Below are positions 1 to 64,000 of a DNA stretch of 64,000 nucleotides, piece after piece (position 1 is the stretch's first letter; each line of letters opens with the position of its first letter). The notes below the pieces were generated by a model. The model was given only the letters and a program-made list of their open reading frames with translations, made no database searches and was not told where the DNA came from. The translations under genes were made by a program, and so were the position numbers. Source of the DNA: an uncultured Pleurocapsa sp. (GTDB taxonomy: Bacteria; Cyanobacteriota; Cyanobacteriia; Cyanobacteriales; Xenococcaceae); the NCBI GenBank assembly GCA_965365755.1, contig CBDUCX010000001.1, positions 3,162 to 67,161 on the forward strand. The letters are read 5' to 3'.

Positions 1-380
1 AAATTATTAATTTTTGTTAAACACCACTGTTGCAGCATTAAGACCTTGCTCCAAATCAACAATCTGCTTTCTCTCCGCCACCAGTTTCTCTCGACAAGCC
101 ACAAATCTTTGTTATTTTTTTACGTTTGCTTTTTTACTTGTTCCCCAGAGTCGAGGGAAGGTTGAAAAAGAAATATAGAGGCATAGTCAGCCAAACAATG
201 CCCCTAACACCAAATATAGTTGAACTGTTAAGCAATATCTTGATTGAGTCGCTTAGGTAAGAGTAGCTAGCTCATTAATTTATTGAGTTTCTTTCTTTAC
301 CTATACTTGATTATATATTAATAAAAACTTTATATTTCATTTTTGCTAATAAACTTTATATTTCTTAACAATCAATAATT

Positions 381-1238
381 TTAGAACAAGCTCAACTGTG
401 TAGGATGGGGTTCAAGATTATTCCAGGGTAAGGGAGGAATCAGAGAATTAGCATCATTTCTCCTTAACAAGGAGTGAAAATATTTGGCAGTATCAGGCGA
501 TCGCACTTCTTGGGGACAATGGACAAAAAAGTAAATAGTTTTTCCCGAATTCAGCCAACTATGAAGAGAGTTAACCCATTGTCCGAGATAAGCCTGGTTG
601 TATTTTCTCTCAGGATGACTAATAAAACGCACAAATCCAAGATTACCGATAATTTCTGGTTGGAGGGGTAACTTGGGTTTTTTACGCGGTGAACTTACTT
701 GGGGATCATTAGAGCAATTGTAAATTGGGCGAGTATCCAATAGGACTTTAGTAATATTGAGTTTGGTGAGAAGATCGTTCAGGCGATCGCTATGCTGGGG
801 TTTAAACCAGTCCAAGTGACGCACTTCTAAAGCCAAAGATAAGCCAGACTGACTACAGGCGCGCAAAAATTCCGTCAAGTCTTTCCAATATTCAGGGCTA
901 TAGCTGGGGGGAAGTTGTATAAAAGTTGTTCCCAGGCGATCGCCCAAACCAGAGATTCTCTCTAAAAAGCTGAGGGCATCATCAATACGAGGGGTTAATA
1001 AGCCTTGGTGGGTAACTTCTCGATGTAGCTTGGGACAGAACTTAAATCCTGGAGGAGTCTGTGCCACCCATTTTGCAATTGTTTCGGTAGTAGGTATGGC
1101 ATAGAAAGTAGTATTGCCCTCAACTGTCGTAAAACGGCGACTATATAAGTTTAAAAAATCTCGCGGTTGGCTTTTTGGGGGATATAAGTTCCCAACCCAA
1201 TCTTTATAAGACCAAACCGCACAGCCTAAATAAATCAT
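381..1238 (-). CDS. DUF72 family protein (YecE-like TIM barrel)
   Basis: N-terminal IYLGCAVWSYKDW, TVEGNTTFYA, FKFCPK, ALEVRH and FVHCP motifs typical of DUF72. Confidence 0.85.
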   Translation of the reverse strand: MIYLGCAVWSYKDWVGNLYPPKSQPRDFLNLYSRRFTTVEGNTTFYAIPTTETIAKWVAQTPPGFKFCPKLHREVTHQGLLTPRIDDALSFLERISGLGDRLGTTFIQLPPSYSPEYWKDLTEFLRACSQSGLSLALEVRHLDWFKPQHSDRLNDLLTKLNITKVLLDTRPIYNCSNDPQVSSPRKKPKLPLQPEIIGNLGFVRFISHPERKYNQAYLGQWVNSLHSWLNSGKTIYFFVHCPQEVRSPDTAKYFHSLLRRNDANSLIPPLPWNNLEPHPTQLSLF

Positions 1239-1351
1239 GCTTTAATTGATGGCTAGTGTTGTCTGAATTTAGAATCCCCGCCTTTCCAGGGCGTGGGAGT
1301 ATGTCAATGCTGACTGCTCATATTATGCCCTTGTGGTACTGTTCACTGTCT

Positions 1352-1933
1352 ATGCTTGCTCCCTGGCGATCGCCTTTATCTCGTGCTATACACCGCAATC
1401 GTTCTCAACCTCATTCCCGTTATTTTCAATTAGCTACTGTTACTCCCGAAGGCTATCCTGCTAACCGCACCGTCGTTTTTCGCGGATTTCTCGACGAGCA
1501 ATTAAATCGTCTGCAAATCATTACCGATTCTCGCAGTGCCAAAATTCAAGATATTGAATATCAGACTAGGGCTGAAATCTGCTGGTATTTTACTAAAACC
1601 AGGGAACAGTTTCGCATTAAGGGAAGTCTGCAATTAGTTACCGCCACAGAAGCAGATAGCTACCTGCAACAAGCTCGTCATCAAACTTGGCATAATCTCT
1701 CAGATGCCGCGCGATCGCAATTTGCTTGGCCAGATCCCGCCCAACCAGTAGTGGATAAATCTGCTTTTGAAGTAAATCCGCCTGATGAAAATTTTCCTTT
1801 AGACAATTTTTGTCTACTGTTACTGACTCCCCAAAAAATTGATCACCTGCAACTAAGGGGTGATCCTCAGCAACGCTGTTGGTATACTCTCCAAGACGAT
1901 CAAACCTGGTCAACTCAGCAAGTAAACCCCTAG
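1352..1933 (+). CDS. Pyridoxamine 5'-phosphate oxidase-like FMN-binding protein (Npun_F5749-type)
   Basis: QLATV..PANRTVVFRGF, TDSRSAK and EICWYF..TREQFRI motifs. Start placed at ATG 1352 (MLAPWRS) rather than the ORF-track start at 1256. Confidence 0.8.
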   Translation: MLAPWRSPLSRAIHRNRSQPHSRYFQLATVTPEGYPANRTVVFRGFLDEQLNRLQIITDSRSAKIQDIEYQTRAEICWYFTKTREQFRIKGSLQLVTATEADSYLQQARHQTWHNLSDAARSQFAWPDPAQPVVDKSAFEVNPPDENFPLDNFCLLLLTPQKIDHLQLRGDPQQRCWYTLQDDQTWSTQQVNP

Positions 1934-2030
1934 TACAACAAATCTTTCCCCTGCATTTGGTCAATCCAATTCTTAATAATGATATCTGCCAATTTTTTGA
2001 GTGGGGGAGACTTGAGAAATAACAAGAACC

Positions 2031-3962
2031 CTAGTCGAGCAGTTGAGTTAGTATTTGCAGAAAATTACTGACATCTAGAGGTTTGTTTATATGACAATCG
2101 AATCCTGATGCCAGGCTTTTTTGACGCTCGGCATCGGAAGCATAAGCTGAAAGAGCGATCGCCTTGAAATTTCCTTTTTGAATTGTCGGTAATTTTTTTA
2201 CTCTTTTAATTAACTGATAACCATCCATACTAGGCATCCCAATATCACTGACTAAAATATCGGGTTGAAATTGCTCGATTGTGCTTAAAGCCTCGGTTGC
2301 TGAGACTGCACTTTTAGTCCTTACACCTTCATTTTCTAAAATAAATAGTACTAAATCCCTGGAACTATCATCATCATCAACTACCAATACTTTAAGACCT
2401 GCCAAATTTTTGGTGGTTGAAGATAAATTATTGGTCGATTCTAATTCATTATTGGCATCTAGTGCTGGTAAAGCAAAGATAAAAGTTGCTCCTCGATCTA
2501 CTCCAAGACTATCTACACTGATAGTTCCTCCATGCAGTTCTATTAAATGACGCACGATTGCCAGTCCTAATCCCAATCCTCCTTTAGCTCTGGTTTTAGC
2601 ATTTTCTGCCTGACGAAAATAATCAAAAACATAGGGTAAAAAGTCTGGTTCGATTCCTTTTCCTGTATCTTTAACTTGTACTCGAACTTGATTATTGATA
2701 AAAGTTAGGTTAATATCAACCCTGCCACCATTAGGAGTAAACTTAATCGCATTAGTTAGCAGATTCCAAATTACTTGTTGTAGTCGAGTAGAGTCTCCAA
2801 AAACTAAATCTTCATTGCTAGAGAAATTGGTGTTGATTTGAATTGATTTAGCCTGTGCTGCTAATTTAACCGTATCTAGAGCATTATTAATAACGGTGCT
2901 TAATTTAACTGGTGCAGCTTGCAGTTCAATTTTCCCGCGAATAATCCGCGAGATGTCTAAAATATCTTCTATCAATTGCGATTGCAACATAGCGTTGCGT
3001 TGAATAATGTCTGCCCCTTTCTTGATTTGCGCTTCGCTAAGAGTGCCACTTTGTAATAATTGCGACCAACCAACAATAGGATTTAAAGGAGTTCTCAGTT
3101 CGTGGGAAAGAATGGCTAAAAACTGATCTTTAGCGCGATTAGCTGCTTGCGCCTCTTCTAAGAGTTTGGCTCTTTCTGATTCAGCTTGTTTAATGTGGGT
3201 AATATCTCGCAGGGATAGGATATAAGCGTTTTTTCCTTGCCAGCGAATTTGACTGACTCGCATTTGTGCCACTAAATTTCGTCCCGAACTTTGCCGAAGA
3301 TCTACTTCTACATAATCACCATTAACAACAGGAAAACCTAAAGGTTCGCCAATTAATTCTGCCTCCGATTTACCAAAAAGTTGTAGTGCTGCGGGATTAA
3401 TAAACCGAACTATTCCGCGATCGCTTACTACAAGAATGCCATCAGCATTGTCTGTAATTAGTTGTTGTAGTTGTTGTTCTGTTTGAGCGGTGCATTGTGC
3501 TAAATGAGAACAAGTATTTGGTTTGGCTAAGGCTTGGGTAACTGCTGTGGGTAATTGCTCTAAATCCGTTGCAGGGATGTAGTCGGTTGCTCCTGTTTTG
3601 ATTGCTGCTACCGCTTGAGAAATGCTAGCTGCACCATTTACTACTAGCATGGGAATATCTAAATTATTGACTAACAACAGGTCAATTGCTTCTGCTAAAG
3701 ACAGTTGATTAGAATCAGCATCATAGAGAATTATATCAAATTGGAACCCAAGAGATTGTTCGTATTCTTCTTTAGTTGCTACTTGCTGCCAATTAATCGT
3801 CAATGACCCTTGACTGAGAAATGACCCTTGACTGAGAATAGAAGCGATCGCTGTTGTGGCAGCAGAGGAATCAGACACAATTAAGACCGCGATCTTATCT
3901 AAGCTAGATTCAGGCGATCGAGGCAGTTTAGCTAAATTGTTTTTTTCTTTTGATACTTTCAT
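2031..3962 (-). CDS. Hybrid sensor histidine kinase: atypical REC - PAS - HisKA - HATPase - REC
   Basis: H-box LSHELRTPL, N-box NLLTNAIKFT, G-boxes DTGKGI and GGLGLGL. C-terminal receiver with VDDD, SDIGMP and NKP is intact. N-terminal receiver lacks the conserved Lys (DYIPA). Confidence 0.9.
   Translation of the reverse strand: MKVSKEKNNLAKLPRSPESSLDKIAVLIVSDSSAATTAIASILSQGSFLSQGSLTINWQQVATKEEYEQSLGFQFDIILYDADSNQLSLAEAIDLLLVNNLDIPMLVVNGAASISQAVAAIKTGATDYIPATDLEQLPTAVTQALAKPNTCSHLAQCTAQTEQQLQQLITDNADGILVVSDRGIVRFINPAALQLFGKSEAELIGEPLGFPVVNGDYVEVDLRQSSGRNLVAQMRVSQIRWQGKNAYILSLRDITHIKQAESERAKLLEEAQAANRAKDQFLAILSHELRTPLNPIVGWSQLLQSGTLSEAQIKKGADIIQRNAMLQSQLIEDILDISRIIRGKIELQAAPVKLSTVINNALDTVKLAAQAKSIQINTNFSSNEDLVFGDSTRLQQVIWNLLTNAIKFTPNGGRVDINLTFINNQVRVQVKDTGKGIEPDFLPYVFDYFRQAENAKTRAKGGLGLGLAIVRHLIELHGGTISVDSLGVDRGATFIFALPALDANNELESTNNLSSTTKNLAGLKVLVVDDDDSSRDLVLFILENEGVRTKSAVSATEALSTIEQFQPDILVSDIGMPSMDGYQLIKRVKKLPTIQKGNFKAIALSAYASDAERQKSLASGFDCHINKPLDVSNFLQILTQLLD
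3802..3837. repeat. In-frame 18-bp tandem duplication inside the kinase N-terminal receiver
   Basis: AATGACCCTTGACTGAGA x2, encoding LSQGSF-LSQGSL. Confidence 0.9.
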
Positions 3963-4056
3963 CTCAAATTGCTCAAAAATCCCTAAAATCTGCTATCAAC
4001 TCCCTAGCTAACAATCTCTTATCATCAACTACCTACTACCCATTACCCACTACCTA

Positions 4057-5580
4057 TTACCCATTACCCTCATTCAATAAATCGTTTAACCGATCCAATT
4101 CATCTGCATCCACAAAAGTAGGATTGCCTGCCAAAATCCCCGTAACATTGCGAAATGCCTGACCCAAGTGCATTCCATCCTCGTCGATAAAAAACTCGCG
4201 AATATCTTTATCATGTTTAGAACCACGCATTTTCAAAACTGCCAATCCTCGTTTAATTTCTCCATATACTTCAACGTAGCGCAATAAAATAATTAAATCT
4301 GTATTGGTAGAAATATTTGATTCGGTAATTGACTCGCTGCCAATGAGATTAGCAGTATTGGCAGTACCCAAAGCAGTAATTCCTTGTTCTTTGAATAGAG
4401 TGTTTAGAGTCAATAAAAATTCGCGAAAGCTTTTTAAGGATGAAACTCGCTCTAAGGCAGAGATACTATCGATCGCCACTCTCTGGGGCTGAAATTGCTC
4501 GATTTCTGCTTTGATATTAATAAAATGGGACTCTAACCCCACTAATTCGGGATAGCGACAGATGATTTTTAGTTTCCCTGCTTGTTCCATCTGTTCAAAG
4601 TCTATCCCCCAACCCAAGGCGTTACGCAGTATTTGTTCGCGACTTTCTTCAAACGCAAACAGTAAACATTTTTCGTCGTTTTTCACCCCTCCTGCAATAA
4701 ATTCTGTTGCCATTAGGGTTTTACCCGTTCCCGTTGCTCCCGACAATAAAATAATCGAACCTTCAAACCAGCCACCCCCACACATATCATCTAGATCGCG
4801 ACTACCAGAAGTAATGCGATGTCTAGAAGATTTGCGTTTAAAAACATCTTTGGAGAAAGGAATAGCCACGATACCCCGTTGGGACATAATGGCAAAAGGA
4901 AATTCCCCACTTTGGTGGGAAACACCACGAAACTTAAGAATTTCAACGGTACGACGACGCTTTTCTTCGCTGAGGGCATTACGCATCAAAATCACGTTAT
5001 CAGCGACAAATTCTTCAATACCGTAGCGACTAATATCTCCATAATCAGAAGTACGTTCCGAAGTTAAAATTGCCGTAATATTCATTTCTCGAATCACCTG
5101 CGCCAGCCTAAATAAAGTTGCTCTCACCTGACCGATATCTGGCACGTAACTAAAAATTGCTCCCAAAGAATCCATAGCTACTCGCTTGGCATTAACTTGC
5201 TCGATCGCATAACTAAGACGTGATATTAAAGGATCTAGATCGTATTCACCACTAACTAAAGGCATATCTCGGTCTAACGGAGAAGCATCGACAAAATACC
5301 ACTTATTTTCTGCTTCCCACTGGGCAATATCCCAGTTAAAACCGCGCATATTCTTTCGTAGCATTTTAGGCGGTTCTTCAAAAGAGACAAACACGCCATT
5401 TTGTCCCTGATTAATTCCTTCAGCTAAAAATTGAGTAGCAAAGATCGTTTTCCCACTACCAGCAGTTCCTGAAATTAGAGTGGTTCTTCCTTCTGGCAAT
5501 CCTCCTTCAGAAATTACGTCAAAACCAGGTATTCCTGTAGCAATTTTAACTAACCGATCTTGTTCTTGAGCTTGGTTCAT
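4057..5580 (-). CDS. kaiC3: Circadian clock protein KaiC, KaiC3-like
   Basis: Two RecA-like domains: GTAGSGKT/SFEE and GATGTGKT/AFEE. Phosphosite pair ST retained (ISTNTD). Context with kaiA3/kaiB3-like genes. Confidence 0.85.
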   Translation of the reverse strand: MNQAQEQDRLVKIATGIPGFDVISEGGLPEGRTTLISGTAGSGKTIFATQFLAEGINQGQNGVFVSFEEPPKMLRKNMRGFNWDIAQWEAENKWYFVDASPLDRDMPLVSGEYDLDPLISRLSYAIEQVNAKRVAMDSLGAIFSYVPDIGQVRATLFRLAQVIREMNITAILTSERTSDYGDISRYGIEEFVADNVILMRNALSEEKRRRTVEILKFRGVSHQSGEFPFAIMSQRGIVAIPFSKDVFKRKSSRHRITSGSRDLDDMCGGGWFEGSIILLSGATGTGKTLMATEFIAGGVKNDEKCLLFAFEESREQILRNALGWGIDFEQMEQAGKLKIICRYPELVGLESHFINIKAEIEQFQPQRVAIDSISALERVSSLKSFREFLLTLNTLFKEQGITALGTANTANLIGSESITESNISTNTDLIILLRYVEVYGEIKRGLAVLKMRGSKHDKDIREFFIDEDGMHLGQAFRNVTGILAGNPTFVDADELDRLNDLLNEGNG

Positions 5581-5655
5581 TAGGAATTTTATATCAGCAG
5601 TGAGTTTGGAATACTTATAGATTAATAATCAAGTTCTAGTAGAATTAAAGAAAAG

Positions 5656-5937
5656 TCAAGTTTTAGGGGAAAGGTCAAGGGCAAAGTAAAGCACTTCTCG
5701 ATTGGAAAGATCGCCAATAATCCTTTCTTGGGGTAAGGGTAATTCTTTTACTAAAGTAGGAGTAATTAAAATTTTTTCGGCTTCGGCAATTTCGGGGAAT
5801 TTAAGTAAATCGACAATCTGAATCTGGCTATTTTGTGGCAATTCGCGATCGCAAAATTCCTGCAAGTTAGCGATCGCCCGCCGACTTCGGGGGGAGTCTC
5901 CACTGACATATAGTTTCAAAATATATTTTTGACACAT
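5656..5937 (-). CDS. kaiB3: Circadian clock protein KaiB, KaiB3-like
   Basis: YILKLYV.G.SPRS..AI.NL, TPTLVK.LPLP..RIIGDLS motifs. Confidence 0.85.
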   Translation of the reverse strand: MCQKYILKLYVSGDSPRSRRAIANLQEFCDRELPQNSQIQIVDLLKFPEIAEAEKILITPTLVKELPLPQERIIGDLSNREVLYFALDLSPKT

Positions 5938-5990
5938 TAATTAAAAAGAGTTATTAAAAGATGTTGGCAAATGCCAGTTGAGTATACATC

Positions 5991-6866
5991 TTAATTTGTA
6001 GGAGAAATGTCTTGGTAGCTAGAAGCCAAGTTAATTTTGTTTAATCCAATATAATACCGACGATAGTAAGCAGCCAATTTCCCCATCGACTCTAGCAATA
6101 AATAACGTCCTTCAATGGTATAGACTCGGCTTTTACGTTGACCCAAATCCTGTTGTTTTTGTTTTAATAGATTGGTATGGAGCGAGAGCAAATCTTTAGG
6201 TGTGGCTTGGAGATAACCCAATTGCTCGATGAGAACGTTAAGGCGGTCGTTAATATTATGCTCTACTTTATAAATTTTTTGTTCTACTACGTGATCGAGT
6301 AAAGTGTTATATCTTGCTTCTAATTCCTTAAACACATCAGGCATCCTTTGTTGTAGAGAATCAGTATATTGATTGTGAAAACTATTATCGTCGCTCAATA
6401 AACTTTCTAATACATCAAATTCTTGCTTCTGCTGTTGTTGTTGAGATTGCTCTAAATTAGCCAACTGCCATTGTCGCTCGATCGCAGCACGAATAGCGTA
6501 CAAGAGTAAATCGCGATCGGAGGATACTTTAGGCAGGTAGCCACAAGCTCCCATTTCTAAAGCTTTAACTGCCACTACCTCGTCTTCCAAAGCAGTCTGC
6601 ACGATGATAGGTGTCTGCGATGTTTCTGCTTGCACTAACTCTAAGCTATTTAGATAACGACTGTCGGGCAGCATCAGATCGAGTAAGATGACATCAAATT
6701 CCTGTTGGGACAATATTGGTTTGGCTGCCGATAAGGTTTCGGCACAAGTCAATTCAAATCCACGCTTAAAAAAAGCCGAACGAGTATCTTCTAGGATATT
6801 GCGGATATTTGCTATGTCATCTGGTTCATCTTCGATTAGTAAAACTCGACAAGGAGAATTTAACAT
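5991..6866 (-). CDS. kaiA3: KaiA3-like chimeric protein: N-terminal receiver plus KaiA-like helical C-domain
   Basis: Canonical receiver (IEDE, LLDLMLP, QTA, YLPK). C-domain ..YKVEHNI..LGYL.ATPKD..H..EGRYLLLE.MG.L..YYR resembles Synechocystis Sll0485. Directly upstream of kaiB/kaiC. Confidence 0.75.
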   Translation of the reverse strand: MLNSPCRVLLIEDEPDDIANIRNILEDTRSAFFKRGFELTCAETLSAAKPILSQQEFDVILLDLMLPDSRYLNSLELVQAETSQTPIIVQTALEDEVVAVKALEMGACGYLPKVSSDRDLLLYAIRAAIERQWQLANLEQSQQQQQKQEFDVLESLLSDDNSFHNQYTDSLQQRMPDVFKELEARYNTLLDHVVEQKIYKVEHNINDRLNVLIEQLGYLQATPKDLLSLHTNLLKQKQQDLGQRKSRVYTIEGRYLLLESMGKLAAYYRRYYIGLNKINLASSYQDISPTN

Positions 6867-7501
6867 GGGAATCAGGAAGTAAGGGTTTTTTCTATCTAGG
6901 ATTGTTCAGCGAGCTTGGTATAAATTATTCAATAGCTGAACGTATCTCTCCTTAAAAGTGCGATCGCCTAAAATTAAAGAATACTCGCTCATATAGTCTC
7001 ATAATTTAGGCAGGGCTTGTTTATATCTTAAGTTGTATTACCTATGTTTAACTCTTACTAGAAGTAGATAAAGGTTGATTAATTTACTCAAATTCGTCAT
7101 TAGAGTTGTTTGGAAATAAGAACCAATATGCTCTGAAATAACTTTACGTAAAAGATTGAGACTTTTCTTTGATGACAAAAACTGAAAGTTTTGTGTGTCG
7201 AGAGTTTTAGTAAATTTTAAAGCTATTTCTCAACAAGTGTATTTACTAATACGTCCAGAAAAAATTTATTTCTCAATTAGATTAATTATGCAACTTTAGT
7301 TAGAGGTAATCTCTAGGTAATGTCGATAGGTTGTAACTGTAAGCAAGCTTTACTTTAGCAAACCTACCTAGAAATAGAGAATCTTAGGTCGTAGCTGTCC
7401 TTTCTAAAATGATTGAGGTTTGCTATTAGAGTAATTGTAATAATTACCCTTCAGCAGATTTTTCCCCTAGCAGAAATTAACTATAGGTAAAATTTTTTCT
7501 C

Positions 7502-7918
7502 ATGAATAACCAGAACAAATTAACAAAGATTTTTCAACAATTAAGGCTTAGTAGAATTGTCACTGCTTTTCTTTTAGCAACAGTTTTATTAATAACCACA
7601 GCCTGTAATAGTGGCGATAAACTCGCTGCGCGTCCTCATAATTCTTCTGTTACCCCTACTTTATTAGCAACAGCTAATCAAAGCGAAACCACCTATCCCA
7701 ATGACGATCGACAAATGGAAGGTTTGCTTTATTCAAATTCCAATGAAGTGAAATCTTTAAATAGTGTCGATGATTTTGTCAGTCCCCAAAGACAAAAAGA
7801 ATTATTAGACCCCACCCAAATTCCTGCTAAGAAACAGCCAATTATCGACCGCTCCGATCCTAATAACAAGCTTTTGGAAAAAACCGTACAAATGTTTAAG
7901 GATGCTACCGATTTTTAA
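7502..7918 (+). CDS. Hypothetical lipoprotein (stress/desiccation-associated type)
   Basis: Signal peptide with lipobox LITTAC and hydrophilic body. Confidence 0.6.
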   Translation: MNNQNKLTKIFQQLRLSRIVTAFLLATVLLITTACNSGDKLAARPHNSSVTPTLLATANQSETTYPNDDRQMEGLLYSNSNEVKSLNSVDDFVSPQRQKELLDPTQIPAKKQPIIDRSDPNNKLLEKTVQMFKDATDF

Positions 7919-7990
7919 CCGCGGAATGCGGTCAGCGCAGGCACCGTCGTTTCATATGGGTCGCGGTATCCTCTAGGACGGCGGTGTAAC
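7919..7990. repeat. GC-rich imperfect hairpin, probable REP-like dispersed repeat
   Basis: Nested stems GTCAGCG/CGCTGAC and CACCGTCGT/ACGGCGGTG. Core ATGGGTCGCGGTATC resembles the elements at 14507-14544 and 37284-37329. Confidence 0.5.
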
Positions 7991-8039
7991 GCTGACTAAC
8001 CAAATAGATGTGTAATTGTAAATAAGGAAAGAAACAACT

Positions 8040-8603
8040 ATGTCACAAGAATTACAAGGTATTAATATTGCCATTTTACTCACCGATGGCTTTGAACAGG
8101 TTGAGATGACTAAACCTCGCCAAGCATTTAACGATGCAGGTGCAAGTACCTATTTAATCTCTCCTGCGGGAGAACAAGTACAAGGATGGAATCACTACGA
8201 TAAAGGCGATCGCTTTAAAGTCGATCTCCCTTTAGATAAGGCTAATCCCGATGATTATGATGCGCTGCTACTTCCTGGTGGGGTAGCTAATCCAGACCAA
8301 CTAAGAACTAATGAAACAGCCGTTAAGTTTATTAAAGCTTTTTTTGAAGCAGATAAACCAGTGGCAGCCATTTGTCATGGTCCTTGGACTTTAATCGAAG
8401 CGGAAGTAGTTAAAGGACACAAGATTACATCTTGGTCTTCCTTAAAAACCGACCTCATCAATGCAGGTGCCAACTGGGTAGACGAAGAAGTAGTGGTAGA
8501 CGGTAATTTAATCACCAGTCGCAACCCTAACGATCTGCCCTGGTTTATCAACGCGGCGATCGCTTTATTTTCTAGCCAAAAAGCCAGACTTCAATCTGTT
8601 TAG
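8040..8603 (+). CDS. pfpI: PfpI/DJ-1 family glyoxalase/deglycase (YhbO-like)
   Basis: DGFEQVE, LPGG..NPD.LR, AICHGPW and SRNPND motifs. Confidence 0.9.
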   Translation: MSQELQGINIAILLTDGFEQVEMTKPRQAFNDAGASTYLISPAGEQVQGWNHYDKGDRFKVDLPLDKANPDDYDALLLPGGVANPDQLRTNETAVKFIKAFFEADKPVAAICHGPWTLIEAEVVKGHKITSWSSLKTDLINAGANWVDEEVVVDGNLITSRNPNDLPWFINAAIALFSSQKARLQSV

Positions 8604-8712
8604 ATTACATCCAAAAGATCGGGTTGAGATAACAACGATAGTTATTTGTTCCCGATATCGCACATTAATTAAATTATTTGTACATTAAATTACGTTTAAA
8701 TTCTTCTGATTG

Positions 8713-8742
8713 ATGGCGATCGCTATATTTAGCGATCGCCAT
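8713..8742. terminator. Perfect 13-bp hairpin built from two HIP1 sites between convergent genes
   Basis: ATGGCGATCGCTA-TATT-TAGCGATCGCCAT. Confidence 0.55.
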
Positions 8743-8951
8743 ATAACTTTTTAACCATGTGTGAGAGAATTCCCTATCTTCGCATCTTTAGGGATGAATC
8801 GAACTGAACAACGTAGTGGGATGATTTTAACTCTTTAAATTAATCTAATCAAAAGCTTTATATGTAAAACATTTCAGCCGTTGTACAATGATGCAAGTTG
8901 CTCAATCCTCAGCGAAGCAGGTTGGAGTAGTTCATATGCATATCTTAATAG

Positions 8952-11315
8952 CTATTTCGGCAAGTAAACTATAAAAGTAGCTCCCTGTTGAGGTTGACTG
9001 CAAGCTACAATTTTACCCTGATGGCGTTGAACGATCTTGTCACAAATAGCTAAACCCAAACCCGTACCTGCATATTTACTTTGACTATATAGGCGGTGAA
9101 AGGGAGTAAAGATTTTCTCTTGTTGTTCTGGTTCAAAGCCAATACCGTTATCGATAATGTTTATCTGATAAAAGTTATTGTCTGTCGGGCTTTGAGAGAT
9201 TTTAATTTCTGGAGTGCGATCGCTGGCGTGAAATTTGAGGGCATTTTGCAGTAAATTTTGAAATAGCTGTTGTAACTGGGAGCGATCGCCTGTAACGGTG
9301 GGTAATTCCCCAATTTTTATTTGGGCTTGGATACGACTAATTTCTGGTTCGAGATCGTATAAGACATCTTCGACAACATCTTTAAGGGATACTGGGGTAA
9401 AAGGCTGTGCTTGGGTAGTGATGCGAGCGTAGGTTAATAAGTTGACAATCAACGCTTTCATTCTTAAATTTAAGCCAGTCATTTTGGTTAAATATTCTCT
9501 GCCTTCTTCGTCTAAAACTGCACCGTAATCTTCTTGTAGAGATTCAATAAATAAATTTTGTTTGCGTAGGGGAGAAATCAAATCGTGAGATACCACACTG
9601 GCAAATTCTTCTAATTCCTGATTACTGCGTTCGAGTTCTTGTAATAAAGCGTTTAATTTAGCTTCAGCTTGTTTACGTTGGTTGATATCTTGAATTTGGG
9701 CAATAAAATATAGCGGTTTGTCTTCAATATCTTTAACCAGAGAAACGCTCAATAAAATCCAAATCCAACGACTAGAAGCCTGAAGATAGCGTTTTTCCAT
9801 TTGATAAGTACGAATTTCTCCCGCCAGCATTTGTCGCACATAATTAAGATCGAGGTCGAGATCGTCGGGATGGGTAATTTCCTGAAAAGTTTTTTGCAGT
9901 AATTCTGCTTCACTGTAACCGACAATTTCGCACAAAGAGCGATTAACTTTAATAAACCTCCCGTCAGGAGAAACTAATGCTTCTCCCGTAGCAGCATCTT
10001 CAAAGGCTAGCCGAAATCTTACTTCACTTTCTCGCAACTTGGCTTCTATTTCTTTGAGGATGGTAATATCTCGCCCTACCGCTTGATATTCGCTAATTGC
10101 TCCTGCTTTATCCAATATTAGCCGATTGTTCCATTGATTCCAACGCACCTTGCCGTTGACCCACACCCGATGGGTAATAGTTACGGTGGGATTAGTTAAG
10201 CTCATGGAGTTAATCTTTTGAGTGACTAGATCGCGATCGCGATCATAAATTAGAGGCGCAAATGGGCGATCAACTAATTGCTCTTTTTTTACCCCAAAGT
10301 AGCGACAGTAAGCTTCATTGACAAAAGAAATCGTGGAATCTGGACGATAGCGACAAATTAGTTCGGTTTGATCTTCCACAATTGCCCGAAATCGTGTTTC
10401 GGCTTCTAGTAAATTGGCATATAATTGCTGTCGCTTGCGATCGCTTTGATTTAATTTCCGAGCCATCCACCAGACAAGAAAGCTTAAAATCAATATTTCT
10501 AGAGTAATTGTGAGAGCGATCGCTATTTCCGAAGCTTGAGGCATATCTGGCACAAGCCACCAAATCAAACCACCTAGCACAGGAGGAACAATTATCATCA
10601 GAGGCAATAACCAACGAGCCATCACCCCCCCTGCTTCTTTTCTGGTCAATACTCGCATCCAACCCCTTTCTGAACGAGTAGCCAGCAAAGCACCAGACAA
10701 CAAAAGAAAGCCAATACTAGTGTGAATTGCCACCCCTGTGGACGAACCAGCAGTATAGAGGAGACGGACATAATAGAGATGTCCGATTAGACTAGCAGCA
10801 GCGATCGCTAAAATGCCAATTATTAATAGTTGAGCAGTTAAATAATATTCTCGAACTAAACATAAAATTGCCGTATTCAGTAGTAAAAATCCCCAAGCGG
10901 TGGGAGGCGACATTCTACCTCGAACTACCGCATCTATTGCATCGGGAGAATCGGGCAAGGCAAGCCAACTTGTACCTAAATCGAGGTTAAAACCATATTC
11001 AATTAAAGTTATTAAACTAAAAGCGATCGCGATACTAGGTAAGAGATACAAGGCAACTCTAACAATTACACGCTGATTCTTTTGCTGTTGATGCCATAAC
11101 AGTAAAGCAATTCCCCCCATGATCAAACCAAGAGCGGTACTAACTTTCATGGTTACCCGATGGGCAATAATGCTTTTGAGCCAAGTTATGTCAAACAGCC
11201 AACCCACAATGACACTACTGCCTAAACAAATAACAATCATACAGATAATTATCGACGCATAACGTAGTTGACTGGGTAATTTAGCTGCTTGCGATCGCTT
11301 TTGGATGAGGGACAT
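8952..11315 (-). CDS. Orphan membrane sensor histidine kinase: multi-TM - PAS - PAS - HisKA - HATPase
   Basis: Several N-terminal hydrophobic helices. PAS motifs (FVNEAYC; THPDDL). H-box VSHDLISPLR, QNLLQNALKF, DNGIGF and GTGLGLA. Confidence 0.9.
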   Translation of the reverse strand: MSLIQKRSQAAKLPSQLRYASIIICMIVICLGSSVIVGWLFDITWLKSIIAHRVTMKVSTALGLIMGGIALLLWHQQQKNQRVIVRVALYLLPSIAIAFSLITLIEYGFNLDLGTSWLALPDSPDAIDAVVRGRMSPPTAWGFLLLNTAILCLVREYYLTAQLLIIGILAIAAASLIGHLYYVRLLYTAGSSTGVAIHTSIGFLLLSGALLATRSERGWMRVLTRKEAGGVMARWLLPLMIIVPPVLGGLIWWLVPDMPQASEIAIALTITLEILILSFLVWWMARKLNQSDRKRQQLYANLLEAETRFRAIVEDQTELICRYRPDSTISFVNEAYCRYFGVKKEQLVDRPFAPLIYDRDRDLVTQKINSMSLTNPTVTITHRVWVNGKVRWNQWNNRLILDKAGAISEYQAVGRDITILKEIEAKLRESEVRFRLAFEDAATGEALVSPDGRFIKVNRSLCEIVGYSEAELLQKTFQEITHPDDLDLDLNYVRQMLAGEIRTYQMEKRYLQASSRWIWILLSVSLVKDIEDKPLYFIAQIQDINQRKQAEAKLNALLQELERSNQELEEFASVVSHDLISPLRKQNLFIESLQEDYGAVLDEEGREYLTKMTGLNLRMKALIVNLLTYARITTQAQPFTPVSLKDVVEDVLYDLEPEISRIQAQIKIGELPTVTGDRSQLQQLFQNLLQNALKFHASDRTPEIKISQSPTDNNFYQINIIDNGIGFEPEQQEKIFTPFHRLYSQSKYAGTGLGLAICDKIVQRHQGKIVACSQPQQGATFIVYLPK

Positions 11316-11485
11316 GGAAAGGTACTGGGTGATTTTTCCTCAGAGTGGGAAATATTGCTTTGGTTAGATACATCTAAGGGCAAGGTTGAAGTTAAATATT
11401 AAAAGAACCAATTTATTTTAAGATCTTGGCAAATCCGCTTCAGCAACAGAAATTTTTAATCAAGTAAACATTTCTATAATTTATT

Positions 11486-11803
11486 ATGATCTCAATTTTA
11501 ACGAACTTGATCGCCGTAGTTTTGGTGAGTATGGCGATCGCTTTATGTTCTGCTAATTCGGCTCTAGCGGATACAGTTAAATCCAACAGCAGCGATACTT
11601 TACGACAAGCAGCCCAAGAAGTAGTCAAAAACACGGGAGTTAAAGAGCAGTTCGGTCAATCGGAAAATGGCGATCGCCTGTTAGACCAAGCTCAAGAAAA
11701 AGCCAGCCATAAGCTAGACAATCTAGCGCAAGAGGCTGATTCCGAACCAGAACTTCCCGCAAGTAAAAAGCTATTTATCAAAAATTTAACCAATCAATCG
11801 TGA
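11486..11803 (+). CDS. Hypothetical secreted protein
   Basis: Signal peptide ending in ALA, followed by a Q/E/K/A-rich helical body. Confidence 0.6.
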   Translation: MISILTNLIAVVLVSMAIALCSANSALADTVKSNSSDTLRQAAQEVVKNTGVKEQFGQSENGDRLLDQAQEKASHKLDNLAQEADSEPELPASKKLFIKNLTNQS

Positions 11804-11849
11804 CTTTTCATATTTATGGTCTAATAAAAAATCAGAGGAGTAATAAGAA

Positions 11850-12023
11850 GTGAATCAGCAAAATTTAGGCGAGTAAGCTATTGCTAAAGTGATAGAAATT
11901 GTCGTAGATAGTCAATTAGATAGAGTTTAAAATGCTATGTTTAAAATTAATAGAATCGATCTCAAGCAGGGCAAAATAACTCTCGGTGGTAAAGCTTTAA
12001 TCAACGACTTCCCAACACAATAA
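11850..12023 (+). pseudogene. Probable DUF2993 (LmeA-like) remnant: N- and C-terminal stumps only
   Basis: RBS GAGGAG then GTG-NQQNLGE*AIAKVIEIVVDSQLDRV*, followed by MFKINRIDLKQGKITLGGKALINDFPTQ*. Both resemble my recollection of the termini of cyanobacterial DUF2993 proteins. Confidence 0.4.
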
Positions 12024-12237
12024 TTAACTATAGTCGGTTGTTAATTTTGATACATTATATTTTTTTTGTTGGGGTAATTGAGAAGAATTTATACAAGTTT
12101 AATTTGTATTACTCATTACTTGATTTTACTAAGTAATTTAACTATTTAATCACGCCCAATCTCGGTGCAATATTCTTTGTTTTACTCGGTATCTTTGGCT
12201 TGGCATTTCCTCCTTGTGATGGGTTCGGAAGGATAGA

Positions 12238-12292
12238 TAGTTAGTAGTTAGTAGTTAGTAGTTAGTAGTTAGTAGTTAGTAGTTAGTAGTTA
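12238..12292. repeat. Heptamer tandem repeat (TAGTTAG) x ~7.9 at the 3' end of mnmE
   Basis: Direct reading of the sequence; STRR-like cyanobacterial repeat. Confidence 0.95.
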
Positions 12293-12296
12293 TTAT

Positions 12297-13673
12297 CTAC
12301 TTTCCGATACAGAAGCGGCTAAAAATTCGGTCTAGTACAGATTCCGTGACTTCTTCTCCCGTAATTTCTCCTAGAGCTTGAATTGCGCCCCTGAGGTCAA
12401 TTGTCCAAAAATCCAACGGCAGTTGATTGGCGACAGTTTCTTGTACTTGTTCTAAGGCTACTTTAGCCCTGGTTAAAGCAGATGCCTGTCTTTGATTAAC
12501 TGCCACTTCAGAGTTAGCTGCCGTAACTGATCCCTGACGAGTTAAGGAAAGAATCTCTGTTTCTAAATCCGTAATCCCCTGATTATAGGCGGCACTAGTG
12601 TAAACTACCTGCTGGATCTCTGGGGGGTATTTAACCGACTGGGGAGAAGCTAAATCGGCTTTATTGATTACCAGAATTAGAGGGTAATTTTTGACCTGCT
12701 CATATATTTCCCAGTCGGCAGTTGTCCAGCCCAGTTGAGCGTCAACGGTTAATAAGACTAAATCTGCCGTTGCTGCTGCGTCACGCGATCGCTCTACTCC
12801 AATTTTTTCTACAGTATCGGCAGTTTCTCTAATCCCTGCAGTGTCTAATACTTGGACGGGAATTCCCCCCACAACCAAAGTGGACTCAATCACATCACGA
12901 GTTGTCCCTGGAAGATCGGTCACGATCGCGCGATCGCTTTTACTCCAAGCATTAAGTAGGCTAGATTTCCCAACGTTAGGACAGCCGACAATCGCCACTT
13001 TTAAGCCATTTCTCAATAATTCTCCTTGTTCTGCCGTAGCTAAAATATGTTCAACTTTAAGCAATACTTGCTGTAGTTGCTGTTCAATTTCTGCTTCATT
13101 TAGAGGTGGAAGATCGTCAGCAAAATCAATTCTGGCTTCCACTTCCGCTAAAATATCCAAGCAAACATTTCTCAAATCGCGAATGGGACTGCCTAGTTTG
13201 CCCTGTAAACCAGCTAAAGCAACTTGCGAGGCGGCTTGTGATTGAGCAGATACTAATTCCGCAATACTTTCAGCTTGAGTTAGATCAATTCTACCGTTAA
13301 GGAAAGCTCTTAGACTGAATTCCCCTGGTTGAGCTAATCTCGCTCCTTGAGTAACGCACAGTTGCAAAACTGATTGCACCGCAATAATCCCACCGTGGCA
13401 GTGAAATTCCACTACATCTTCACGGGTAAAAGAACGGGGTTGTAGCATTAAAAGTAATAATGCTTCGTCTACCACCTGTTTCGTTTCAGGATGACGAACA
13501 TAACCATAAAGAATGCGATGAGTTGACCATTCCTGCTTTCCTGGAGAGTGAAATAGGGTTTTAGCGATCGCCAGAGACTTGGCTCCTGATAAGCGCACAA
13601 TACCGACACTACCCTGCTGTGGCATGATAGCAGTGGCGATCGCAACTATGGTTTCTCCCTGAACTAAAGACAT
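12297..13673 (-). CDS. mnmE: tRNA modification GTPase MnmE
   Basis: [27 protein letters not shown] and C-terminal FCIGK. Confidence 0.97.
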
Positions 13674-13913
13674 TGAAAAGGCTTGATATATGGGCTTCGT
13701 CTATATTAACTTGACTTGTTCGAGCTATCAGCCATAAACCGATGAATTCACATTATTAGAAATGTTCCTATTGGGGAAGAATTTTGATCAATGGCAGGTT
13801 GAATATTCCAGCATCCAGACCGCGATTACCCTCTCAAAGCATTTAAGATAGATAGAATCAATAGTACTATTTTATAGCCTATAATTTAGGTACTAGTATC
13901 TAGTCTAATTACT

Positions 13914-14147
13914 ATGCCTCAAATAAAAATTGTTCTCAATGAAACCGAAACTAATTTTATCAAAAACTATTCCCGATATGGGTTCAAAAGCAAAACTGCA
14001 TTAGTTAACGAAGCTGTATCTGCATATCGTAAGCAATTACGAGAGAAAGCAATTGCGGAATCTGCCGATCTCTATCAAGAAATCTACGAATCAGATCAAG
14101 AACTTCAAGAATTAACTGACGATGCTGCTGGTTTATGTCTGGAGTAG
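13914..14147 (+). CDS. Antitoxin (ribbon-helix-helix type) of a MazF/PemK pair
   Basis: 77 aa acidic ORF overlapping the downstream toxin. Palindrome AATAGTACTATT at 13860-13871 is a candidate operator. Confidence 0.7.
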   Translation: MPQIKIVLNETETNFIKNYSRYGFKSKTALVNEAVSAYRKQLREKAIAESADLYQEIYESDQELQELTDDAAGLCLE

Positions 14148-14506
14148 GAAACTTTCGTCCCAAACGAGGGATCATTGCCGACTTTAATTTAGATCCCACA
14201 AAAGGTAGTGAGACAGGTAAGATTCGACCATGCATTATAGTTTCCAATGATATTTACAATCAAAAACTAAGTGTCATTCAGGTTGTCCCAATTACTCAAT
14301 GGTCAGAAAAAAAAGCTAGGATTATTACCAATGTACTACTCAATCCCAGCAAAGAAAACGGACTAGCGAAAAAGTCGATTGCTGACTGTTTACAAACTCG
14401 TCCCATAGATTATCCTAAACGTTATGTTAGTCAGCGTGGTCAACTCAATGAGCAATTGCTACTAGAAATTGACGAAGCATTAAAAATAATTTTTGCCCTT
14501 GAATAG
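14135..14506 (+). CDS. mazF: MazF/PemK family endoribonuclease toxin
   Basis: LDPTKGSETGKIRPCIIVSND..N and VVPIT motifs. Confidence 0.9.
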   Translation: MSGVGNFRPKRGIIADFNLDPTKGSETGKIRPCIIVSNDIYNQKLSVIQVVPITQWSEKKARIITNVLLNPSKENGLAKKSIADCLQTRPIDYPKRYVSQRGQLNEQLLLEIDEALKIIFALE

Positions 14507-14544
14507 TTCAGGCGATCCGAAGGCTACGGGTCGCGTAATCGCTA
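14507..14544. repeat. REP-like hairpin repeat downstream of mazF
   Basis: GCGATCCG-AAGGCTA-CGGGTCGC stem followed by GTAATCGCT. Confidence 0.6.
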
Positions 14545-14604
14545 ATCTAAAAACGATTAAAATTCAACAACTATGATCGCTAAATCTTCAAACTCTTAGC
14601 TAGT

Positions 14605-14919
14605 TTAGCTCGCAGGTTGAGCCAAGAGAGGATCTAACTCATTTTTAGCATCCAAATCATAGAGATCATCACAACCTCCCACATGACGATCATTGATAAA
14701 AATCTGGGGTACAGTTCTCTTGCCATTTGCTCTGTTCGCCATATTATTGCGGGCGTTGTCGTTGCCATCAATCTTATACTCAGTAAAATCGACTCCTTTC
14801 CACCACAAAAGTAGTTTGGCACGGATACAGAAAGGGCAGGTAGCCCAAGTATAGATCTCAACCTTAGCTTTGATGCGTTCTGGATGGCGGTTGAGAATGG
14901 GATTGAGAAAATCTAGCAT
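14605..14919 (-). CDS. grxC: Glutaredoxin 3
   Basis: CPFC active site, TVPQIFI and GGCDD motifs. Start placed at MLDFL. Confidence 0.92.
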   Translation of the reverse strand: MLDFLNPILNRHPERIKAKVEIYTWATCPFCIRAKLLLWWKGVDFTEYKIDGNDNARNNMANRANGKRTVPQIFINDRHVGGCDDLYDLDAKNELDPLLAQPAS

Positions 14920-15005
14920 AATTAAGAAATGCGATCGCAAACTTGAAGATTGGGTCTGATCTTTAGATGATAATATATTTCGTGATATTCAGAGCGTAAC
15001 TAACA

Positions 15006-15929
15006 ATGGACTTCACCGCTATATTACCAACATTTATTGTCACCTTACGAGAAGGATTTGAGGCGGCTTTAGTTGTCGGGATAGTCATGGCTTGTCTGAA
15101 GAAAGCAGGACAAACACAACTCTATCGCTGGGTTTACTTGGGAATTTTGGGGGGAATTATTGCTAGTATTGCCGTCGGTTTTTTATTAACTGGTTTGGTG
15201 TCTGGTGTAGAGACTGCGGGAGGAATTTATGCTTCTGTAGTTAAACAGTTACTAGAGGGGATTTTTGGCTTAGTGGCGATCGCTATGCTCAGTTGGATGC
15301 TGCTGTGGATGACTAAACAGGCAAAATCTCTCAAAGGAGAGGTAGAAGGAGCAATTAGCTCGGCTTTAAGAGATGATAGTGCTGGAAAGGCAACATTTCT
15401 CTTAATCTTTATTGCAGTGGTGCGAGAAGGTTTTGAAACGGTCTTATTTATTTTGGCCAAGTTTCAGCAGGATTGGACATTACCCGCTGTGGGTGCAGTG
15501 GCGGGTTTATCTCTCGCTAGCATTATGGGAGTAGCTTTGTTTTCCTTGGGAGTACGAATTAATATTCGTCTCTTTTTTCAGGTGATGGGAATATTTTTAT
15601 TATTAATTGTCGCTGGTTTAGTCGTGGGTGCATTGAAGCACTTTGATACTGCTTTGACTTTATTAAATCAACTAACTCTTAATCAGCTATGTTTATTTAA
15701 TAATGGCTCTTGCATTCTCGGTACTCAGGTGTGGGATGGTTCTAATCTATTACCTGACAAAGAATTTCCAGGTATTATCTTAAAAGCTTTGTTTGGCTAC
15801 CGACAAACTTTATATCTCGTACAGATTATTGCCTATTTTTCTTTTCTGTTAGTAGTTGGCACTGCATATTTTCGGAGTCTTGGTATCAAGTTGTTCTTGA
15901 ATAATCAACAATCAACTTCTTCTTCTTAA
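15006..15929 (+). CDS. ftr1: FTR1/EfeU family iron permease
   Basis: Two REGFE motifs and multiple TM helices. Confidence 0.92.
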   Translation: MDFTAILPTFIVTLREGFEAALVVGIVMACLKKAGQTQLYRWVYLGILGGIIASIAVGFLLTGLVSGVETAGGIYASVVKQLLEGIFGLVAIAMLSWMLLWMTKQAKSLKGEVEGAISSALRDDSAGKATFLLIFIAVVREGFETVLFILAKFQQDWTLPAVGAVAGLSLASIMGVALFSLGVRINIRLFFQVMGIFLLLIVAGLVVGALKHFDTALTLLNQLTLNQLCLFNNGSCILGTQVWDGSNLLPDKEFPGIILKALFGYRQTLYLVQIIAYFSFLLVVGTAYFRSLGIKLFLNNQQSTSSS

Positions 15930-16294
15930 ACTCTGATGTTAGCCAATACAATGAACGATACAAACAAATACAAATAAGTTATTCCCTCTTTATTTCTAAT
16001 TCAGAACTCCGAACTCTATTTCCCCAGTTTGTATTAAGCAATGTAACAAAATTGCAGAAAATTCATACTTAGTCGAGATAGATCAAAAGAAGCTTACAAA
16101 GAAATATTTGTAGGTGGCTAAAATACGATCGCTTTTATCTATTTCCTCTAGCTCTGGGGCGATCGCTTTTCTGGAAATTTCTGTAACCGAATCATAGGTA
16201 GGATTTTACGAAATTGGTTGAATAAACGGCACATGATCTCTTCATCAGAAATAGATAGGATTAGCAGCAAGTTAACTAATTCAAAACTTAAGAT

Positions 16295-16774
16295 TCACTC
16301 CAGAGGATCGCAACGAATTTCAACAATAAAGCCGTCAGGATCATAAACATAAAACCCTCTACCAGTCAGACGAGTTACCACATCTATTGCCACAGGAACT
16401 TGCAGTTGTTTTAAAGTTTGTACCGCCTGATCAAATAGCTGAGGAGCGATATCGAATGCTAGATGATTAGCACGGGTAAACTGTTTCTCTGGATCAGAAT
16501 CGGGGGGGGATAAATCGGGTTCGGCAAATAAATCCAGAATTATACCGTCAGGAGTTTTAAAATTACAGACTTTTCCTGCTGCAACTAACTCTACTAAAGT
16601 AGATGGCACTTCTTTCCCCACTAGCTGATGCAAACCCAAAATACTGCCATAAAAAAGCTTTGATGCCTCCATATCCTTGACATTCAAAGCAATATGATGC
16701 ACTTTCCTCAAAGTACCAACTGCTAACCCCTGAGACAATTGTTTTTGAAGCTGTTCCTGAAGCATAGCTACCAA
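16295..16774 (-). CDS. VOC/glyoxalase family protein
   Basis: HHIALNV, HLAFDI and YVYDPDG..VEI motifs. Confidence 0.85.
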   Translation of the reverse strand: MVAMLQEQLQKQLSQGLAVGTLRKVHHIALNVKDMEASKLFYGSILGLHQLVGKEVPSTLVELVAAGKVCNFKTPDGIILDLFAEPDLSPPDSDPEKQFTRANHLAFDIAPQLFDQAVQTLKQLQVPVAIDVVTRLTGRGFYVYDPDGFIVEIRCDPLE

Positions 16775-16815
16775 TCCCTGTTGACTGTTACTGTTAAATG
16801 CTAAATGCTAACTGA

Positions 16816-17031
16816 TTAACGTAATTCTACACGATGGGTTGTTCCCGCAATGGTAACGCGATCGCCTGTAACTAATTTGCGTCCTCGTCTCGTTTCTTCT
16901 TCTCCGTTTACCTCAACCCCTCCCTGTTGGATCATAATTTTAGCTTCGCCTCCAGTTTGGGCAATTCCTTGCCATTTAAGAAACTGATCGAGTTTGATAT
17001 ATGATTTTGATTTTAATGTTGAATCATTCAT
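16816..17031 (-). CDS. S4-like RNA-binding protein (YaaA type)
   Basis: IKLDQFLK..TGGEAK..V.VNGE.ETRRGRKL. Confidence 0.88.
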   Translation of the reverse strand: MNDSTLKSKSYIKLDQFLKWQGIAQTGGEAKIMIQQGGVEVNGEEETRRGRKLVTGDRVTIAGTTHRVELR

Positions 17032-17118
17032 GAGTTTTTGAAAGGATAAAACTTTTTAAGCTTTTTATATAAAGGGAGACTATCTATAAATTTATCTAGG
17101 TTGCTAATATTAGCACTA

Positions 17119-17476
17119 ATGCCAAAAGATATTGCCAAATTAATTCCCAATGCAGAAAATGCAGCTGTTGATATTCGCAAGTTGCGGGATTATTGTCTCA
17201 ATTTAGAACATAGTACAGGTAAACATAAAGCGCGACTTTTTCTTTCTACGCTAGGGATGACGGCAGAGAATGCGCCTGAGTTACGTCAAATTTTGCTAAA
17301 AAAAAATTATTACAACCTATCCAGCTAAGCTGGGAAGAAAAGACACATTTGGACAACGTTATACTCTAGATTTTATCTTGGAATGGCAAAATAAAAAGAT
17401 AGTCATTCGCAGTGGCTGGATTATTGAAAGTGATTCATCAATTCCCCACTTGACCAGTTGCTACCCTCTCACATGA
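17119..17476 (+). pseudogene. DUF6883-like protein, frameshifted at an A9 run
   Basis: KLRDYCLN.EH..GKHKARLF in frame 0. After A9 (17298-17306) the +1 frame continues ITTYPAKLGRKDTFGQRYTLDF..IRSGWII..PHLTSCYPLT*. Confidence 0.7.
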
Positions 17477-17497
17477 GCCTTGGAGGTAAACCTAAAA

Positions 17498-17715
17498 ATG
17501 ACAACCAAAAATATTAAACTCCTTGATGTAGTGGCATTAACAGTTAATCTCCCCAAAGACAATCTTTGGCGGGGTCAAGTTGGAACTATAGTTAAAATTT
17601 TGGTGATAAACAAGGACGCACTTATGAATCTTTGGGTTTGCTTCCCGAACAGTTTATGGTGTTACAATTTGAGCCAGCTAGCCCCAATTCCCAATCTGAG
17701 ATGGCGACAGTGTAA
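17498..17715 (+). pseudogene. DUF4926 protein with internal deletion and frameshift
   Basis: IKLLDVVAL..LP..NLWRGQVGTIV then a jump at ~17603 into another frame reading DKQGRTYESLGLLPEQFMVLQFEP..*. The usual FEVEF segment is absent. Confidence 0.7.
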
Positions 17716-17764
17716 GTGTATCAGAAATAGTCTAAATGCGATCGCAGGATCTTGAATTTTAATT

Positions 17765-18268
17765 TTATTTCTTACCTTGAACTTGTTTAACTAAATGGTT
17801 TAATTCGGGCAAAATTAGCTGATTCATGGCTAATTTTACGGCATTAGAAGATCCAGGCAAGGAAAAGATCAATTTTTGGTTTTTTACCCCAGCTACAGCG
17901 CGAGAAGCGATCGCTCTGGAGCCAATTTCCTGATAGCTTAAATAGCGAAATATTTCCCCAAAACCAGGAATAGTCTTATCCAACCAGTTGCTAATCACGT
18001 CGTAGGTTGTATCTCTGGGGGCAATTCCCGTTCCACCATTAAAAATGATTGCTGACAGTTCAAATTGATAGTCACAATAGGTCAACAAATCCTGAATCTG
18101 TTTTGGCTCGTCCTTGACAATGCTATAGAACCAGATTTGATGTTTCGCATCTGATAATAATTGCTTGATTATTTGACCACTTTTGTCAGTCTCTGGAGTA
18201 CGAGTATCACTGACGGTGATGATGGCGCATTTAACGGCAATATCTTGAGAATCTGGGTGAGGAATCAT
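17765..18268 (-). CDS. moaB: MogA/MoaB molybdenum cofactor biosynthesis protein
   Basis: IITVSD.R..D.SG, NGGTG..RD.T and SLPGS motifs. Confidence 0.9.
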
Positions 18269-18465
18269 GGGAGGAGAGATATCGCAGTACGTTAACTGGT
18301 TAGGACAAGTTTAGTTAATTGCTCGTAAGTAACAAGTAGCATGTGTCCTAATGTAACTGCCTATTGCTATATTATCGGGAAATTTCAGTTATATTCAACG
18401 CAATTTCCCGAATTTTATAAATTATCCTGATTTATTAATATCTAGAATTAATTAAGATTTAAGAT

Positions 18466-18792
18466 TTACTTAGCTAAGCCGTGTTGTTCGGCGTATTTAT
18501 TCATAAAGCGAACAAAACGTTCAAACTCATCGGCTGATTTCATAATTAACACAGCTTCAATAGCTCTCGCCTCGCCATTGATAAATTTGCCTTTGACTTC
18601 TTTACTAAAAATCTCTCCTTCATCGTCAATTAGGTACATACCAGTTATTTCATCACTGCTCTCTTTACTCAGAATTTTGGGGTCTTCAAAATAAAAAGTA
18701 GCAGTCCCAGTGTTTCCTGTTTTCGACCGAGTAACTCTGACATCAGGAACTATATCTTCGGTTACACCTCTAGCAAATTGAATTTCTGCCAC
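18466..18792 (-). CDS. psb28: Photosystem II assembly factor Psb28
   Basis: AEIQF.RG..E...PDVR.TRS and RFM..YA motifs. Confidence 0.93.
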
Positions 18793-18938
18793 TTTTAAAA
18801 CCCCTTTTCTTTACAATCTGTTAATAACTCTTAATCATCTCATAAATTAAGGACGAGCATACGGATTTATGACAATTCTACTGAAGATTTTTTTCAACCG
18901 AAGAATATTAGCTCGCGATTGATCCCAATTGATCCCGG

Positions 18939-20048
18939 TTAATTCAAAGCCTCTGCCGTATCAGGTGATTGTGCCAATTCTTCCAGTCTGTCCTGTTGAT
19001 CTTGGGAAATACAGGATTGAATCATGACATCAATATCTCCTTCCAGGGAATTAGCCAAAGGAAAGTTTTTCCCCAGACGATGATCGGTAATGCGGTTGTC
19101 CTTATAATTGTAGGTACGAATTTTTTCCGATCGCGCGCCTGTTCCTACCTGGGATAATCTTAAGCCTCTCACTTCTTTTTGCTGTTCTGCCAGCTTAATC
19201 TCATAAAGTTTGGCTCTGAGAATTTGCATCGCTCTTTCTCTGTTTTGTAGTTGCGATCGCTCTTCCGTACAGAAAATTCTGATTCCTGTAGGCTTGTGAA
19301 TCAAATCTACCGCAGTTTCTACCTTGTTAACATTTTGTCCCCCAGCACCACCAGAACGAGCTGTTTTTAGCTCGATATCTTTAGGATCTATTTCAACCTC
19401 TACGTCATCTACCTCTGGCATTACGGCTACTGTGGCAGTGGAGGTATGAACTCTCCCACCTGCTTCCGTTTGTGGCACCCGCTGCACCCGATGAACCCCT
19501 GCTTCAAACTTGAGCTTACTATATACCGAGTCTCCTGTGACTTCCAGAATCGCTTCTTTAAAACCACCCATCTCTGCTGCTGACTCACTGAGCAGAAACA
19601 CTTTCCAGTTTTGACTTTCGGCATACCGAGAGTACATCCGCACTAAGTCCCCCGCCCAGATACTCGCTTCATCACCCCCTGTTCCCGCACGAATCTCTAG
19701 CATGATGTTCTTATCATCATTAGGATCACTGGGTAATAACAGAACTTTGAGTTTCACTTCTAACTGTTCAATCTGCTCTTCCAATTCACTAGCTTCTAAA
19801 CTAGCCATTTCTTTCATCTCAGGATCATCAGCTTCCTTAAGAATTTCCTTGGCTTCAGCTAATTCCTCAGTCGCCTCCTGCCATTTGTGGTAGGTAATGA
19901 CAGTTTCTTCCAAAGAAGAACGAGCTTTGGCTATTTTTTGTAGTTCATCAGGATTAGTGGCAATATCAGGATCTGCCAAACGATGAGTAAGTTCCTGGAA
20001 AGTTTGTTCAACGGATTTTAGTTTGTCTAATAAGTATGCTTCTGCCAT
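18939..20048 (-). CDS. prfA: Peptide chain release factor 1
   Basis: GGQ motif (GAGGQNVNK) and P.T recognition loop (VPQTE). Confidence 0.97.
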
Positions 20049-20095
20049 TGGTTTTCTCCGATTACACTAGAGTGGTCTACTAAAAAAACATCAAA

Positions 20096-20150
20096 ATACA
20101 GCAAACCCAGCAGTCAATCTAAACTAACTACTGGGTATATATTCTGTATC
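20096..20150 (-). terminator. Probable intrinsic terminator downstream of rpmE
   Basis: Minus strand: CCCAGTAGTTA/TGACTGCTGGG stem, outer ATACAG/CTGTAT, then a T-rich tract. Confidence 0.5.
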
Positions 20151-20156
20151 AAATGG

Positions 20157-20411
20157 CTAATTCTCAGCGTCAGATTCAGACTCCGATTCAGGCTCACTAG
20201 TAGCATCGAGCATTCCGTACTTACGTAAAAAGCGATCAACTCGACCCTCAGTATCAATAATCTTCTGAGTACCAGTATAAAAAGGATGATTACCAGACCA
20301 GACATCGACATTAATTTCTGGCTGGGTTGAACCGACGGTCATCACGACTTCGCCGTTACAAATGACTTTGGCATCTGGATACCAGGTTGGATGAATATCA
20401 GGTTTGGGCAT
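20157..20411 (-). CDS. rpmE: 50S ribosomal protein L31
   Basis: DIHP.W, DVWSGNHPFYTG and EGRVDRF motifs. Confidence 0.96.
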   Translation of the reverse strand: MPKPDIHPTWYPDAKVICNGEVVMTVGSTQPEINVDVWSGNHPFYTGTQKIIDTEGRVDRFLRKYGMLDATSEPESESESDAEN

Positions 20412-20536
20412 TTTAGTTTTCTGGGAGCAATTGTTATTTATTAGTGTTTAAGGATTAAATTAGTCTTTCTTACCTCGGTTTAACTTAGTTTAACTATCAG
20501 CCAACAGCTTAATAGCTAAAAGCCTTAAAATCTATT

Positions 20537-20950
20537 CTATCGTTTGGAGAATTGAGGAGCTTTACGAGCTTTCTTCAAACCATATTTCTTCCTTTCTTTA
20601 CAACGAGGATCGCGGGTTAAATAACCTTCTGTCTTCAAAGGTTGACGATTATTGGGGTCTTGCTTACATAATGCTCTAGCTACACCTAATTTTACCGCAT
20701 CAGCTTGACCAGTTAGACCACCACCATGAGCGTTAACCAAGATATCGTATTCGCTTTCAAAGCCCAGTGTTTCCAAAGGCCCTTTAATGGACATTAAATA
20801 GCTGGGAATACGGTTAAAATAGTCTTCTCCAGGTTTCCCATTGACTACCAGTTTACCTTCTCCTGGTACTAGACGAACTCGGGCGATCGCCGATTTACGA
20901 CGACCTGTTGCCCAGTATACTACCTTGTCTTGTGTTCCTTCCATTTCCAT
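20537..20950 (-). CDS. rpsI: 30S ribosomal protein S9
   Basis: TGRRK and C-terminal PQFSKR. Confidence 0.97.
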
Positions 20951-20953
20951 GTT

Positions 20954-21406
20954 TTAGTTCCTCGCGGGGATAGTGTTAATAGTTAAAGTTTCAGGAGTTT
21001 GGGCTGCATGGGGATGATCTGCCCCTGTGTAAACTTTGAGCTTAGTAAATAGCTTACGTCCCATAGCATTCTTCGGCAGCATCCCTTTAACAGCTTTTTC
21101 CACAATACGTTCAGGAATGCGCTGTTGTAGTTGGTCAAAAGTTTCTGTTTTCATGCCACCTGGTCTACCAGAGTGACGGCGGTATAGTTTTTGCTCGTTT
21201 TTTCTGCCTGTGACCACGACTTTATCCGCGTTGATCACAATTACAAAGTCTCCAGTATCCATGTTGGGGGTGTAACTGGGTTTATTCTTACCCCGTAAAA
21301 TCAGGGCTATTTCAGTAGCTAGACGACCGAGACGTTGACCTTCGGCATCGACTACGTACCACTTTTGTTCGAGGGTATCTGGGGTTGGTAAGGGGGTCTT
21401 GTTCAT
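20954..21406 (-). CDS. rplM: 50S ribosomal protein L13
   Basis: WYVVDA..LGRLA and DTGDFV motifs. Confidence 0.97.
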
Positions 21407-21448
21407 ATTCCGTGATAATATTGTGTGGATTATTTTAAATAAAGAGGT

Positions 21449-22282
21449 TTACCGAGCTAGGTCAAAATTAGGCTGGGTATCAAACCACAATGGTTTAGGG
21501 AAAGGGAACTCAGGATAACCAACCCTCAGTAAGCACAGCCCTTTGGCAGGAGCAGAATACTTGACCTCGGCACGACGCTGGTTTTGCCAAATTTCCGTAA
21601 AGTTTTCTGGCGATCGCTTGCCGATTCCCACCTCCACTAGCATTCCTACTAATAGACGTACCATACCGTACAAAAAACTATTTGCCTGAATTTCTAGGTA
21701 TAAAAATGCTCCTTGACGGTAACATTTAGCAGTCTGGATATCTACTAAAGCATCGGCTCGATCTGAACCAGATCTTTTGAAAGCAGAAAAATTATGTTCT
21801 CCCGCTAAAGGATCTAATGCTGCCTGAATCAAATCTTCTTGCAATACGGACTGATAGTAATGCCAGCAGGTTTGACTCACAAACACATTAGGTCGCTCAT
21901 CAGTATAAATTGTGTAGCGGTAACGCCGCCAAACAGCCGAAAAACGAGCGTGCCAATCGTCAGCAACGGGAGCCGAAGCTCTTATTAGTATACCCTCTGG
22001 CAGTCTCGCGTTAATAATTTTTGCCCATTTAGCCGCAGGAATGGGCCCCTGATATTCAAAGTGGGCTACCTGGGCTGCGGCATGAACGCCAGAATCAGTT
22101 CTCCCCGCACCATGGATCTTAACAGGGTAGCCAGTAACTTCAGCGATCGCTTGTTCGATCCAGCCTTGGACAGTAACTTGGTTGGGTTGTCTTTGCCAGC
22201 CATGAAAGTTGGTTCCCAAATACTGAATTAGCAAAGCAACTCTTTGGTAAACATCTAAGGCTGATTGACCCTTTACAACCAT
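21449..22282 (-). CDS. truA: tRNA pseudouridine synthase A
   Basis: GAGRTDSGVHA and FLYGMVR motifs. Confidence 0.96.
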   Translation of the reverse strand: MVVKGQSALDVYQRVALLIQYLGTNFHGWQRQPNQVTVQGWIEQAIAEVTGYPVKIHGAGRTDSGVHAAAQVAHFEYQGPIPAAKWAKIINARLPEGILIRASAPVADDWHARFSAVWRRYRYTIYTDERPNVFVSQTCWHYYQSVLQEDLIQAALDPLAGEHNFSAFKRSGSDRADALVDIQTAKCYRQGAFLYLEIQANSFLYGMVRLLVGMLVEVGIGKRSPENFTEIWQNQRRAEVKYSAPAKGLCLLRVGYPEFPFPKPLWFDTQPNFDLAR

Positions 22283-22298
22283 CTACTAGATATCTCGC

Positions 22299-22649
22299 CT
22301 AAACTAGCTCAATAATTGCCATTTCAGCATTGTCACCGCGACGGCGTTTAGTTCTCACAATTCGAGTATAACCACCATTGCGATCGCCATAACGCTCGCC
22401 AACAGCTTTAAACAGTTCACTGACCAACTCCTTATCGTAGATATAGCCTAGTGCTTGTCTTCTGGCTGCCAAAGAACCATCTTTAGCTAAAGTAATCATT
22501 TTTTCTACTTCACTACGTACTGCTTTAGCACGAATCAAAGTAGTTTTGATTTGTCCATGACGGATAATTTCCGTTGCTAGAGAGCGTAACAAAGCTTTTC
22601 TTTGGTCTGCTGGTAACCCCAGCATTTTGACTTTACATCGGTGACGCAT
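22299..22649 (-). CDS. rplQ: 50S ribosomal protein L17
   Basis: MRHR and RNGGYTRI motifs. Confidence 0.97.
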
Positions 22650-22675
22650 GACTGAATAATAATTGTATTTAATAT

Positions 22676-23662
22676 TTACTTACCTGACTTTTCCTGGGCT
22701 AAGGTAATCCCTAAACGTTGTTGCAGGGCTTCAATTACTTCATCCGCCGACTTTTGACCGAAGTTTTTAATTTCTAACAGGTCTTCTTGAGTATAATCAA
22801 GTAAATCGGAAACTGAATTAATCTGAGCCCGTTTCAAACAGTTATAGGCTCTAACGGACAACTGCAACTCTTCAATGGGAATTTGGCTCGTAGGATCTTC
22901 ATCCTCTTGATAGTCGTCTTGAATTTCCTCTAGGGTAAGATCCTTGAGAGGATTAAATAAATCGACTACAATTCCCGCAGCTTGAGATAAAGCCTCTTCG
23001 GGCTTGATACTGCCATTAGTCCAAATTTCCATGAGCAGGCGCTCACGAATACCTGAACCGTCAACCCGAGCATCTTCAACGCTATAATTGACCTTGGTAA
23101 CAGGCATAAATACCGCGTCTATTTGTAGAAAGTCCAAAGAACTCCCTTCTTCTTTCCCTCTTTCTACCGCACGGTAGCCCTTGCCTTTTTCAACCTTGAA
23201 TTCCATTTCCAGGCTAGTGCCTTCGGCAATGGTAGCCACATACTGATTAGAATCTACTGTCTCCACCTCAGAGGGTAATTCAAACTGCGCCGCCGTAACA
23301 GTTCCAGGTCCAGTTGCCACTAGACGACCGATTTGAGGCTGACTAGTATAGCTTTTGAGGACTATTTCCTTCATATTGAGAATAATCTCTAAAACGTCCT
23401 CTCTGACTCCTTCAATGGTGGCAAATTCATGGGTAGCAAAGCCAAACTTATGTTCCTGCTTGCTTTCATCCTTTGCCATACCTCCACCAATACGGATTGC
23501 AGTAACGGCTGCTCCCTCTAAATTAGACAGTAAGACTCTTCTGAGGGCATTACCCAAGGTAGTTCCCTGTCCACGATCTAGGGGTTCTAAAATAAATTTG
23601 CTGTATTGATGCTGATTTTTTAGGGTTTTAGATTCTACACACTCAATTTGAAATTGCGCCAC
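22676..23662 (-). CDS. rpoA: RNA polymerase alpha subunit, with a ~15-aa insertion
   Basis: [22 protein letters not shown] and [10 protein letters not shown] motifs. Start placed at GTG 23662 (VAQFQIEC). Confidence 0.96.
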
Positions 23663-23775
23663 AGGCTGCTCTCCCTCTTGTTCGACAAGCGATCTGGTAA
23701 ATCGAGATAAAATTAGTTGCACGATCCCACTGCAACTAACAAACTGACAATGACTGTCTAAAGACTGTCCAAGAA

Positions 23776-24168
23776 TTACACTCTACGGCGTTTTGGTGGA
23801 CGACAACCATTGTGGGGTATTGGCGTAACGTCACGAATTAAAGTAATCTCTAACCCTACGCCCTGCAAAGCTCTAATTGCAGTTTCTCGACCTGCACCAG
23901 GGCCACTAACCATTACCTCTACTTGACGCATCCCCTGATCCATCGCTCTTCTACCCGCACTATCTGCTGCTGTCTGAGCAGCAAAGGGAGTTCCTTTTTT
24001 TGCCCCTTTAAAACCGCTGGCTCCCGCAGAAGACCATGAGATGACGTCGCCTCTAGTATCAGAAATAGTTACGATAGTATTATTAAAGGTGGACTGGATA
24101 TGTGCCACCCCATTAGGTACATTTTTTTTGTTTTTCTTTGCGCCGCTTCTTCTTTTTGGTTGCGCCAT
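23776..24168 (-). CDS. rpsK: 30S ribosomal protein S11
   Basis: TFNNTIVT and [13 protein letters not shown] motifs. Confidence 0.97.
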
Positions 24169-24214
24169 GTTTTTCTTTCTATATTTAACTTGTGGTTGAA
24201 TCTATGTTGGCGGT

Positions 24215-24598
24215 CTACTTCTTACCTGGAGCTTTTTTCTTGCCCGCTACGGTCAATCTTCTGCCCCGCCTGGTACGAGCATTGGTACGAGTTCTTTGAC
24301 CCCGAAGGGGTAAACCCATACGATGACGACGACCACGGTAAGTGCCAATATCAGCTAAACGCTTAATATTCATCGCTTCCCAGCGCCTTAAATCACCTTC
24401 AACCTGATAATTATCTTCGATGTAAGCTCTGAGTTTAGTTACATCTTCATCAGACAATTCTCGAACTCTTGTGTCTGGATTAACTCCAGTTTCCGCGATC
24501 GCTTGCTGCGCTCGGGATAAACCTACACCAAAAATGTAGGTAAGGGCGATTTCCACCCGCTTATCACGAGGAAGATCTACGCCAGAAATCCTTGCCAC
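24215..24598 (-). CDS. rpsM: 30S ribosomal protein S13
   Basis: ARISGVDLP and [11 protein letters not shown] motifs. Confidence 0.97.
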
Positions 24599-24687
24599 CT
24601 TATTTGCTCCCTGATTACTTTTGTTATTGTTATTGCCTGAGCCATTATACTGGCTCGCCCTTGAGGTAATAGTTTGCGCAAAATCAA

Positions 24688-24804
24688 CTATCCTTGGCGT
24701 TGCTTATGCTTAGGATTGCTGCTACAAATAACCATTACCCTGCCCCGTCTTTTGATTACGCGGCACTTTTCGCACATTTTTTTAACTGATGGTCTAACTT
24801 TCAT
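24688..24804 (-). CDS. rpmJ: 50S ribosomal protein L36 (missing from the ORF track, 38 aa)
   Basis: Manual translation: [38 protein letters not shown]. Confidence 0.97.
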
Positions 24805-24896
24805 GCCTTACTTTGGCCATATTGCAAGCCTATTATTATATCGATTAATTTGTTTCACTGTCAAACTGCTAAATAATTTGCTTGATGGCAGATTAT

Positions 24897-25121
24897 TTAC
24901 TTGTTTTTGAGACGATAGGTAATCCTACCTTTAGTCAAGTCATAAGGAGTTAACTCCACTTTGACGCGATCGCCTGGTAAGATTTTGATGTAATTTCGCC
25001 GAATTTTACCTGAGATATGAGCTAAAACGTTGAAGCCATTATCCAAATCGACACGAAACATTGCATTCGGAAGAGATTCTGTGACAGTCCCCTCCATTTC
25101 AATTAAGTCTTGTTTAGCCAA
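24897..25121 (-). CDS. infA: Translation initiation factor IF-1
   Basis: LPNAMFRV and ISGKIR motifs. Confidence 0.97.
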
Positions 25122-25181
25122 TGTTTATCTCCGCTATTTGGTGAACCTTTTGTGTGTGTCAAGTAGGACATAAAAAAATTC

Positions 25182-25736
25182 CTATGAGATAACCTCGCTC
25201 AATTGCTCCGTTACCTCTTCCATAGTCCGATTACCGTCAATGGTTTTTAGAGCATCTCTTTGCTGGTAGAAATCAATTACAGGTACTGTGTCCTGATGAT
25301 AAACTTCTAAACGACGACGAATGGTTGATTCGTTGTCATCTTTACGCTTTCTTTCTAGTAATCTTGACACTAAAACTTCATCTGGGACTTCTAAATTCAA
25401 GACACAATCAGCATTTTGGTCTAATTTAGTGAGTAGCTCTTCCAGAAAGGCAGCTTGACTAACGTTTCGAGGGAAGCCGTCCAATATCCAGCCCTGAACG
25501 GTATCTTCATAGGATAAACGATCCTGAATTAAGCTTAAAATTAAGGCATCAGGGACAAGTTCCCCCCGATTCATATAGTCTTTTGCCTGTTTACCTAAAG
25601 GAGTTTCTTGAGCAACTGCTGCCCGCAAAATATCTCCAGTAGATACATGGGGAATTTGATAATTTTCTGATATTATCTGAGCCTGAGTTCCTTTTCCAGC
25701 CCCAGGTGGGCCAAGGAATATTAATCGCATTGCCAT
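25182..25736 (-). CDS. adk: Adenylate kinase (short LID)
   Basis: GPPGAGKGT and LDGFPR motifs. Confidence 0.96.
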   Translation of the reverse strand: MAMRLIFLGPPGAGKGTQAQIISENYQIPHVSTGDILRAAVAQETPLGKQAKDYMNRGELVPDALILSLIQDRLSYEDTVQGWILDGFPRNVSQAAFLEELLTKLDQNADCVLNLEVPDEVLVSRLLERKRKDDNESTIRRRLEVYHQDTVPVIDFYQQRDALKTIDGNRTMEEVTEQLSEVIS

Positions 25737-25832
25737 AACAACTCATAAAAATCGAGATTATTTACTAGCAAGCTCAAAATTAACAATCAAGCTTACTATT
25801 TTCTTCATGCAGTCTTAGATAACTGCGCTATC

Positions 25833-27176
25833 TTATTGTTTGACCATGCCTTCATAACGTTGAGATATAACGTAAGTCTGGATCTGCTTTGCTGTGTCAA
25901 TTGCCACCCCTACTAGGATTAGGAGTGAAGTCGCTCCAAACCCGCTAAAAACAGTTGTTCCTGCAGGAATAGCATTTTCCACAAATGTGGGAATAGTTGC
26001 CACCAAACCCAAAAATATGGCACCTAAAAAAGTTAGACGATTGAGCACCTTTTCTAGATAAGCACTAGTAGTCTTACCTGGGCGAATTCCAGGAATAGAA
26101 GCACCCATTTTTTTTAGGTTTTGGGACATGTCAACGGGGTTAACAATTAAAGAAGCATAAAAATAGCTAAAGAATAGAATCAAAACCAAATAGACTACAG
26201 TATAAGCCCAGTTTCCAGGTTGAATGGCTGCGGCAATCCGACTCGCAAATTGAGTAAAAAAGTTATTATTAATAGCTTCATTACCCTGTAAAACCACAAG
26301 TAACTGTGCTGGCAAAAACAATACAGAAGAAGCGAAAATAATTGGCATTACTCCACCTTGATTTAGCCTCAATGGTAGATAATTACTTCTCTCACGGTAG
26401 ACCCTTCTGCCAACCTGACGGCGAGCCGAAATAATCGGAATACGACGAGTTCCTTCTTGAATAAAAACAATACCCACAATCATAGTCAAAAAGACTAGTA
26501 GTAAAATAACTACCTGAGCAATCTCTTCTCTGCCGCCACTTTGAGCAAACTCAATAGTATTACCCAAAGTTTTAGGTAATACGGCCACTATATTGACAAA
26601 TATCAATAACGAAGCACCGTTGCCAATTCCTTTTTCCGTGATTAACTCAGAAATCCACATCACAAACATGGAACCAGCAGTTAAGGCTAGTACTGTTCCA
26701 CCAATGGGCACAATACTCTTTTCGATCACACCGTTACCTACTAGTAAGCCGAGAGTAATTCCCAAACTTTGGATAATTGCTCCACCTAAAGCAACATAGC
26801 GAGTAATTTGCGAGATCTTACGTCTTCCTGCTTCTCCTTCGTTCTTTTGCAAATTTTCTAAGCTTGGTATTGCAGTTGCCAATAACTGCATGATGATCGA
26901 GGCATTAATAAAGGGCAAAATACCTAAAGCAAAAATACCTAAGGCGGAAATACCACCACCAGTAAAGATATCTAAAAATCCCACTATTGAGGCATTACTT
27001 GAATTACTGATCAAGTTGCCAAATATTTCGCGGTTTATTCCAGGGACTGGAATAAATACCCCCAATCGGACTAATATGAGAAGACCAATGGTTACTAGCA
27101 GCCTGCCTCTAAGACCCGCTGCCTGTGCCATTTGTAAAAAAGTCTCCTGTGCTGATGGAGTTTTTTCTCTGACCAT
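25833..27176 (-). CDS. secY: Preprotein translocase SecY
   Basis: LGILPFINASII, GIGNGASL and IPGIRPG motifs; position in the spc operon. Confidence 0.97.
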   Translation of the reverse strand: MVREKTPSAQETFLQMAQAAGLRGRLLVTIGLLILVRLGVFIPVPGINREIFGNLISNSSNASIVGFLDIFTGGGISALGIFALGILPFINASIIMQLLATAIPSLENLQKNEGEAGRRKISQITRYVALGGAIIQSLGITLGLLVGNGVIEKSIVPIGGTVLALTAGSMFVMWISELITEKGIGNGASLLIFVNIVAVLPKTLGNTIEFAQSGGREEIAQVVILLLVFLTMIVGIVFIQEGTRRIPIISARRQVGRRVYRERSNYLPLRLNQGGVMPIIFASSVLFLPAQLLVVLQGNEAINNNFFTQFASRIAAAIQPGNWAYTVVYLVLILFFSYFYASLIVNPVDMSQNLKKMGASIPGIRPGKTTSAYLEKVLNRLTFLGAIFLGLVATIPTFVENAIPAGTTVFSGFGATSLLILVGVAIDTAKQIQTYVISQRYEGMVKQ

Positions 27177-27295
27177 ACAGGTTTACCTCTTATATGCTTG
27201 GTATTAAATAAGTTATTTACGGTGAAATATTATATAAATTTTAGATAAATTTATTTTTCTACCCTTGCTCCTTATGATATACCAATCGTGATTGC

Positions 27296-27745
27296 TTATT
27301 TAGCCATGACTTCGCAGCTACCACCAGCAGCTTCGATTTTCTGCCTAGCACTTTTGGTGAATGCTGCTGCCTTGACCTTTAATGCTACGTTTAGCTCTCC
27401 ATCCCCTAAGATTTTCAGCGGGCCATCATTGCAGGTGACAATACCGTTTTCCAATAGAGATTCGAGAGTGACTTCTGTGTTTGCAGATAGCTCTCCCAAG
27501 GCTTTAACGTTAATAATGGTGTAATGTTTTTGATTGACCAGAGGAAAGTGCTTTAGTTTAGGAACTCGACGATAAAGGGGCATTTGACCACCTTCAAAAC
27601 CAGCCTTGGTTCCCGTCCCAGAACGAGACTTTTGACCCCGCATCCCAAAACCACAGCTAGCTCCTTGACCCGCTGCAATACCGCGACCAACTCGACGTTT
27701 ACGTCTTTTTGAACCCTCTTTGGGGCTAAGATTTTCTAGTTTCAT
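27296..27745 (-). CDS. rplO: 50S ribosomal protein L15
   Basis: RVGRG..G.G, GQKSRSG and FEGGQMPL motifs. Start placed at MKLENL. Confidence 0.96.
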
Positions 27746-27819
27746 TGGTTGTTCAATGTTAATTGTTATTTGCCCATTCCTTAGCTCCTGAAACAGCCAC
27801 AACGTCGGTCATTAATGAC

Positions 27820-28350
27820 CTAAGCATATAGCTGTTCAATGGGAATGTTTCTTTCCCTAGCGACTTCGCCAAAGGTACGTAGGCTAGCCAAAGCGTCGAT
27901 CGCTGCTCTAGCATTATTTAAAGGACTATTAGAACCTAACTGCTTGGCCAAAATATTTTTGACTCCAGCAAGCTCCAGCACGGTGCGGACTGCTCCCCCA
28001 GCAATTACGCCAGTACCTGGAGCCGCAGGGCGCATAAACACCTTCGCTCCCCCAGCCACACCATTGGCTACATGCACGATCGAGTTGGCTTTGGTCAGGG
28101 ACACTTCCACTAACTGTTTTTTGGCATCGGCAACACCTTTACGTACCGCACCAATTACATCCGCGGCTTTACCCACACCTACTCCAACCTGTCCTTTTTC
28201 GTTGCCGACGACAACAATGGCGCGAAAGCTAAGTTTTTTACCACCTTTCACCACTTTACTGACCCGACGAATTTGCACTACTCGCTCTTGCCAAGAGGAG
28301 TCTTTTTCTTTAGCGCGACCTTTTTTACGCGACTTAGTAGATTTAGCCAT
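27820..28350 (-). CDS. rpsE: 30S ribosomal protein S5
   Basis: RVSKVVKGG and GTGVIAGG motifs. Confidence 0.97.
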
Positions 28351-28374
28351 AGTGTTTATCCTTGATATTTTGAT

Positions 28375-28722
28375 TTAAAAATCCAAGCCAGCTTCGCGGG
28401 CTGCTTCAGCTAAAGCTTTGACTCGACCGTGATAAAGATTACCACCTCGATCAAAAACCACCTGAGCAATACCCTTTTTTAAAGCTCTTTGAGCTACTAA
28501 TTTGCCAACTTCTGCTGAAATCTCGCAGGTAGCACCAGAACTATCCAAATTGAAGTCTGATGCTGCCGCTAAGGTATGTTGCGCCACATCGTCAATAACT
28601 TGGGCATAAATATGATTGTTGGAGCGGAACACGCACAAACGAGGGCGTTCGGCAGTACCACTGACTTTTTTGCGTACCCGTCGATGACGGCGTTTTACTG
28701 ATTCTTTGCGTGAAAGCTTCAT
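28375..28722 (-). CDS. rplR: 50S ribosomal protein L18
   Basis: RPRL.VFRSN.HIYAQ and FDRGG..YHGRV motifs. Confidence 0.97.
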
Positions 28723-28727
28723 AATTT

Positions 28728-29267
28728 CTACTTACCTGTCTTACCAGCCTTGCGTCTTACTTGCTCATCAAAGTAGCGAATCCCTTTTCCTTTGTAAGGT
28801 TCTGGTGGTCTAACTGCTCTAATTTGGGCAGCGATATTACCAACTACTTCTTTATTAATGCCACTAATAACGACTTCGGTATTTCTATTTTCGACAGCGA
28901 CATCAATATCACTGGGCATTTCTATCTCGACGGGCTTACTGTAGCCAACGTTAAGAGTTAGTTTTTTGCCTTGAGCTTGGGCTCTGTATCCAACCCCTTG
29001 AATCAGGAGACGTTTCTGAAATCCTTTAGATACACCATCTACCATATTGGCGACTAAAGTTCGGCACAGACCATGACGCTGGCGACCGATACGAGATTCA
29101 TTAGTAGGCTTGACGACGATGGTGTCTCCTTCCTGCTTAACCTCAATTGGTTCGGGGATTTCGCGCTCTAAAGTGCCCTTGGGCCCTTTAATTGTGACCT
29201 GCTGTCCCGATATTTGGGCGCTGACTTTATCGGGAATGGGGATCGGCAATTTGCCAATACGAGACAT
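28728..29267 (-). CDS. rplF: 50S ribosomal protein L6
   Basis: MSRIGK and [10 protein letters not shown] motifs. Confidence 0.97.
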
Positions 29268-29284
29268 AATTTACTCCTGTTAAA

Positions 29285-29686
29285 TTACCAGACGTAACAG
29301 AGGATCTCACCGCCAACTCCTTGACTGCGAGCTTCTCTATCGGTCATTACTCCACGGGAAGTGGAAACGATCGCAATACCAATACCACCCAAAACCCGAG
29401 GAATATCTTTTTTACGAGAATAGACTCTAAGTCCTGGTTTGCTGACCCGTTTGAGGGTACTGATAATTGGTTGACGATTTCTACCTTTATACTTTAAGGA
29501 AATTTGAATAAATTTTTTCGGGGCTGTCCCTGTTTCCTCAAAACCCTCAATGAAGCCTTCGCTCTGCAAAACCTGAGCGATGGCGCGAGTCATACGGGTA
29601 GAAGGCACTTGAGTTGTTTGATGCTTGACCATACAGGCATTACGGATGCGGGTCAGCATATCTGAAATAGTATCGGTTGCTGCCAT
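29285..29686 (-). CDS. rpsH: 30S ribosomal protein S8
   Basis: [17 protein letters not shown] and GGEIL motifs. Confidence 0.97.
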
Positions 29687-29721
29687 TATTTCCTATTTTT
29701 ATGTTTTAGATCCTAAGAAAG

Positions 29722-30267
29722 TTAGTTGTCGCGGAAAGGCATTCCCATTTCTTTGAGTAAAGCTCGCCCTTCTTCGTCGTTAGCTGCGGTGGTGACGATG
29801 GAAATATCCATCCCTCTGATTTGGTCGATGCTATCGTAGTCAATTTCGGGGAACATTAGCTGTTCTCTGACACCCAAGCTATAGTTACCCCGACCGTCAA
29901 AGCTTTTGGGACTGATGCCGCGAAAGTCACGAATACGAGGTAGGGCTAGGGCAATCAATCGCTCTAGGAAAGCATACATTTTCTCGCCCCGCAGGGTAAC
30001 CATGACCCCAACAGGCATTCCTTCTCGAATTTTGAAAGAGGCGATCGCTTTTTTCGCTCTGGTAACTACTGGCTTTTGTCCTGTAATGACGGTTAGTTCA
30101 TTAATGGAGGATTCTAAAGCTTTGGCATTTTGTGATGCTTCTCCCAAACCGCGATTAACGACGATTTTGACTACTTTAGGTACTTGGTGGACGTTGCTGA
30201 AGCTAAATTGCTCCGTTAGCTTGGGAACAATATCTTCTAAATATCTGGTTTTTAGTGGTTTTGGCAT
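29722..30267 (-). CDS. rplE: 50S ribosomal protein L5
   Basis: ITGQKP and FDGRGNY motifs. Confidence 0.97.
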
Positions 30268-30355
30268 GGTAGTTAGTTTTTCCTGGGCTTGGTCAGGAGA
30301 CTATAAATTTAATAAAATTATCAGCATTATCAGCGTATGTCGAAACGCTGGAAAA

Positions 30356-30703
30356 CTAGTCAATAATTTCGCCAGTTTTTTTGAGCATCCGCACTTTGCG
30401 TCCGTCTTCGGTAAAGGTATAACCGACACGACTGACAGTTTTTTCCTTCGTAGAATAGAGCATCACGTTGGAACTATGAATCGGCGCTTCAAAAGTCACA
30501 ATTTGACCTGATTCTCCTTCCTGTTGGGGTTTAACGTGCTTGGTACGGACATTAACTCCTTCAACAATCACTTGACTAGTTTTCGGATTTACGGTGGTTA
30601 TTTCGCCTACTTTTCCCTTGTCACGTCCAGAGATCACTTGAATCGTGTCTCCTTTTTTGACATGCATTTTGTAACGAGTCGGTGCTTTTTTTGTTTTTGC
30701 CAT
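30356..30703 (-). CDS. rplX: 50S ribosomal protein L24
   Basis: KKGD..VISG.DKGK.G KOW motif. Confidence 0.97.
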
Positions 30704-31072
30704 TTAAATTACCTCTGGGGCTAAAGAGACGATCTTGGTAAAGTTTCTCTCTCTCAATTCTCTGGCTACAGGGCCAAAGACACGAGTACCTCTGGGACTA
30801 CCCTGCTCGTTGATAATTACCGCAGCGTTGTCGTCAAAACGAATACTCATCCCACTAGGACGACTTACCGCTTGCTTGGTACGAACAATCACTGCTTTGA
30901 CAACTTCGGATTTTTTCACTCCCATGTTGGGTAAAGCGTCTTTTACTACTGCCACTACGACATCACCGATAAAAGCATAGGGACTATTCCCTTTACCAAT
31001 TACGCGCAAACACATTAGCTTGCGTGCGCCACTGTTATCAGCGACATTTAAATAGGTCTGTTGTTGAATCAT
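30704..31072 (-). CDS. rplN: 50S ribosomal protein L14
   Basis: VADNSGAR and FDDNAAV motifs. Confidence 0.97.
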
Positions 31073-31108
31073 GTTTGATCTCGACCGAGGAACTTGGGTT
31101 AATAAGAG

Positions 31109-31357
31109 TTAGGAATTTCTGGATTCAAGAATTTCCTCGACCGTCCAGCGTTTGGTTTTACTAAGGGGACGAGTTTCTTTAATGCGTACGCGATCGCCAA
31201 TTTTACATTGGTTTTCGGCGTCATGAACTTTATACTTCTTGGTTCTGACGACAATTTTGCCGTACTTGGGGTGAGGAGAACGGTTTTCAATGGCGACCAC
31301 AATGGTTTTGTCCATTTTGTCGCTAACTACTTCTCCGACTCTTTCTTTGACTGCCAT
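31109..31357 (-). CDS. rpsQ: 30S ribosomal protein S17
   Basis: VVSDKMDKT and RPLSKTKRW motifs. Confidence 0.97.
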
Positions 31358-31360
31358 AAT

Positions 31361-31576
31361 CTATTCTCCTTTTGCAGCAGCGATTTCGCGCTCGCGTTCT
31401 ACGGTTAATAGCTGCGCCAACCGGTGCTTGGCGTGCTTAAACAGATGAGGTTTTTCTAGACGGCGAGTTGCTTGCTCTAGTCTTAACTGAAACAATTCTC
31501 GTTTGACCGCTAAAATTTCTTCTGCCAGTTCATCTTCACCAAGCTTTCTGGCATCTTCGATCTTGGGTAAAGCCAT
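31361..31576 (-). CDS. rpmC: 50S ribosomal protein L29
   Basis: ELFQLR..QAT motif and operon position. Confidence 0.93.
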   Translation of the reverse strand: MALPKIEDARKLGEDELAEEILAVKRELFQLRLEQATRRLEKPHLFKHAKHRLAQLLTVEREREIAAAKGE

Positions 31577-31578
31577 AA

Positions 31579-31998
31579 TTACTTATAATCCTCGTCACGA
31601 GTGATAAATTTAGTCTTAATTGGTAGTTTTTGGGCAGCTAAACGCATTGCCTCCTTGGCTACCTCTTCAGGAACACCAGCCATTTCAAACATAATTCTGC
31701 CTGGCTTAACCACCGCGACCCAAAATTCAGGTGAGCCTTTACCAGAACCCATCCGAGTTTCCGCAGGACGCATAGTTACAGGCTTATCAGGGAAAATCCG
31801 AATCCAGATTTTTCCTCCCCGTTTGACATAGCGAGTCATCGCTCGACGGGCGGCTTCTATTTGGCGGGAAGTGATCCAGGAAGGTTCGATCGCCTGGAGG
31901 GCATAATCGCCAAAATTGAGAGTACTGCCGCGATAAGCCATCCCCCTCATGCGACCGCGATGTTGTTTACGATATTTCGTTCTTCTGGGACTAAGCAT
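31579..31998 (-). CDS. rplP: 50S ribosomal protein L16
   Basis: RMGSGKG motif. Confidence 0.97.
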
Positions 31999-32035
31999 AA
32001 TAGTATTATTTTGCGTTTAGAAGTCTTGATAATAA

Positions 32036-32749
32036 TTACTCTGAGCGATCGTCGAATTTTTGACGACGGCGCTGACGACGAGGAGCTTGAGTCGGTGCTG
32101 GCGCTTCTTCCTGTCCAGGAATAATTTCGCCTTTGAATACCCAAACTTTAACTCCCAGAATGCCGTAGATCGTCAAAGCAGTACGATAAGAGTAATCAAT
32201 GTCGGCCCTCAGGGTATGTAGTGGGACTCGACCTTCCCTAACCCATTCTGTACGAGCAATTTCTGCCCCATTTAAGCGACCACTAACCTGGATTTTGATG
32301 CCCAAAACTTCGGCTCTTTGCGCTCTTTGAATTGCCTGCCGCACCACTCGACGAAAAGAAACTCTTCGCTCTAGCTGTTGACAGATATATTCAGCAATTA
32401 AAGCGGCATCGGCATCAACACGAGATACTTCGATTACGTTGATGCGAATTTGACGACCATTACCGACTTTAGATTGGAGTTCGGTACGCAGTTTTTCAAT
32501 TCCTGAACCACCTCGACCCACAACTACTCCTGGTCTAGCGGTATGAATTGCCAAATCAATTTGATCTGCTTTACGTTCAATTTTGACTTGAGAAATACCT
32601 GCATTACTCAATTCTTTATTGACATATTCTCGGATCAGACGATCTTCTTGTAATAGTTCTGGGTAGCGTTTAGTGTCTGCATACCAGCAAGATTGGTGTT
32701 CTTTGGTGATCCCTAAACGAAAACCCGTCGGGTGTATCTTTTGTCCCAC
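32036..32749 (-). CDS. rpsC: 30S ribosomal protein S3
   Basis: GQKIHP.GFRLG and [11 protein letters not shown] motifs. Confidence 0.97.
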
Positions 32750-32783
32750 AAATGTTTCCTCGTAATAGTAATTAATTAAACTT

Positions 32784-33143
32784 CTAATCGGTTACTTCAG
32801 GAGCGACAGCCACAGTAATGTGACAGGTCGGCTTACGAATTTGATAAGCTCGACCTTGCGCTCTAGGACGATAACGTTTGAGAACGGGCCCACCATCAGC
32901 AAAAGCTTTGCTAATTACCAAAGTTGCAGGGTCTAACCCATTATTATGTTCTGCATTAGCCACAGCCGACCTCAATGCTTTGAGGATGGGACCGCAAGCT
33001 TTATAAGGCATGAATTCGAGAATAATTAAAGCTTCTCGATATTGACGACCGCGAATTTGGTCTAATACCCGTCTCACCTTAAAAGGAGACATACGGATGT
33101 ATCTGGCGATCGCTTTTACTTCGTTACTTGTATCTATTGCCAT
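32784..33143 (-). CDS. rplV: 50S ribosomal protein L22
   Basis: RMSP.KVRRV and PRAQGRA motifs. Confidence 0.97.
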
Positions 33144-33158
33144 AGTAGTATATACGAT

Positions 33159-33437
33159 CTAGCGCCTCCCTTTCTTGTCGCTTTTAGCATGACCCCTAAA
33201 AGTACGGGTAGGAGCAAATTCTCCTAGTTTGTGACCGACCATTTGATCGCTAATGAACACAGGAATGTGTTGGCGACCGTTATGTACGGCGATGGTATGT
33301 CCTACCATTAAGGGCAAAATAGTTGAGGCTCTAGACCAAGTTTTGATTACTTCTTTCTTGTTATTAGCATTCAACCTTTCAATTTTTTTGAGTAGGCTAT
33401 CGGCGATAAAGGGCCCTTTTTTTAAAGAACGACTCAT
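33159..33437 (-). CDS. rpsS: 30S ribosomal protein S19
   Basis: RSLKKGPF and [10 protein letters not shown] motifs. Confidence 0.97.
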
Positions 33438-33472
33438 AATTTTAGAATCAGTTTTGTAAGATCAACGATGAA

Positions 33473-34300
33473 TTAACGACGGCGACGAACGATTAGCCTA
33501 TCGCTAGGCTTATTTTTCTTGCGAGTTTTCTTCCCTAACGCTGGCTTACCCCAAGGAGATACAGGGCCACTTCTCCCAATAGGAGCGCGTCCTTCACCAC
33601 CACCATGAGGGTGATCACAGGGGTTCATCGCACTACCACGCACTTCTGGTCTTCTACCTAGGTGGCGCATTCTTCCTGCTTTACCCAGTTTCAGGTTGCG
33701 ATACTCAACATTGCCCACCTGTCCAATCGTGGCGTAACATTCTTTACGCACCATTCTCACTTCTTTGGAAGGTAGACCAATGGTTACGTAGTCACCTTCT
33801 TTGGCCATCACCTTAGCCGCAGCACCAGCAGCACGAACAATCTGACCGCCTTTTCCCGCTACCAATTCCACGTTATGAACTGTCTCGCCCAAGGGCATTT
33901 TGCTCAAAGGGAGGGCATTTCCTACTTCGATTGGTGCATCAGGGCTGGCGATAATTGGCGTACCAACTTTCATGCCCACAGCAGCTAAGATATAGCGTTT
34001 TTCGCCATCTTCGTACTGAACTAAGGCAATACGAGCATTACGGTTAGGATCGTATTCAATTGCAATTACTTCTGCGGGAATATTACGTTTATCACGACGA
34101 AAATCGATGATTCGGTAAAGACGTTTGTGCCCCCCTCCACGACGACGACTAGTGATTACACCACGGTTGTTACGACCTTTCTTACGGTGCTTGTATTTAG
34201 TTAAAGATTTTTCTGGCTTACTTTTAGTAATTTCCGAAAAATCGGGGACTACTGCTTGGCGAGTCCCTGGTGTGTATGGTCTAAATGAACGAGTACCCAT
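33473..34300 (-). CDS. rplB: 50S ribosomal protein L2
   Basis: EYDPNRNA and DHPHGGGEG motifs. Confidence 0.97.
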
Positions 34301-34336
34301 AATTTGCTCTGGTTAGCTTTTTCGAGTTCGAGTTTG

Positions 34337-34645
34337 TTATACGTCAGGGAACAAGGCAATGGAATCACCTTCTTTTAAAGTTACAATCGCTCTTTTGTAC
34401 TGAGCCTTGTAACCAATGAATCTCCCAACACGACGTTTTTTGCGAGGTAGAGTTAAAGTGTTTACTTTGGTTACGGTGACATCAAATAGGCTTTCAACCG
34501 CTGCTTTAATATCTGGCTTGGTAGCTTTAGGCAGTACATCAAATACGTACTTACCAAGCTCCATTTGAATTGTGCCTTTTTCGGTAATAATCGGTTTGAG
34601 GATTAAATCTGCTAAATCTCTCTCTTGATATTTAGTCTTCACCAT
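34337..34645 (-). CDS. rplW: 50S ribosomal protein L23
   Basis: PIITEK and KRAIVTL motifs. Start placed at ATG 34645, overlapping the rplD stop. Confidence 0.95.
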
Positions 34646-35267
34646 AAACCTCCTGAATCTGTGATAAAGCGTCTTGGCTAACGACAATTTTGTTAGCGTG
34701 CAGGATATCCGCCACATTAAGATTAGTCGCCTTGATCAATTTGACAAGTGCGATGTTGCGCGTAGACAAGTTGACGTTATCGGAAACTTCTTTGAGAATC
34801 AACAACACTTTTTCCTCAGGCGAGACACCCCAACGTTCTAATGCTGCGATAACTTCTTTCGTCTTGGGACGTTCTAGTTCAGCAGCGAAGTTCTCTACCA
34901 CAATCATGTCTTCAACACGAGCGCTAAAGGCAGTCCTCAATGCCAAGCGTCTTTCTTTGCGGTTCATTTTAGTGCTGTAGTCTCTAGGCTTAGGCCCAAA
35001 GATGACACCACCACCACGCCATAGGGGAGAACGAATCGAACCAGCACGAGCGCGACCAGTTCCTTTTTGTCTCCAGGGTTTGCGTCCACCACCACGAACT
35101 TCGGAGCGAGTTTTAGTAGAAGCTGTACCTTGACGAGCGTTATTTAATTGACGAACTAATGCTCTGTGAACAATATGTTCAGCATTTTCTGCTTTGGCTA
35201 CTTTTAGTTCCAGGGTTGCCTCGCCAGCATCTTCCCCCTGCCAATTTTTGACTACACAATTAACCAT
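34632..35267 (-). CDS. rplD: 50S ribosomal protein L4
   Basis: [15 protein letters not shown] motif. Confidence 0.97.
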
Positions 35268-35320
35268 AGTTATTTGTTTGTTATCTATCTATCTGTTTTT
35301 AAATAACCAACAAGTTGCGA

Positions 35321-35962
35321 TTACTGTCCAACAATGTTGCTGGGAGAAATACTGAGCAGAGTTCCAGGTTTTCCTGGTACTGCACCCTTGATCAGCAACA
35401 AATTTTGTTCTGCATCAACTTTGACAACTTTTAGCTTGCGAGTAGTTACCTGTTTTCCGCCATAGCGTCCCGCCATTTTCTTACCAGGATAAGTACGACC
35501 AGGAGTAGTACCCGCACCAGTAGAACCAGGAGCACGGTGGTTTTTAGAACCGTGACTCATCAAGCCTCGTTTGAAATTATGCCTTTTCTGATAACCAGCA
35601 AAACCGCGACCCATTGTTTTGCCGCTAATATCTACGGTAGCGTCGGTGTTGAAAATCTCAGCAATGTCTAGAGCCTTGCCTAGTTCATAACTTGCTGTAT
35701 CTTCAAGGCGATACTCTTTCAGATGACGTACAGGACTGGCTCCTGCTTTGCTTAAATGACCAAGTTCAGGCTTGGATAAAGCTTTTTCTTTGACTTCACC
35801 ATAGCCAATTTGAATCGAACTATAGCCGTCTGTTTCTTTAGTTTTGATTTGGGTCACGACACAAGGTCCAGCTTGAACCACGGTTACAGGAATAACGTTT
35901 CCTGTTTCCTGGTCAAAAACTTGGGTCATGCCTAATTTAGTGCCAAGAATGCCGACAGACAC
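35321..35962 (-). CDS. rplC: 50S ribosomal protein L3
   Basis: G.KLGMTQ, GRGFAG and KMAGRYG motifs. Confidence 0.97.
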
Positions 35963-36636
35963 GAGTTTTAGCTCCTCTATAATTGCAACACAATAAACCT
36001 TAGTTCTGTTTCCAGAAACTTTGGGTTGAGTGATTCACCTGCTGACTGACAAAAAATAACCATCTTGCAGAGGTTTGTGCTAGTTTGCGATCGCAGATTG
36101 CTTGTACTCAAATGGGTATACCCTTCGGTTAATCGCAGATCTCGACAATCGAAAACCAGCTAAAACTACTCTTTACAAGATGCAAAGCAGCAAATATATA
36201 TATTTTTCTAAGATTTACGGCTAGATCCAGACTTGGCTGTCTCTATGTACAATTACCTTGACCCTCAAAGACTTAAAGAAATAAATTCCTCAGTTTCTTA
36301 CGAGGAGGTAGCAAATCCTAATAATATTCTCACTTACCCCATAACAAGTTTGTTTTATCTTTTGTAAAAACTCCCTTATTTAGTCTTTAGAATTCAATCT
36401 ATTTACTACGGGGGATGATTTAGATTTTTACATCTACTATATCTATAAGGTGAGATTTGCCAGTTTTAACCACAATCACTAATGATACATGATTAACCGT
36501 GGTTCTGACAAGAATATTTTTTTACAATTTGGGAAATGACTCGTACAAAGTTAGGTTAGAACAAGAAGTATATTAGGCTCGAAAGTAACAAGTAACAACT
36601 TCCTGGCACAATTATGTATTGTTAGATCATTGCAGA

Positions 36637-37239
36637 TCACCAAATTTTTGCTAAGTCCAGTACAAAACCTGACAAAAGAGGATCGCCATTAATAGTTAAA
36701 GGATTATCTAAGCACTGGACATCATGATCCTGAGTGTAGATATAAACTTGGCGAGTAGTGCGATCAATCAACCAGCCAAGAGATGCACCACACTCAATAT
36801 ACTCTTGCATTTTATCCTGAAGTACTGACAAGCTATCACTGGGAGACTTGAGTTCCACTACAAAGTCAGGACAGATGGGAGCAAACTTAGTTTTTTGTGC
36901 AGCAGAAAGACTGTTCCATCGGGTTAATTTAATCCAGCTAGCATCAGGAGATCTGGTTGCGCCATTGGGTAAAATAAAGCCCGCTGAGGAATCGAATTCT
37001 ATTCCTGAAGCATCTTGATCTGTCCAATTGGCTAATTGCTGCATTAATTTGGCGTTACGATTGCCTGTTTCTGAACCTGCGGGAGACATGATAATGAGTT
37101 TTCCTGTGGCGTTGCGTTCAATGCGAAGATGGGAGTTAAGCTGACAAAAATCAAAAAAACTATCCGCACTCATTTCTAATACAGGAGACATCTGCAACAC
37201 TAAATAATTATCGTTTTGGGGTGCAGTGGATAAAGTCAT
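36637..37239 (-). CDS. Uma2 family (DUF820) putative endonuclease
   Basis: RSPDASW, PDFVVELKSPSD and LGWLID motifs. Confidence 0.92.
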   Translation of the reverse strand: MTLSTAPQNDNYLVLQMSPVLEMSADSFFDFCQLNSHLRIERNATGKLIIMSPAGSETGNRNAKLMQQLANWTDQDASGIEFDSSAGFILPNGATRSPDASWIKLTRWNSLSAAQKTKFAPICPDFVVELKSPSDSLSVLQDKMQEYIECGASLGWLIDRTTRQVYIYTQDHDVQCLDNPLTINGDPLLSGFVLDLAKIW

Positions 37240-37283
37240 AGATCAATACTAGGTATCTAGTTTCAATTATAGAATGGGTCTTG

Positions 37284-37329
37284 ATCTTTAAAGCGATTAC
37301 GCGCCCCATAGCTTTGGAAGCGTCGAATA
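37284..37329. repeat. REP-like hairpin repeat (reverse copy of the 14507-14544 element)
   Basis: Reverse complement ..CTATGGGGCGCGTAATCGCT matches ..CTACGGGTCGCGTAATCGCT at 14524-14543. Confidence 0.6.
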
Positions 37330-37370
37330 AACTACTCTCCTAGAGTAGTAAAGTAATAACATTGATTTTG

Positions 37371-37398
37371 TGTACAATAAGTACGTGTTTTTGTACAA
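37371..37398. promoter_or_regulatory. Candidate VapB operator: two TGTACA palindromes
   Basis: TGTACA at 37371 and TTGTACAA at 37391, 20-50 bp upstream of the antitoxin start. Confidence 0.45.
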
Positions 37399-37418
37399 GG
37401 TATGTATGCAATTAAACA

Positions 37419-37631
37419 ATGAAAACTAATATTGATTTAGATGATCGTCTTGTAGAACAAGCTTTTGCCTTAACAGGATTAAGAACAAAAAAAGAATTAG
37501 TTAATTTTGCTTTAGCCGAATTAGTTAAAAGAGGCGAAAAAAAAGACTTATTAGATCTTGCTGGTGAAATCGAGTTTATTCAAGATTTTAATACAGATAC
37601 AGTAAGAAGTAATCGATATGTTATTGATTGA
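37419..37631 (+). CDS. vapB: VapB-type antitoxin (DUF2191-like)
   Basis: MKTNIDLDD.L...A..LTG..TK.ELVN.AL; overlaps the PIN toxin gene. Confidence 0.85.
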   Translation: MKTNIDLDDRLVEQAFALTGLRTKKELVNFALAELVKRGEKKDLLDLAGEIEFIQDFNTDTVRSNRYVID

Positions 37632-38019
37632 TACTTCAATTTGGATTGAGGTTTTACGAGACAAATCAAAAGTAAAAGCAACTAGACTTAAAACAATTAT
37701 TGCTGATCGCAATTATTATTTGCCTATTTTTACCAAAATGGAGCTTTTGCAAGGATGTAAAAATGAAGCAGAATGGGACAAGATTAGTCTATATTTAGAA
37801 AATCAAAATTATTTTCAGCCTAACTACAATTCTATCTGGGAAAATTCAGCAAGATTGTATTTTGAACTGAGACGTAAAGGAATTACTATTCGTAGTAATA
37901 TTGATTGTGCGATCGCTATTATTGCCATCGAAAATAATTTAACTCTTTATCATCTTGATCGAGATTTTGAAATGATTGCCAAACACACTGTTCTCAAACA
38001 ACAAAAAATTAATTTATAA
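37618..38019 (+). CDS. vapC: VapC PIN-domain toxin
   Basis: LLIDTSIW, ELLQG, DCAIA and HLDRDF acidic PIN residues. Confidence 0.92.
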   Translation: MLLIDTSIWIEVLRDKSKVKATRLKTIIADRNYYLPIFTKMELLQGCKNEAEWDKISLYLENQNYFQPNYNSIWENSARLYFELRRKGITIRSNIDCAIAIIAIENNLTLYHLDRDFEMIAKHTVLKQQKINL

Positions 38020-38299
38020 AACTTATTAACAATATTTTTTCCTACTCTGTTTCACCTTAGGATTAGATTAGTAGATAAATAATCTGAAATGCGATCGCCC
38101 TCCATGAAAAATATCGTAATTCAGCAATTGACTGAGAAGAGTACTGCCGTTCTCGAACAAGTTGAGTCGGATATGGAACAAAAAACCGAGAAGTTAATTT
38201 TTCTATTTCTAGAAGAGGAACTATAGCGATTCGGAATTTCAATATTTCAATTTCGGTGAGCTATAATCTGAGTGGATTCTGTAGTTAATAATTATAGAT

Positions 38300-38494
38300 A
38301 TGCCACAATTCTTTGCTTTTGTACTATTGGTCGTTTACGTCGGTGGAATTTGGAAGTTTTTATCTGGCTACCGTCTCACCAGCTTTAATCCCCGTTTGCC
38401 TGAGCGCATTACTCTGGCGCTGTTATGGCCAGTTTTACTGATTGGCAATAAATCTTATCGTCGCAATTTTCGCAAGGCTTTAAAAGGCAAGTAA
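38300..38494 (+). CDS. Small conserved hypothetical membrane protein
   Basis: 64 aa with two hydrophobic segments (..GGIWKF..; LALLWPVL) and a basic tail. Confidence 0.6.
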   Translation: MPQFFAFVLLVVYVGGIWKFLSGYRLTSFNPRLPERITLALLWPVLLIGNKSYRRNFRKALKGK

Positions 38495-38529
38495 AGAAGG
38501 CTAAAGAAAGAAATTTTGAGCGATTATTA

Positions 38530-39309
38530 ATGGACGGGAAAGTTTGGTTGATCGGTGGAACCAGTGAGAGTGTAACTATAGCTCAAACATTTACTGCTAA
38601 TCACGTACCCTTCATTATTACTGTAACTACGACTACTGCTCAATCTCTCTATTCTAATGCTGAAGTTGTGATTGGGCGTATGGACATGGCAAGAATGGGA
38701 TCTTTTTGCTGTGAGCACAAAATTGTCACGGTAATTGATGCTTCCCATCCCTATGCAGTTAAAGTTTCTCGTCAGGCGATCGCCATTACTACTCAACTGG
38801 GTATTCCTTATTTACGTTATGAAAGAGCTAATTGTCCAGGGGCAACTGCTGCACCAGAAAACTCTTTGATCATTGAATTGGATAGTTTTGATTGCCTTCT
38901 GTCAGGTGATTATCTCAGCCACCAAAGAGTACTATTAACTGTTGGTTGTCAAACATTACCCCGATTCCAATCTTGGCATAGTAAATCTACCCTGTTTGCC
39001 AGAATCTTACCCCAAGTAGCATCTTTAGAAACTGCTTTAAATGCTGGATTTACTAGCGATCGCTTGATTGCCCTCCGTCCTCCCATTAACGCGGCAATGG
39101 AAACTGCTTTATGGCAACAGTGGCAAATATCATTAGTTGTGACCAAAGCGTCGGGTCAGGCAGGAGGGGAAGATGTTAAACGCGATGTAGCAGTTAACTT
39201 AGGAATTCCCTTAATTATCGTTGCTCGTCCCCAAATTATTTATCCCCAACAAACTTCAGTATTGTCAGAAACTATCGCTTTTTGTAAATCATCCTTAAAG
39301 AGGACTTAA
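38530..39309 (+). CDS. cobK: Precorrin-6A/cobalt-precorrin-6A reductase
   Basis: WLIGGTSE, IDASHP.A, YLRYER and VVTKASG..GG motifs. Confidence 0.93.
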   Translation: MDGKVWLIGGTSESVTIAQTFTANHVPFIITVTTTTAQSLYSNAEVVIGRMDMARMGSFCCEHKIVTVIDASHPYAVKVSRQAIAITTQLGIPYLRYERANCPGATAAPENSLIIELDSFDCLLSGDYLSHQRVLLTVGCQTLPRFQSWHSKSTLFARILPQVASLETALNAGFTSDRLIALRPPINAAMETALWQQWQISLVVTKASGQAGGEDVKRDVAVNLGIPLIIVARPQIIYPQQTSVLSETIAFCKSSLKRT

Positions 39310-39389
39310 CCGAGAAGTATTGATCAGTGAGCGAAAATATTTGTGAGAAATCCTAACACTATTGATTGACAAACTATTAGGATGTAAGG

Positions 39390-40508
39390 GTGATGCAAGT
39401 TTATCCCTTATACTCATTAATCGAAGGTAGCTGGTTCAAGTTAATTTGTGGGGCTAGCTATCAACATCTTCCTGCGGTTCGTAGTTTGGCTTTAGCATAT
39501 AGTTTAGCTGGTGCTGATTGCATTGACGTAGCCGCTGATCCTGCTGTAATTGCTGCTGCCCAGGAGGGGATCGCCGCAGCACAAAAATTAGCACCTGAAT
39601 TATCTGAATTAATAACTGCCAAACAACCAAGTACGTTGCCCTGGTTAATGGTAAGTATTAATGATGGAGAAGATCCACATTTTCGTAAAGCAAAGTTTGA
39701 TGCAACTCAATGTCCCCCTGATTGCCCCCAACCCTGTGTCCAAGTATGTCCTGCTGATGCGATAAAATTCAGTTCAGGAGGAGTTGTAGATCGTTTATGC
39801 TATGGATGTGGTCGCTGTGTACCAATTTGTCCCCAAGAGTTGATCACTACCCAGGCTCATCAATCGAGCTTAGGAGAAATCATACCTTGGATTGAATCAA
39901 GTTTGGTAAATGCCTTAGAAATTCACACTCAAGTTGGTCATTATGATGATTTTAAACGGGTGTGGCAAGAAGTTTTACCAGTAATTAAGCAGCTCAAATT
40001 ATTAGCCATTAGCTGTACTGATGCACCGAATGCGATCGCTTATTTGCGATCGCTTTATGAATTGATTACTCCTCTGCCTTGCACTTTAATCTGGCAAACG
40101 GACGGACGTTCCATGAGTGGCGATATCGGCAAAGGCACAACCCATGCAGCGATCGCTTTTGCCCAAAAGGTTTTGCGTGCAAAATTGCCGGGATATATTC
40201 AACTAGCAGGAGGGACAAACGACTATACGGTGGACAAACTTAAGCAGTCCAAAATGTTACGCCAACATAATTCACCTAAAGCTAAGTCTGTTGCAGGGGT
40301 GGCATATGGTAGTTATGCTCGTGCTGTCCTGTCGCCAATATTAAACCAGTTAGAAATAACTCAACTGCAACCAAATCAATTTAATTCCACTATAAATCAG
40401 CCAATGAATCAGCTTAATTTAAAGCTAGAACAAGACAAGGCACTACTAGAGCAAGCTGTAAATACAGCTAGTTTGCTGGTAAATCAAATCAAAACAGCTA
40501 AACGCTAA
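39390..40508 (+). CDS. ldpA: Light-dependent period modulator LdpA (2x 4Fe-4S)
   Basis: WFKLICGAS, C..PC..VCP and CYGCGRC..ICP clusters; QLAGGTN motif. Confidence 0.92.
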   Translation: MMQVYPLYSLIEGSWFKLICGASYQHLPAVRSLALAYSLAGADCIDVAADPAVIAAAQEGIAAAQKLAPELSELITAKQPSTLPWLMVSINDGEDPHFRKAKFDATQCPPDCPQPCVQVCPADAIKFSSGGVVDRLCYGCGRCVPICPQELITTQAHQSSLGEIIPWIESSLVNALEIHTQVGHYDDFKRVWQEVLPVIKQLKLLAISCTDAPNAIAYLRSLYELITPLPCTLIWQTDGRSMSGDIGKGTTHAAIAFAQKVLRAKLPGYIQLAGGTNDYTVDKLKQSKMLRQHNSPKAKSVAGVAYGSYARAVLSPILNQLEITQLQPNQFNSTINQPMNQLNLKLEQDKALLEQAVNTASLLVNQIKTAKR

Positions 40509-40588
40509 AGACTTTGCCTTGTTTTCTTATAGAGCTTCCCAGGATTTGATAACTTATTCAATTTTTATTAACCAAATATATTTTTAGG

Positions 40589-42343
40589 ATGCAGTCAGAT
40601 ATAGCTTCTCATCGGATGCAAGTGACCGATAACCTAGACCAATTACTTACTATTTTTCCTGAATCGATTCGCTCGAAGTTAGATGAACAACTCCAGGATG
40701 ACAGTGATAACCTAATTGAGGTAGTTTTAGATTTAGGCAGACTACCAGAAGCCCGTTTTAGCGATCGCGTTACCTATATCCGCGATCAACCTGTCACCAA
40801 AGAGGAAATTCAGCACTGTATTGAGCGAGTGGGGATGTTTAGTAGTGATAACCGTGCTGGGATCGAACGGACGCTACACCGTATTAGTGCCATTCGTAAC
40901 CGTACTGGAGACATTATCGGTTTAACCTGTCGGATCGGTCGGGCGATTTTCGGCACGATTGTGATGATCCGTGATTTAGTGGAAACAGGACAGTCTATTT
41001 TGCTCCTAGGTCGCCCTGGGGTAGGGAAAACCACTGCTTTGAGGGAAATTGCCCGAGTTTTGGCTGATGACTTGGAAAAACGAGTGGTAATTATCGATAC
41101 TTCCAACGAAATTGCCGGAGATGGCGATGTTCCCCACCCAGCCATTGGTCGCGCTCGTCGGATGCAGGTGGCTCGTCCTGAGTTACAGCATCAGGTGATG
41201 ATTGAGGCGGTAGAAAATCATATGCCCGAAGTAATTGTCATTGACGAGATTGGTACAGAACTGGAGGCATTGGCAGCTAGAACCATTGCTGAACGGGGAG
41301 TACAGCTAGTAGGAACCGCCCATGGTAATACGGTGGAGAACTTAATTAAAAACCCTACTCTCTCGGATTTAGTCGGTGGCATTCAAAGCGTTACTTTGGG
41401 AGATGACGAAGCCCGCCGTAGAAGAACCCAGAAGACCGTCTTAGAACGCAAAGCACCACCCACCTTTGCGATCGCTGTAGAGATGCTGGAACGGCAACGT
41501 TGGGTCGTTCACGATGACGTATCAGCCACGATTGATACTTTGTTGCGTGGTATTGAACCACCCGCCCAGGTAAGAACAGTAGATGATAGTGGGGAGGTGA
41601 CTATTATTCATGAAGAATCAAAGTCCCCCTTCAAGCCCTTGCCTTCAAGAAATGCCAACGGTGTTACTCCTTTACATCCCCAAGGCTTAAGAGCATCAGG
41701 TAAAATGACCCCTGTATCTTTGAGTGCAAATCAGTCTAGCCGCAGTAATTCCGACTTTGAAACGATGTTAGAACGCTCTTGGCAGACCAAAGAACCCAAG
41801 AGCCGAAAAATACGTACTCCTGGCCCTAATGGAGAAGATTGGCCTGTATATATCTATGCCTATGGTATTGGTCGTTCTCAGATTGATCAGGTGATTGAGG
41901 TGCTGGATTTACCTGTGGTGTTAACTAAGGACTTAGACGAAGCAGATGCAGTAGTGGCATTGCGATCGCAAATTAAACACCATTCTAAACTGCGTTCCAT
42001 AGCTAAAGATCGTCATCTTCCCATCTATACGGTCAAATCTAACACTATTCCCCAGATTACTCGTATATTTAGGCAAATCCTCAACTTAGATGATCCTCAT
42101 ATTCCAGAACCGACAGATTTACGTCTGTTTAGTAAAGCAGGTAGCGACGACGAAATCGAAGCCTTGGAAGAAGCCCGCTTAGCAGTAGAACAAATTGTGA
42201 TTCCCCAGGGACAACCCGTAGAATTGCTCCCGCGATCGGCAAAAGTACGCAAAATGCAGCATGAGCTAATCGAACACTACCGTTTACAGTCTGATAGCTT
42301 CGGTGATGAGCCAAATCGCCGTTTAAGAATCTATCCTGCTTGA
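40589..42343 (+). CDS. Ycf45-like AAA ATPase with C-terminal R3H domain
   Basis: GRPGVGKTT, IDEIG and C-terminal R..QH..I..Y.L.S.S.G.EP.RR. Confidence 0.88.
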   Translation: MQSDIASHRMQVTDNLDQLLTIFPESIRSKLDEQLQDDSDNLIEVVLDLGRLPEARFSDRVTYIRDQPVTKEEIQHCIERVGMFSSDNRAGIERTLHRISAIRNRTGDIIGLTCRIGRAIFGTIVMIRDLVETGQSILLLGRPGVGKTTALREIARVLADDLEKRVVIIDTSNEIAGDGDVPHPAIGRARRMQVARPELQHQVMIEAVENHMPEVIVIDEIGTELEALAARTIAERGVQLVGTAHGNTVENLIKNPTLSDLVGGIQSVTLGDDEARRRRTQKTVLERKAPPTFAIAVEMLERQRWVVHDDVSATIDTLLRGIEPPAQVRTVDDSGEVTIIHEESKSPFKPLPSRNANGVTPLHPQGLRASGKMTPVSLSANQSSRSNSDFETMLERSWQTKEPKSRKIRTPGPNGEDWPVYIYAYGIGRSQIDQVIEVLDLPVVLTKDLDEADAVVALRSQIKHHSKLRSIAKDRHLPIYTVKSNTIPQITRIFRQILNLDDPHIPEPTDLRLFSKAGSDDEIEALEEARLAVEQIVIPQGQPVELLPRSAKVRKMQHELIEHYRLQSDSFGDEPNRRLRIYPA

Positions 42344-42397
42344 ACATAAACTTAACGAGGGAAACCTCCAGATGAGCGAAAAAATAAATGTGTGAGG

Positions 42398-42470
42398 ATT
42401 TGGGGATTTGGGGATTTAGGGACTTGAGGAATAATGATCTCCCTATCTCCCTACTTCCCTACTTCCCTCT
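42398..42470. repeat. Short G-rich / C-rich tandem repeats in inverted orientation (bidirectional terminator-like)
   Basis: GGATTTGGGGATTTGGGGATTTAGGGAC ... CTCCCTATCTCCCTACTTCCCTACTTCCCT between convergent genes. Confidence 0.6.
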
Positions 42471-42484
42471 AAGTGTTAAATATA

Positions 42485-43639
42485 CTAGTGATGATGATGG
42501 GAATGAGCATGAACAGCCTGAACTTTAGCTAGTTGAGGATTTACCGTATTACCAGATTCTCCTAACAAAGCTTCAATTTGGGGATTTGCCCACTCTGCTG
42601 CCATGTGCATAAACTCAGGATGGCTATTAACGCAGGGCATGCGAATAAAAGTCACTGCTGAATTTTTATGTTGTAGATGATGAATAATATGATCTACATC
42701 TAGTAGAGTTTCGTGGTTTTCGGTAGCAAAACCAATCGGCATCATAACGATAGCAGTTGCACCCAAATCCATGAGATTTTGAGCTGCTAGTTTAACGTTA
42801 GGCTGCGTCCATTCAATTAAGGGTGTGTCATGATTGAGCCAGCCCACAGAGATCAGGGGATATTTATCGATTAATTCTTCTCTCACTAGTTCATACAATG
42901 CTTGGCTTTCATCAATGCCTGAAGTAAAGCCTTTTGCTTTATGGGGACAACCATGATTCATCAAAATAATCCCAATTTGAGATGCTAAGTGTCCCTGTGC
43001 CAATTCTTTCTCAATCTTTTCCTCTACCATGTGAGCCAGTAATTTGATGTAGTCTGGCTTGTTGAAGAAAGAAGGAATATAGCGAGAACTTTTTAACCAA
43101 TGAGATTCGCCATTAGCTTGTTTGGCTAAAGCTTTATTGACTTGTTCGACGGCAATGCCGCTAGTAAAAATAGAATCAACCACTAACAAAGGATAAATTA
43201 GGATTTTTTCAAAGCCTTGCTCTTGGATTTCTGCTAATACCTGTTCTGGTAAATAAGGAGCGCAGAAGTTAAAAGCTTTAAATACTTTTACCTTATCACC
43301 CCAGGTTTCTTGCAATTCTTGTTCAATTCCTGCCCTTTGTTCTTCAAAGATGGCGTTGTGGGGTGAAATAAAATTGTCGTGCTGGTGACTCCATTCGTGG
43401 AGATCAAAGATTGCCAGTAACTTGGCGATCGCTGGATAAATCCAAGTCGGAACAGGGGCAAACTTGGCTGTCAAAAGGTTTAGAGCCTGTTCGTTATAGT
43501 TGGCAAAGTCTTCATAACTTTCTACTTCGCCATAGCCCATTAATAACACGGCAACCCGATTACTTTCATTATGTTCGGTTTCGTGATGATGGTGATGTTC
43601 ATGAACTGTTGGGGTCGATTGATGGGAGATTGTAACCAC
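42485..43639 (-). CDS. hemH: Ferrochelatase-family chelatase without CAB tail, with His-rich N- and C-termini
   Basis: VAVLLMGYG, NHG.P, PIGFATENHET motifs. Termini HEHHHHH and HAHSHHHH. Confidence 0.75.
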   Translation of the reverse strand: MVTISHQSTPTVHEHHHHHETEHNESNRVAVLLMGYGEVESYEDFANYNEQALNLLTAKFAPVPTWIYPAIAKLLAIFDLHEWSHQHDNFISPHNAIFEEQRAGIEQELQETWGDKVKVFKAFNFCAPYLPEQVLAEIQEQGFEKILIYPLLVVDSIFTSGIAVEQVNKALAKQANGESHWLKSSRYIPSFFNKPDYIKLLAHMVEEKIEKELAQGHLASQIGIILMNHGCPHKAKGFTSGIDESQALYELVREELIDKYPLISVGWLNHDTPLIEWTQPNVKLAAQNLMDLGATAIVMMPIGFATENHETLLDVDHIIHHLQHKNSAVTFIRMPCVNSHPEFMHMAAEWANPQIEALLGESGNTVNPQLAKVQAVHAHSHHHH

Positions 43640-43960
43640 TTGCTACTTCCTTTGATAAGTTGAATTAAGTTACGAGTCGGATTTAGAAGAGATTTTTACC
43701 GTATTTTGCAGGGACAAACTAAAATCCAAGTTCTATTAACGATTAAACTAGCACTCAATTTTTAGAAGGTATGGTCGAAATTGTCAAAAGTTAATATTTA
43801 GCAGCATAAATTAAACTTGAATTGAGGAGGAAAGACTCGAAATTAGAGTGAGAAACAGCTTGACTCTGATTCAATCAGCCTTGAACAATGGCTTATGGCA
43901 ATTAGTATCGAAAAATCAACACAATGTAACTAAAAGCAAAATTATATTGACTTTGATTAT

Positions 43961-45169
43961 AGATCAGGCTAAAAATACCCGTACCATTCATGGGAGGGGA
44001 TGAAAAGCCTAGGAAATTAGATAGCTCGATGCCATTTAATTTTTTAATTTCGTAATCATTCTATAGGCTTACAAGAAATTTTATTTTATGGTAAGCTTTG
44101 GAGATGAAACAACTCAGAGGTTTTAAGTATCGACTATACCCCACTTCGGCGCAGCGATTAGAGTTAGCCCAGACATTCGGTTGCACTCGCTACGTCTACA
44201 ATTGGGCACTAGCACTTAGAACCAGTAGCTATTACCAAGAAAACAAGCCACTGAGCTATACAGATACATCCAACGCTTTAACCAAACTCAAACAAGATCC
44301 TGAGAAATCTTGGTTGAAAGCCGTTTCTTCTGTGCCATTGCAGCAAGGATTGAGACACTTGAATACAGCCTTTAAAAACTTTTTTGAAGGCAGAAATAAA
44401 TATCCTAAGTTTAAACAGAAAAATAACCGTCAATCTGCTACCTACGCCAGATCTGCTTTCACCTGGAAAGACGGTAAATTAACTCTGGCCAAGATGAAGC
44501 AGCCATTAAAAATCAAGTGGAGTAGATATTTCACTGGGGAACCAAGGAGTATAACTATATCTAAAGACCCCAGCAACAGATACTTTGTTTCGTTCTTGGT
44601 TGAAGAGGAATTAGAGCAGTGGAATAAAGTCGAAGGTAAAATCGGGATTGATTTAGGCATCAAAGACGTGGTTGTTGGCAGTAACGGATTCACTTCCGGC
44701 AACCCCAAGCACGCTTCAAAATATCAAGGGAGGCTGAAAACTCTACAACGCAGATTAGCCAAGAAAAAGAAAGGTTCAAACAACCGATACAAGGCCAGAC
44801 TTAAAGTAGCAAAGCTCTATGCTAAAATAGCCGATTGTGGCTGGGGTGAAGCATTACGCCAGTTCCAATACAAGTGCAAATGGCATGACCGAGAATTGGG
44901 GGCAATAGACAGATGGTTTCCATCATCTAAACGTTGTTATCCCTGCGGTCATATTTTGGATAAGCTCCCTCTAGAGATTAGAGAGTGGGTTTGTCCTAGC
45001 TGCAACTCCAATAATCAAAGGGACAAAAATGCAGCGAAAAATATTTTAGCCGTCGGGCAGACGGTGTTTGCTTGTGGATCTGGCACTGGCGGGGAGGTAG
45101 ATCTTCTATCTCTAGCTATCCAGGGATGAATCAAGAATCCTACCTCCTTTTAAGGGGTGGAAGCGTCAA
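43961..45169 (+). mobile_element. Non-autonomous IS200/IS605-family element (tnpB only)
   Basis: Left-end hairpin AGGCT..TACCCGTACC..GGGAGGGGA..AGCCT (43966-44030). Right-end hairpin TCCTACCTCCTTT..GGGGTGGA ending in the canonical TCAA (45166-45169). No tnpA. Left boundary approximate. Confidence 0.85.
44104..45129 (+). CDS. tnpB: TnpB with in-frame deletion of the RuvC-II region (predicted nuclease-dead)
   Basis: HTH FKYRLYPT, RuvC-I GIDLG, Zn finger C..CG/CPSC and RuvC-III RD.NAA.NI are present. KIADC is fused directly to GWGE, and no catalytic Glu segment is present. Confidence 0.85.
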   Translation: MKQLRGFKYRLYPTSAQRLELAQTFGCTRYVYNWALALRTSSYYQENKPLSYTDTSNALTKLKQDPEKSWLKAVSSVPLQQGLRHLNTAFKNFFEGRNKYPKFKQKNNRQSATYARSAFTWKDGKLTLAKMKQPLKIKWSRYFTGEPRSITISKDPSNRYFVSFLVEEELEQWNKVEGKIGIDLGIKDVVVGSNGFTSGNPKHASKYQGRLKTLQRRLAKKKKGSNNRYKARLKVAKLYAKIADCGWGEALRQFQYKCKWHDRELGAIDRWFPSSKRCYPCGHILDKLPLEIREWVCPSCNSNNQRDKNAAKNILAVGQTVFACGSGTGGEVDLLSLAIQG

Positions 45170-45175
45170 ATAGTT

Positions 45176-45514
45176 ATGTCATCAGAAATACAGTTACCGT
45201 CAGTAAATAAAGTTAATTTATCTCAGCAGCATCCATCCCAAGAAAAAGTTGTAGTTTGTCGAGGACGTAGCTGTCGAAAATACAAAGCAGAAAAGGTATT
45301 CGATAACCTTAAGCAAAACTTACCCCCAAATGTAGAGTTGATGTCTGTACCTTGCTTAGGACAGTGTGGTAACGGAGCAATGGTGGTAGTGGAATTTGTT
45401 GACCAGACTTGGTATTCCGAAGTTCACCCTGATGAAGTTAAAATAATTATCCAACAGCACATCATTGGCAAATCGCCTGTCAAAGGAATGCTATATCCGA
45501 AGTTTCATAAGTAA
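45176..45514 (+). CDS. Thioredoxin-like [2Fe-2S] ferredoxin
   Basis: VCRGRSC and CLGQCGNG Cys pattern; WYSEV motif. Confidence 0.85.
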   Translation: MSSEIQLPSVNKVNLSQQHPSQEKVVVCRGRSCRKYKAEKVFDNLKQNLPPNVELMSVPCLGQCGNGAMVVVEFVDQTWYSEVHPDEVKIIIQQHIIGKSPVKGMLYPKFHK

Positions 45515-45530
45515 TTTGAAGCTTTGCAAC

Positions 45531-47522
45531 TTAATCCAACCAATAGGTTTGTCGCTGAAAAGGATAGGTAGGGAGACTAATTTTTCTACCGGCAATGTTC
45601 TTTGCCCAAGGTTCCCAATCTATAGTTACTCCTAATATATATAGTTGAGCAAGCCCAGCCAGCAATATTTGCCAATCATCTGATTCTGGCTCGATTTGAG
45701 AAAAAATAGTATTTTGGTGCTCGTTATTTTCTCTGGTTTGTTTCTCGCCTATCTCCCAAACAATATTACCTGTATCGGGTGAAACTAGAGAATTACTAAT
45801 GATAGATTCGATTAACTCCTTTAGCTCGTTATTTGCTTGTTCAGATATCAATGCCAATTTTAGTTCCTGATTAAGATTGACTTTCCCCTGCCATAATTCT
45901 GATGATCTTTCCTCGGCGATAAATTGAGTTAATTTAGTTTGCAAGTCTGTGGTAGAAGTGACAGTAGTAGCTAATCGGTAGTTAAAATGCGATCGCCCAA
46001 CATTAGCTGTATAACAAATATCTTCTATTAAAAGATCAGGATGTAATTGTAGATAATCAAGATAATTAATAGCCAGTTGCCGTAAAGCCTTCTTATTCCT
46101 GGCAGATAAAGTAAACAGGTGTAAATTTCCCCCTTGTCCCCCTTGTCTTTCCCATTTCTCAACATCCCCATCAGCTTCCTGAACAATAATATGGGCATTC
46201 GTACCACTAAAGCCAAAACCACTAACACCAGCTATACGAGGTTGTGCCGTTTGCTTCCAGGCGATCGCTTCTAGTGGCAGTTGAAAGGGTAAATTTTGCC
46301 ACTCTAGATTATTATTAGGCTGTTTTAAATGAAGATTAGCTGGAATAACTTGATTTTCTAAAACCAGAACAGTTTTAATCAAGCTTGCTATCCCCGATGC
46401 CGATTCTAAGTGACCAATGTTAGTTTTAACCGCACCCAGAACTAATTCTTGGTTGTCGGAAAAGATTTGACTAAGAGCCTCAATTTCGATCGCATCTCCT
46501 AAAGATGTTCCTGTACCATGAGTCTCTAGGTAACTTACCTGTTGTGCCGTAACTTTACTATTAACTAAAGCTTGTTTAATTACCGCCTGTTGGGAGAGAC
46601 TATTGGGAGTAGTAATACTGCTGGTACGCCCATCCTGATTAGTAGCCGAACCTAGTAAGATAGCTCTAATACGATCACCATCTGCGATCGCATCATTTAA
46701 TCTTTTTAAGAGGACAATTCCGCAACCCTCGGATCTCACGAAACCATTGGCACCCTGATCAAAAGTCTTGCAGCGTCCATCAGGAGACAGCATTTTTGCC
46801 TGAGAAAAATTAACGCTAATTTTAGGAGAAATCAGACGGTTTACCCCCCCTGCTAACGCCATATTGCACTCGCGATCGCGTAAGCTTTTAATAGCTAGGT
46901 GTACTGCAACTAAAGAAGATGAACAAGCCGTGTCGAGAGACATACTTGTGCCAGTGAAATCAAAAAAGTGAGATATGCGTCCAGATGCCAAACTATGAGT
47001 ATTACCCGTAGTAAGATAGGCATCAATCTCTGTTGTTTTTCTACTCAGTAGTTGATGCCAATAATCTGTAGCTGAGACACCAATAAACACCCCCGTCTGA
47101 CTTCCCTTAATTTTGTCTGCTGGTATAGCTGCATTTTCCAAAGCCTCCCAACTAACCTCCAGCAATAACCTTTGTTGCGGATCGAGACTAGCGGCTTCTC
47201 TGGGGGCAACGCGGAAAAAACTTGCGTCGAATTCTTTAAGATGAGGCACAAATCCACCATAGGTAGTGCAGATTTTTCCTGGTGTATTCGGTTGAGGGTC
47301 ATAATACTTTGATCTATCCCAATATTCATCAGGAATCTGAGTAATCGCATCTCTCCCCTCTCGTAATAACTGCCAAAACTCCTCTGGATTATCTGCGCCA
47401 GGAAAACGACAACCCATCCCCACCACAGCAATTGGCTCCTGTTTAGCCTGTTCCAGAACATCCAATTTGCTCTGCATTTGTCTCAATGCGAGTAAAGCTT
47501 TTTTCGTGGGGGATAGATTCAT
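45531..47522 (-). CDS. Standalone type I PKS ketosynthase (docking domain - KS - linker; no AT, no ACP)
   Basis: EPIAVVGMGCRFPG, active-site DTACSSS, HGTGT and NIGHLE. Post-KS linker leads into LAQLY..G..IDW..LPTYPFQR..YW, then stop. Confidence 0.88.
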   Translation of the reverse strand: MNLSPTKKALLALRQMQSKLDVLEQAKQEPIAVVGMGCRFPGADNPEEFWQLLREGRDAITQIPDEYWDRSKYYDPQPNTPGKICTTYGGFVPHLKEFDASFFRVAPREAASLDPQQRLLLEVSWEALENAAIPADKIKGSQTGVFIGVSATDYWHQLLSRKTTEIDAYLTTGNTHSLASGRISHFFDFTGTSMSLDTACSSSLVAVHLAIKSLRDRECNMALAGGVNRLISPKISVNFSQAKMLSPDGRCKTFDQGANGFVRSEGCGIVLLKRLNDAIADGDRIRAILLGSATNQDGRTSSITTPNSLSQQAVIKQALVNSKVTAQQVSYLETHGTGTSLGDAIEIEALSQIFSDNQELVLGAVKTNIGHLESASGIASLIKTVLVLENQVIPANLHLKQPNNNLEWQNLPFQLPLEAIAWKQTAQPRIAGVSGFGFSGTNAHIIVQEADGDVEKWERQGGQGGNLHLFTLSARNKKALRQLAINYLDYLQLHPDLLIEDICYTANVGRSHFNYRLATTVTSTTDLQTKLTQFIAEERSSELWQGKVNLNQELKLALISEQANNELKELIESIISNSLVSPDTGNIVWEIGEKQTRENNEHQNTIFSQIEPESDDWQILLAGLAQLYILGVTIDWEPWAKNIAGRKISLPTYPFQRQTYWLD

Positions 47523-47615
47523 TTTGCAGGGATGAGAATAGGAAAAGTAGTTAAATGTTAATCAATTTTGGTATTTTTGCGATTATTTAACCTAAGAAAC
47601 TACTTTGCATAATTA

Positions 47616-47837
47616 TCATTCCGATGGTGATAAATAAGGAATTTCATCGTCTTCAACCACAATTACTTCATAAGGGGAAGATGCTTTTTTTATTTTATCC
47701 AAACAGTTCAGTTTGGGTTTACTAGTGTAAATCTTGATGGCATTTTGGGAACGATTTATACCCAACCCATGAATACCTTCCTTGCCTAAAAAATCTTTTT
47801 GCAAGCGTTTTTTTGTTTCTTTTAAGTTATCAGACAT
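47616..47837 (-). CDS. Small hypothetical protein resembling a protease pro-domain
   Basis: 73 aa with FL..EGIHGLGI...AIKIY, similar to the N-terminal pro-region pattern (..VVGVGIG..) of Nal1-type S1 proteases. Confidence 0.45.
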   Translation of the reverse strand: MSDNLKETKKRLQKDFLGKEGIHGLGINRSQNAIKIYTSKPKLNCLDKIKKASSPYEVIVVEDDEIPYLSPSE

Positions 47838-47863
47838 AGCTAACTATCTCCATTTGTTTTAAT

Positions 47864-48388
47864 TTATAAAAGCTCTATTTGTAACTGACTAAGTACTACA
47901 TCAATTTGGTTAGCAATACCGTATGTTCCTGAATCTGGCCCCGCAAAATATAACCCCACTGCTTTATTATCCCCTTTAGAAACTATCAAAGAGCCACTGT
48001 CGCCTCCCAAAGCAAAATAGGGAGCAGTAGATAGACGATCAATACGAAACTGGTCTTCAAATTTTGCTACTATATTTGGATTATTATGATCGATACCTAC
48101 ATTGATATCTAGGGACTCATCTGTTACTATCCCCTCTGTATATCCGCTTGTACGACCATGTTTGACGACTTCCATATTTTCAATTGCAACATCAGTACCA
48201 GTAATCGAACCAATAGAGCAGATAGAAACTTGATAGTTTATATTAGCATCAACAGTAGCGATCGCAGCATCAACTTCATTAACTGTTTGACCTCCTAATT
48301 GCAGTTGAACCATACGATGTAATTTAGCAACAGTGTCTACCGAAGTTCCAGTATCCAAAACTCCTGGTTGATAGATGTCATCCCCCTT
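47864..48388 (-). pseudogene. C-terminal half of a trypsin-like (Nal1-type) serine protease
   Basis: KGDDIYQPG..D, VDAAIA, K.GRTSG.T.G and GGDSGSL motifs. The frame is open only up to the stop of the upstream gene, and the catalytic-His segment is absent. Confidence 0.7.
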
Positions 48389-49049
48389 ATCTAGTTACTA
48401 AGGCGATGGCATCAAAATCTGTACCAGGGTCTTCTAATTGATTTCCGTCACTATCTACCGCCACTAATCTGACAGTAACTTCACCTTCATCAGCTAAATT
48501 ACGAATACATTCTGTTGTATCCAGATAAAGTGTAAAAGGAGCAACATGAGAAGGAGGTCTAAGGTCAAATTTTCCACGGCGAACACGGTCAGGATCGCAG
48601 TGTCCCTCATCTCCTGCACACTCTCCATGTCCAAAGAAATATAAAGAGCCAGCATAATTACTATTGTTATTAGTTTCCGTGCTCGCGTCAGCATCAGGTT
48701 GATTTAAAAAGACACGCATTTCAAAAGAGTTTCGAGGATGTTTAACATTATGAAACTGTAATTCCGCTTCCTCAAAATCTGATTCTAATTGTCCCAAAGC
48801 AAAACCAACCACAGGGGCAGTAAATTTAGATGGGGCTGCTGCTGAAGCGGTAACGAGAGGGGAGGGAGTAATTTCTGAGGTAATATATTCATATATAAAT
48901 GCTTCTCGTAAAGCAGCTAGTTCATCAGAAGATAAATTACGGATATTCTTACGGTAGCGAATAGCATCTTCATCTGCTACGTAATCACCAGCAACTCTTG
49001 CTGTTACTCTTTCTTCACTGGGATTAAGTTTCGCCAAGATAGTAGTCAT
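48387..49049 (-). pseudogene. Tyrosinase/polyphenol oxidase lacking the dicopper core (in-frame fusion of N-terminus to C-terminal domain)
   Basis: RYRKNIRNLSSDELAALREAF joins directly to IYEY and a PPO-type C-terminal beta domain (RVFLNQPDA..YAGS..FGHG.C.GD.GHC). No CuA/CuB His motifs. Confidence 0.65.
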
Positions 49050-49255
49050 GTCTTGAATACTCCATGTTTTATTAAGGCGATCGCACTTGTTAGAATGCCT
49101 AGCACGATCACGTATACATAGATTTTTACAATCTAACTACTAATAACTAGAATTTATCAAGGCTTTTTTACGCAAAATGATTTTTCTCTTAATGTTTCGT
49201 AACTGAAAACCTACTTATGGCAACATTTCTTCACTTGAGATGGAAGTTGTAATAC

Positions 49256-49738
49256 TTAATTTATCACTAAAGAAATAGAAGCAACATCCAGTTTTTGATC
49301 ACTTATATCATTTCCGTGAGCATCAACAGCAACTAATTTAACTGTTAATTCCGAATTCTCTGGTGCTATTTTTCTGAGATTAGTCGTAATATCGAGATAA
49401 AGAGGGAAAGGACTAGTATTTGATGCACCGGGACTCAAATCTAATTCTGGAGTCAGAGTGGCTTCTTGTCCATTGGAATCAAGATATTCACCTTGTCCAT
49501 AAAAGTATAAAGAACCAGCAAAGTGTTCATTTTCTTCTATGTTAGTATTAGCATTGGCATCTGGTTGGTTTAAAAACACCCTTAATTCAAAAGAATTTTT
49601 GGTATGTTTAACTTTATTGAACTGTAATTCTGCTGTCTGAAAATCTACTGCTAGATGTTGTAGGTCGAACTTAGCTATGGGTTGATGAAAGTTGATAGAT
49701 GCAATCATTACAGTTGTTATTGCAGCGATTGTGAACAT
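49256..49738 (-). CDS. Standalone paralogue of the tyrosinase C-terminal domain with hydrophobic N-terminus
   Basis: AELQFNKVKHTKNSFELRVFLNQPDANA aligns with AELQFHNVKHPRNSFEMRVFLNQPDADA in the 48387-49049 ORF. Confidence 0.7.
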   Translation of the reverse strand: MFTIAAITTVMIASINFHQPIAKFDLQHLAVDFQTAELQFNKVKHTKNSFELRVFLNQPDANANTNIEENEHFAGSLYFYGQGEYLDSNGQEATLTPELDLSPGASNTSPFPLYLDITTNLRKIAPENSELTVKLVAVDAHGNDISDQKLDVASISLVIN

Positions 49739-50276
49739 TTTCTTTTTTGGGTAACTAGGTAACTATACTCTTCTTATATTGGCTGCTTACTTATATCTAT
49801 TCTAACTAGACTTGATGTAATTCTGTATAAAGTCCAATGTCATCTCATATAGATGCGACAAACTACGTGCTTTTTTACCCCTCCAAATTAACGCTCTTGA
49901 TGATCACAATACTCAGTCTGATAGAATCACTGAAGAAAAATTAGATTTTTGCTGTTTGTCCCATAACATTTTTAAATGCTAAAAGTCAAGATTTTCTCTA
50001 AGCTATTTGCATTTAATTGTTATTTTAAAGAACTCGTAACCAGAAATTTAAAGACGAATGAACCAATAAAATAATCCCCAACCAAATTAGTGATTTGTTA
50101 CCTCAGACTAAATATTCTAAAATAAAACCAAGAATATTATTAAAAAAAACCTAATTATCATAAAGAAACTGTGACAACAGTGTAAATAAACGGTATATTT
50201 CTTATAATGTCAATTAAGATCAAATAATATTATGTTTGATTAGGCATAAACAATTAGATACAAGTTAAAGTAAATT

Positions 50277-50669
50277 ATGAATGAAACTGCTACAGCACCA
50301 TTGACGGGGAAAGCATTACTACAAAAAGTCAAAGAGCTATCCCATTTGCCAAGACGCGAAACCGCTAAAAAATGTGGATATTTTACGATTACTAAACAAG
50401 ATCAAACTCGCGTAAACTTAACTGATTTTTACGATGCTGTACTTGCTGCTAAAGGAGTTCCTTTAGATCCAGAAGGAGCAAAAGATGGTCGTGGACGGGA
50501 ACCTACTTATCGCGTAAGTGTTCATAAAAATGGGCAAATTGTTATCGGTTCTACTTATACCCAAGCAATGGGTTTGAAAGAAGGTGACAAATTTGAAATC
50601 AAATTAGGGTACAAACATATTCATCTCAAGCAGATTGATGGAGAAGAAAATGGTGCCTCAGACAACTAA
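50277..50669 (+). CDS. cyabrB1: Cyanobacterial AbrB-like regulator (Sll0359/CalA clade)
   Basis: LTGKALL.KVKELSHLPRRETAK and GRGREPTYRVSVHKNGQIVIG motifs; followed by a CAAX protease as in Nostoc. Confidence 0.85.
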   Translation: MNETATAPLTGKALLQKVKELSHLPRRETAKKCGYFTITKQDQTRVNLTDFYDAVLAAKGVPLDPEGAKDGRGREPTYRVSVHKNGQIVIGSTYTQAMGLKEGDKFEIKLGYKHIHLKQIDGEENGASDN

Positions 50670-50740
50670 TTGTCCATAAACGATTTTTTGGTTTAAACTC
50701 GACATTGTTCAAACTCTAATTTTTAGATCAGGGTAACCTA

Positions 50741-51574
50741 TTGTTGCCTGAGTTAAAGAATATGTTGAGTGCATCATGGTTCAAAGTGCTTACTTTTTTT
50801 GGAGTATGGGCTGCTATCTGGTTGCCGATTGCCTTGCTGGTATTGCGATTTATCGACTGGCAACCAAATGAACCTTTAATACCTAAACAAAAGTTGATTC
50901 TACTGGCATCTCTCTACATTATTGTTCCTGGGGTAGTTAAGTGGAAAATAAATTTAGAGTCGTTGTCTTGGGTGAATCTTGGTTTAAGTCCAATATCTCA
51001 TATCTTATGGTATCTGCTATTAGGATTATTCCTTAGTCTTGGCAGTGTAATTATTGTTTTCAGCTTAGAATCTACTCTCAATTTAATTGATTGGCAGTGG
51101 CAAAACAAAGAGCAAATACTGCCCCTGTTTTTGCCAATATTATGTTTAAGCTTATTAATTAGCTTCATTGAAGAAGTAGTGTTTCGTGGCTACGTCTTGA
51201 GCACATTGTTAGTGGATAACTCTGTACTGATAGCTGCCCTAGCATCTAGTTTGATTTTTGCCCTATTGCATTTAATCTGGGAAAGAAATCAGACACTACC
51301 CCAAATTCCAGGTTTATTGTTGATGGGGATAGTATTGGTAGCAGCAAGATTTGTCGGAGATGGAAGTCTTTACCTGGCGATAGGACTTCATGCAGGATGG
51401 ATTTGGGGTTTAACCTGTATTGACTCGGCAGAATTAGTAACTTATAAATACAAAAGCCATTGGCTCACTGGAGTCAATCAACAACCCTTGGCAGGTGTTG
51501 CTGGCATACTCTGTTTAGGTATCACTGGGGCAATTATGTTTGGTCTAATGTCCAGCAATCTTCTTGAGTTGTGA
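50741..51574 (+). CDS. CPBP/Abi (CAAX) intramembrane metalloprotease
   Basis: EEVVFRG, FALLH and AIGLHAGW motifs. Confidence 0.88.
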   Translation: MLPELKNMLSASWFKVLTFFGVWAAIWLPIALLVLRFIDWQPNEPLIPKQKLILLASLYIIVPGVVKWKINLESLSWVNLGLSPISHILWYLLLGLFLSLGSVIIVFSLESTLNLIDWQWQNKEQILPLFLPILCLSLLISFIEEVVFRGYVLSTLLVDNSVLIAALASSLIFALLHLIWERNQTLPQIPGLLLMGIVLVAARFVGDGSLYLAIGLHAGWIWGLTCIDSAELVTYKYKSHWLTGVNQQPLAGVAGILCLGITGAIMFGLMSSNLLEL

Positions 51575-51595
51575 ATAAACTAATTTAGTAATATC

Positions 51596-52702
51596 TTATG
51601 GTATTGTTTGAAGTTGAACTCTTTCTTTAAGATGATTCATCCATGACGGTTCAATCATTTTGTCATGCTGTAATCTTCCTACAACAATACCTGGATGAAT
51701 ACCTATATCTTGAGCAAAGGAAGTGACCGCAGCCTTAGACTTTAGTTCGGCTAATTCTGATTGATAAGTGGGTGGAATTAGAAAGTCTCGTGACCATTGA
51801 TCAGCTTCATTTTCTTGCTCTGAGACAAGCTTTTTTCCACTGTCCCATTCATCAAGAAAAATTTGATCTTTCCCATGCAGCAGAATGTGAGCAACCTCAT
51901 GAAAGAATGTAAACCAAAACTTATCATTACTTTTCCCATACAGTGATAATTGAATCATTGGCTTATGAGGGTTTAGCCACCGAACGACACCGCTAACATG
52001 AGCTTTGGGAATAGATGGCACTAGAGCAAAAACTACTCCAGACTCTCTGCATAAGCGTTTAATCTCTGGCAAGAATTGTTCTGCTGGGAGTACAGTAAGT
52101 TTTCTAATTTTACGAATTGCCTGTTGAAATTTAGCTTTATTATATTTTGGACAGTTTTGTCTTTCTGCTTCAATTTCACCCAACCTTAGCCAACTAGAAA
52201 TCGCACCAATATTGCTCTGTCTTGTTCTGGTGCGGCGGTAAGCAAGCTCCAGCCCTGAATAGCATTTATAGTAATCATCAGGGGAAGCTACTCCAAAAAA
52301 TAGCAGCATTTCTTTGACTATGGTAGGTTTATGTTTAGCAATCAGACGACGAGTAGCAATCACTTCCTGCTTCATCAGCTCTTTGACTGGTAATTCATCG
52401 AGCCAATCAACCCATGACTCTAAAAGCTTTTTTTCCTCAATCTGAGCTAGTTGAGCGCGATAGTCTGCTTCACGATTTAACCAAAATTTCTCTGTACTAC
52501 CTAAAACTTTTGTTAGCTTGAGGGCTGTATCTTCAGTTATGGGAGCTTTCCCATTGATTAGTTGACTGACGTGCTTTGTGGTATATCCCAACCTCTCTGA
52601 GAGTTTTACCTGCGTCCAGTCTCTTTCCTCAAGTAGATCAGCGATGGTATCACCTGGAGGAGAAACCCAATCGGGAGCAAATTCGAGTGTGGTTTCAGTC
52701 AT
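51596..52702 (-). CDS. higA: HigA antitoxin fused to an ImmA/IrrE-type metallopeptidase
   Basis: SPPG..I..LL HTH, FWLNREA and FFHEVAH zincin motif. Start placed at ATG 52702, overlapping the higB stop. Confidence 0.88.
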   Translation of the reverse strand: MTETTLEFAPDWVSPPGDTIADLLEERDWTQVKLSERLGYTTKHVSQLINGKAPITEDTALKLTKVLGSTEKFWLNREADYRAQLAQIEEKKLLESWVDWLDELPVKELMKQEVIATRRLIAKHKPTIVKEMLLFFGVASPDDYYKCYSGLELAYRRTRTRQSNIGAISSWLRLGEIEAERQNCPKYNKAKFQQAIRKIRKLTVLPAEQFLPEIKRLCRESGVVFALVPSIPKAHVSGVVRWLNPHKPMIQLSLYGKSNDKFWFTFFHEVAHILLHGKDQIFLDEWDSGKKLVSEQENEADQWSRDFLIPPTYQSELAELKSKAAVTSFAQDIGIHPGIVVGRLQHDKMIEPSWMNHLKERVQLQTIP

Positions 52703-53024
52703 GATAATCTCCAATAAATACGATAAGTACAGCAGTAACCTCTGACCAATCGATACCGCCATCCTCTTTTCGGGGTAGAGATTCATTAGCTGGCTCAAAA
52801 ACCAACCTTTTCCCCCCATCAAGTCTTACAGCATATTGACCCAGGCGATCGCCCTTTAAAGGATGAGGTTTTCCTGTTACAAGATCTGTAACTGACTCAG
52901 CAGCCTTAAGGTCTGCCAATCGAGCGCGTAGTTTTTTGGCGCAGTTAGCCCCCAACTTTTTTTGAGCTTCCCGTGATTTGTCACATAGCTTCTTGAGTTG
53001 ACTATTGAGGTAGGTTACTTCCAT
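52695..53024 (-). CDS. higB: HigB/RelE family toxin (killer suppression type)
   Basis: HPLKGDR.GQYAV.L.GG.RLVF motif. Confidence 0.88.
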   Translation of the reverse strand: MEVTYLNSQLKKLCDKSREAQKKLGANCAKKLRARLADLKAAESVTDLVTGKPHPLKGDRLGQYAVRLDGGKRLVFEPANESLPRKEDGGIDWSEVTAVLIVFIGDYHD

Positions 53025-53044
53025 GTATTAGTGTACCACTTTTT

Positions 53045-53063
53045 ATTTACCAAATCGGTAAAT
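53045..53063. promoter_or_regulatory. Candidate HigA operator (inverted repeat)
   Basis: ATTTACC-N5-GGTAAAT about 20 bp upstream of the higB start. Confidence 0.55.
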
Positions 53064-53256
53064 TTTTTTGTAAAAGTCTACATGTGTCAAATGATACGCG
53101 CTAATTTGAAGAATGTCATATTTTCCTGAAAAGTGTGGTACTAAGAAGCTTTATCGTATAACTAAATCTGCCACATACTAATTGACAGGAGAAATAGAAA
53201 ACAGGCAAACTTTTGACAAGGCGATTTCTTTTCTTATCCTTCATCCCTTATAAGTC

Positions 53257-55899
53257 ATGGGCAGATATATCTTATCCGAGTTCAACCCGTCAGTTGATTT
53301 AGAGTTTGAATTTCCAGTTATTACGCCAAGTAAAGCGATCGCATCATACCTCAAAGTACCCCACTATAGCTTATTAAGTTTGACTCAAAATATTGTCCGT
53401 CGTCAGGGTATTGGTATTGCTTCTGCTTTATTGAGTCGGCGTTTGCTACAAAATGCGGTGAGGGAAGTCGTTGACACCAAGGATATTGAAGGGACAGCGA
53501 AGGCGTTTTTATCTATTATTAAAGATTTATTTCGTAGCGGGATAGATTTATCAAGACTGCAACAGAATCCTGATACTAGGATGCAACAGTTGGGTAATCT
53601 GGCTGTGGCTTATAGAAATCAGTTAAGACAAATGAATCGTATTGATGCTGCGGAATTATATTGGCAAGGTGCGGTTGAGATTACTTACCAAAAAGCTTAT
53701 GTATTCTATGGTTATTTTGCTCCAGGTAAAGATGAATTAAAAGTCATAAATGCGATCGCAGGACAGGATAGTATTTTAATATTGCCTCTAAATGATTTAT
53801 ATCCTCAAAATCAACAGGCTTTAAGTTGGTTGCAATCTCAGGGGTGGGAATTAATCGAGAGTAAGTCAAAAAATACTACGGGCATTAATCATCAACTACA
53901 GCAGTGTTTTAAGCAGACATCGCCTCTCCCGTTACCAACAGGAGTATGTTTAAATATTTTTGCTAATTTAGCAGAGGAAGTACGAGGAGTATTAACTCAG
54001 GTCAAGGTTTTGCTATCTCAAAAAGTTGCGACTCAGGATATTGTTTTAGTAACTAGAGAAGAGCAGCTATATGGTGAAACTCTAATGGATCTTGCCTGGG
54101 AATATAATTTGCCTGTGCAGGTATCCTATGAAATTCCCCTACAACAAACCCGTATTGGTGCCTGGCTGAAATTATTACTGGAGGTGATTAGAGATAACTT
54201 TCCTTTTGAAACCACCGCTAAGTTACTATCTCATCCTTTAGCTAACTATATGTCGGCGGGAATATGGTTGCAAGCCAGACAAACTCATCCCCATGGCATA
54301 ACAGCCTGGCAAGAATTAGGCATAGATCTCAGCCTACTTGATTTTCAAGATAATTATCATCGCCCTGTTTGGGTTAATCGTTTACTTGATATCCTGTCCA
54401 CCTGGGATGTCTTAGAAAAAGCTAAATTCTGGGCACGGGAAATAGTCGCCTACTACCGTTTACAGGAAGGATTAAAAGAATTAATCAAACCAGAACAGCA
54501 AAAACTGAGTAAATCAGCTTTTATTAACGAAATTAATGAAATATTAGCTTTATTGACGGTTCCTGCCCAACCAGGGATGGGCGGAATTGAACTGCATTCC
54601 CCTACCGCTTTACTCGGTACGAATTATCCCCATGTCTTTGTATTAGGTAGTGCAGAAGGCATATTGCCAGCAGCGATCGCCAGCGACCCAATTTTAGACT
54701 TTCATAGTCGTAAACAGTTAGCTAAACAAGGTTTAAATATTAACACCGCCGTTGATCTTGCCCAGCAGGAAACCTGGGATTTTTACTGTTTGTTGAATGT
54801 TCCCACTAAAAGCATTACTTTTTCTTACCCCGAATTAGTTGATAAAAGCCCCGTCATAGCAAGTCCTTATCTAGATCGTTTAGGATTAAAACCAACTCCT
54901 GTTACTAATTTACCCATAGCTAGTATTGAGCGAGCGCGTCAACTATATCTGCGTCAACCAAATTCATTAAAACCTGAAGTTTGCGCTTCCCTGAGAATAC
55001 CTCAAATTACCCAAGCCTTACAAGTAGAAGCACGAAGAGAAAGTGCAGTCGCACCAGACGAATATGATGGTGTAATTGGTATTACTATCGATCCGCAACG
55101 TAAGATTTTTAGTGCCTCTCAGTTAACACAATTAGGTCAATGTCCCTTTAAATGGTTTAGCGCGCGGTTACTAAAACTCAAAGAATTAAGCGAAGCCGAA
55201 TCCGATCTTGGTGCAGCGATGCGGGGTAATCTCTACCATCGTTGTTTAGAATTATCCTTAGCCCAGATCAAAACCGCCAGTGACTTAGCCAAATTCAATC
55301 AAGCACAATTAGCCCAAGCCTTTGCCACCGCCGAACAAGAATTAAAACTAACTGAATTACCAGGCTGGGAGGCTCAACGTCAAGAACATCTTAATTTACT
55401 TGCGCTTAACTTAGCCACTGCTGAATTCTTACCTGCTGACAGAGAAGTCATTACCACCGAAACCAAGTTTGACATGGAATGGCATGGCTTACAAATACAG
55501 GGACAGGTAGACAGAATTGATCGCACCCCCGCAGGATTAACCGTAATCGACTACAAGACTAGTGGTGTCACCCCCGCAGGAGTAAAAGACGAGACAGGTA
55601 AAGCCAATCTTGATATCCAATTAGCAGTATACCAAGATGCGATCGCCGAACAATACCCCGAGGAAACCATCGACAGCGCAGCCTACTATTCCCTAACCCA
55701 ACAAAAAACCATTAGTCGTCCGCAAAAAGACCCCGCAGAATTAGCCGCCTTTGCCCAAAAGGTAAAATCTCATTTAGAACAAGGATACTATCCCGTTGCC
55801 CCAGATAGCGATCGCAAAGCCTGTCGCTATTGTAATTATGATCTAGTTTGCCGCCAGGGTGATCGGCTTAGTCGGAAAAACGACACAAAAATTTGTTAA
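53257..55899 (+). CDS. AddB/RexB-like protein: degenerate helicase body plus C-terminal PD-(D/E)XK nuclease with 4-Cys Fe-S staple
   Basis: SASQL..GQCPFKWF, RGNLYH, GQVDRID, VIDYKT and CRYCNYDLVC motifs. Confidence 0.82.
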   Translation: MGRYILSEFNPSVDLEFEFPVITPSKAIASYLKVPHYSLLSLTQNIVRRQGIGIASALLSRRLLQNAVREVVDTKDIEGTAKAFLSIIKDLFRSGIDLSRLQQNPDTRMQQLGNLAVAYRNQLRQMNRIDAAELYWQGAVEITYQKAYVFYGYFAPGKDELKVINAIAGQDSILILPLNDLYPQNQQALSWLQSQGWELIESKSKNTTGINHQLQQCFKQTSPLPLPTGVCLNIFANLAEEVRGVLTQVKVLLSQKVATQDIVLVTREEQLYGETLMDLAWEYNLPVQVSYEIPLQQTRIGAWLKLLLEVIRDNFPFETTAKLLSHPLANYMSAGIWLQARQTHPHGITAWQELGIDLSLLDFQDNYHRPVWVNRLLDILSTWDVLEKAKFWAREIVAYYRLQEGLKELIKPEQQKLSKSAFINEINEILALLTVPAQPGMGGIELHSPTALLGTNYPHVFVLGSAEGILPAAIASDPILDFHSRKQLAKQGLNINTAVDLAQQETWDFYCLLNVPTKSITFSYPELVDKSPVIASPYLDRLGLKPTPVTNLPIASIERARQLYLRQPNSLKPEVCASLRIPQITQALQVEARRESAVAPDEYDGVIGITIDPQRKIFSASQLTQLGQCPFKWFSARLLKLKELSEAESDLGAAMRGNLYHRCLELSLAQIKTASDLAKFNQAQLAQAFATAEQELKLTELPGWEAQRQEHLNLLALNLATAEFLPADREVITTETKFDMEWHGLQIQGQVDRIDRTPAGLTVIDYKTSGVTPAGVKDETGKANLDIQLAVYQDAIAEQYPEETIDSAAYYSLTQQKTISRPQKDPAELAAFAQKVKSHLEQGYYPVAPDSDRKACRYCNYDLVCRQGDRLSRKNDTKIC

Positions 55900-56199
55900 T
55901 TGATAATCAACAAACGTTGCTGCTTGAGTTTTAATTAGAATTAAGGATAGCTATCAATTAACTTAGAATTCCCCTTTCCTAGTACCCCTGAATTAGCTAG
56001 GAAAAAAGTACCACCTTGACTCATAGTTAACTGATACAAATCCCTAAATATTTCTTGAGGATTGTTCCCATCATTGGCTAAAAATACTTGTGATGTAGGC
56101 TGACGTTGCGGTTTAAAGTATGGAGTGACTTTTGGGGTACTATCCCAATCTGTTGTGAATGCTTTGGGTATTTTATACAATACTGCCAATCTTTCCCAA

Positions 56200-56316
56200 G
56201 GACAAGGCTGTATTATTCCTGGGCGTAATGTACTTCCCTATGAATCAACCACCGATTTTACCAAGGCTGTTGCTAACTTTCTTGATTTAACAACCGACAG
56301 GCCAACCCCAGCTTAA
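56200..56316 (+). pseudogene. Possible C-terminal remnant of an alpha/beta hydrolase
   Basis: QGQGCIIPGRNVLPYESTTDF resembles my recollection of a cyanobacterial hydrolase C-terminus. No upstream body is present. Confidence 0.3.
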
Positions 56317-56433
56317 TTAATTGTTGCCTTCAATTTTATCTTCTTCAGTACAGCTAATGCTCAGCAATCTGTACAGTCATTTCTGATGCTTTTGTTCCAA
56401 TCAGATATTTTCAAGTCAGTTCATGATGGCTAC

Positions 56434-57759
56434 TTATTTATCTAATAGTCTTAACTGATGATTGATCCGACTCTGAACTGTCTGTAATTCTCTGAGGTTA
56501 GTTAATTCCGCAGAATCAAAGCAAGCCTGAATTCTTCTGAGAGTTTTTTCTAGTTGCTTGGCTAACTGTAAAGCCTGTTCGCTAACCTTATCCATCTGCT
56601 GTTGTTCATAAGCTGCCAAGGTTTTGTTACGTAAGATTTGGATTCCTACTTTTTCTATCCCCTCTTGGAGACTAAATTCTAAACGTAGTAAGATTCGCTC
56701 CTGTTGGTAAAATCTTTCCAATACTACTCTTTTAGGATGAGAGGATGTCGCTTGGGGAAGCCTTGCCATCCGCTTGATTTCATCGATCAAAGAGCAGAAA
56801 ATCGGTAGAGATACTTGCTCAATACAGGATTGAGTTGATTCATTTTTACTGGCAACAATGCTACCGCGATCGCTATAGCGACTTAAGCTAATATATTCTG
56901 TATGATGGAGAAAGGCTTGTTCTAATAGTTTTTGCCAGGACAGTTGCGGAGTCAACTGGGGTAAAAAATCGACGGTTTCCGATGCTGCATCCTTTGGTGG
57001 CACTTTCTCTAAAGTTTCCGCAATTAGCTCGGAGATTTGTGCCTCACCAAAAGCAATTTCTGGATTGCTCTGGGCTGCCTCTTGGGCTAAAAGTTCAGCA
57101 GGATTGCCTCCAATGATAGTTGGTTTATCATCAAGATTATGAGGTTTTTTCTGATTGAGAAATTCTGGAGGAATTTCATACAAAGTTGCTGCTGAATCTG
57201 CTTCTGGTTTGACGGACTTTTGGGGCGTTGCTGGAGTTAAATTTAAATCTTTAAGAAAGTCTAAGTCTGGGGGCAAATCAGGTAATTCTGGGGCATTTGC
57301 CGACTCCACTGAGGAAATATTGGCTGGCTGGGAAATAATTGTTGGTGCAGAGTCGGCTAATCTTCGGCGATTGTTAGCATGAAGAGGTGCGCTAGGATTA
57401 AAGTTAGTATCAATAACAGTTTTGTTTTGGTCTTGCTCTGCTGTTGAAGACTGAGGTGTATCTTGAGGATAGTTGGCTAATATTATTTGATGAGTTTGCA
57501 AATCTATCAGTTGAATTTCTAAATCGTATTTAAAGACCTTGGCAATTGAATTAACAAATTTTAAGGACTCGTCATTCTGGGGATCTAACATTCCCAAGGT
57601 TAAATTGCTGCCAACTAACTTGAGTGGTAGAACCTCGTAGTGCCGACAAGAATCTAGGGGGAAAACCTGATCAATTAGCTGGAAAATTTCTTTACTATTG
57701 CCAAGACAATCGGCAAACATTGCTGTTTTGAAGTTACCAGAATTAGAATCATTATTCAT
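56434..57759 (-). CDS. GspE/PilB N-terminal-domain protein lacking the ATPase core
   Basis: C..YEVLPL....LTLGMLDP N-domain, Pro/Ser-rich linker and partial PilB N2-like region. No Walker A motif. Confidence 0.65.
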   Translation of the reverse strand: MNNDSNSGNFKTAMFADCLGNSKEIFQLIDQVFPLDSCRHYEVLPLKLVGSNLTLGMLDPQNDESLKFVNSIAKVFKYDLEIQLIDLQTHQIILANYPQDTPQSSTAEQDQNKTVIDTNFNPSAPLHANNRRRLADSAPTIISQPANISSVESANAPELPDLPPDLDFLKDLNLTPATPQKSVKPEADSAATLYEIPPEFLNQKKPHNLDDKPTIIGGNPAELLAQEAAQSNPEIAFGEAQISELIAETLEKVPPKDAASETVDFLPQLTPQLSWQKLLEQAFLHHTEYISLSRYSDRGSIVASKNESTQSCIEQVSLPIFCSLIDEIKRMARLPQATSSHPKRVVLERFYQQERILLRLEFSLQEGIEKVGIQILRNKTLAAYEQQQMDKVSEQALQLAKQLEKTLRRIQACFDSAELTNLRELQTVQSRINHQLRLLDK

Positions 57760-57940
57760 TTGAGAGTGCCTATCTTGAAAATTTATTTAGTAGTAAATAG
57801 ATAATCTAGTTGTTGGTGATTTAGTTTAATTACCCTGAGTTGCCGACTAATAATTTAACTCCTTGATAAATCTTTTCAATCTTAAGTTACCCAAATCAGC
57901 AAATAAGATTAGCATCGAGTAAGAATTGACCTATATCTAT

Positions 57941-59164
57941 CTATTGCCATAGCTCAAGCTTTTCTTTCCAGGGAAAATCTGGATTTTGATTGAGGAATAT
58001 ATACCCACCAGCTACAACAACAGCAATAATTCCGCAGAGAAAGATCCCAACTAACCCAACTAAATTGTTACTTGATTTCGTTTGCTCGGTCTGTATTTTT
58101 GTGGGGGCTTGGGATGTAGATGTAATCTTGGCATTGGCTTTTGGTCTTTCTGTCACCGCCACGCTATTCTGATTACGATTGTTGACAGTGGATAGTTGAG
58201 TATGGCGATCGCTAATTACGGATTTGAGTTTAGCACCTTTAAGATTGGCTTGACTTAAATCAACACCACAAATGTTCGCTGCAAATAAATCAGTGTTGGT
58301 TAAATTAGCATTGGTTAAATTACTATGGCGTAAAATAGCGTGGCTTAATTTAGCATTAGTTAAATTAGCTGACTCGAAGTTAACTCCCTGAAGGTTAGCA
58401 TTACTCAAATCGGCACCACTAAGATTCTTGTTCGCCGCGCCACAATTAACTATGTCCCAAACAGCATACCATTTAGGATCAATCATAGTTTTATGACTAA
58501 ATTTAGCTGCTTTGAGATTGGCAAATTTTAAATCTGCATCTTTGAAATATGTCCCGCAACATAATGCATCACTAAAATAAGCCGAGGTAAGATCTGCGTG
58601 ACTAAAATAGGCATTGCTTAAGTCAGCATTCTGAAGATTCGCCCCAGTTAAATCTGCTTTATAAAGATAGGCACCACTTAAGTTAGCACTATTTAGATTA
58701 ACATTAATTAGCTTGGCATTACTAAGCTCTGCGTTACTTAAATCAGCACGAAATAAATTAGAATTACTTAAATCGATACCAGAAAAATCTTTTTGTTTAG
58801 CTTTATGATTAACAATTTCATAAACTTTAAGGTATTTAGCTGCCATTAATGTGTGGCGATTAATGATAGTCTGAAAAAAGATTGTATAATCTAAGTTGGC
58901 TCTTTTCAAATTAGCATCGTTAAGGTTAGCTCCTAGCAAATTTGCTCTGTTTAAATCGGCATTAATTAACTTCGATTTACTTAAGTCTACATTGCTAAGA
59001 TTAGTCTGTTCAAGATTAGCTTTTGTTAAATTAATACCACTCAGATTAAAATTACTAAGGTTAGCATGGGAAAGGTCAGGAATTACTGTTTTATGCTTTT
59101 TATACCATTCGTTCCATACTGTAACACCTTGCTTAATTAATGCTAAATGCTCTAAGTTTGCCAT
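57941..59164 (-). CDS. Pentapeptide repeat protein with C-terminal TM helix
   Basis: Many A(D/N)L(S/T)xx repeats; GV..WN.W N-terminus; hydrophobic segment near the C-terminus. Confidence 0.9.
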   Translation of the reverse strand: MANLEHLALIKQGVTVWNEWYKKHKTVIPDLSHANLSNFNLSGINLTKANLEQTNLSNVDLSKSKLINADLNRANLLGANLNDANLKRANLDYTIFFQTIINRHTLMAAKYLKVYEIVNHKAKQKDFSGIDLSNSNLFRADLSNAELSNAKLINVNLNSANLSGAYLYKADLTGANLQNADLSNAYFSHADLTSAYFSDALCCGTYFKDADLKFANLKAAKFSHKTMIDPKWYAVWDIVNCGAANKNLSGADLSNANLQGVNFESANLTNAKLSHAILRHSNLTNANLTNTDLFAANICGVDLSQANLKGAKLKSVISDRHTQLSTVNNRNQNSVAVTERPKANAKITSTSQAPTKIQTEQTKSSNNLVGLVGIFLCGIIAVVVAGGYIFLNQNPDFPWKEKLELWQ

Positions 59165-59553
59165 CTTGGAAAAGTCCCTAACTCTACTATCATCTTAAAA
59201 CTATAAAATTGCCAAACTAATTAAGAAGTTAACCGATAGTATAATCTTTGAATATTAGATCAGCTTCGTAGTATGACACCTTAAACTTTGCCACAACAAG
59301 CAATAATATATATTAGATTTCATAATCCTTTATCTTATTAATTTAATATATAAGTTGTGGTTGAAATATTAAGTTTTCAATAAGTAGTGACAGTAAAATG
59401 CAAACTTTCATGAATTAGTAGTAACCCAGCAATAAATTAATTAATCATAGATACTCCTGTCCCAATACTTTTCTCAAACTATTCTTTAAAATAAGTATGA
59501 AGAAACAGGATACAATTTAAATTGTTTAACAAAACTTATAGAATATCTCGCTT

Positions 59554-60201
59554 ATGCTGCGTCCAGAGCAAAGATTTAAATTAGACGATACCAACGATCT
59601 TGATTTTTATGATTTGCCTCGTCTAGTAACTCATGTAGATCAAAGCTTTATTGATCGCCTGACTAATCTTTATCGGGAACAATTAAAGTCAGATACCCGT
59701 ATTTTAGACTTGATGAGTAGCTGGGTATCCCACCTACCAGAGGAAATGCAGTTTACTCATGTTGAAGGACATGGAATGAACGGGGAGGAATTAGCCAAAA
59801 ATTCGCGTTTAGATCATTATTTTATCCAAAATCTCAATCTAAATCCTAAATTACCCTTAGAAAATGCTGATTTTGATGCTGTATTGATTGCTGTTTCTAT
59901 TCAATATTTACAATATCCTGAAGCTATCTTATCAGAAATCTATCGGGTATTAAAGCCCCACGGGGTAGTCATCATTAGCTTTTCCAACCGCATGTTTTAT
60001 CAAAAAGCGATCGCAGCCTGGCGCGATGGGACAGATACGGAGCGGGTGAATTTAGTGAGAAGATATTTTCAGTCGGTTGATGGCTTTACTCAGCCTGAAG
60101 TGGTAGTACATCAATCCCCTCTATCTGGCTTCCTGCAAATGGTTGGTATGGCTGGAGGAGATCCGTTTTACGCGGTGATGGCGCGTAAATCCGACTCATA
60201 A
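59554..60201 (+). CDS. SAM-dependent methyltransferase (type 11)
   Basis: D..FY..PR.VTH, ILDLMSSWVSHLP and SFSNRMF motifs. Confidence 0.88.
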   Translation: MLRPEQRFKLDDTNDLDFYDLPRLVTHVDQSFIDRLTNLYREQLKSDTRILDLMSSWVSHLPEEMQFTHVEGHGMNGEELAKNSRLDHYFIQNLNLNPKLPLENADFDAVLIAVSIQYLQYPEAILSEIYRVLKPHGVVIISFSNRMFYQKAIAAWRDGTDTERVNLVRRYFQSVDGFTQPEVVVHQSPLSGFLQMVGMAGGDPFYAVMARKSDS

Positions 60202-60224
60202 TTGTATAATTGGCGATCGCTCGG

Positions 60225-60755
60225 CTATTGATCTTCTGCTTGTCGTAACTTCTCCCCGACATTAATATAGGGAATAATGCCAGAAGACTCATAATTGGAG
60301 TCTAAGTTTTGTTGTCCACTTCCCCAAGCAAAGAGATTATTGAGGGCAGCCACTCCATCTTGTCCTGGTCTTAGAGTGTAGACAATACCCTCGCAAGGAC
60401 CGTTATCATGACTAGCAACACAGATTATCTGCTGTTGGTTTTGCATGCCCAAAGTGACGTATTTGAGCTTGCCTTTTTGTCTATATTCTTCTAAACGTTT
60501 GCTCACCGCTTGACAGCGAGATAAAGGAGTCCAATTAGAATCTGAAAAATGCTCAGAAATCCACTTGATCCACGGTTCTTTGCCTCCCTGAGAATTGTGA
60601 TACATGGTAGTGGGAATAGATGTACTAACATCGCACCTAAAACCTTTTTTGGTTTGAGCTTGAGTCGAGTTAATCGAGGTAAGGGATATGATGGTAGTAG
60701 CGATCGCTAAAGTGGTTAGACTAAATTTAGCTCTTAGATTTGGTAATTTCATCAT
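60225..60755 (-). CDS. COP23-domain secreted protein
   Basis: Signal peptide, F.C, I.W.S..F...WTP..RCQ.VS.RL and IC....C..TL motifs. Confidence 0.8.
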   Translation of the reverse strand: MMKLPNLRAKFSLTTLAIATTIISLTSINSTQAQTKKGFRCDVSTSIPTTMYHNSQGGKEPWIKWISEHFSDSNWTPLSRCQAVSKRLEEYRQKGKLKYVTLGMQNQQQIICVASHDNGPCEGIVYTLRPGQDGVAALNNLFAWGSGQQNLDSNYESSGIIPYINVGEKLRQAEDQ

Positions 60756-60920
60756 TAAACGGGAAGGATTGTTGTTGCCTTAATTTGTAATATGCTTATT
60801 TTTATTTACTATGCAATAAAAAAGTAAAACTTTCTGATGGTATACAAATTAAGATCTTAAATATAAAAATTGGCGATCGCTGTTCACGGCACTACTAACC
60901 CGAGATGATCCTAAATCCGT

Positions 60921-61406
60921 TTAATTAAAAATACTATTTTTAGGTACTCTGGCTGATGCTGCAATTGTTGCTCCGCTAATAGAACTTAATTTAGTAATAA
61001 ATTCTTCGCCAACGTCTCCTGCCGCCACATCACAACCATATAAAGATAGTCGGGGAGAATCAATACTAGCATCATCACCATTAGCATTTTGAAACCAGCT
61101 TTCTAGCGGTAAACTGTATCGAATTAGAGTATTCAAACTTAACTCTGCGTTGCCAATATATAGACAACCTGGTGAACCCTGACCAATAATATATATTTCT
61201 CGACAGCAGCTAGAGCTCAAGATCTGAGAAATTTCTCTAATGCCATCAGCTTGGGGACTGATTACAATTACTCTTACTTCTGGTATAACTTGCTGAATCA
61301 GAGTGTCACAATTAGAAAAGTTGGCATTAATAAAAACAATCGGTCTATTATCTAGACGATCAGTTATTCTGTGGATGTTATCAAACTGGCGAGATAAAAA
61401 TGACAT
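60921..61406 (-). CDS. Standalone DUF4347 domain protein
   Basis: IVFI, DGI..I, GSPG.L.IG and LYGCDVAAG..GEEF motifs. Confidence 0.8.
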   Translation of the reverse strand: MSFLSRQFDNIHRITDRLDNRPIVFINANFSNCDTLIQQVIPEVRVIVISPQADGIREISQILSSSCCREIYIIGQGSPGCLYIGNAELSLNTLIRYSLPLESWFQNANGDDASIDSPRLSLYGCDVAAGDVGEEFITKLSSISGATIAASARVPKNSIFN

Positions 61407-61880
61407 GATATTTAAGGGTTAATTTCTATATTTGGAGCAAAAGAGAGTCAATTCAAAATGATTTTTATAAGTATTTAGCTAAATTAATTAAGTAATGACT
61501 AAGTAATCCTAAGCAAAAAAATTTTATTATTTAAAATAATATTTGGAAATATAAAAGTAGTCTAAGATTACAGTCACCAGTATTCAGCAACTTTGAATTT
61601 ACTTTGGACTCTTTAACAAGAAGATTACACTTTTTTGAATTGTAAAAGCGGGAATAATGCTTTTCTTGACGAAATCTTTAATAATATTGATGCAGTTTAA
61701 GATGGTTCAGGATAAGGGGCTGGCATTAGCTCTAAGCTTTATCTGACAAGTCTTTCGATAATTGTCTGATAAATCAAGCAGAAAGTATGGCGAAAATATA
61801 ATACTATTCTCAGTCAACCTGATGATCGGGGTTTTCGTTTATCTGAAACTAATTTGTAATACGTTTTTGTCGTTTATAAA

Positions 61881-61918
61881 GTAGAGATAAAGTAACATCG
61901 ATTGTAGAGATAAAGTAA
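61881..61918. repeat. 15-bp direct repeat with a 23-bp period
   Basis: GTAGAGATAAAGTAA at 61881 and 61904. Confidence 0.8.
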
Positions 61919-61955
61919 TATAAATTTAGAGCAAAAAAATCTAAGTCGTTAGTTG

Positions 61956-62723
61956 TTAGTCGTTAGTAGACATGGGCTTTTTAAGATCTTTATCTTTTTT
62001 GTAATTCATCTGGTTTCTGTTGGAAACGGCTATATCAACCCGAAGATCTAATTGATGCGCCCATTGACTTAAGTAGTAGAGTAGAGCATAGATAAACATA
62101 ATGATGCCAGTCATTTCTAAAAATTCTTCGACTGTAGCAATCAGAGCATAGAGTATATGTTGTTGTCCCAAAGATTCAGCGAAATGACTACCAATCATTT
62201 CCATAATTAATGCCCCCCCAATATAGATCGAGGCTGCGCTGATAAAGTGTTGTTTCGATTTAGCAGGTAAATGACGCACAAACTTGCTATAGCGTCTGAT
62301 AAACCAGGTAACAAAAACCATGCCAGGAATTACCCACATGGAATGGAGGAACCAAGGTAAATTGAGAGCCTCACTAACTTCGGGAATAATCAAAATTTCG
62401 TGCAGGCTAACTACTTCATCGATCGCCATTAGGCCAAAGATAACTGATAATAGCTGCCAGTCTTTGATATAGCGATCGCCTTGCTGTTTTTTCCCCACAG
62501 CAATAATTCTCAGCAAAATGGCACAGAATCCGATCATGAATGCTGAATACCAGGTAGGGAAGTTTAATTCTCGATCCAGATTGAACAACTGCATCCACTC
62601 ATCTCGATAGTCAAATACGTACTTGCATATTTGAATTCCCGTACTAACGATGGTGAAAAAGATTACGACCACCAAGAGATATTTGACAACTGTACGAGGA
62701 TAAACCGCAATTTTGATCTGCAT
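61956..62723 (-). CDS. Conserved hypothetical multi-pass membrane protein
   Basis: FNLDRE.NFPTWYS, MAIDE..SLHE and EE.LEM.G motifs with several TM helices. Confidence 0.7.
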   Translation of the reverse strand: MQIKIAVYPRTVVKYLLVVVIFFTIVSTGIQICKYVFDYRDEWMQLFNLDRELNFPTWYSAFMIGFCAILLRIIAVGKKQQGDRYIKDWQLLSVIFGLMAIDEVVSLHEILIIPEVSEALNLPWFLHSMWVIPGMVFVTWFIRRYSKFVRHLPAKSKQHFISAASIYIGGALIMEMIGSHFAESLGQQHILYALIATVEEFLEMTGIIMFIYALLYYLSQWAHQLDLRVDIAVSNRNQMNYKKDKDLKKPMSTND

Positions 62724-62985
62724 TCGCCATATTAAAAGATAAATAACACGATATTAAACTATCTTCTACCCACCTGGGGGAATCGATCTATAATTTGGGT
62801 GGCAAAGAGCGATCGCAGTTTCAATTCAAAATTAATCTCTGGATTACTGGATTAATAAGGAGCGATCGCAGTTTTCCTCCTCTACTGACAAATATGCGAT
62901 CGCATTTTCTGAACGCAATTGAACAGCTCTGCAATCGTGCTTCTAATGCTTACTCAAAATCTAGAGGGACTTCTCGTTAAAAGGA

Positions 62986-63081
62986 TTAATAATAGTTAGT
63001 GTCTTCTTTTTTATCTGTTGAGAAACCATAAAGCCAAACGTTAGAATCGACAAAACAGAAATGGTCATTTTTTTCTGTCAT
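62986..63081 (-). pseudogene. Truncated PIN/VapC toxin (not in the ORF track)
   Basis: Manual translation: MTEKNDHFCFVDSNVWLYGFSTDKKEDTNYY*. FVDSNVWLY is a PIN N-terminal motif; the start overlaps the end of the upstream small ORF. Confidence 0.7.
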
Positions 63082-63268
63082 AAATATCTTCGCGTTTCAT
63101 AAATTCTAAGTTATCAACATGAAGAGGATTTTCTAATAAATATTCAATCATATCAATCTCAGATTTATTTTTATTAGTTTTGTTTTTGGCTTTTAAGACC
63201 TCTACCAGAGCTTTTATTTCTTTGATTTGCTCTGGTTTTAATCCTTCAACATTAATATTTTGTACCAT
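63065..63268 (-). CDS. Probable antitoxin of the truncated PIN toxin
   Basis: 67 aa, C-terminal REDIYDR, coupled to the PIN stump. Confidence 0.6.
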   Translation of the reverse strand: MVQNINVEGLKPEQIKEIKALVEVLKAKNKTNKNKSEIDMIEYLLENPLHVDNLEFMKREDIYDRKK

Positions 63269-63441
63269 TATTAATACTGATAAAGTTTAATCTTATTGTA
63301 TCTCAATCACTAACTCTTGTTATCACAGTTTTAATTCGAAATTAATCTCTGGTTAAAAGGGCGATCGCTATTCGTACTCTCTATAACTAAATGCTAAATT
63401 TGTGTTCTCACTAGTTAAAATTCGATAGAGGATCGTCAATT

Positions 63442-63987
63442 ATGAAGTTTAAACTGATTACTATCGCTACGGCTTCCATTATTACTCTAGGTTTGATAAC
63501 TACAATCACTAGTTGTAGTTCTGGGAATAGCAATCAAAATAATTCCACTACCAACACTGTTTCTCAGCAGGCTGATACTGCTCCTCCTATCTATATTGAA
63601 TCTTTCAGTGGTGTGGCAATTCGTGGTGCCGATCCTGTCGCCTACTTTACTGAGAGTAAAGCTGTTGCAGGAAGCGACGAATTTGAGTACGAGTGGAATG
63701 GTGCTACTTGGCGATTTTCCAGCCAAGAGAATCTAGATCTTTTTGCTACTAATCCTGAGCAATATGCACCTCAATACGGTGGTTACTGTGCCAAGGCGGT
63801 AAGTGAAGGGAACTTAGCTTCTATTGATCCCGAGTCATGGAAAATCGTAGATGGAAAGCTCTATCTAAACTATAGTCCTGGAGTACAGCGACAATGGTCT
63901 GAGGATATACCAGGCAATATTGCTTTGGGCGATGAAAATTGGCCAGAGGTTTTGTCAGGAAACAAAATTCATGAAAACAAAATATAG
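63442..63987 (+). CDS. YHS-domain lipoprotein
   Basis: Lipobox ITSC, DPVAYF, NPEQYAPQYGGYCA and W.IVDGKLYLN motifs. Confidence 0.88.
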   Translation: MKFKLITIATASIITLGLITTITSCSSGNSNQNNSTTNTVSQQADTAPPIYIESFSGVAIRGADPVAYFTESKAVAGSDEFEYEWNGATWRFSSQENLDLFATNPEQYAPQYGGYCAKAVSEGNLASIDPESWKIVDGKLYLNYSPGVQRQWSEDIPGNIALGDENWPEVLSGNKIHENKI

Positions 63988-64000
63988 TAACTTAGATTGT

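Follow-up and report, generated by a model that had tools for sequence, protein, structure and literature searches.

The KaiA3-KaiB3-KaiC3 system of Synechocystis sp. PCC 6803 has been shown experimentally to be a second Kai oscillator (PMC11372060). Its output components and the cognate kinase of the KaiA3 receiver are described as unidentified in the literature we searched (PMC11372060 and a 2026 preprint), and the synteny and co-occurrence analysis of PMC11372060 stops at the three kai genes and states that no further clock component co-occurs. The canonical clock provides three precedents for proteins that contact the oscillator. SasA is an output histidine kinase that binds KaiC through an N-terminal KaiB-like thioredoxin-fold domain, CikA is an input/output kinase-phosphatase that reads GAF-HisKA-HATPase-pseudo-receiver and binds KaiB through its pseudo-receiver, and KidA, a PAS-GGDEF-EAL protein with four PAS-like domains that was found through pull-down, binds fold-switched KaiB through its PAS domains (PMC9478674). 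Here, we analyzed a 64,000-nucleotide stretch of DNA from an uncultured Pleurocapsa sp. (GCA_965365755.1 CBDUCX010000001.1:3162-67161; hereafter the window), in which a kaiA3-kaiB3-kaiC3 cluster, in the contiguous order that PMC11372060 reports for most carriers other than Synechocystis, is followed by a hybrid histidine kinase. An earlier note had proposed that this kinase is a candidate dedicated input/output partner of the KaiC3 oscillator. Our analysis supports this proposal, and we found no description of the kinase, or of a second kinase upstream of kaiA3, in the literature searched.

We first confirmed the gene arrangement. Four co-oriented open reading frames lie on the minus strand: kaiA3 (5991-6866, 291 aa), kaiB3 (5656-5937, 93 aa), kaiC3 (4057-5580, 507 aa) and the hybrid histidine kinase (2031-3962, 643 aa). 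The intergenic gaps are 53, 75 and 94 nt, one less in each case than the 54, 76 and about 95 given in the note. The kaiC3 product scored above both curated cut-offs (NF006799, 666 bits against 408; TIGR02655, 564 against 546) and had two Pfam KaiC hits. Alignment to a solved KaiC (8zn5) revealed Walker A motifs in both halves (GTAGSGKT and GATGTGKT), both EE pairs (SFEEPP and AFEESR) and the phosphosite string SITESNISTNTD (SITESNIST; the T426, S431 and T432 equivalents). Its assignment as KaiC3 rests on adjacency to kaiA3 and kaiB3 and on orthology of the cluster to that of Stanieria PCC 7437, which PMC11372060 lists as a KaiA3 carrier. The kaiB3 product matched Pfam KaiB (78 bits against 27) and fell below the cut-offs of the NCBIfam KaiB equivalog models (86 against 110; 79.5 against 145), which fits a divergent KaiB. 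The gene is present in 45 of 45 compared loci.

The first gene of the cluster encodes a canonical receiver (Response_reg, 60 bits; residues 8-121), in which D63 (DVILLDLMLPD), the T of IIVQT and the K of YLPK are invariant or nearly so in 16 orthologues. Its identity as kaiA3 rests on two findings. First, the protein is 57% identical at full length to a Stanieria PCC 7437 response-regulator protein of 293 aa whose gene lies three genes upstream of the kinase WP_015193212, a position that fits WP_015193209, listed as a KaiA3 orthologue in Supplementary Data S1 of PMC11372060. Second, its C-terminal 125 aa, which include a putative KaiA-like helical domain (about residues 176-280), gave matches that are specific in rank but weak in score. 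The top three PDB hits of the profile were KaiA C-terminal domains (E about 0.05), followed by RsbU-N, and the only Pfam hits were RsbU_N and KaiA (E about 0.03), both below the curated cut-offs (14.8 bits against 22.2 for KaiA).

The kinase reads degenerate receiver, short PAS, HisKA, HATPase, canonical receiver. The kinase core (2463-3134, minus strand) comprises HisKA/DHp (residues 277-340; 56 bits) and HATPase (residues 389-500; 105 bits), and the H-box SHELRTPLN (H287) is invariant in 31 orthologues. The C-terminal receiver (2037-2393, minus strand; residues 524-642; 90 bits) has the full set of active-site residues (D530, D531, D573, S605, K627) and is complete in 29 of the 31. By contrast, the N-terminal receiver-like domain (3525-3896, minus strand; residues 23-146) has an incomplete phospho-acceptor pocket (S30, D31, D81, N109, A131). 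As the note had stated, DIILYD (residues 76-81) keeps the Asp and DYIPA (residues 127-131) has Ala where the conserved Lys should be; in addition, the Thr/Ser site is Asn109 and the first acidic residue is Ser30. However, retention of the Asp holds for this sequence and not for the family: that column is D in 24, E in 4 and H in 3 of 31 sequences, and Y or G in two further loci. None of the 31 orthologues has a complete set, as the first acidic residue is never present, the Thr/Ser site is Asn in 27 and the Lys is missing in about 24. An AlphaFold2 model of the domain (pLDDT 90.6) predicts a (beta-alpha)5 receiver fold with a TM-score of 0.76 to solved receivers. Foldseek did not single out the CikA or KaiA pseudo-receivers, with KaiA-N ranking 36th and CikA absent from the top 50. 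In sequence, the domain is a paralogue of the KaiA3 receiver (27% identity, E 8e-6, hhalign probability 97.5) and is closer to it than the kinase's own C-terminal receiver is. The best sequence-profile match in the PDB for the N-terminal region was Leptospira LvrB (8vc9), a REC-HisKA-HATPase "hybrid response regulator" with no link to Kai proteins, whose deposited structure is titled as a phosphorylated REC form, so its receiver accepts phosphate. A perfect 18-nt tandem duplication (3802-3838) adds LSQGSF to the alpha1-beta2 loop of the pseudo-receiver. The insertion was seen against all orthologues in the alignment and is unique to this genome, and pLDDT is low at residues 49-51.

The kinase differs from both canonical clock kinases. 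SasA is not a hybrid kinase and is not encoded next to kaiC, and the NCBIfam model that we take to be the SasA model (PRK09303, NF006800; named only "histidine kinase") scored 137 bits against a cut-off of 342 and matched only residues 228-503. Unlike CikA, the kinase has no GAF hit, its degenerate receiver is N-terminal and a canonical receiver ends the protein.

To test whether the kinase is stably associated with the kai3 genes, we surveyed gene neighborhoods. Starting from KaiA3, the kinase orthologue was found to follow kaiC3 in Pleurocapsales-like and Coleofasciculus genomes. Starting independently from the kinase's own N-terminal region, 35 of 38 cyanobacterial loci carried kaiB3/kaiC3, directly upstream wherever mapped, compared with 2 of 64 control loci picked up by their similarity to KaiA3's receiver domain alone (Fisher 2e-21). 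The kinase orthologue lies immediately 3' of kaiC3, on the same strand, in Pleurocapsales, Coleofasciculaceae, and Nostocales of the Rivularia/Calothrix and Scytonema/Tolypothrix/Brasilonema groups, although kinase identity to the window is only 43-60%. The arrangement also holds in the complete genome of Stanieria cyanosphaera PCC 7437, with a 24-nt gap, and other carriers include Calothrix parasitica NIES-267 and Scytonema strains that keep kaiB3-kaiC3-kinase with no kaiA3 detected upstream. In the 94-nt kaiC3-kinase spacer of the window (3963-4056, minus strand) we found no terminator-like hairpin or strong promoter-like site on the coding strand; a 7-nt repeat array (4028-4069) overlaps the kaiC3 stop. 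Linkage is not universal, however. The kaiA3B3C3 clusters of Lyngbya, Hormoscilla, Limnospira and a Pseudanabaenaceae MAG have no adjacent kinase, a Waterburya locus has only kaiA3-kaiB3, and two kinase orthologues have no kai neighbors. No orthologue was seen in Chroococcales, including Synechocystis, but these scans depended on exact peptide patterns and do not establish absence.

The survey also revealed a second kinase that is part of the conserved block and that the note had not included. HK2 (8952-11315, minus strand) is a 787-aa membrane sensor histidine kinase with about 290 aa of multi-TM N-terminus of no known family (the N-terminal 300 aa match no Pfam family), two PAS domains, HisKA and HATPase, and no receiver. 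Orthologues at 43-63% identity lie directly upstream of kaiA3 on the same strand in most genomes, and HK2-like kinases also sit there in two Chloroflexales loci and in Stanieria. In one related locus, the HK2 match ends 145 nt before kaiA3. In the window, HK2 and kaiA3 are separated by two opposite-strand genes (7502-8603, plus strand; DUF6658 at 7502-7918 and DJ-1/PfpI at 8040-8603). This separation occurs in this genome only; neither gene was found in any of 44 related loci, and they are not part of the system. Of all ORFs in 22 kb of the window, only the five genes from HK2 to the hybrid kinase are shared with the other loci, and no other gene family is shared across lineages.

The most conserved and probably decisive element of the kinase is the short PAS domain (3198-3503, minus strand; residues 154-255) and not the receiver-like domain that the note had emphasized. 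In the window it carries the motifs NADGI-VV, GIVRF-NPAA, LGFPV, EVD, VAQMRV and SLRDIT. Relatives carrying the same PAS domain sit next to kaiA3B3C3 in at least five other phyla, among them Chloroflexota, Acidobacteriota, Verrucomicrobiota and Latescibacterota. Directly after kaiC3, the PAS is attached to different effectors: REC-PAS-kinase in two Chloroflexales loci, Moanabacter and Latescibacterota; PAS-hybrid kinase in two Blastocatellia loci; REC-PAS-GGDEF in an Anaerolineae locus; and PAS-GGDEF-EAL in a further locus (designated L139 in our set). The last two have a layout comparable to that of KidA. The PAS also follows kaiC relatives (52% identical to KaiC3) in Longimicrobium (kaiB-kaiC-PAS kinase) and Magnetococcales. 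Furthermore, Chloroflexaceae and Oscillochloris encode REC-PAS-PAS-KaiA3(C-terminal domain) fusions carrying this same PAS, at loci that include L139. The PAS is 41-50% identical between the window and other phyla and 50-69% among those phyla. This is comparable to KaiB3 (47-58%) and well above the rest of the kinase (27-33% in tblastn matches that include the PAS, for the REC-PAS-kinase type; the Blastocatellia hybrids are 44-45%). The AlphaFold2 model predicts a short PAS without the usual F-alpha helix, which we infer suits a protein-contact role more than a cofactor pocket.

Collectively, these data are best explained by a five-gene signaling module built around the second Kai oscillator, in which KaiA3B3C3 is the timer and the downstream hybrid kinase is a dedicated partner and most likely its read-out. 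We hold this model with moderate confidence; co-transcription, docking, the direction of signal flow and the downstream acceptor are inferred, and output is favored over input only by comparative evidence. In this model, the N-terminal pseudo-receiver and short PAS would dock on a Kai component, with fold-switched KaiB3 on KaiC3, or KaiC3 itself, as the likeliest target. Docking would depend on clock phase and gate autophosphorylation at H287, and the phosphoryl group would pass to the kinase's own C-terminal receiver (D573) and from there to an Hpt protein or response regulator encoded elsewhere. That no Hpt protein or terminal response regulator is encoded in the conserved block counts against the model. 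HK2 would be the likelier donor to the intact receiver of KaiA3 (D63), that is, the more classical candidate for the input side.

An alternative that we consider less likely is that the hybrid kinase itself acts on the input side, with the pseudo-receiver-PAS module sensing a metabolic, redox or light-dependent cue and the kinase phosphorylating D63 of KaiA3 to set its activity and entrain the oscillator. The KaiA3 receiver has all its catalytic residues, and in the Chloroflexaceae fusions the same PAS lies N-terminal to the KaiA-like domain, the usual position of a sensor, which fits an input role equally well. The pseudo-receivers of KaiA and CikA in the canonical clock may likewise serve as input sensors. 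However, the kinase has its own intact receiver, the usual first acceptor, and the position of the non-hybrid HK2 directly upstream of kaiA3 in most genomes is the classical kinase-regulator pairing. In other phyla the same PAS drives GGDEF or GGDEF-EAL effectors, which cannot phosphorylate KaiA3, and the Scytonema-type loci retain the kinase with no kaiA3 detected upstream. A branched phosphorelay, in which HK2 phosphorylates both the KaiA3 receiver and a still-working, atypical N-terminal receiver (D81) of the kinase independently of docking on Kai proteins, is improbable. It draws on the paralogy of the two domains, on the retention of D81 in 24 of 31 orthologues and on non-cyanobacterial loci in which the equivalent domain is 34-44% identical to the KaiA3 receiver and, in two of them (Moanabacter and Latescibacterota), the visible motifs for the acidic pair, Asp, Thr and Lys are all present. 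The incomplete pocket of the cyanobacterial orthologues argues against it, and the equivalent Asp is also lost in some non-cyanobacterial homologues (G in the Anaerolineae locus, A in one of the Chloroflexales loci). Finally, although several kaiA3B3C3 loci lack the kinase and UniRef automatically names the Scytonema hofmannii orthologue "Circadian input-output histidine kinase CikA", a functionless neighbor retained through inherited gene order, or a simple CikA orthologue, is contradicted by the neighborhood statistics, the lack of conserved flanking genes, the recurrence of the association in unrelated phyla with domain shuffling and fusion to KaiA3, and an architecture that is not that of CikA.

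The KaiA3B3C3 system is an established second oscillator without identified output components, and this locus and its relatives supply two conserved candidates, an upstream membrane kinase and a downstream hybrid kinase, together with a sharply defined PAS domain that follows the kai3 genes across phyla. More tentatively, this domain of roughly 100 aa (NADGI-VV, GIVRF-NPAA, FGFP, E-D, AEMRV, SLRDIT) could be a dedicated docking module for KaiB3/KaiC3, conserved from cyanobacteria to Chloroflexota, Acidobacteriota, Verrucomicrobiota, Latescibacterota and Gemmatimonadota, that plugs the timer into interchangeable effectors: a His-Asp phosphorelay, c-di-GMP enzymes, or the KaiA domain itself. That would define the missing output (and sequestration) interface of the second Kai oscillator and would give a general rule for how non-canonical Kai timers are wired into cell physiology. 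The locus and its relatives also suggest how Kai-based timers outside cyanobacteria are connected to c-di-GMP and two-component signaling.

To define the locus, we first examined the open reading frames and their family assignments. On the minus strand lie four co-oriented ORFs, at 5991-6866 (291 aa), 5656-5937 (93 aa), 4057-5580 (507 aa) and 2031-3962 (643 aa), separated by gaps of 53, 75 and 94 nt. Family scans identified the first as a receiver-domain protein, the second as a KaiB, the third as a KaiC that scores above both curated NCBIfam cut-offs, and the fourth as a hybrid histidine kinase with two Response_reg stretches, PAS, HisKA and HATPase_c. Alignment of the KaiC to a solved KaiC revealed both Walker A motifs, both EE pairs and the SITESNIST phosphosite string. 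We refer to it as KaiC3 based on its genomic context rather than on a tree. The first protein is a KaiA3. Its receiver keeps D63, the Thr and the Lys. When its C-terminal 125 aa were searched as a profile, the top three PDB sequences were KaiA C-terminal domains, although only at E about 0.05, followed by RsbU-N. On their own, these residues weakly hit only Pfam RsbU_N and KaiA, the same pair of relatives described for Sll0485 (PMC11372060). Furthermore, the protein is 57% identical over its full length to the Stanieria cyanosphaera PCC 7437 protein P0089 that, by its position three genes before WP_015193212, fits WP_015193209, listed as a KaiA3 orthologue in Supplementary Data S1 of that paper.

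The sequence comes from an uncultured Pleurocapsales-like cyanobacterium whose closest named relatives are Pleurocapsa, Xenococcaceae and Stanieria. The only sequencing runs holding the locus are DNA metagenomes from marine sediment and mangrove, and a search restricted to RNA listed none. A promoter and terminator scan gave counts no higher than in shuffled sequence and nothing in the kaiC3-kinase spacer. The absence of an obvious terminator is therefore only weak evidence for co-transcription. A heptamer array at 4028-4069 (ACTACCC on the plus strand, about 6 copies, also readable as 14- and 21-nt units) straddles the kaiC3 stop codon and the start of this spacer and resembles the short tandem heptamer repeats known in cyanobacterial genomes. 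The rest of the window (12297-27176 and 45531-47522) is ordinary chromosomal context, with mnmE, an FTR1 iron permease, prfA-like release factor, truA, rpoA and secY, as well as a stand-alone polyketide-type ketosynthase ORF with a CurL-like C-terminal linker (45531-47522). No other kai, sasA or cikA-like gene turned up among the window ORFs scanned, only some of which were checked, and Rfam and tRNA scans of the window found nothing.

We next analyzed the architecture of the kinase. An AlphaFold2 model built on 31 orthologues (mean pLDDT 77.7) predicts a (beta-alpha)5 receiver fold at residues 23-146, a short PAS at 154-253 with only two small helices and no F-alpha helix, the DHp helices at 255-342, the catalytic domain at 350-500 and a second receiver at 524-642. 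The N-terminal domain, modelled alone (pLDDT 90.6), superposes on ordinary receivers at TM about 0.76. However, its active site is degenerate. In the window, the residues are S30-D31, D81, N109 and A131, where a receiver has an acidic pair, Asp, Thr/Ser and Lys. Across 31 orthologues the first acidic residue is never present, the Thr/Ser site is Asn in 27, the Lys is missing in about 24, and the Asp column is D in 24, E in 4 and H in 3. Two further loci have Tyr or Gly at the Asp position. By contrast, the C-terminal receiver has the full set in 29 of the 31. The earlier note, which described an atypical N-terminal receiver that keeps the Asp but lacks the conserved Lys, is thus right for this sequence, and pseudo-receiver is the right word for the family. 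The domain is nearer to the KaiA3 receiver (27% identity, E 8e-6, hhalign probability 97.5) than is the kinase's own C-terminal receiver, which gives E 0.18 against the KaiA3 receiver. We found no specific structural kinship with the CikA or KaiA pseudo-receivers: generic receivers rank first, KaiA-N ranks 36th and CikA is not among the top 50 matches. Accordingly, a CikA-type pseudo-receiver is retained only as a functional analogy and not as a homology claim. Finally, a perfect 18-nt tandem duplication inside the kinase gene (3802-3838) duplicates LSQGSF/LSQGSL in the alpha1-beta2 loop of the pseudo-receiver and is absent from all orthologues aligned.

To investigate whether the linkage is conserved, we surveyed gene neighbourhoods from the kaiA3 side and from the kinase side. 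Starting from kaiA3, two scans of one genome per GTDB species gave 23 loci with a KaiA3 match beyond the receiver domain. The kinase orthologue follows kaiC3 in Pleurocapsales-like MAGs (loci L001 and L004), in ten Coleofasciculaceae genomes, one of them cut by the contig end, and in one unclassified cyanobacterium, and it follows as a truncated copy in locus L012 (12802-13386). It is absent after kaiC3 in Lyngbya, Hormoscilla, Limnospira and a Pseudanabaenaceae MAG and is replaced by a shorter PAS-kinase in two other MAGs, while Waterburya has only kaiA3-kaiB3. We then performed a scan seeded only by the pseudo-receiver-PAS region of the kinase, which found orthologues in more groups, including Calothrix parasitica NIES-267, many Rivularia, and Scytonema, Tolypothrix, Brasilonema and Iphinoe. 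Of the 38 cyanobacterial loci, 35 carry kaiB3/kaiC3, directly upstream on the same strand wherever mapped. The exceptions are loci L090 and L122; two loci (L110 and L124) keep kaiB3, followed by the kinase, but have lost kaiC3. By comparison, a control set picked up by similarity to KaiA3's receiver domain alone has kai genes in 2 of 64 loci (Fisher 2e-21). In the complete genome of Stanieria PCC 7437, the order is PAS-kinase, KaiA3, KaiB3, KaiC3, hybrid kinase, with a last gap of 24 nt. No orthologue appeared in Synechocystis or other Chroococcales, but the genome scans rely on exact peptide patterns and on one genome per species, so absence is not established.

Importantly, nothing else is shared. 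Of all ORFs in 22 kb of the window, only the three kai genes and the two kinases (the hybrid kinase and a second one, HK2, discussed below) recur in other loci, and all-against-all clustering of 45 loci found no further cross-lineage family, including any Hpt or response regulator. The block is therefore conserved against a background of rearranged flanks, which is the signature of selection for linkage. In a set of Nostocales loci (L093, L096, L102, L106, L107, L109, L114, L117, L118 and L207 from Scytonema, Tolypothrix and Brasilonema, together with L119-L121), kaiB3-kaiC3-kinase is kept but no kaiA3 is detectable upstream of kaiB3, and in L093 there is no suitable ORF within about 1 kb. The kinase linkage therefore outlives kaiA3. 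Some relatives show signs of decay or interruption. In addition to L110, L124 and the truncated kinase of L012, the Xenococcaceae MAG (L004/L088) shows only partial KaiA3 (residues 156-291) and KaiC3 (residues 1-162 and 431-489) matches, and in L113 (7240-9695) kaiC3 is split by about 1 kb of inserted DNA. These could be real decay or MAG assembly artefacts.

We also asked which part of the kinase is most conserved beside the kai genes. An HMM of residues 158-258 found the same PAS domain at high score directly after kaiC3 in other phyla, where the rest of the protein differs. The architectures are REC-PAS-kinase in Chloroflexales (L129/L132), Moanabacter (L136) and Latescibacterota (L143); PAS-hybrid kinase in Blastocatellia (L140 and L203); REC-PAS-GGDEF in Anaerolineae (L127); PAS-GGDEF-EAL in Chloroflexaceae (L139); and PAS-kinase after kaiC relatives (52% identical to KaiC3) in Longimicrobium (L218) and Magnetococcales (L220). 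The Anaerolineae contig L127 (3893-11323) carries kaiA3-kaiB3-kaiC3 followed by three consecutive genes that each begin with a KaiA3-like receiver, two of which carry the signature PAS (REC-PAS-GGDEF and REC-PAS-kinase), and the output side looks expanded here. Of 41 loci ranked below the cyanobacterial orthologues, nearly all non-cyanobacterial, 17 carry kaiB or kaiC within 10 kb, compared to 2 of 64 in the control (p 9e-7). In Chloroflexaceae and Oscillochloris MAGs, the KaiA3 homologue is itself a fusion, (REC)-PAS-PAS-KaiA-like domain, and its first PAS is the same signature PAS (L133 9554-11212; L139 9275-11347; L153 5131-6723; L152 7728-9344; L155 1319-2509; L216; L223). The PAS is 41-50% identical between the window and other phyla and 50-69% among those phyla, compared to 47-58% for KaiB3, 60-62% for KaiC3 and 27-33% for the whole tblastn match (PAS included) of the REC-PAS-kinase type.

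A second kinase, HK2 (8952-11315, minus strand), has an N-terminus of about 290 aa that looks multi-membrane-spanning and matches no known family, two PAS domains, HisKA and HATPase, and no receiver. Its orthologues, or HK2-like kinases, lie directly upstream of kaiA3 in most of the same genomes, including Chloroflexales and Stanieria (L001, L091, L167 and other loci). In this window HK2 is displaced about 2 kb from kaiA3 by two inserted opposite-strand genes (DUF6658 and DJ-1/PfpI, 7502-8603) found in none of the other loci compared. A non-hybrid kinase next to a protein with an intact receiver is the classical cognate arrangement, and HK2 is therefore the better candidate for the unidentified kinase of the KaiA3 receiver.

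The kaiA3B3C3 cluster itself is published (PMC11372060), and the synteny analysis in that paper stops at the three kai genes and reports no further co-occurring clock component. That paper, a 2026 preprint and a 2026 review describe no output route for KaiA3B3C3, and the first two state the gap outright. The Dvornyk and Mei paper on kaiA evolution makes no mention of PAS domains, receivers or kinases, and literature searches turned up no description of the flanking kinases or of this PAS. The hybrid kinase is not SasA, because it has no KaiB-like domain, and it is not CikA, because it has no GAF domain and its C-terminal receiver is canonical. UniRef names the Scytonema hofmannii PCC 7110 orthologue (WP_017743257) "Circadian input-output histidine kinase CikA", but the name appears to be an automatic transfer. 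We regard it as a clock-associated two-component kinase that differs from these in its docking module, itself a hypothesis, and in its architecture.

How might the kinase act? We favor a read-out role, although we consider this reading only about as likely as not. In this model, the pseudo-receiver-PAS module would dock on KaiB3/KaiC3 in a phase-dependent way and gate H287 autophosphorylation, and the phosphate would then pass to D573 and onward to an acceptor encoded elsewhere. Consistent with this idea, the effector varies while the PAS is constant, GGDEF effectors cannot act on KaiA3, the kinase has its own receiver, HK2 is already the better candidate for the input slot, and Scytonema-type loci keep kaiB3-kaiC3-kinase with no kaiA3 detected upstream. 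The proposal that the PAS is a docking domain rests on comparative patterns and analogy alone. Among the precedents are KidA, whose PAS domains bind fold-switched KaiB (PMC9478674), CikA, in which a pseudo-receiver probably binds KaiB, and SasA, which appears to bind KaiC through an N-terminal domain. The main rival, an input kinase for KaiA3, is less likely but possible and is supported by the sensor-like position of the PAS in the Chloroflexaceae KaiA fusions. A working atypical receiver fed by HK2 is unlikely, and a functionless neighbour more unlikely still. A constant, strongly constrained small domain attached to interchangeable effectors and next to the same partner genes is what one expects of a coupling module, and we infer that the downstream kinase is very likely functionally coupled to KaiA3B3C3.

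Follow-up and report, generated by a model that had tools for sequence, protein, structure and literature searches.

The region between 47616 and 49738 of the window, the 64,000-nucleotide stretch of Pleurocapsa DNA analysed here, carries a composite locus of four genes as a natural null allele of recent origin. Two deletions, each a simple illegitimate-recombination event, have removed the copper core of a tyrosinase and the front half of a serine protease. Judging from what is left of the two genes, neither enzyme can work in the window, because the copper core and the catalytic histidine of the protease are both deleted. The locus probably combines two modules that are conserved independently of each other, a tyrosinase with a PPO-type C-terminal domain (C-domain) and a protease with a small partner protein; a functional link between the modules is possible, and is not established.

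Four co-oriented genes had been predicted here from the letters of the DNA, and the ORF list of the window gives four minus-strand ORFs in the region. The ORF at 49256–49738 is intact and encodes a free-standing C-domain paralogue of 160 aa. It is followed by a tyrosinase remnant of 220 aa (48387–49049), recognized by alignment to the intact tyrosinases of loci L001, L002 and L003, and by the 3' remnant of a gene for a serine protease similar to rice NAL1 (47864–48385, codons 184–356). The latter is listed as an ORF of 164 aa at 47864–48358 – its start is TTG, and the reading frame continues without a stop as far back as 48394. The last ORF, at 47616–47837, is intact and encodes a 73-aa protein recognized by its homology to the N-terminal domain of the protease. 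None of the four proteins matches a defence system in PADLOC. Metatranscriptome contigs from two runs (X13 and X17) span 49460–49775, over the free C-domain gene.

The 220-aa ORF matches intact tyrosinases over its first ~52 residues (RKNI..L..ALREAF), and then from the post-core YEY on. Its RYRKNIRNLSSDELAALREAF and IYEY segments align with the RKN..L and Y-x-Y motifs of L001, L002 and L003, which bears out the original prediction that an N-terminal RKNI..L..A motif is joined here to the post-core Y-x-Y and a C-domain. Codons 1–52 run in frame into YEY, a linker of ~30 aa and a C-domain of class 1, which carries the FFGHGECAGDEGHC loop. The whole CuA/CuB core is absent, and all six copper-binding histidines are gone with it. 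A Pfam scan of the ORF gave no match to PF00264, and the missing core was found nowhere else in the window.

The intact allele is present in contig L254 of a sister population, with flanks 99.7–99.9% identical to the window. Its gene order is free C-domain paralogue (160 aa), tyrosinase (439 aa), protease (356 aa) and 73-aa ORF, with co-oriented genes and spacers of 86 nt between tyrosinase and protease and 26 nt between protease and small ORF. The free C-domain protein is identical in L254 and the window. The tyrosinase of L254 matches the Pfam Tyrosinase family (PF00264, E 2.1e-42), its histidine motifs are readable (GIHG, CAHG, WHR, HNGLH and WAHH), and the 439-aa protein, which looks cytoplasmic, consists of a di-copper core, a linker of ~30 aa and a fused PPO-type beta-sandwich C-terminal domain. 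A hairpin in the 86-nt spacer was weighed as a possible terminator and discarded, as neither strand has a T-run following the stem; a terminator scan found no terminator-like site between the L254 tyrosinase and protease.

Both deletions were placed by blastn against L254 and by the junction sequences. The first, with its junction at 48893–48895 on the minus strand, is 657 bp long and in frame; compared with the intact allele, tyrosinase codons 53–271 are gone, and 1–3 nt of microhomology mark the junction. The second, with its junction at 48385–48386 on the same strand, is 634 bp long and comprises the 86-nt spacer minus its first base together with protease codons 1–183, and so takes the protease N-terminal domain and the catalytic histidine.

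Typing of reads and contigs on the window coordinates showed both alleles in independent samples. The intact tyrosinase and protease are found in the same order in L254/L255 and in run X7, a relative with ~95% identity. Contigs of X7 and X18 diverge into unlike sequence at 48894, the junction of the first deletion, and runs X7 and X3 carry 634 nt that are absent from the window at the junction of the second. The four-ORF deleted state recurs in L008 and L009, whose contigs are 99.3–99.9% identical to the window, and in runs X1, X2 and X4. No haplotype with a single deletion was seen among the typed samples, the deletions of both enzymes sharing one haplotype. The sole point that would speak for an artefact, with the ORFs as chance frames or the deletions as assembly errors, is the shortness of the ORFs; it is outweighed by homology E-values of 1e-32 to 1e-53 and by the fact that at least five independent assemblies or runs show the deleted structure and at least three the intact one. 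An artefact is refuted by these observations and has practically no chance of being right. The supposition that the locus had decayed from an intact ancestor was correct, since the intact enzymes exist in this order.

The C-domains of the window are, as modelled, PPO-type C-terminal shield domains. The best Foldseek match of an AF2 model of the domain (pLDDT 70.8, pTM 0.68) is the C-terminal domain of the Ralstonia tyrosinase 7xio (E 2.6e-5, TM 0.60). Further matches are latent aurone synthase (4z11-14), tomato PPO (6hqj), the isolated C-domain of apple PPO (6elt), 6elv, 6els, 8b74 and mollusc haemocyanin units, and in a profile search 7xio and 6hqi were matched over this domain too. Both searches thus place the domain among PPO C-domains, a kinship on which the original prediction depended. 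All Pfam scores of the domain are below the cut-offs (DUF7868 23.0 bits against 25, PPO1_KFDV 16.9 against 26, Tyrosinase_C 15.5 against 26.9). The free 160-aa protein is a standalone copy of the domain, as had been proposed, with 47% identity to the C-domain of the 220-aa ORF (E 1e-38).

Two classes of the domain can be told apart at the position of a near-invariant phenylalanine, Phe70 in the loop motif F-G-H-G-x-C-x-G-D-x-G-H-C. Its counterpart in a profile alignment, a weak one (E 0.32), is Leu447 of 6HQI, and Leu447 of tomato PPO is a documented active-site plug or placeholder (PMC10526336). The loop that holds Cys75 and His81-Cys82 has a pLDDT <50 in the model. Class-1 domains have Phe at the plug position in 82 of 84 cases. 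Class-2 domains are without the His/Cys loop and have Tyr there in 11 of 13, and the 160-aa paralogue of the window is one of them, with no His/Cys loop and with Tyr in place of the plug Phe. The class is polyphyletic – there were at least three separate origins of C2-type paralogues, each with loss of the His/Cys loop. The Iphinoe orthologue of the free C-domain is at 10701–11195 of L090. Synonymous sites are saturated between the Iphinoe orthologues and the window.

These features suggest a mechanism in which the C-domain Phe would plug the active site and the disordered H-x-x-C...H-C loop may deliver copper, with C2 paralogues perhaps serving as a second, substrate-mimicking cap. In fungal enzymes, a beta-strand ends in the plug Phe, and the disordered Cys loop that comes next has been implicated in copper loading (PMC4157443). 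Aspergillus oryzae MelB and Agaricus abPPO4, both with a CXXC 'copper grappler', have the same layout after the Phe as the C-domain loop. The fungal motif is CXXC, whereas the one here is H-x-x-C-x5-H-C, and the sequences are similar at fold level only.

Relatives of the C-domain were collected by an exhaustive profile search, the 220-aa ORF having retrieved only three in a word-indexed search of proteins, and genomes were scanned for related loci with a 13-sequence C-domain alignment. All 83 related loci pair a tyrosinase with a C-domain, either fused or adjacent. The C-domain is a separate gene directly downstream of the tyrosinase at 75 of these loci and is fused at the other 8; an extra, motif-less C-domain paralogue occurs at 13 of the 83. 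Free-standing C-domains make up 121 of the best 149 relatives. The split arrangement is also found in an isolate genome, and when ten relatives were scanned against Pfam, all eight long proteins that carry the domain C-terminally proved to be tyrosinases. One of the split loci is L135 of Paractinoplanes polyasparticus. Where the C-domain is encoded separately, as at 75 of 83 loci, it would have to act in trans like a caddie protein, with release not requiring proteolysis. Comparison thus gives strong backing to the suggestion that a free shield domain works in trans, the function itself being read from gene arrangement.

The closest known systems include bacterial pro-tyrosinases, in which latency is relieved when the C-terminal domain is taken off (PMC10526336, PMC9454253). 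Like the family of the window, vsTyr of Verrucomicrobium spinosum, BtTyr of Burkholderia thailandensis, the Ralstonia enzyme TYR (7XIO, the best match) and the Hahella enzyme Tyr (8B74) have a type-3 core followed by a beta-sandwich shield, and in all four a hydrophobic shield residue plugs the active site. Unlike them, the window family has an invariant F-G-H-G-x-C-x-G-D-x-G-H-C loop, and its shield is mostly a gene of its own rather than an extension. vsTyr has a Tat signal, whereas the cyanobacterial enzyme, whose core is deleted in the window, has none.

Streptomyces MelC1 is also a separate small beta-rich protein, transcriptionally linked to the tyrosinase, that caps the active site (Tyr98) and delivers copper (PMC9454253, PMC11608171). 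A Tyr at the plug position is common to this caddie and the class-2 paralogues. The proteins are not homologous, however – the C-domains gave no match to PF06236 at E up to 1, and their fold is that of the PPO C-domain. In addition, the MelC1 gene is upstream of the tyrosinase in mel operons, whereas here all 75 split loci have the partner gene downstream. Literature searches found no publication on a separately encoded PPO-type C-domain or on DUF7868. The reviews PMC9454253 and PMC11608171 describe neither a separate PPO-type shield gene nor a Tyr-bearing, motif-less paralogue, and the sole 'outsourced' domain given in them is the non-homologous MelC1.

The third gene of the region had been described as the catalytic C-terminal half of an S1-type protease with a GDSGS motif, which agrees with a remnant of residues ~184–356 of a protease of ~360 aa. 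The Asp (VDAAI) and Ser (GDSGS) of the catalytic triad are present in the window fragment and the His (SNNHV) is absent; all three motifs are present in the intact protein P0223 (356 aa), which is 100% identical to the window remnant over its length. In a PDB sequence search, the best solved relatives were rice NAL1 (E 1.7e-7) and then alpha-lytic protease. The Pfam domains NAL1_N and Nal1_C were matched in this order, mostly below the cut-offs: P0223 scores 18.1 against 27 for NAL1_N and 22.1 against 26.1 for Nal1_C, the L018 protease reaches 27.4 against 26.1 for Nal1_C, and P0019 reaches 33.2 against 27 for NAL1_N. The L006 and L007 loci have short split protease ORFs that might be taken for a natural two-gene protease; these are otherwise full-length genes with a frameshift and with a frameshift plus a stop, respectively.

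The 73-aa ORF and the N-terminal domain of the protease itself are homologous (hhalign E 2.3e-6), and the latter aligns with NAL1 residues 116–157. By this homology the ORF is a short paralogue of that domain, which resembles the NAL1 ATP-binding domain (ABD). The earlier description of the ORF as similar to a protease pro-region was right in that it resembles part of the protease, but the part in question is an ABD-like N-domain and not a known pro-region. The ABD provides the trimer interface of rice NAL1, in which an ATP-stabilised trimer and a hexameric cage are needed for activity (PMC12012508). An ABD-like N-domain and a trypsin-fold domain are present in NAL1, the closest solved relative, and probably also in the bacterial proteins. 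The latter are shorter (~360 aa), and for their separate 73–106-aa copy of the N-domain no plant counterpart was found in the literature consulted on NAL1.

The protease and the small ORF form a self-contained cassette. There are 79 such cassettes in 64 independent clusters; the small ORF (73–106 aa) always accompanies the protease and lies directly downstream of it. The cassette is spread patchily across phyla among unrelated neighbours. In a Pfam census of nearest neighbours, no family accounts for more than 2 of the 98 flanking genes, and all-against-all clustering of ORFs near the cassettes returned the synteny of one Pelagibius group and spurious high-GC ORFs.

A general module of tyrosinase and S1 protease, as originally predicted, was not found. 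None of the 83 loci of the window's tyrosinase family, including the closest cyanobacterial orthologues in Iphinoe and Stigonema, has the protease within 10 kb of the tyrosinase, and 61 of the 64 independent cassettes are without a tyrosinase nearby. The other three, L018, L182 and L019, represent two lineages and have a tyrosinase next to the cassette, at a distance within 1.6 kb. Tabulation of neighbours thus confirms co-occurrence in L254/L255, X7, L018/L182 and L019, but not across the family or the cassettes at large, and on present evidence the juxtaposition of tyrosinase and protease is lineage-specific. A further 1.4 Mb of examined DNA yielded no tyrosinase, and adjacency of tyrosinase and cassette is above chance with a P of about 0.007–0.08, a range set by the assumed background.

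One explanation of these linked cases, along the lines of the original suggestion, is a dedicated zymogen cascade, in which the NAL1-like protease would cut the linker of the fused pro-tyrosinase and so release the core from the plug at its C-terminal end, the 73-aa paralogue would regulate assembly or activity of the protease, and C2 would re-cap or buffer the enzyme. We consider this a tentative proposal, the less likely side of the question. Activation of the fused cyanobacterial enzyme would need a cut in the linker, and the adjacent protease is the obvious candidate. The in vivo activator of fused bacterial pro-tyrosinases is not known (PMC9454253), and trypsin activates vsTyr in vitro (PMC10526336). 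The co-oriented arrangement of L254 is kept in the ~95%-identical X7; the same order and orientation recur in L018/L182 (Pyrinomonadaceae), with a spacer of 140 nt between tyrosinase and protease as against 86 nt in the window lineage, L019 has a convergent neighbour, and the linked cases span three tyrosinase subtypes. A cascade would also explain the deletion of both enzymes in one haplotype, since loss of one partner would make the other useless or harmful.

Against a cascade, the protease is missing from the window's tyrosinase family even at all 8 other loci with a fused C-domain, and nearly all cassettes manage without a tyrosinase. The linked cases are shallow and do not form a clade, the nearest relative of L182 (L206) having no tyrosinase. 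There is also an apparent mismatch of compartments: the L018 tyrosinase has an N-terminal signal-like segment (MRTRARAGLSLLFVLSLGVLPLLLPA, read by eye) and looks exported, but the proteases, that of L254 included, have none and look cytoplasmic. The C-terminus of the L018 tyrosinase aligned to the C-domain profile with an hhalign E of 0.0066 and a probability of 5.7%. On the other side, the recurrence in the same order with short spacers, the absence of a terminator-like site in L254, the adjacency P value and the joint deletion favour a functional link over mere juxtaposition.

The logic of arthropod prophenoloxidase, a latent type-3 oxidase paired with a serine protease, would be matched here if the cascade reading is right. 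The arthropod system differs in having an N-terminal shield and a multi-step cascade of secreted clip-domain proteases, whereas here the shield is C-terminal and there is a single, cytoplasmic-looking protease of the NAL1 type; Pfam scans found no clip domain in the proteases.

A second explanation involves the gene downstream of the small ORF. At 45531–47522 on the minus strand, 93 nt away and co-oriented, Pfam and NCBIfam identify a ketosynthase-only type I PKS protein of 663 aa, with a KS domain and a KS-AT linker and without AT or ACP. Because this gene directly follows in the intact allele as well as in the deleted one, the region could be a fragment of a natural-product cluster, with the tyrosinase as tailoring oxidase and the protease as maturation enzyme, both acting together with the ketosynthase. 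Tyrosinase-like oxidases occur in some Streptomyces clusters, such as GriF and NspF. Both of these are listed in PMC11608171. The ketosynthase of this locus stands alone, however, with no AT, ACP, NRPS or other tailoring gene nearby; in the ORF lists consulted, no PKS genes were found next to the tyrosinase loci of Iphinoe, Stigonema and the other 80, and the neighbours of the cassettes show no PKS enrichment. A natural-product cluster is accordingly a very improbable origin for the region.

The reading preferred here remains a decayed allele of two joined modules, and the locus in the window is itself ordinary, being recently decayed and non-functional. Its intact relatives are of wider interest. 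For a fused bacterial pro-tyrosinase to become active its C-terminal domain has to go, and according to reviews nothing is known of how this happens in vivo (PMC9454253); L254 and L018/L182 supply concrete gene pairs of pro-tyrosinase, protease and 73-aa protein, so the question of activation becomes testable. It is conceivable, at rather less than even chances, that a self-compartmentalising NAL1-type protease and its free N-domain partner are the in vivo activator of fused pro-tyrosinases where the genes are adjacent, in this cyanobacterium and a Pyrinomonadaceae lineage, that C2 is a cap in trans or a sacrificial substrate, that the double deletion is the co-loss of a zymogen-activator pair, and that the downstream PPO-type C-domain with its His/Cys loop represents a fourth architecture of bacterial tyrosinase systems, a caddie homologous to the C-terminal domain of eukaryotes. 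A dedicated bacterial activating protease is in this sense a plausible idea, testable and unproven. The separate downstream shield with its His/Cys loop and the repeatedly evolved Tyr-bearing paralogue may constitute an architecture that has not been listed for tyrosinases. If confirmed, it would link the caddie and the C-terminal-extension modes of tyrosinase control, and would bear on the heterologous production of active bacterial tyrosinases.

The ORF listing confirmed the four minus-strand ORFs of the original prediction: a 160-aa ORF (49256–49738), a 220-aa tyrosinase remnant (48387–49049), a 164-aa protease fragment (47864–48358, its frame open back to 48394) and a 73-aa ORF (47616–47837). 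G+C content across this region is 33–41%, similar to the surroundings. Downstream, ORF listing and family matches place a ketosynthase-only polyketide synthase gene on the same strand (45531–47522, minus). Its 663-aa type I product consists of a KS domain and a KS–AT linker, with the motif YPFQRQTYW at the end, and could represent a free-standing KS or a further remnant. Adjoining it is a 343-aa ORF (44098–45129, plus) whose N-terminus, GFKYRLYPT..., is by eye like that of IS200/IS605-type TnpB. An AbrB-like 130-aa gene (50277–50669, plus) is divergent from the cluster, and just outside it Pfam matches on contig L008 identify an HTH_3 and M78-peptidase (ImmA/IrrE-like) protein (51596–52822, minus) and an 880-aa PD-(D/E)XK protein (53257–55899, plus). 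In metatranscriptome runs the AbrB-like gene had by far the highest contig depth (72–83 in run X17). Coverage among the four ORFs was mostly at the 5' end of the 160-aa ORF (X13, X17), with two further low-depth contigs in X18, one covering the 5' end of the tyrosinase remnant.

The 220-aa ORF is a tyrosinase that has lost its interior. In an alignment to intact relatives, one from Stigonema (L001) and two from Eremiobacterota (L002, L003), it retains residues 1–52 (RYRKNIRNLSSDELAALREAF) and resumes at the post-core YEY, followed by the linker and the C-domain, with none of the copper ligands left; tblastn found no trace of a tyrosinase core elsewhere in the window. The protease fragment keeps the catalytic Asp (VDAAI) and Ser (GDSGS) and is missing the His (SNNHV).

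An intact allele of this locus was found. The 90%-identity cluster of the protease fragment includes a 356-aa member, P0223, encoded on a 10.8 kb contig (L254) that is also present in mangrove run X3 and matches the window at 99.7–99.9% identity on either flank. L254 encodes, in this order, a 160-aa protein identical to that of the window, a 439-aa tyrosinase (PF00264, E 2.1e-42), a 356-aa protease with a complete catalytic triad, the 73-aa ORF and the KS gene. Relative to L254, the window has lost 657 bp in frame (tyrosinase codons 53–271) and a further 634 bp, comprising the 86-nt tyrosinase–protease spacer (7984–8069 in L254) and protease codons 1–183; each junction has 1–3 nt of microhomology. 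The decay proposed in the original prediction is therefore directly visible, and it is recent – the window allele is non-functional. A 9-bp G/C-rich hairpin (TTGAGGGGG...CCCCCTCAA) lies in the L254 spacer, preceded by a T-run and followed by an A-run; it was rejected as a canonical terminator on both strands.

The deleted form was found in the window, in contigs L008 and L009, in a Logan contig, and in runs X1, X2 and X4 (marine sediments), and the intact form in L254/X3, L255 and X7, the last from a relative ca. 95% identical. No haplotype with a single deletion was seen among the typed samples, the first junction being uncovered in X4. By habitat, mangrove metagenomes (X3, contig L254) contain the intact allele, as does “organism A” (X7), and a link to phenolic-rich settings is possible from these very few samples.

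The 160-aa ORF is paralogous to the last 150 residues of the 220-aa ORF (47% identity, E 1e-38). Pfam matches of this domain to DUF7868, PPO1_KFDV and Tyrosinase_C were all below threshold. Its AlphaFold2 model (pLDDT 70.8, pTM 0.68) is a beta-sandwich in which residues 73–100 form a disordered loop, and the best solved matches were C-terminal domains of latent tyrosinases and polyphenol oxidases (PPOs): Ralstonia TYR (7xio, E 2.6e-5, TM 0.60), aurone synthase (4z11–14), tomato PPO (6hqj), the isolated apple PPO C-domain (6elt/6elv), Hahella tyrosinase (8b74) and mollusc haemocyanin units. The family's sequence profile matched the same regions in 7xio (E 0.008) and 6hqi (E 0.3). The structural and profile matches together thus bear out the label of PPO-type C-terminal domain.

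An exhaustive profile search with this domain returned 699 clusters (E up to 1e-3). Free-standing proteins of <260 aa make up 121 of the best 149, and 118 of these keep an H..C...HC motif. Ten relatives were scanned against Pfam: eight are long proteins with the domain at the C-end, all tyrosinases; one is a 268-aa hydrolase-fold protein, which likewise ends in the domain; and one is free-standing (152 aa). In all of the 83 loci compared (L090–L169 and L001–L003) the domain directly follows a co-oriented tyrosinase core, as a separate gene in 75 and fused to it in 8 (in the window the domain is at 48387–48830). The split arrangement (L093–L169, e.g. L135 9108–10480), a core-only tyrosinase with a downstream gene for a C-domain bearing the conserved H..C...HC loop, is also found in an isolate genome, L135.

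Thirteen loci have an additional paralogue, here class 2, and all of these lack the His/Cys motif. Examples are 49256–49738 in the window, 10701–11195 in L090, 8485–8925 in L002, and copies in L103, L109, L125, L130, L143, L162 and L163. In cyanobacteria, Eremiobacterota and Actinomycetota/Solirubrobacterales, class-2 copies cluster with class-1 domains from the same lineage, and so had at least three independent origins, each with loss of the His/Cys loop. The alignment column of the putative plug residue is Phe in 82 of 84 class-1 domains and Tyr in 11 of 13 class-2 domains. The family-invariant Phe pairs, in the weak 6hqi profile alignment (E 0.3), with Leu447, the C-terminal placeholder of tomato PPO (PMC10526336). 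Followed by a disordered, Cys-containing loop, it parallels the placeholder Phe454 and CXXC “copper grappler” loop of fungal pro-tyrosinases (PMC4157443), and the class-2 Tyr parallels Tyr98 of the Streptomyces caddie (PMC10526336, PMC11608171). By analogy, the two classes may have plug, copper-loop and caddie-like functions.

The 164-aa ORF corresponds to the second half of ca. 360-aa proteases (e.g. L005 7434–8522, 53% identity, E 5e-53). These match the Pfam families NAL1_N and then Nal1_C, mostly below the cut-offs, and among solved structures rice NARROW LEAF 1 (NAL1; E 1.7e-7) is nearest to them, followed by alpha-lytic protease. Wherever the close subfamily occurs, a homologue of the 73-aa ORF lies directly 3' of the protease (L005–L007, L010–L037, most of L170–L230, L250–L253); the 79 such cassettes form 64 clusters at <80% nucleotide identity. 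Profile–profile comparison (E 2.3e-6) shows the small protein to be a short paralogue of the N-terminal domain of the protease itself, so its supposed resemblance to a pro-region was loosely right; its proposed inhibitor role is conjectural. That domain matches NAL1 residues 116–157, which places it in the NAL1 ATP-binding domain, the trimer interface of the NAL1 cage (PMC12012508). Cassettes occur in many phyla and are often disrupted: the protease has a frameshift in L006 (2277–3381), a frameshift and a stop in L007 (4422–5482), split matches in L206 and L214/L215, and in-frame deletions of the His-bearing part in L250 (380–1276) and L251 (6093–6686) that stop no more than a few residues from the window junction, before G-D-x-x-Y/L-Q-P-G. 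The small ORF is intact in all of these.

The two modules were compared for a link between protease and tyrosinase. The pair is intact in L254, L255 and X7. No protease lies within 10 kb of the tyrosinase in any of the 83 C-domain loci. One of these belongs to Iphinoe sp. HA4291-MV1 (L090), the closest relative, which has an intact 450-aa tyrosinase orthologue and a convergent 164-aa class-2 orthologue. Conversely, tyrosinase is absent within 3 kb of 61 of the 64 independent cassettes, and no Pfam family occurs more than twice among the 98 nearest neighbours of 27 cassettes. The exceptions are L018 and L182, Pyrinomonadaceae-like contigs 67–70% identical to each other in nucleotide sequence, with the same order (tyrosinase, 140 nt, protease, small ORF), and L019 (Thermoanaerobaculia), in which the tyrosinase is tail-to-tail with the small ORF, 16 nt away. 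The other 1.4 Mb of examined DNA contained no tyrosinase. Against a background of 0.5–2 tyrosinase genes/Mb, two independent cases give P 0.007–0.08, or 0.0003–0.013 with the window lineage counted. The three cassette-linked tyrosinases are of different subtypes and their proteases are not a clade, so the juxtaposition arose independently; it is also shallow, as L206, the nearest relative of L182, has no tyrosinase neighbour. Read by eye, the L018 tyrosinase has a signal-like N-terminus and the proteases do not, which argues against activation in the same compartment there; the cyanobacterial tyrosinase has no signal-like N-terminus. Loss of both enzymes in one haplotype, a single observation, fits coupling. 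The wide scatter and frequent disruption of the cassette weigh against a link. On balance, a dedicated activator is plausible but rather less likely than not – the observations of the original prediction stand, and its interpretation is supported in part.

Two features of the linked loci are recorded here. About 350 C-terminal residues of the L019 tyrosinase (11315–13171, minus) are at least four repeats (FG.QGNFELVVP...GGLAHYWRNNDDP...), an appendage different from the PPO-type domain. Upstream of the L018 tyrosinase, a 120-aa ORF (7817–8179, plus) without a Pfam match resembles, by eye, the N-terminal extension of 540–740-aa tyrosinases with C-domain profile matches (e.g. P0092, P0117).

Reviews distinguish three architectures of bacterial tyrosinases – with an upstream caddie gene, with a C-terminal extension fused to the enzyme, or with neither of these – and state that data on activation in vivo are lacking for the fused enzymes (PMC9454253). 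A 2024 review named Streptomyces alone for “outsourced” C-terminal domain function (PMC11608171). Neither a PPO-type C-domain with its own downstream gene nor class-2 paralogues were described in the literature searched, an absence that does not prove novelty. What gives the locus its value is the intact allele, together with the comparative view of both modules, tyrosinase with C-domain and protease with small ORF.
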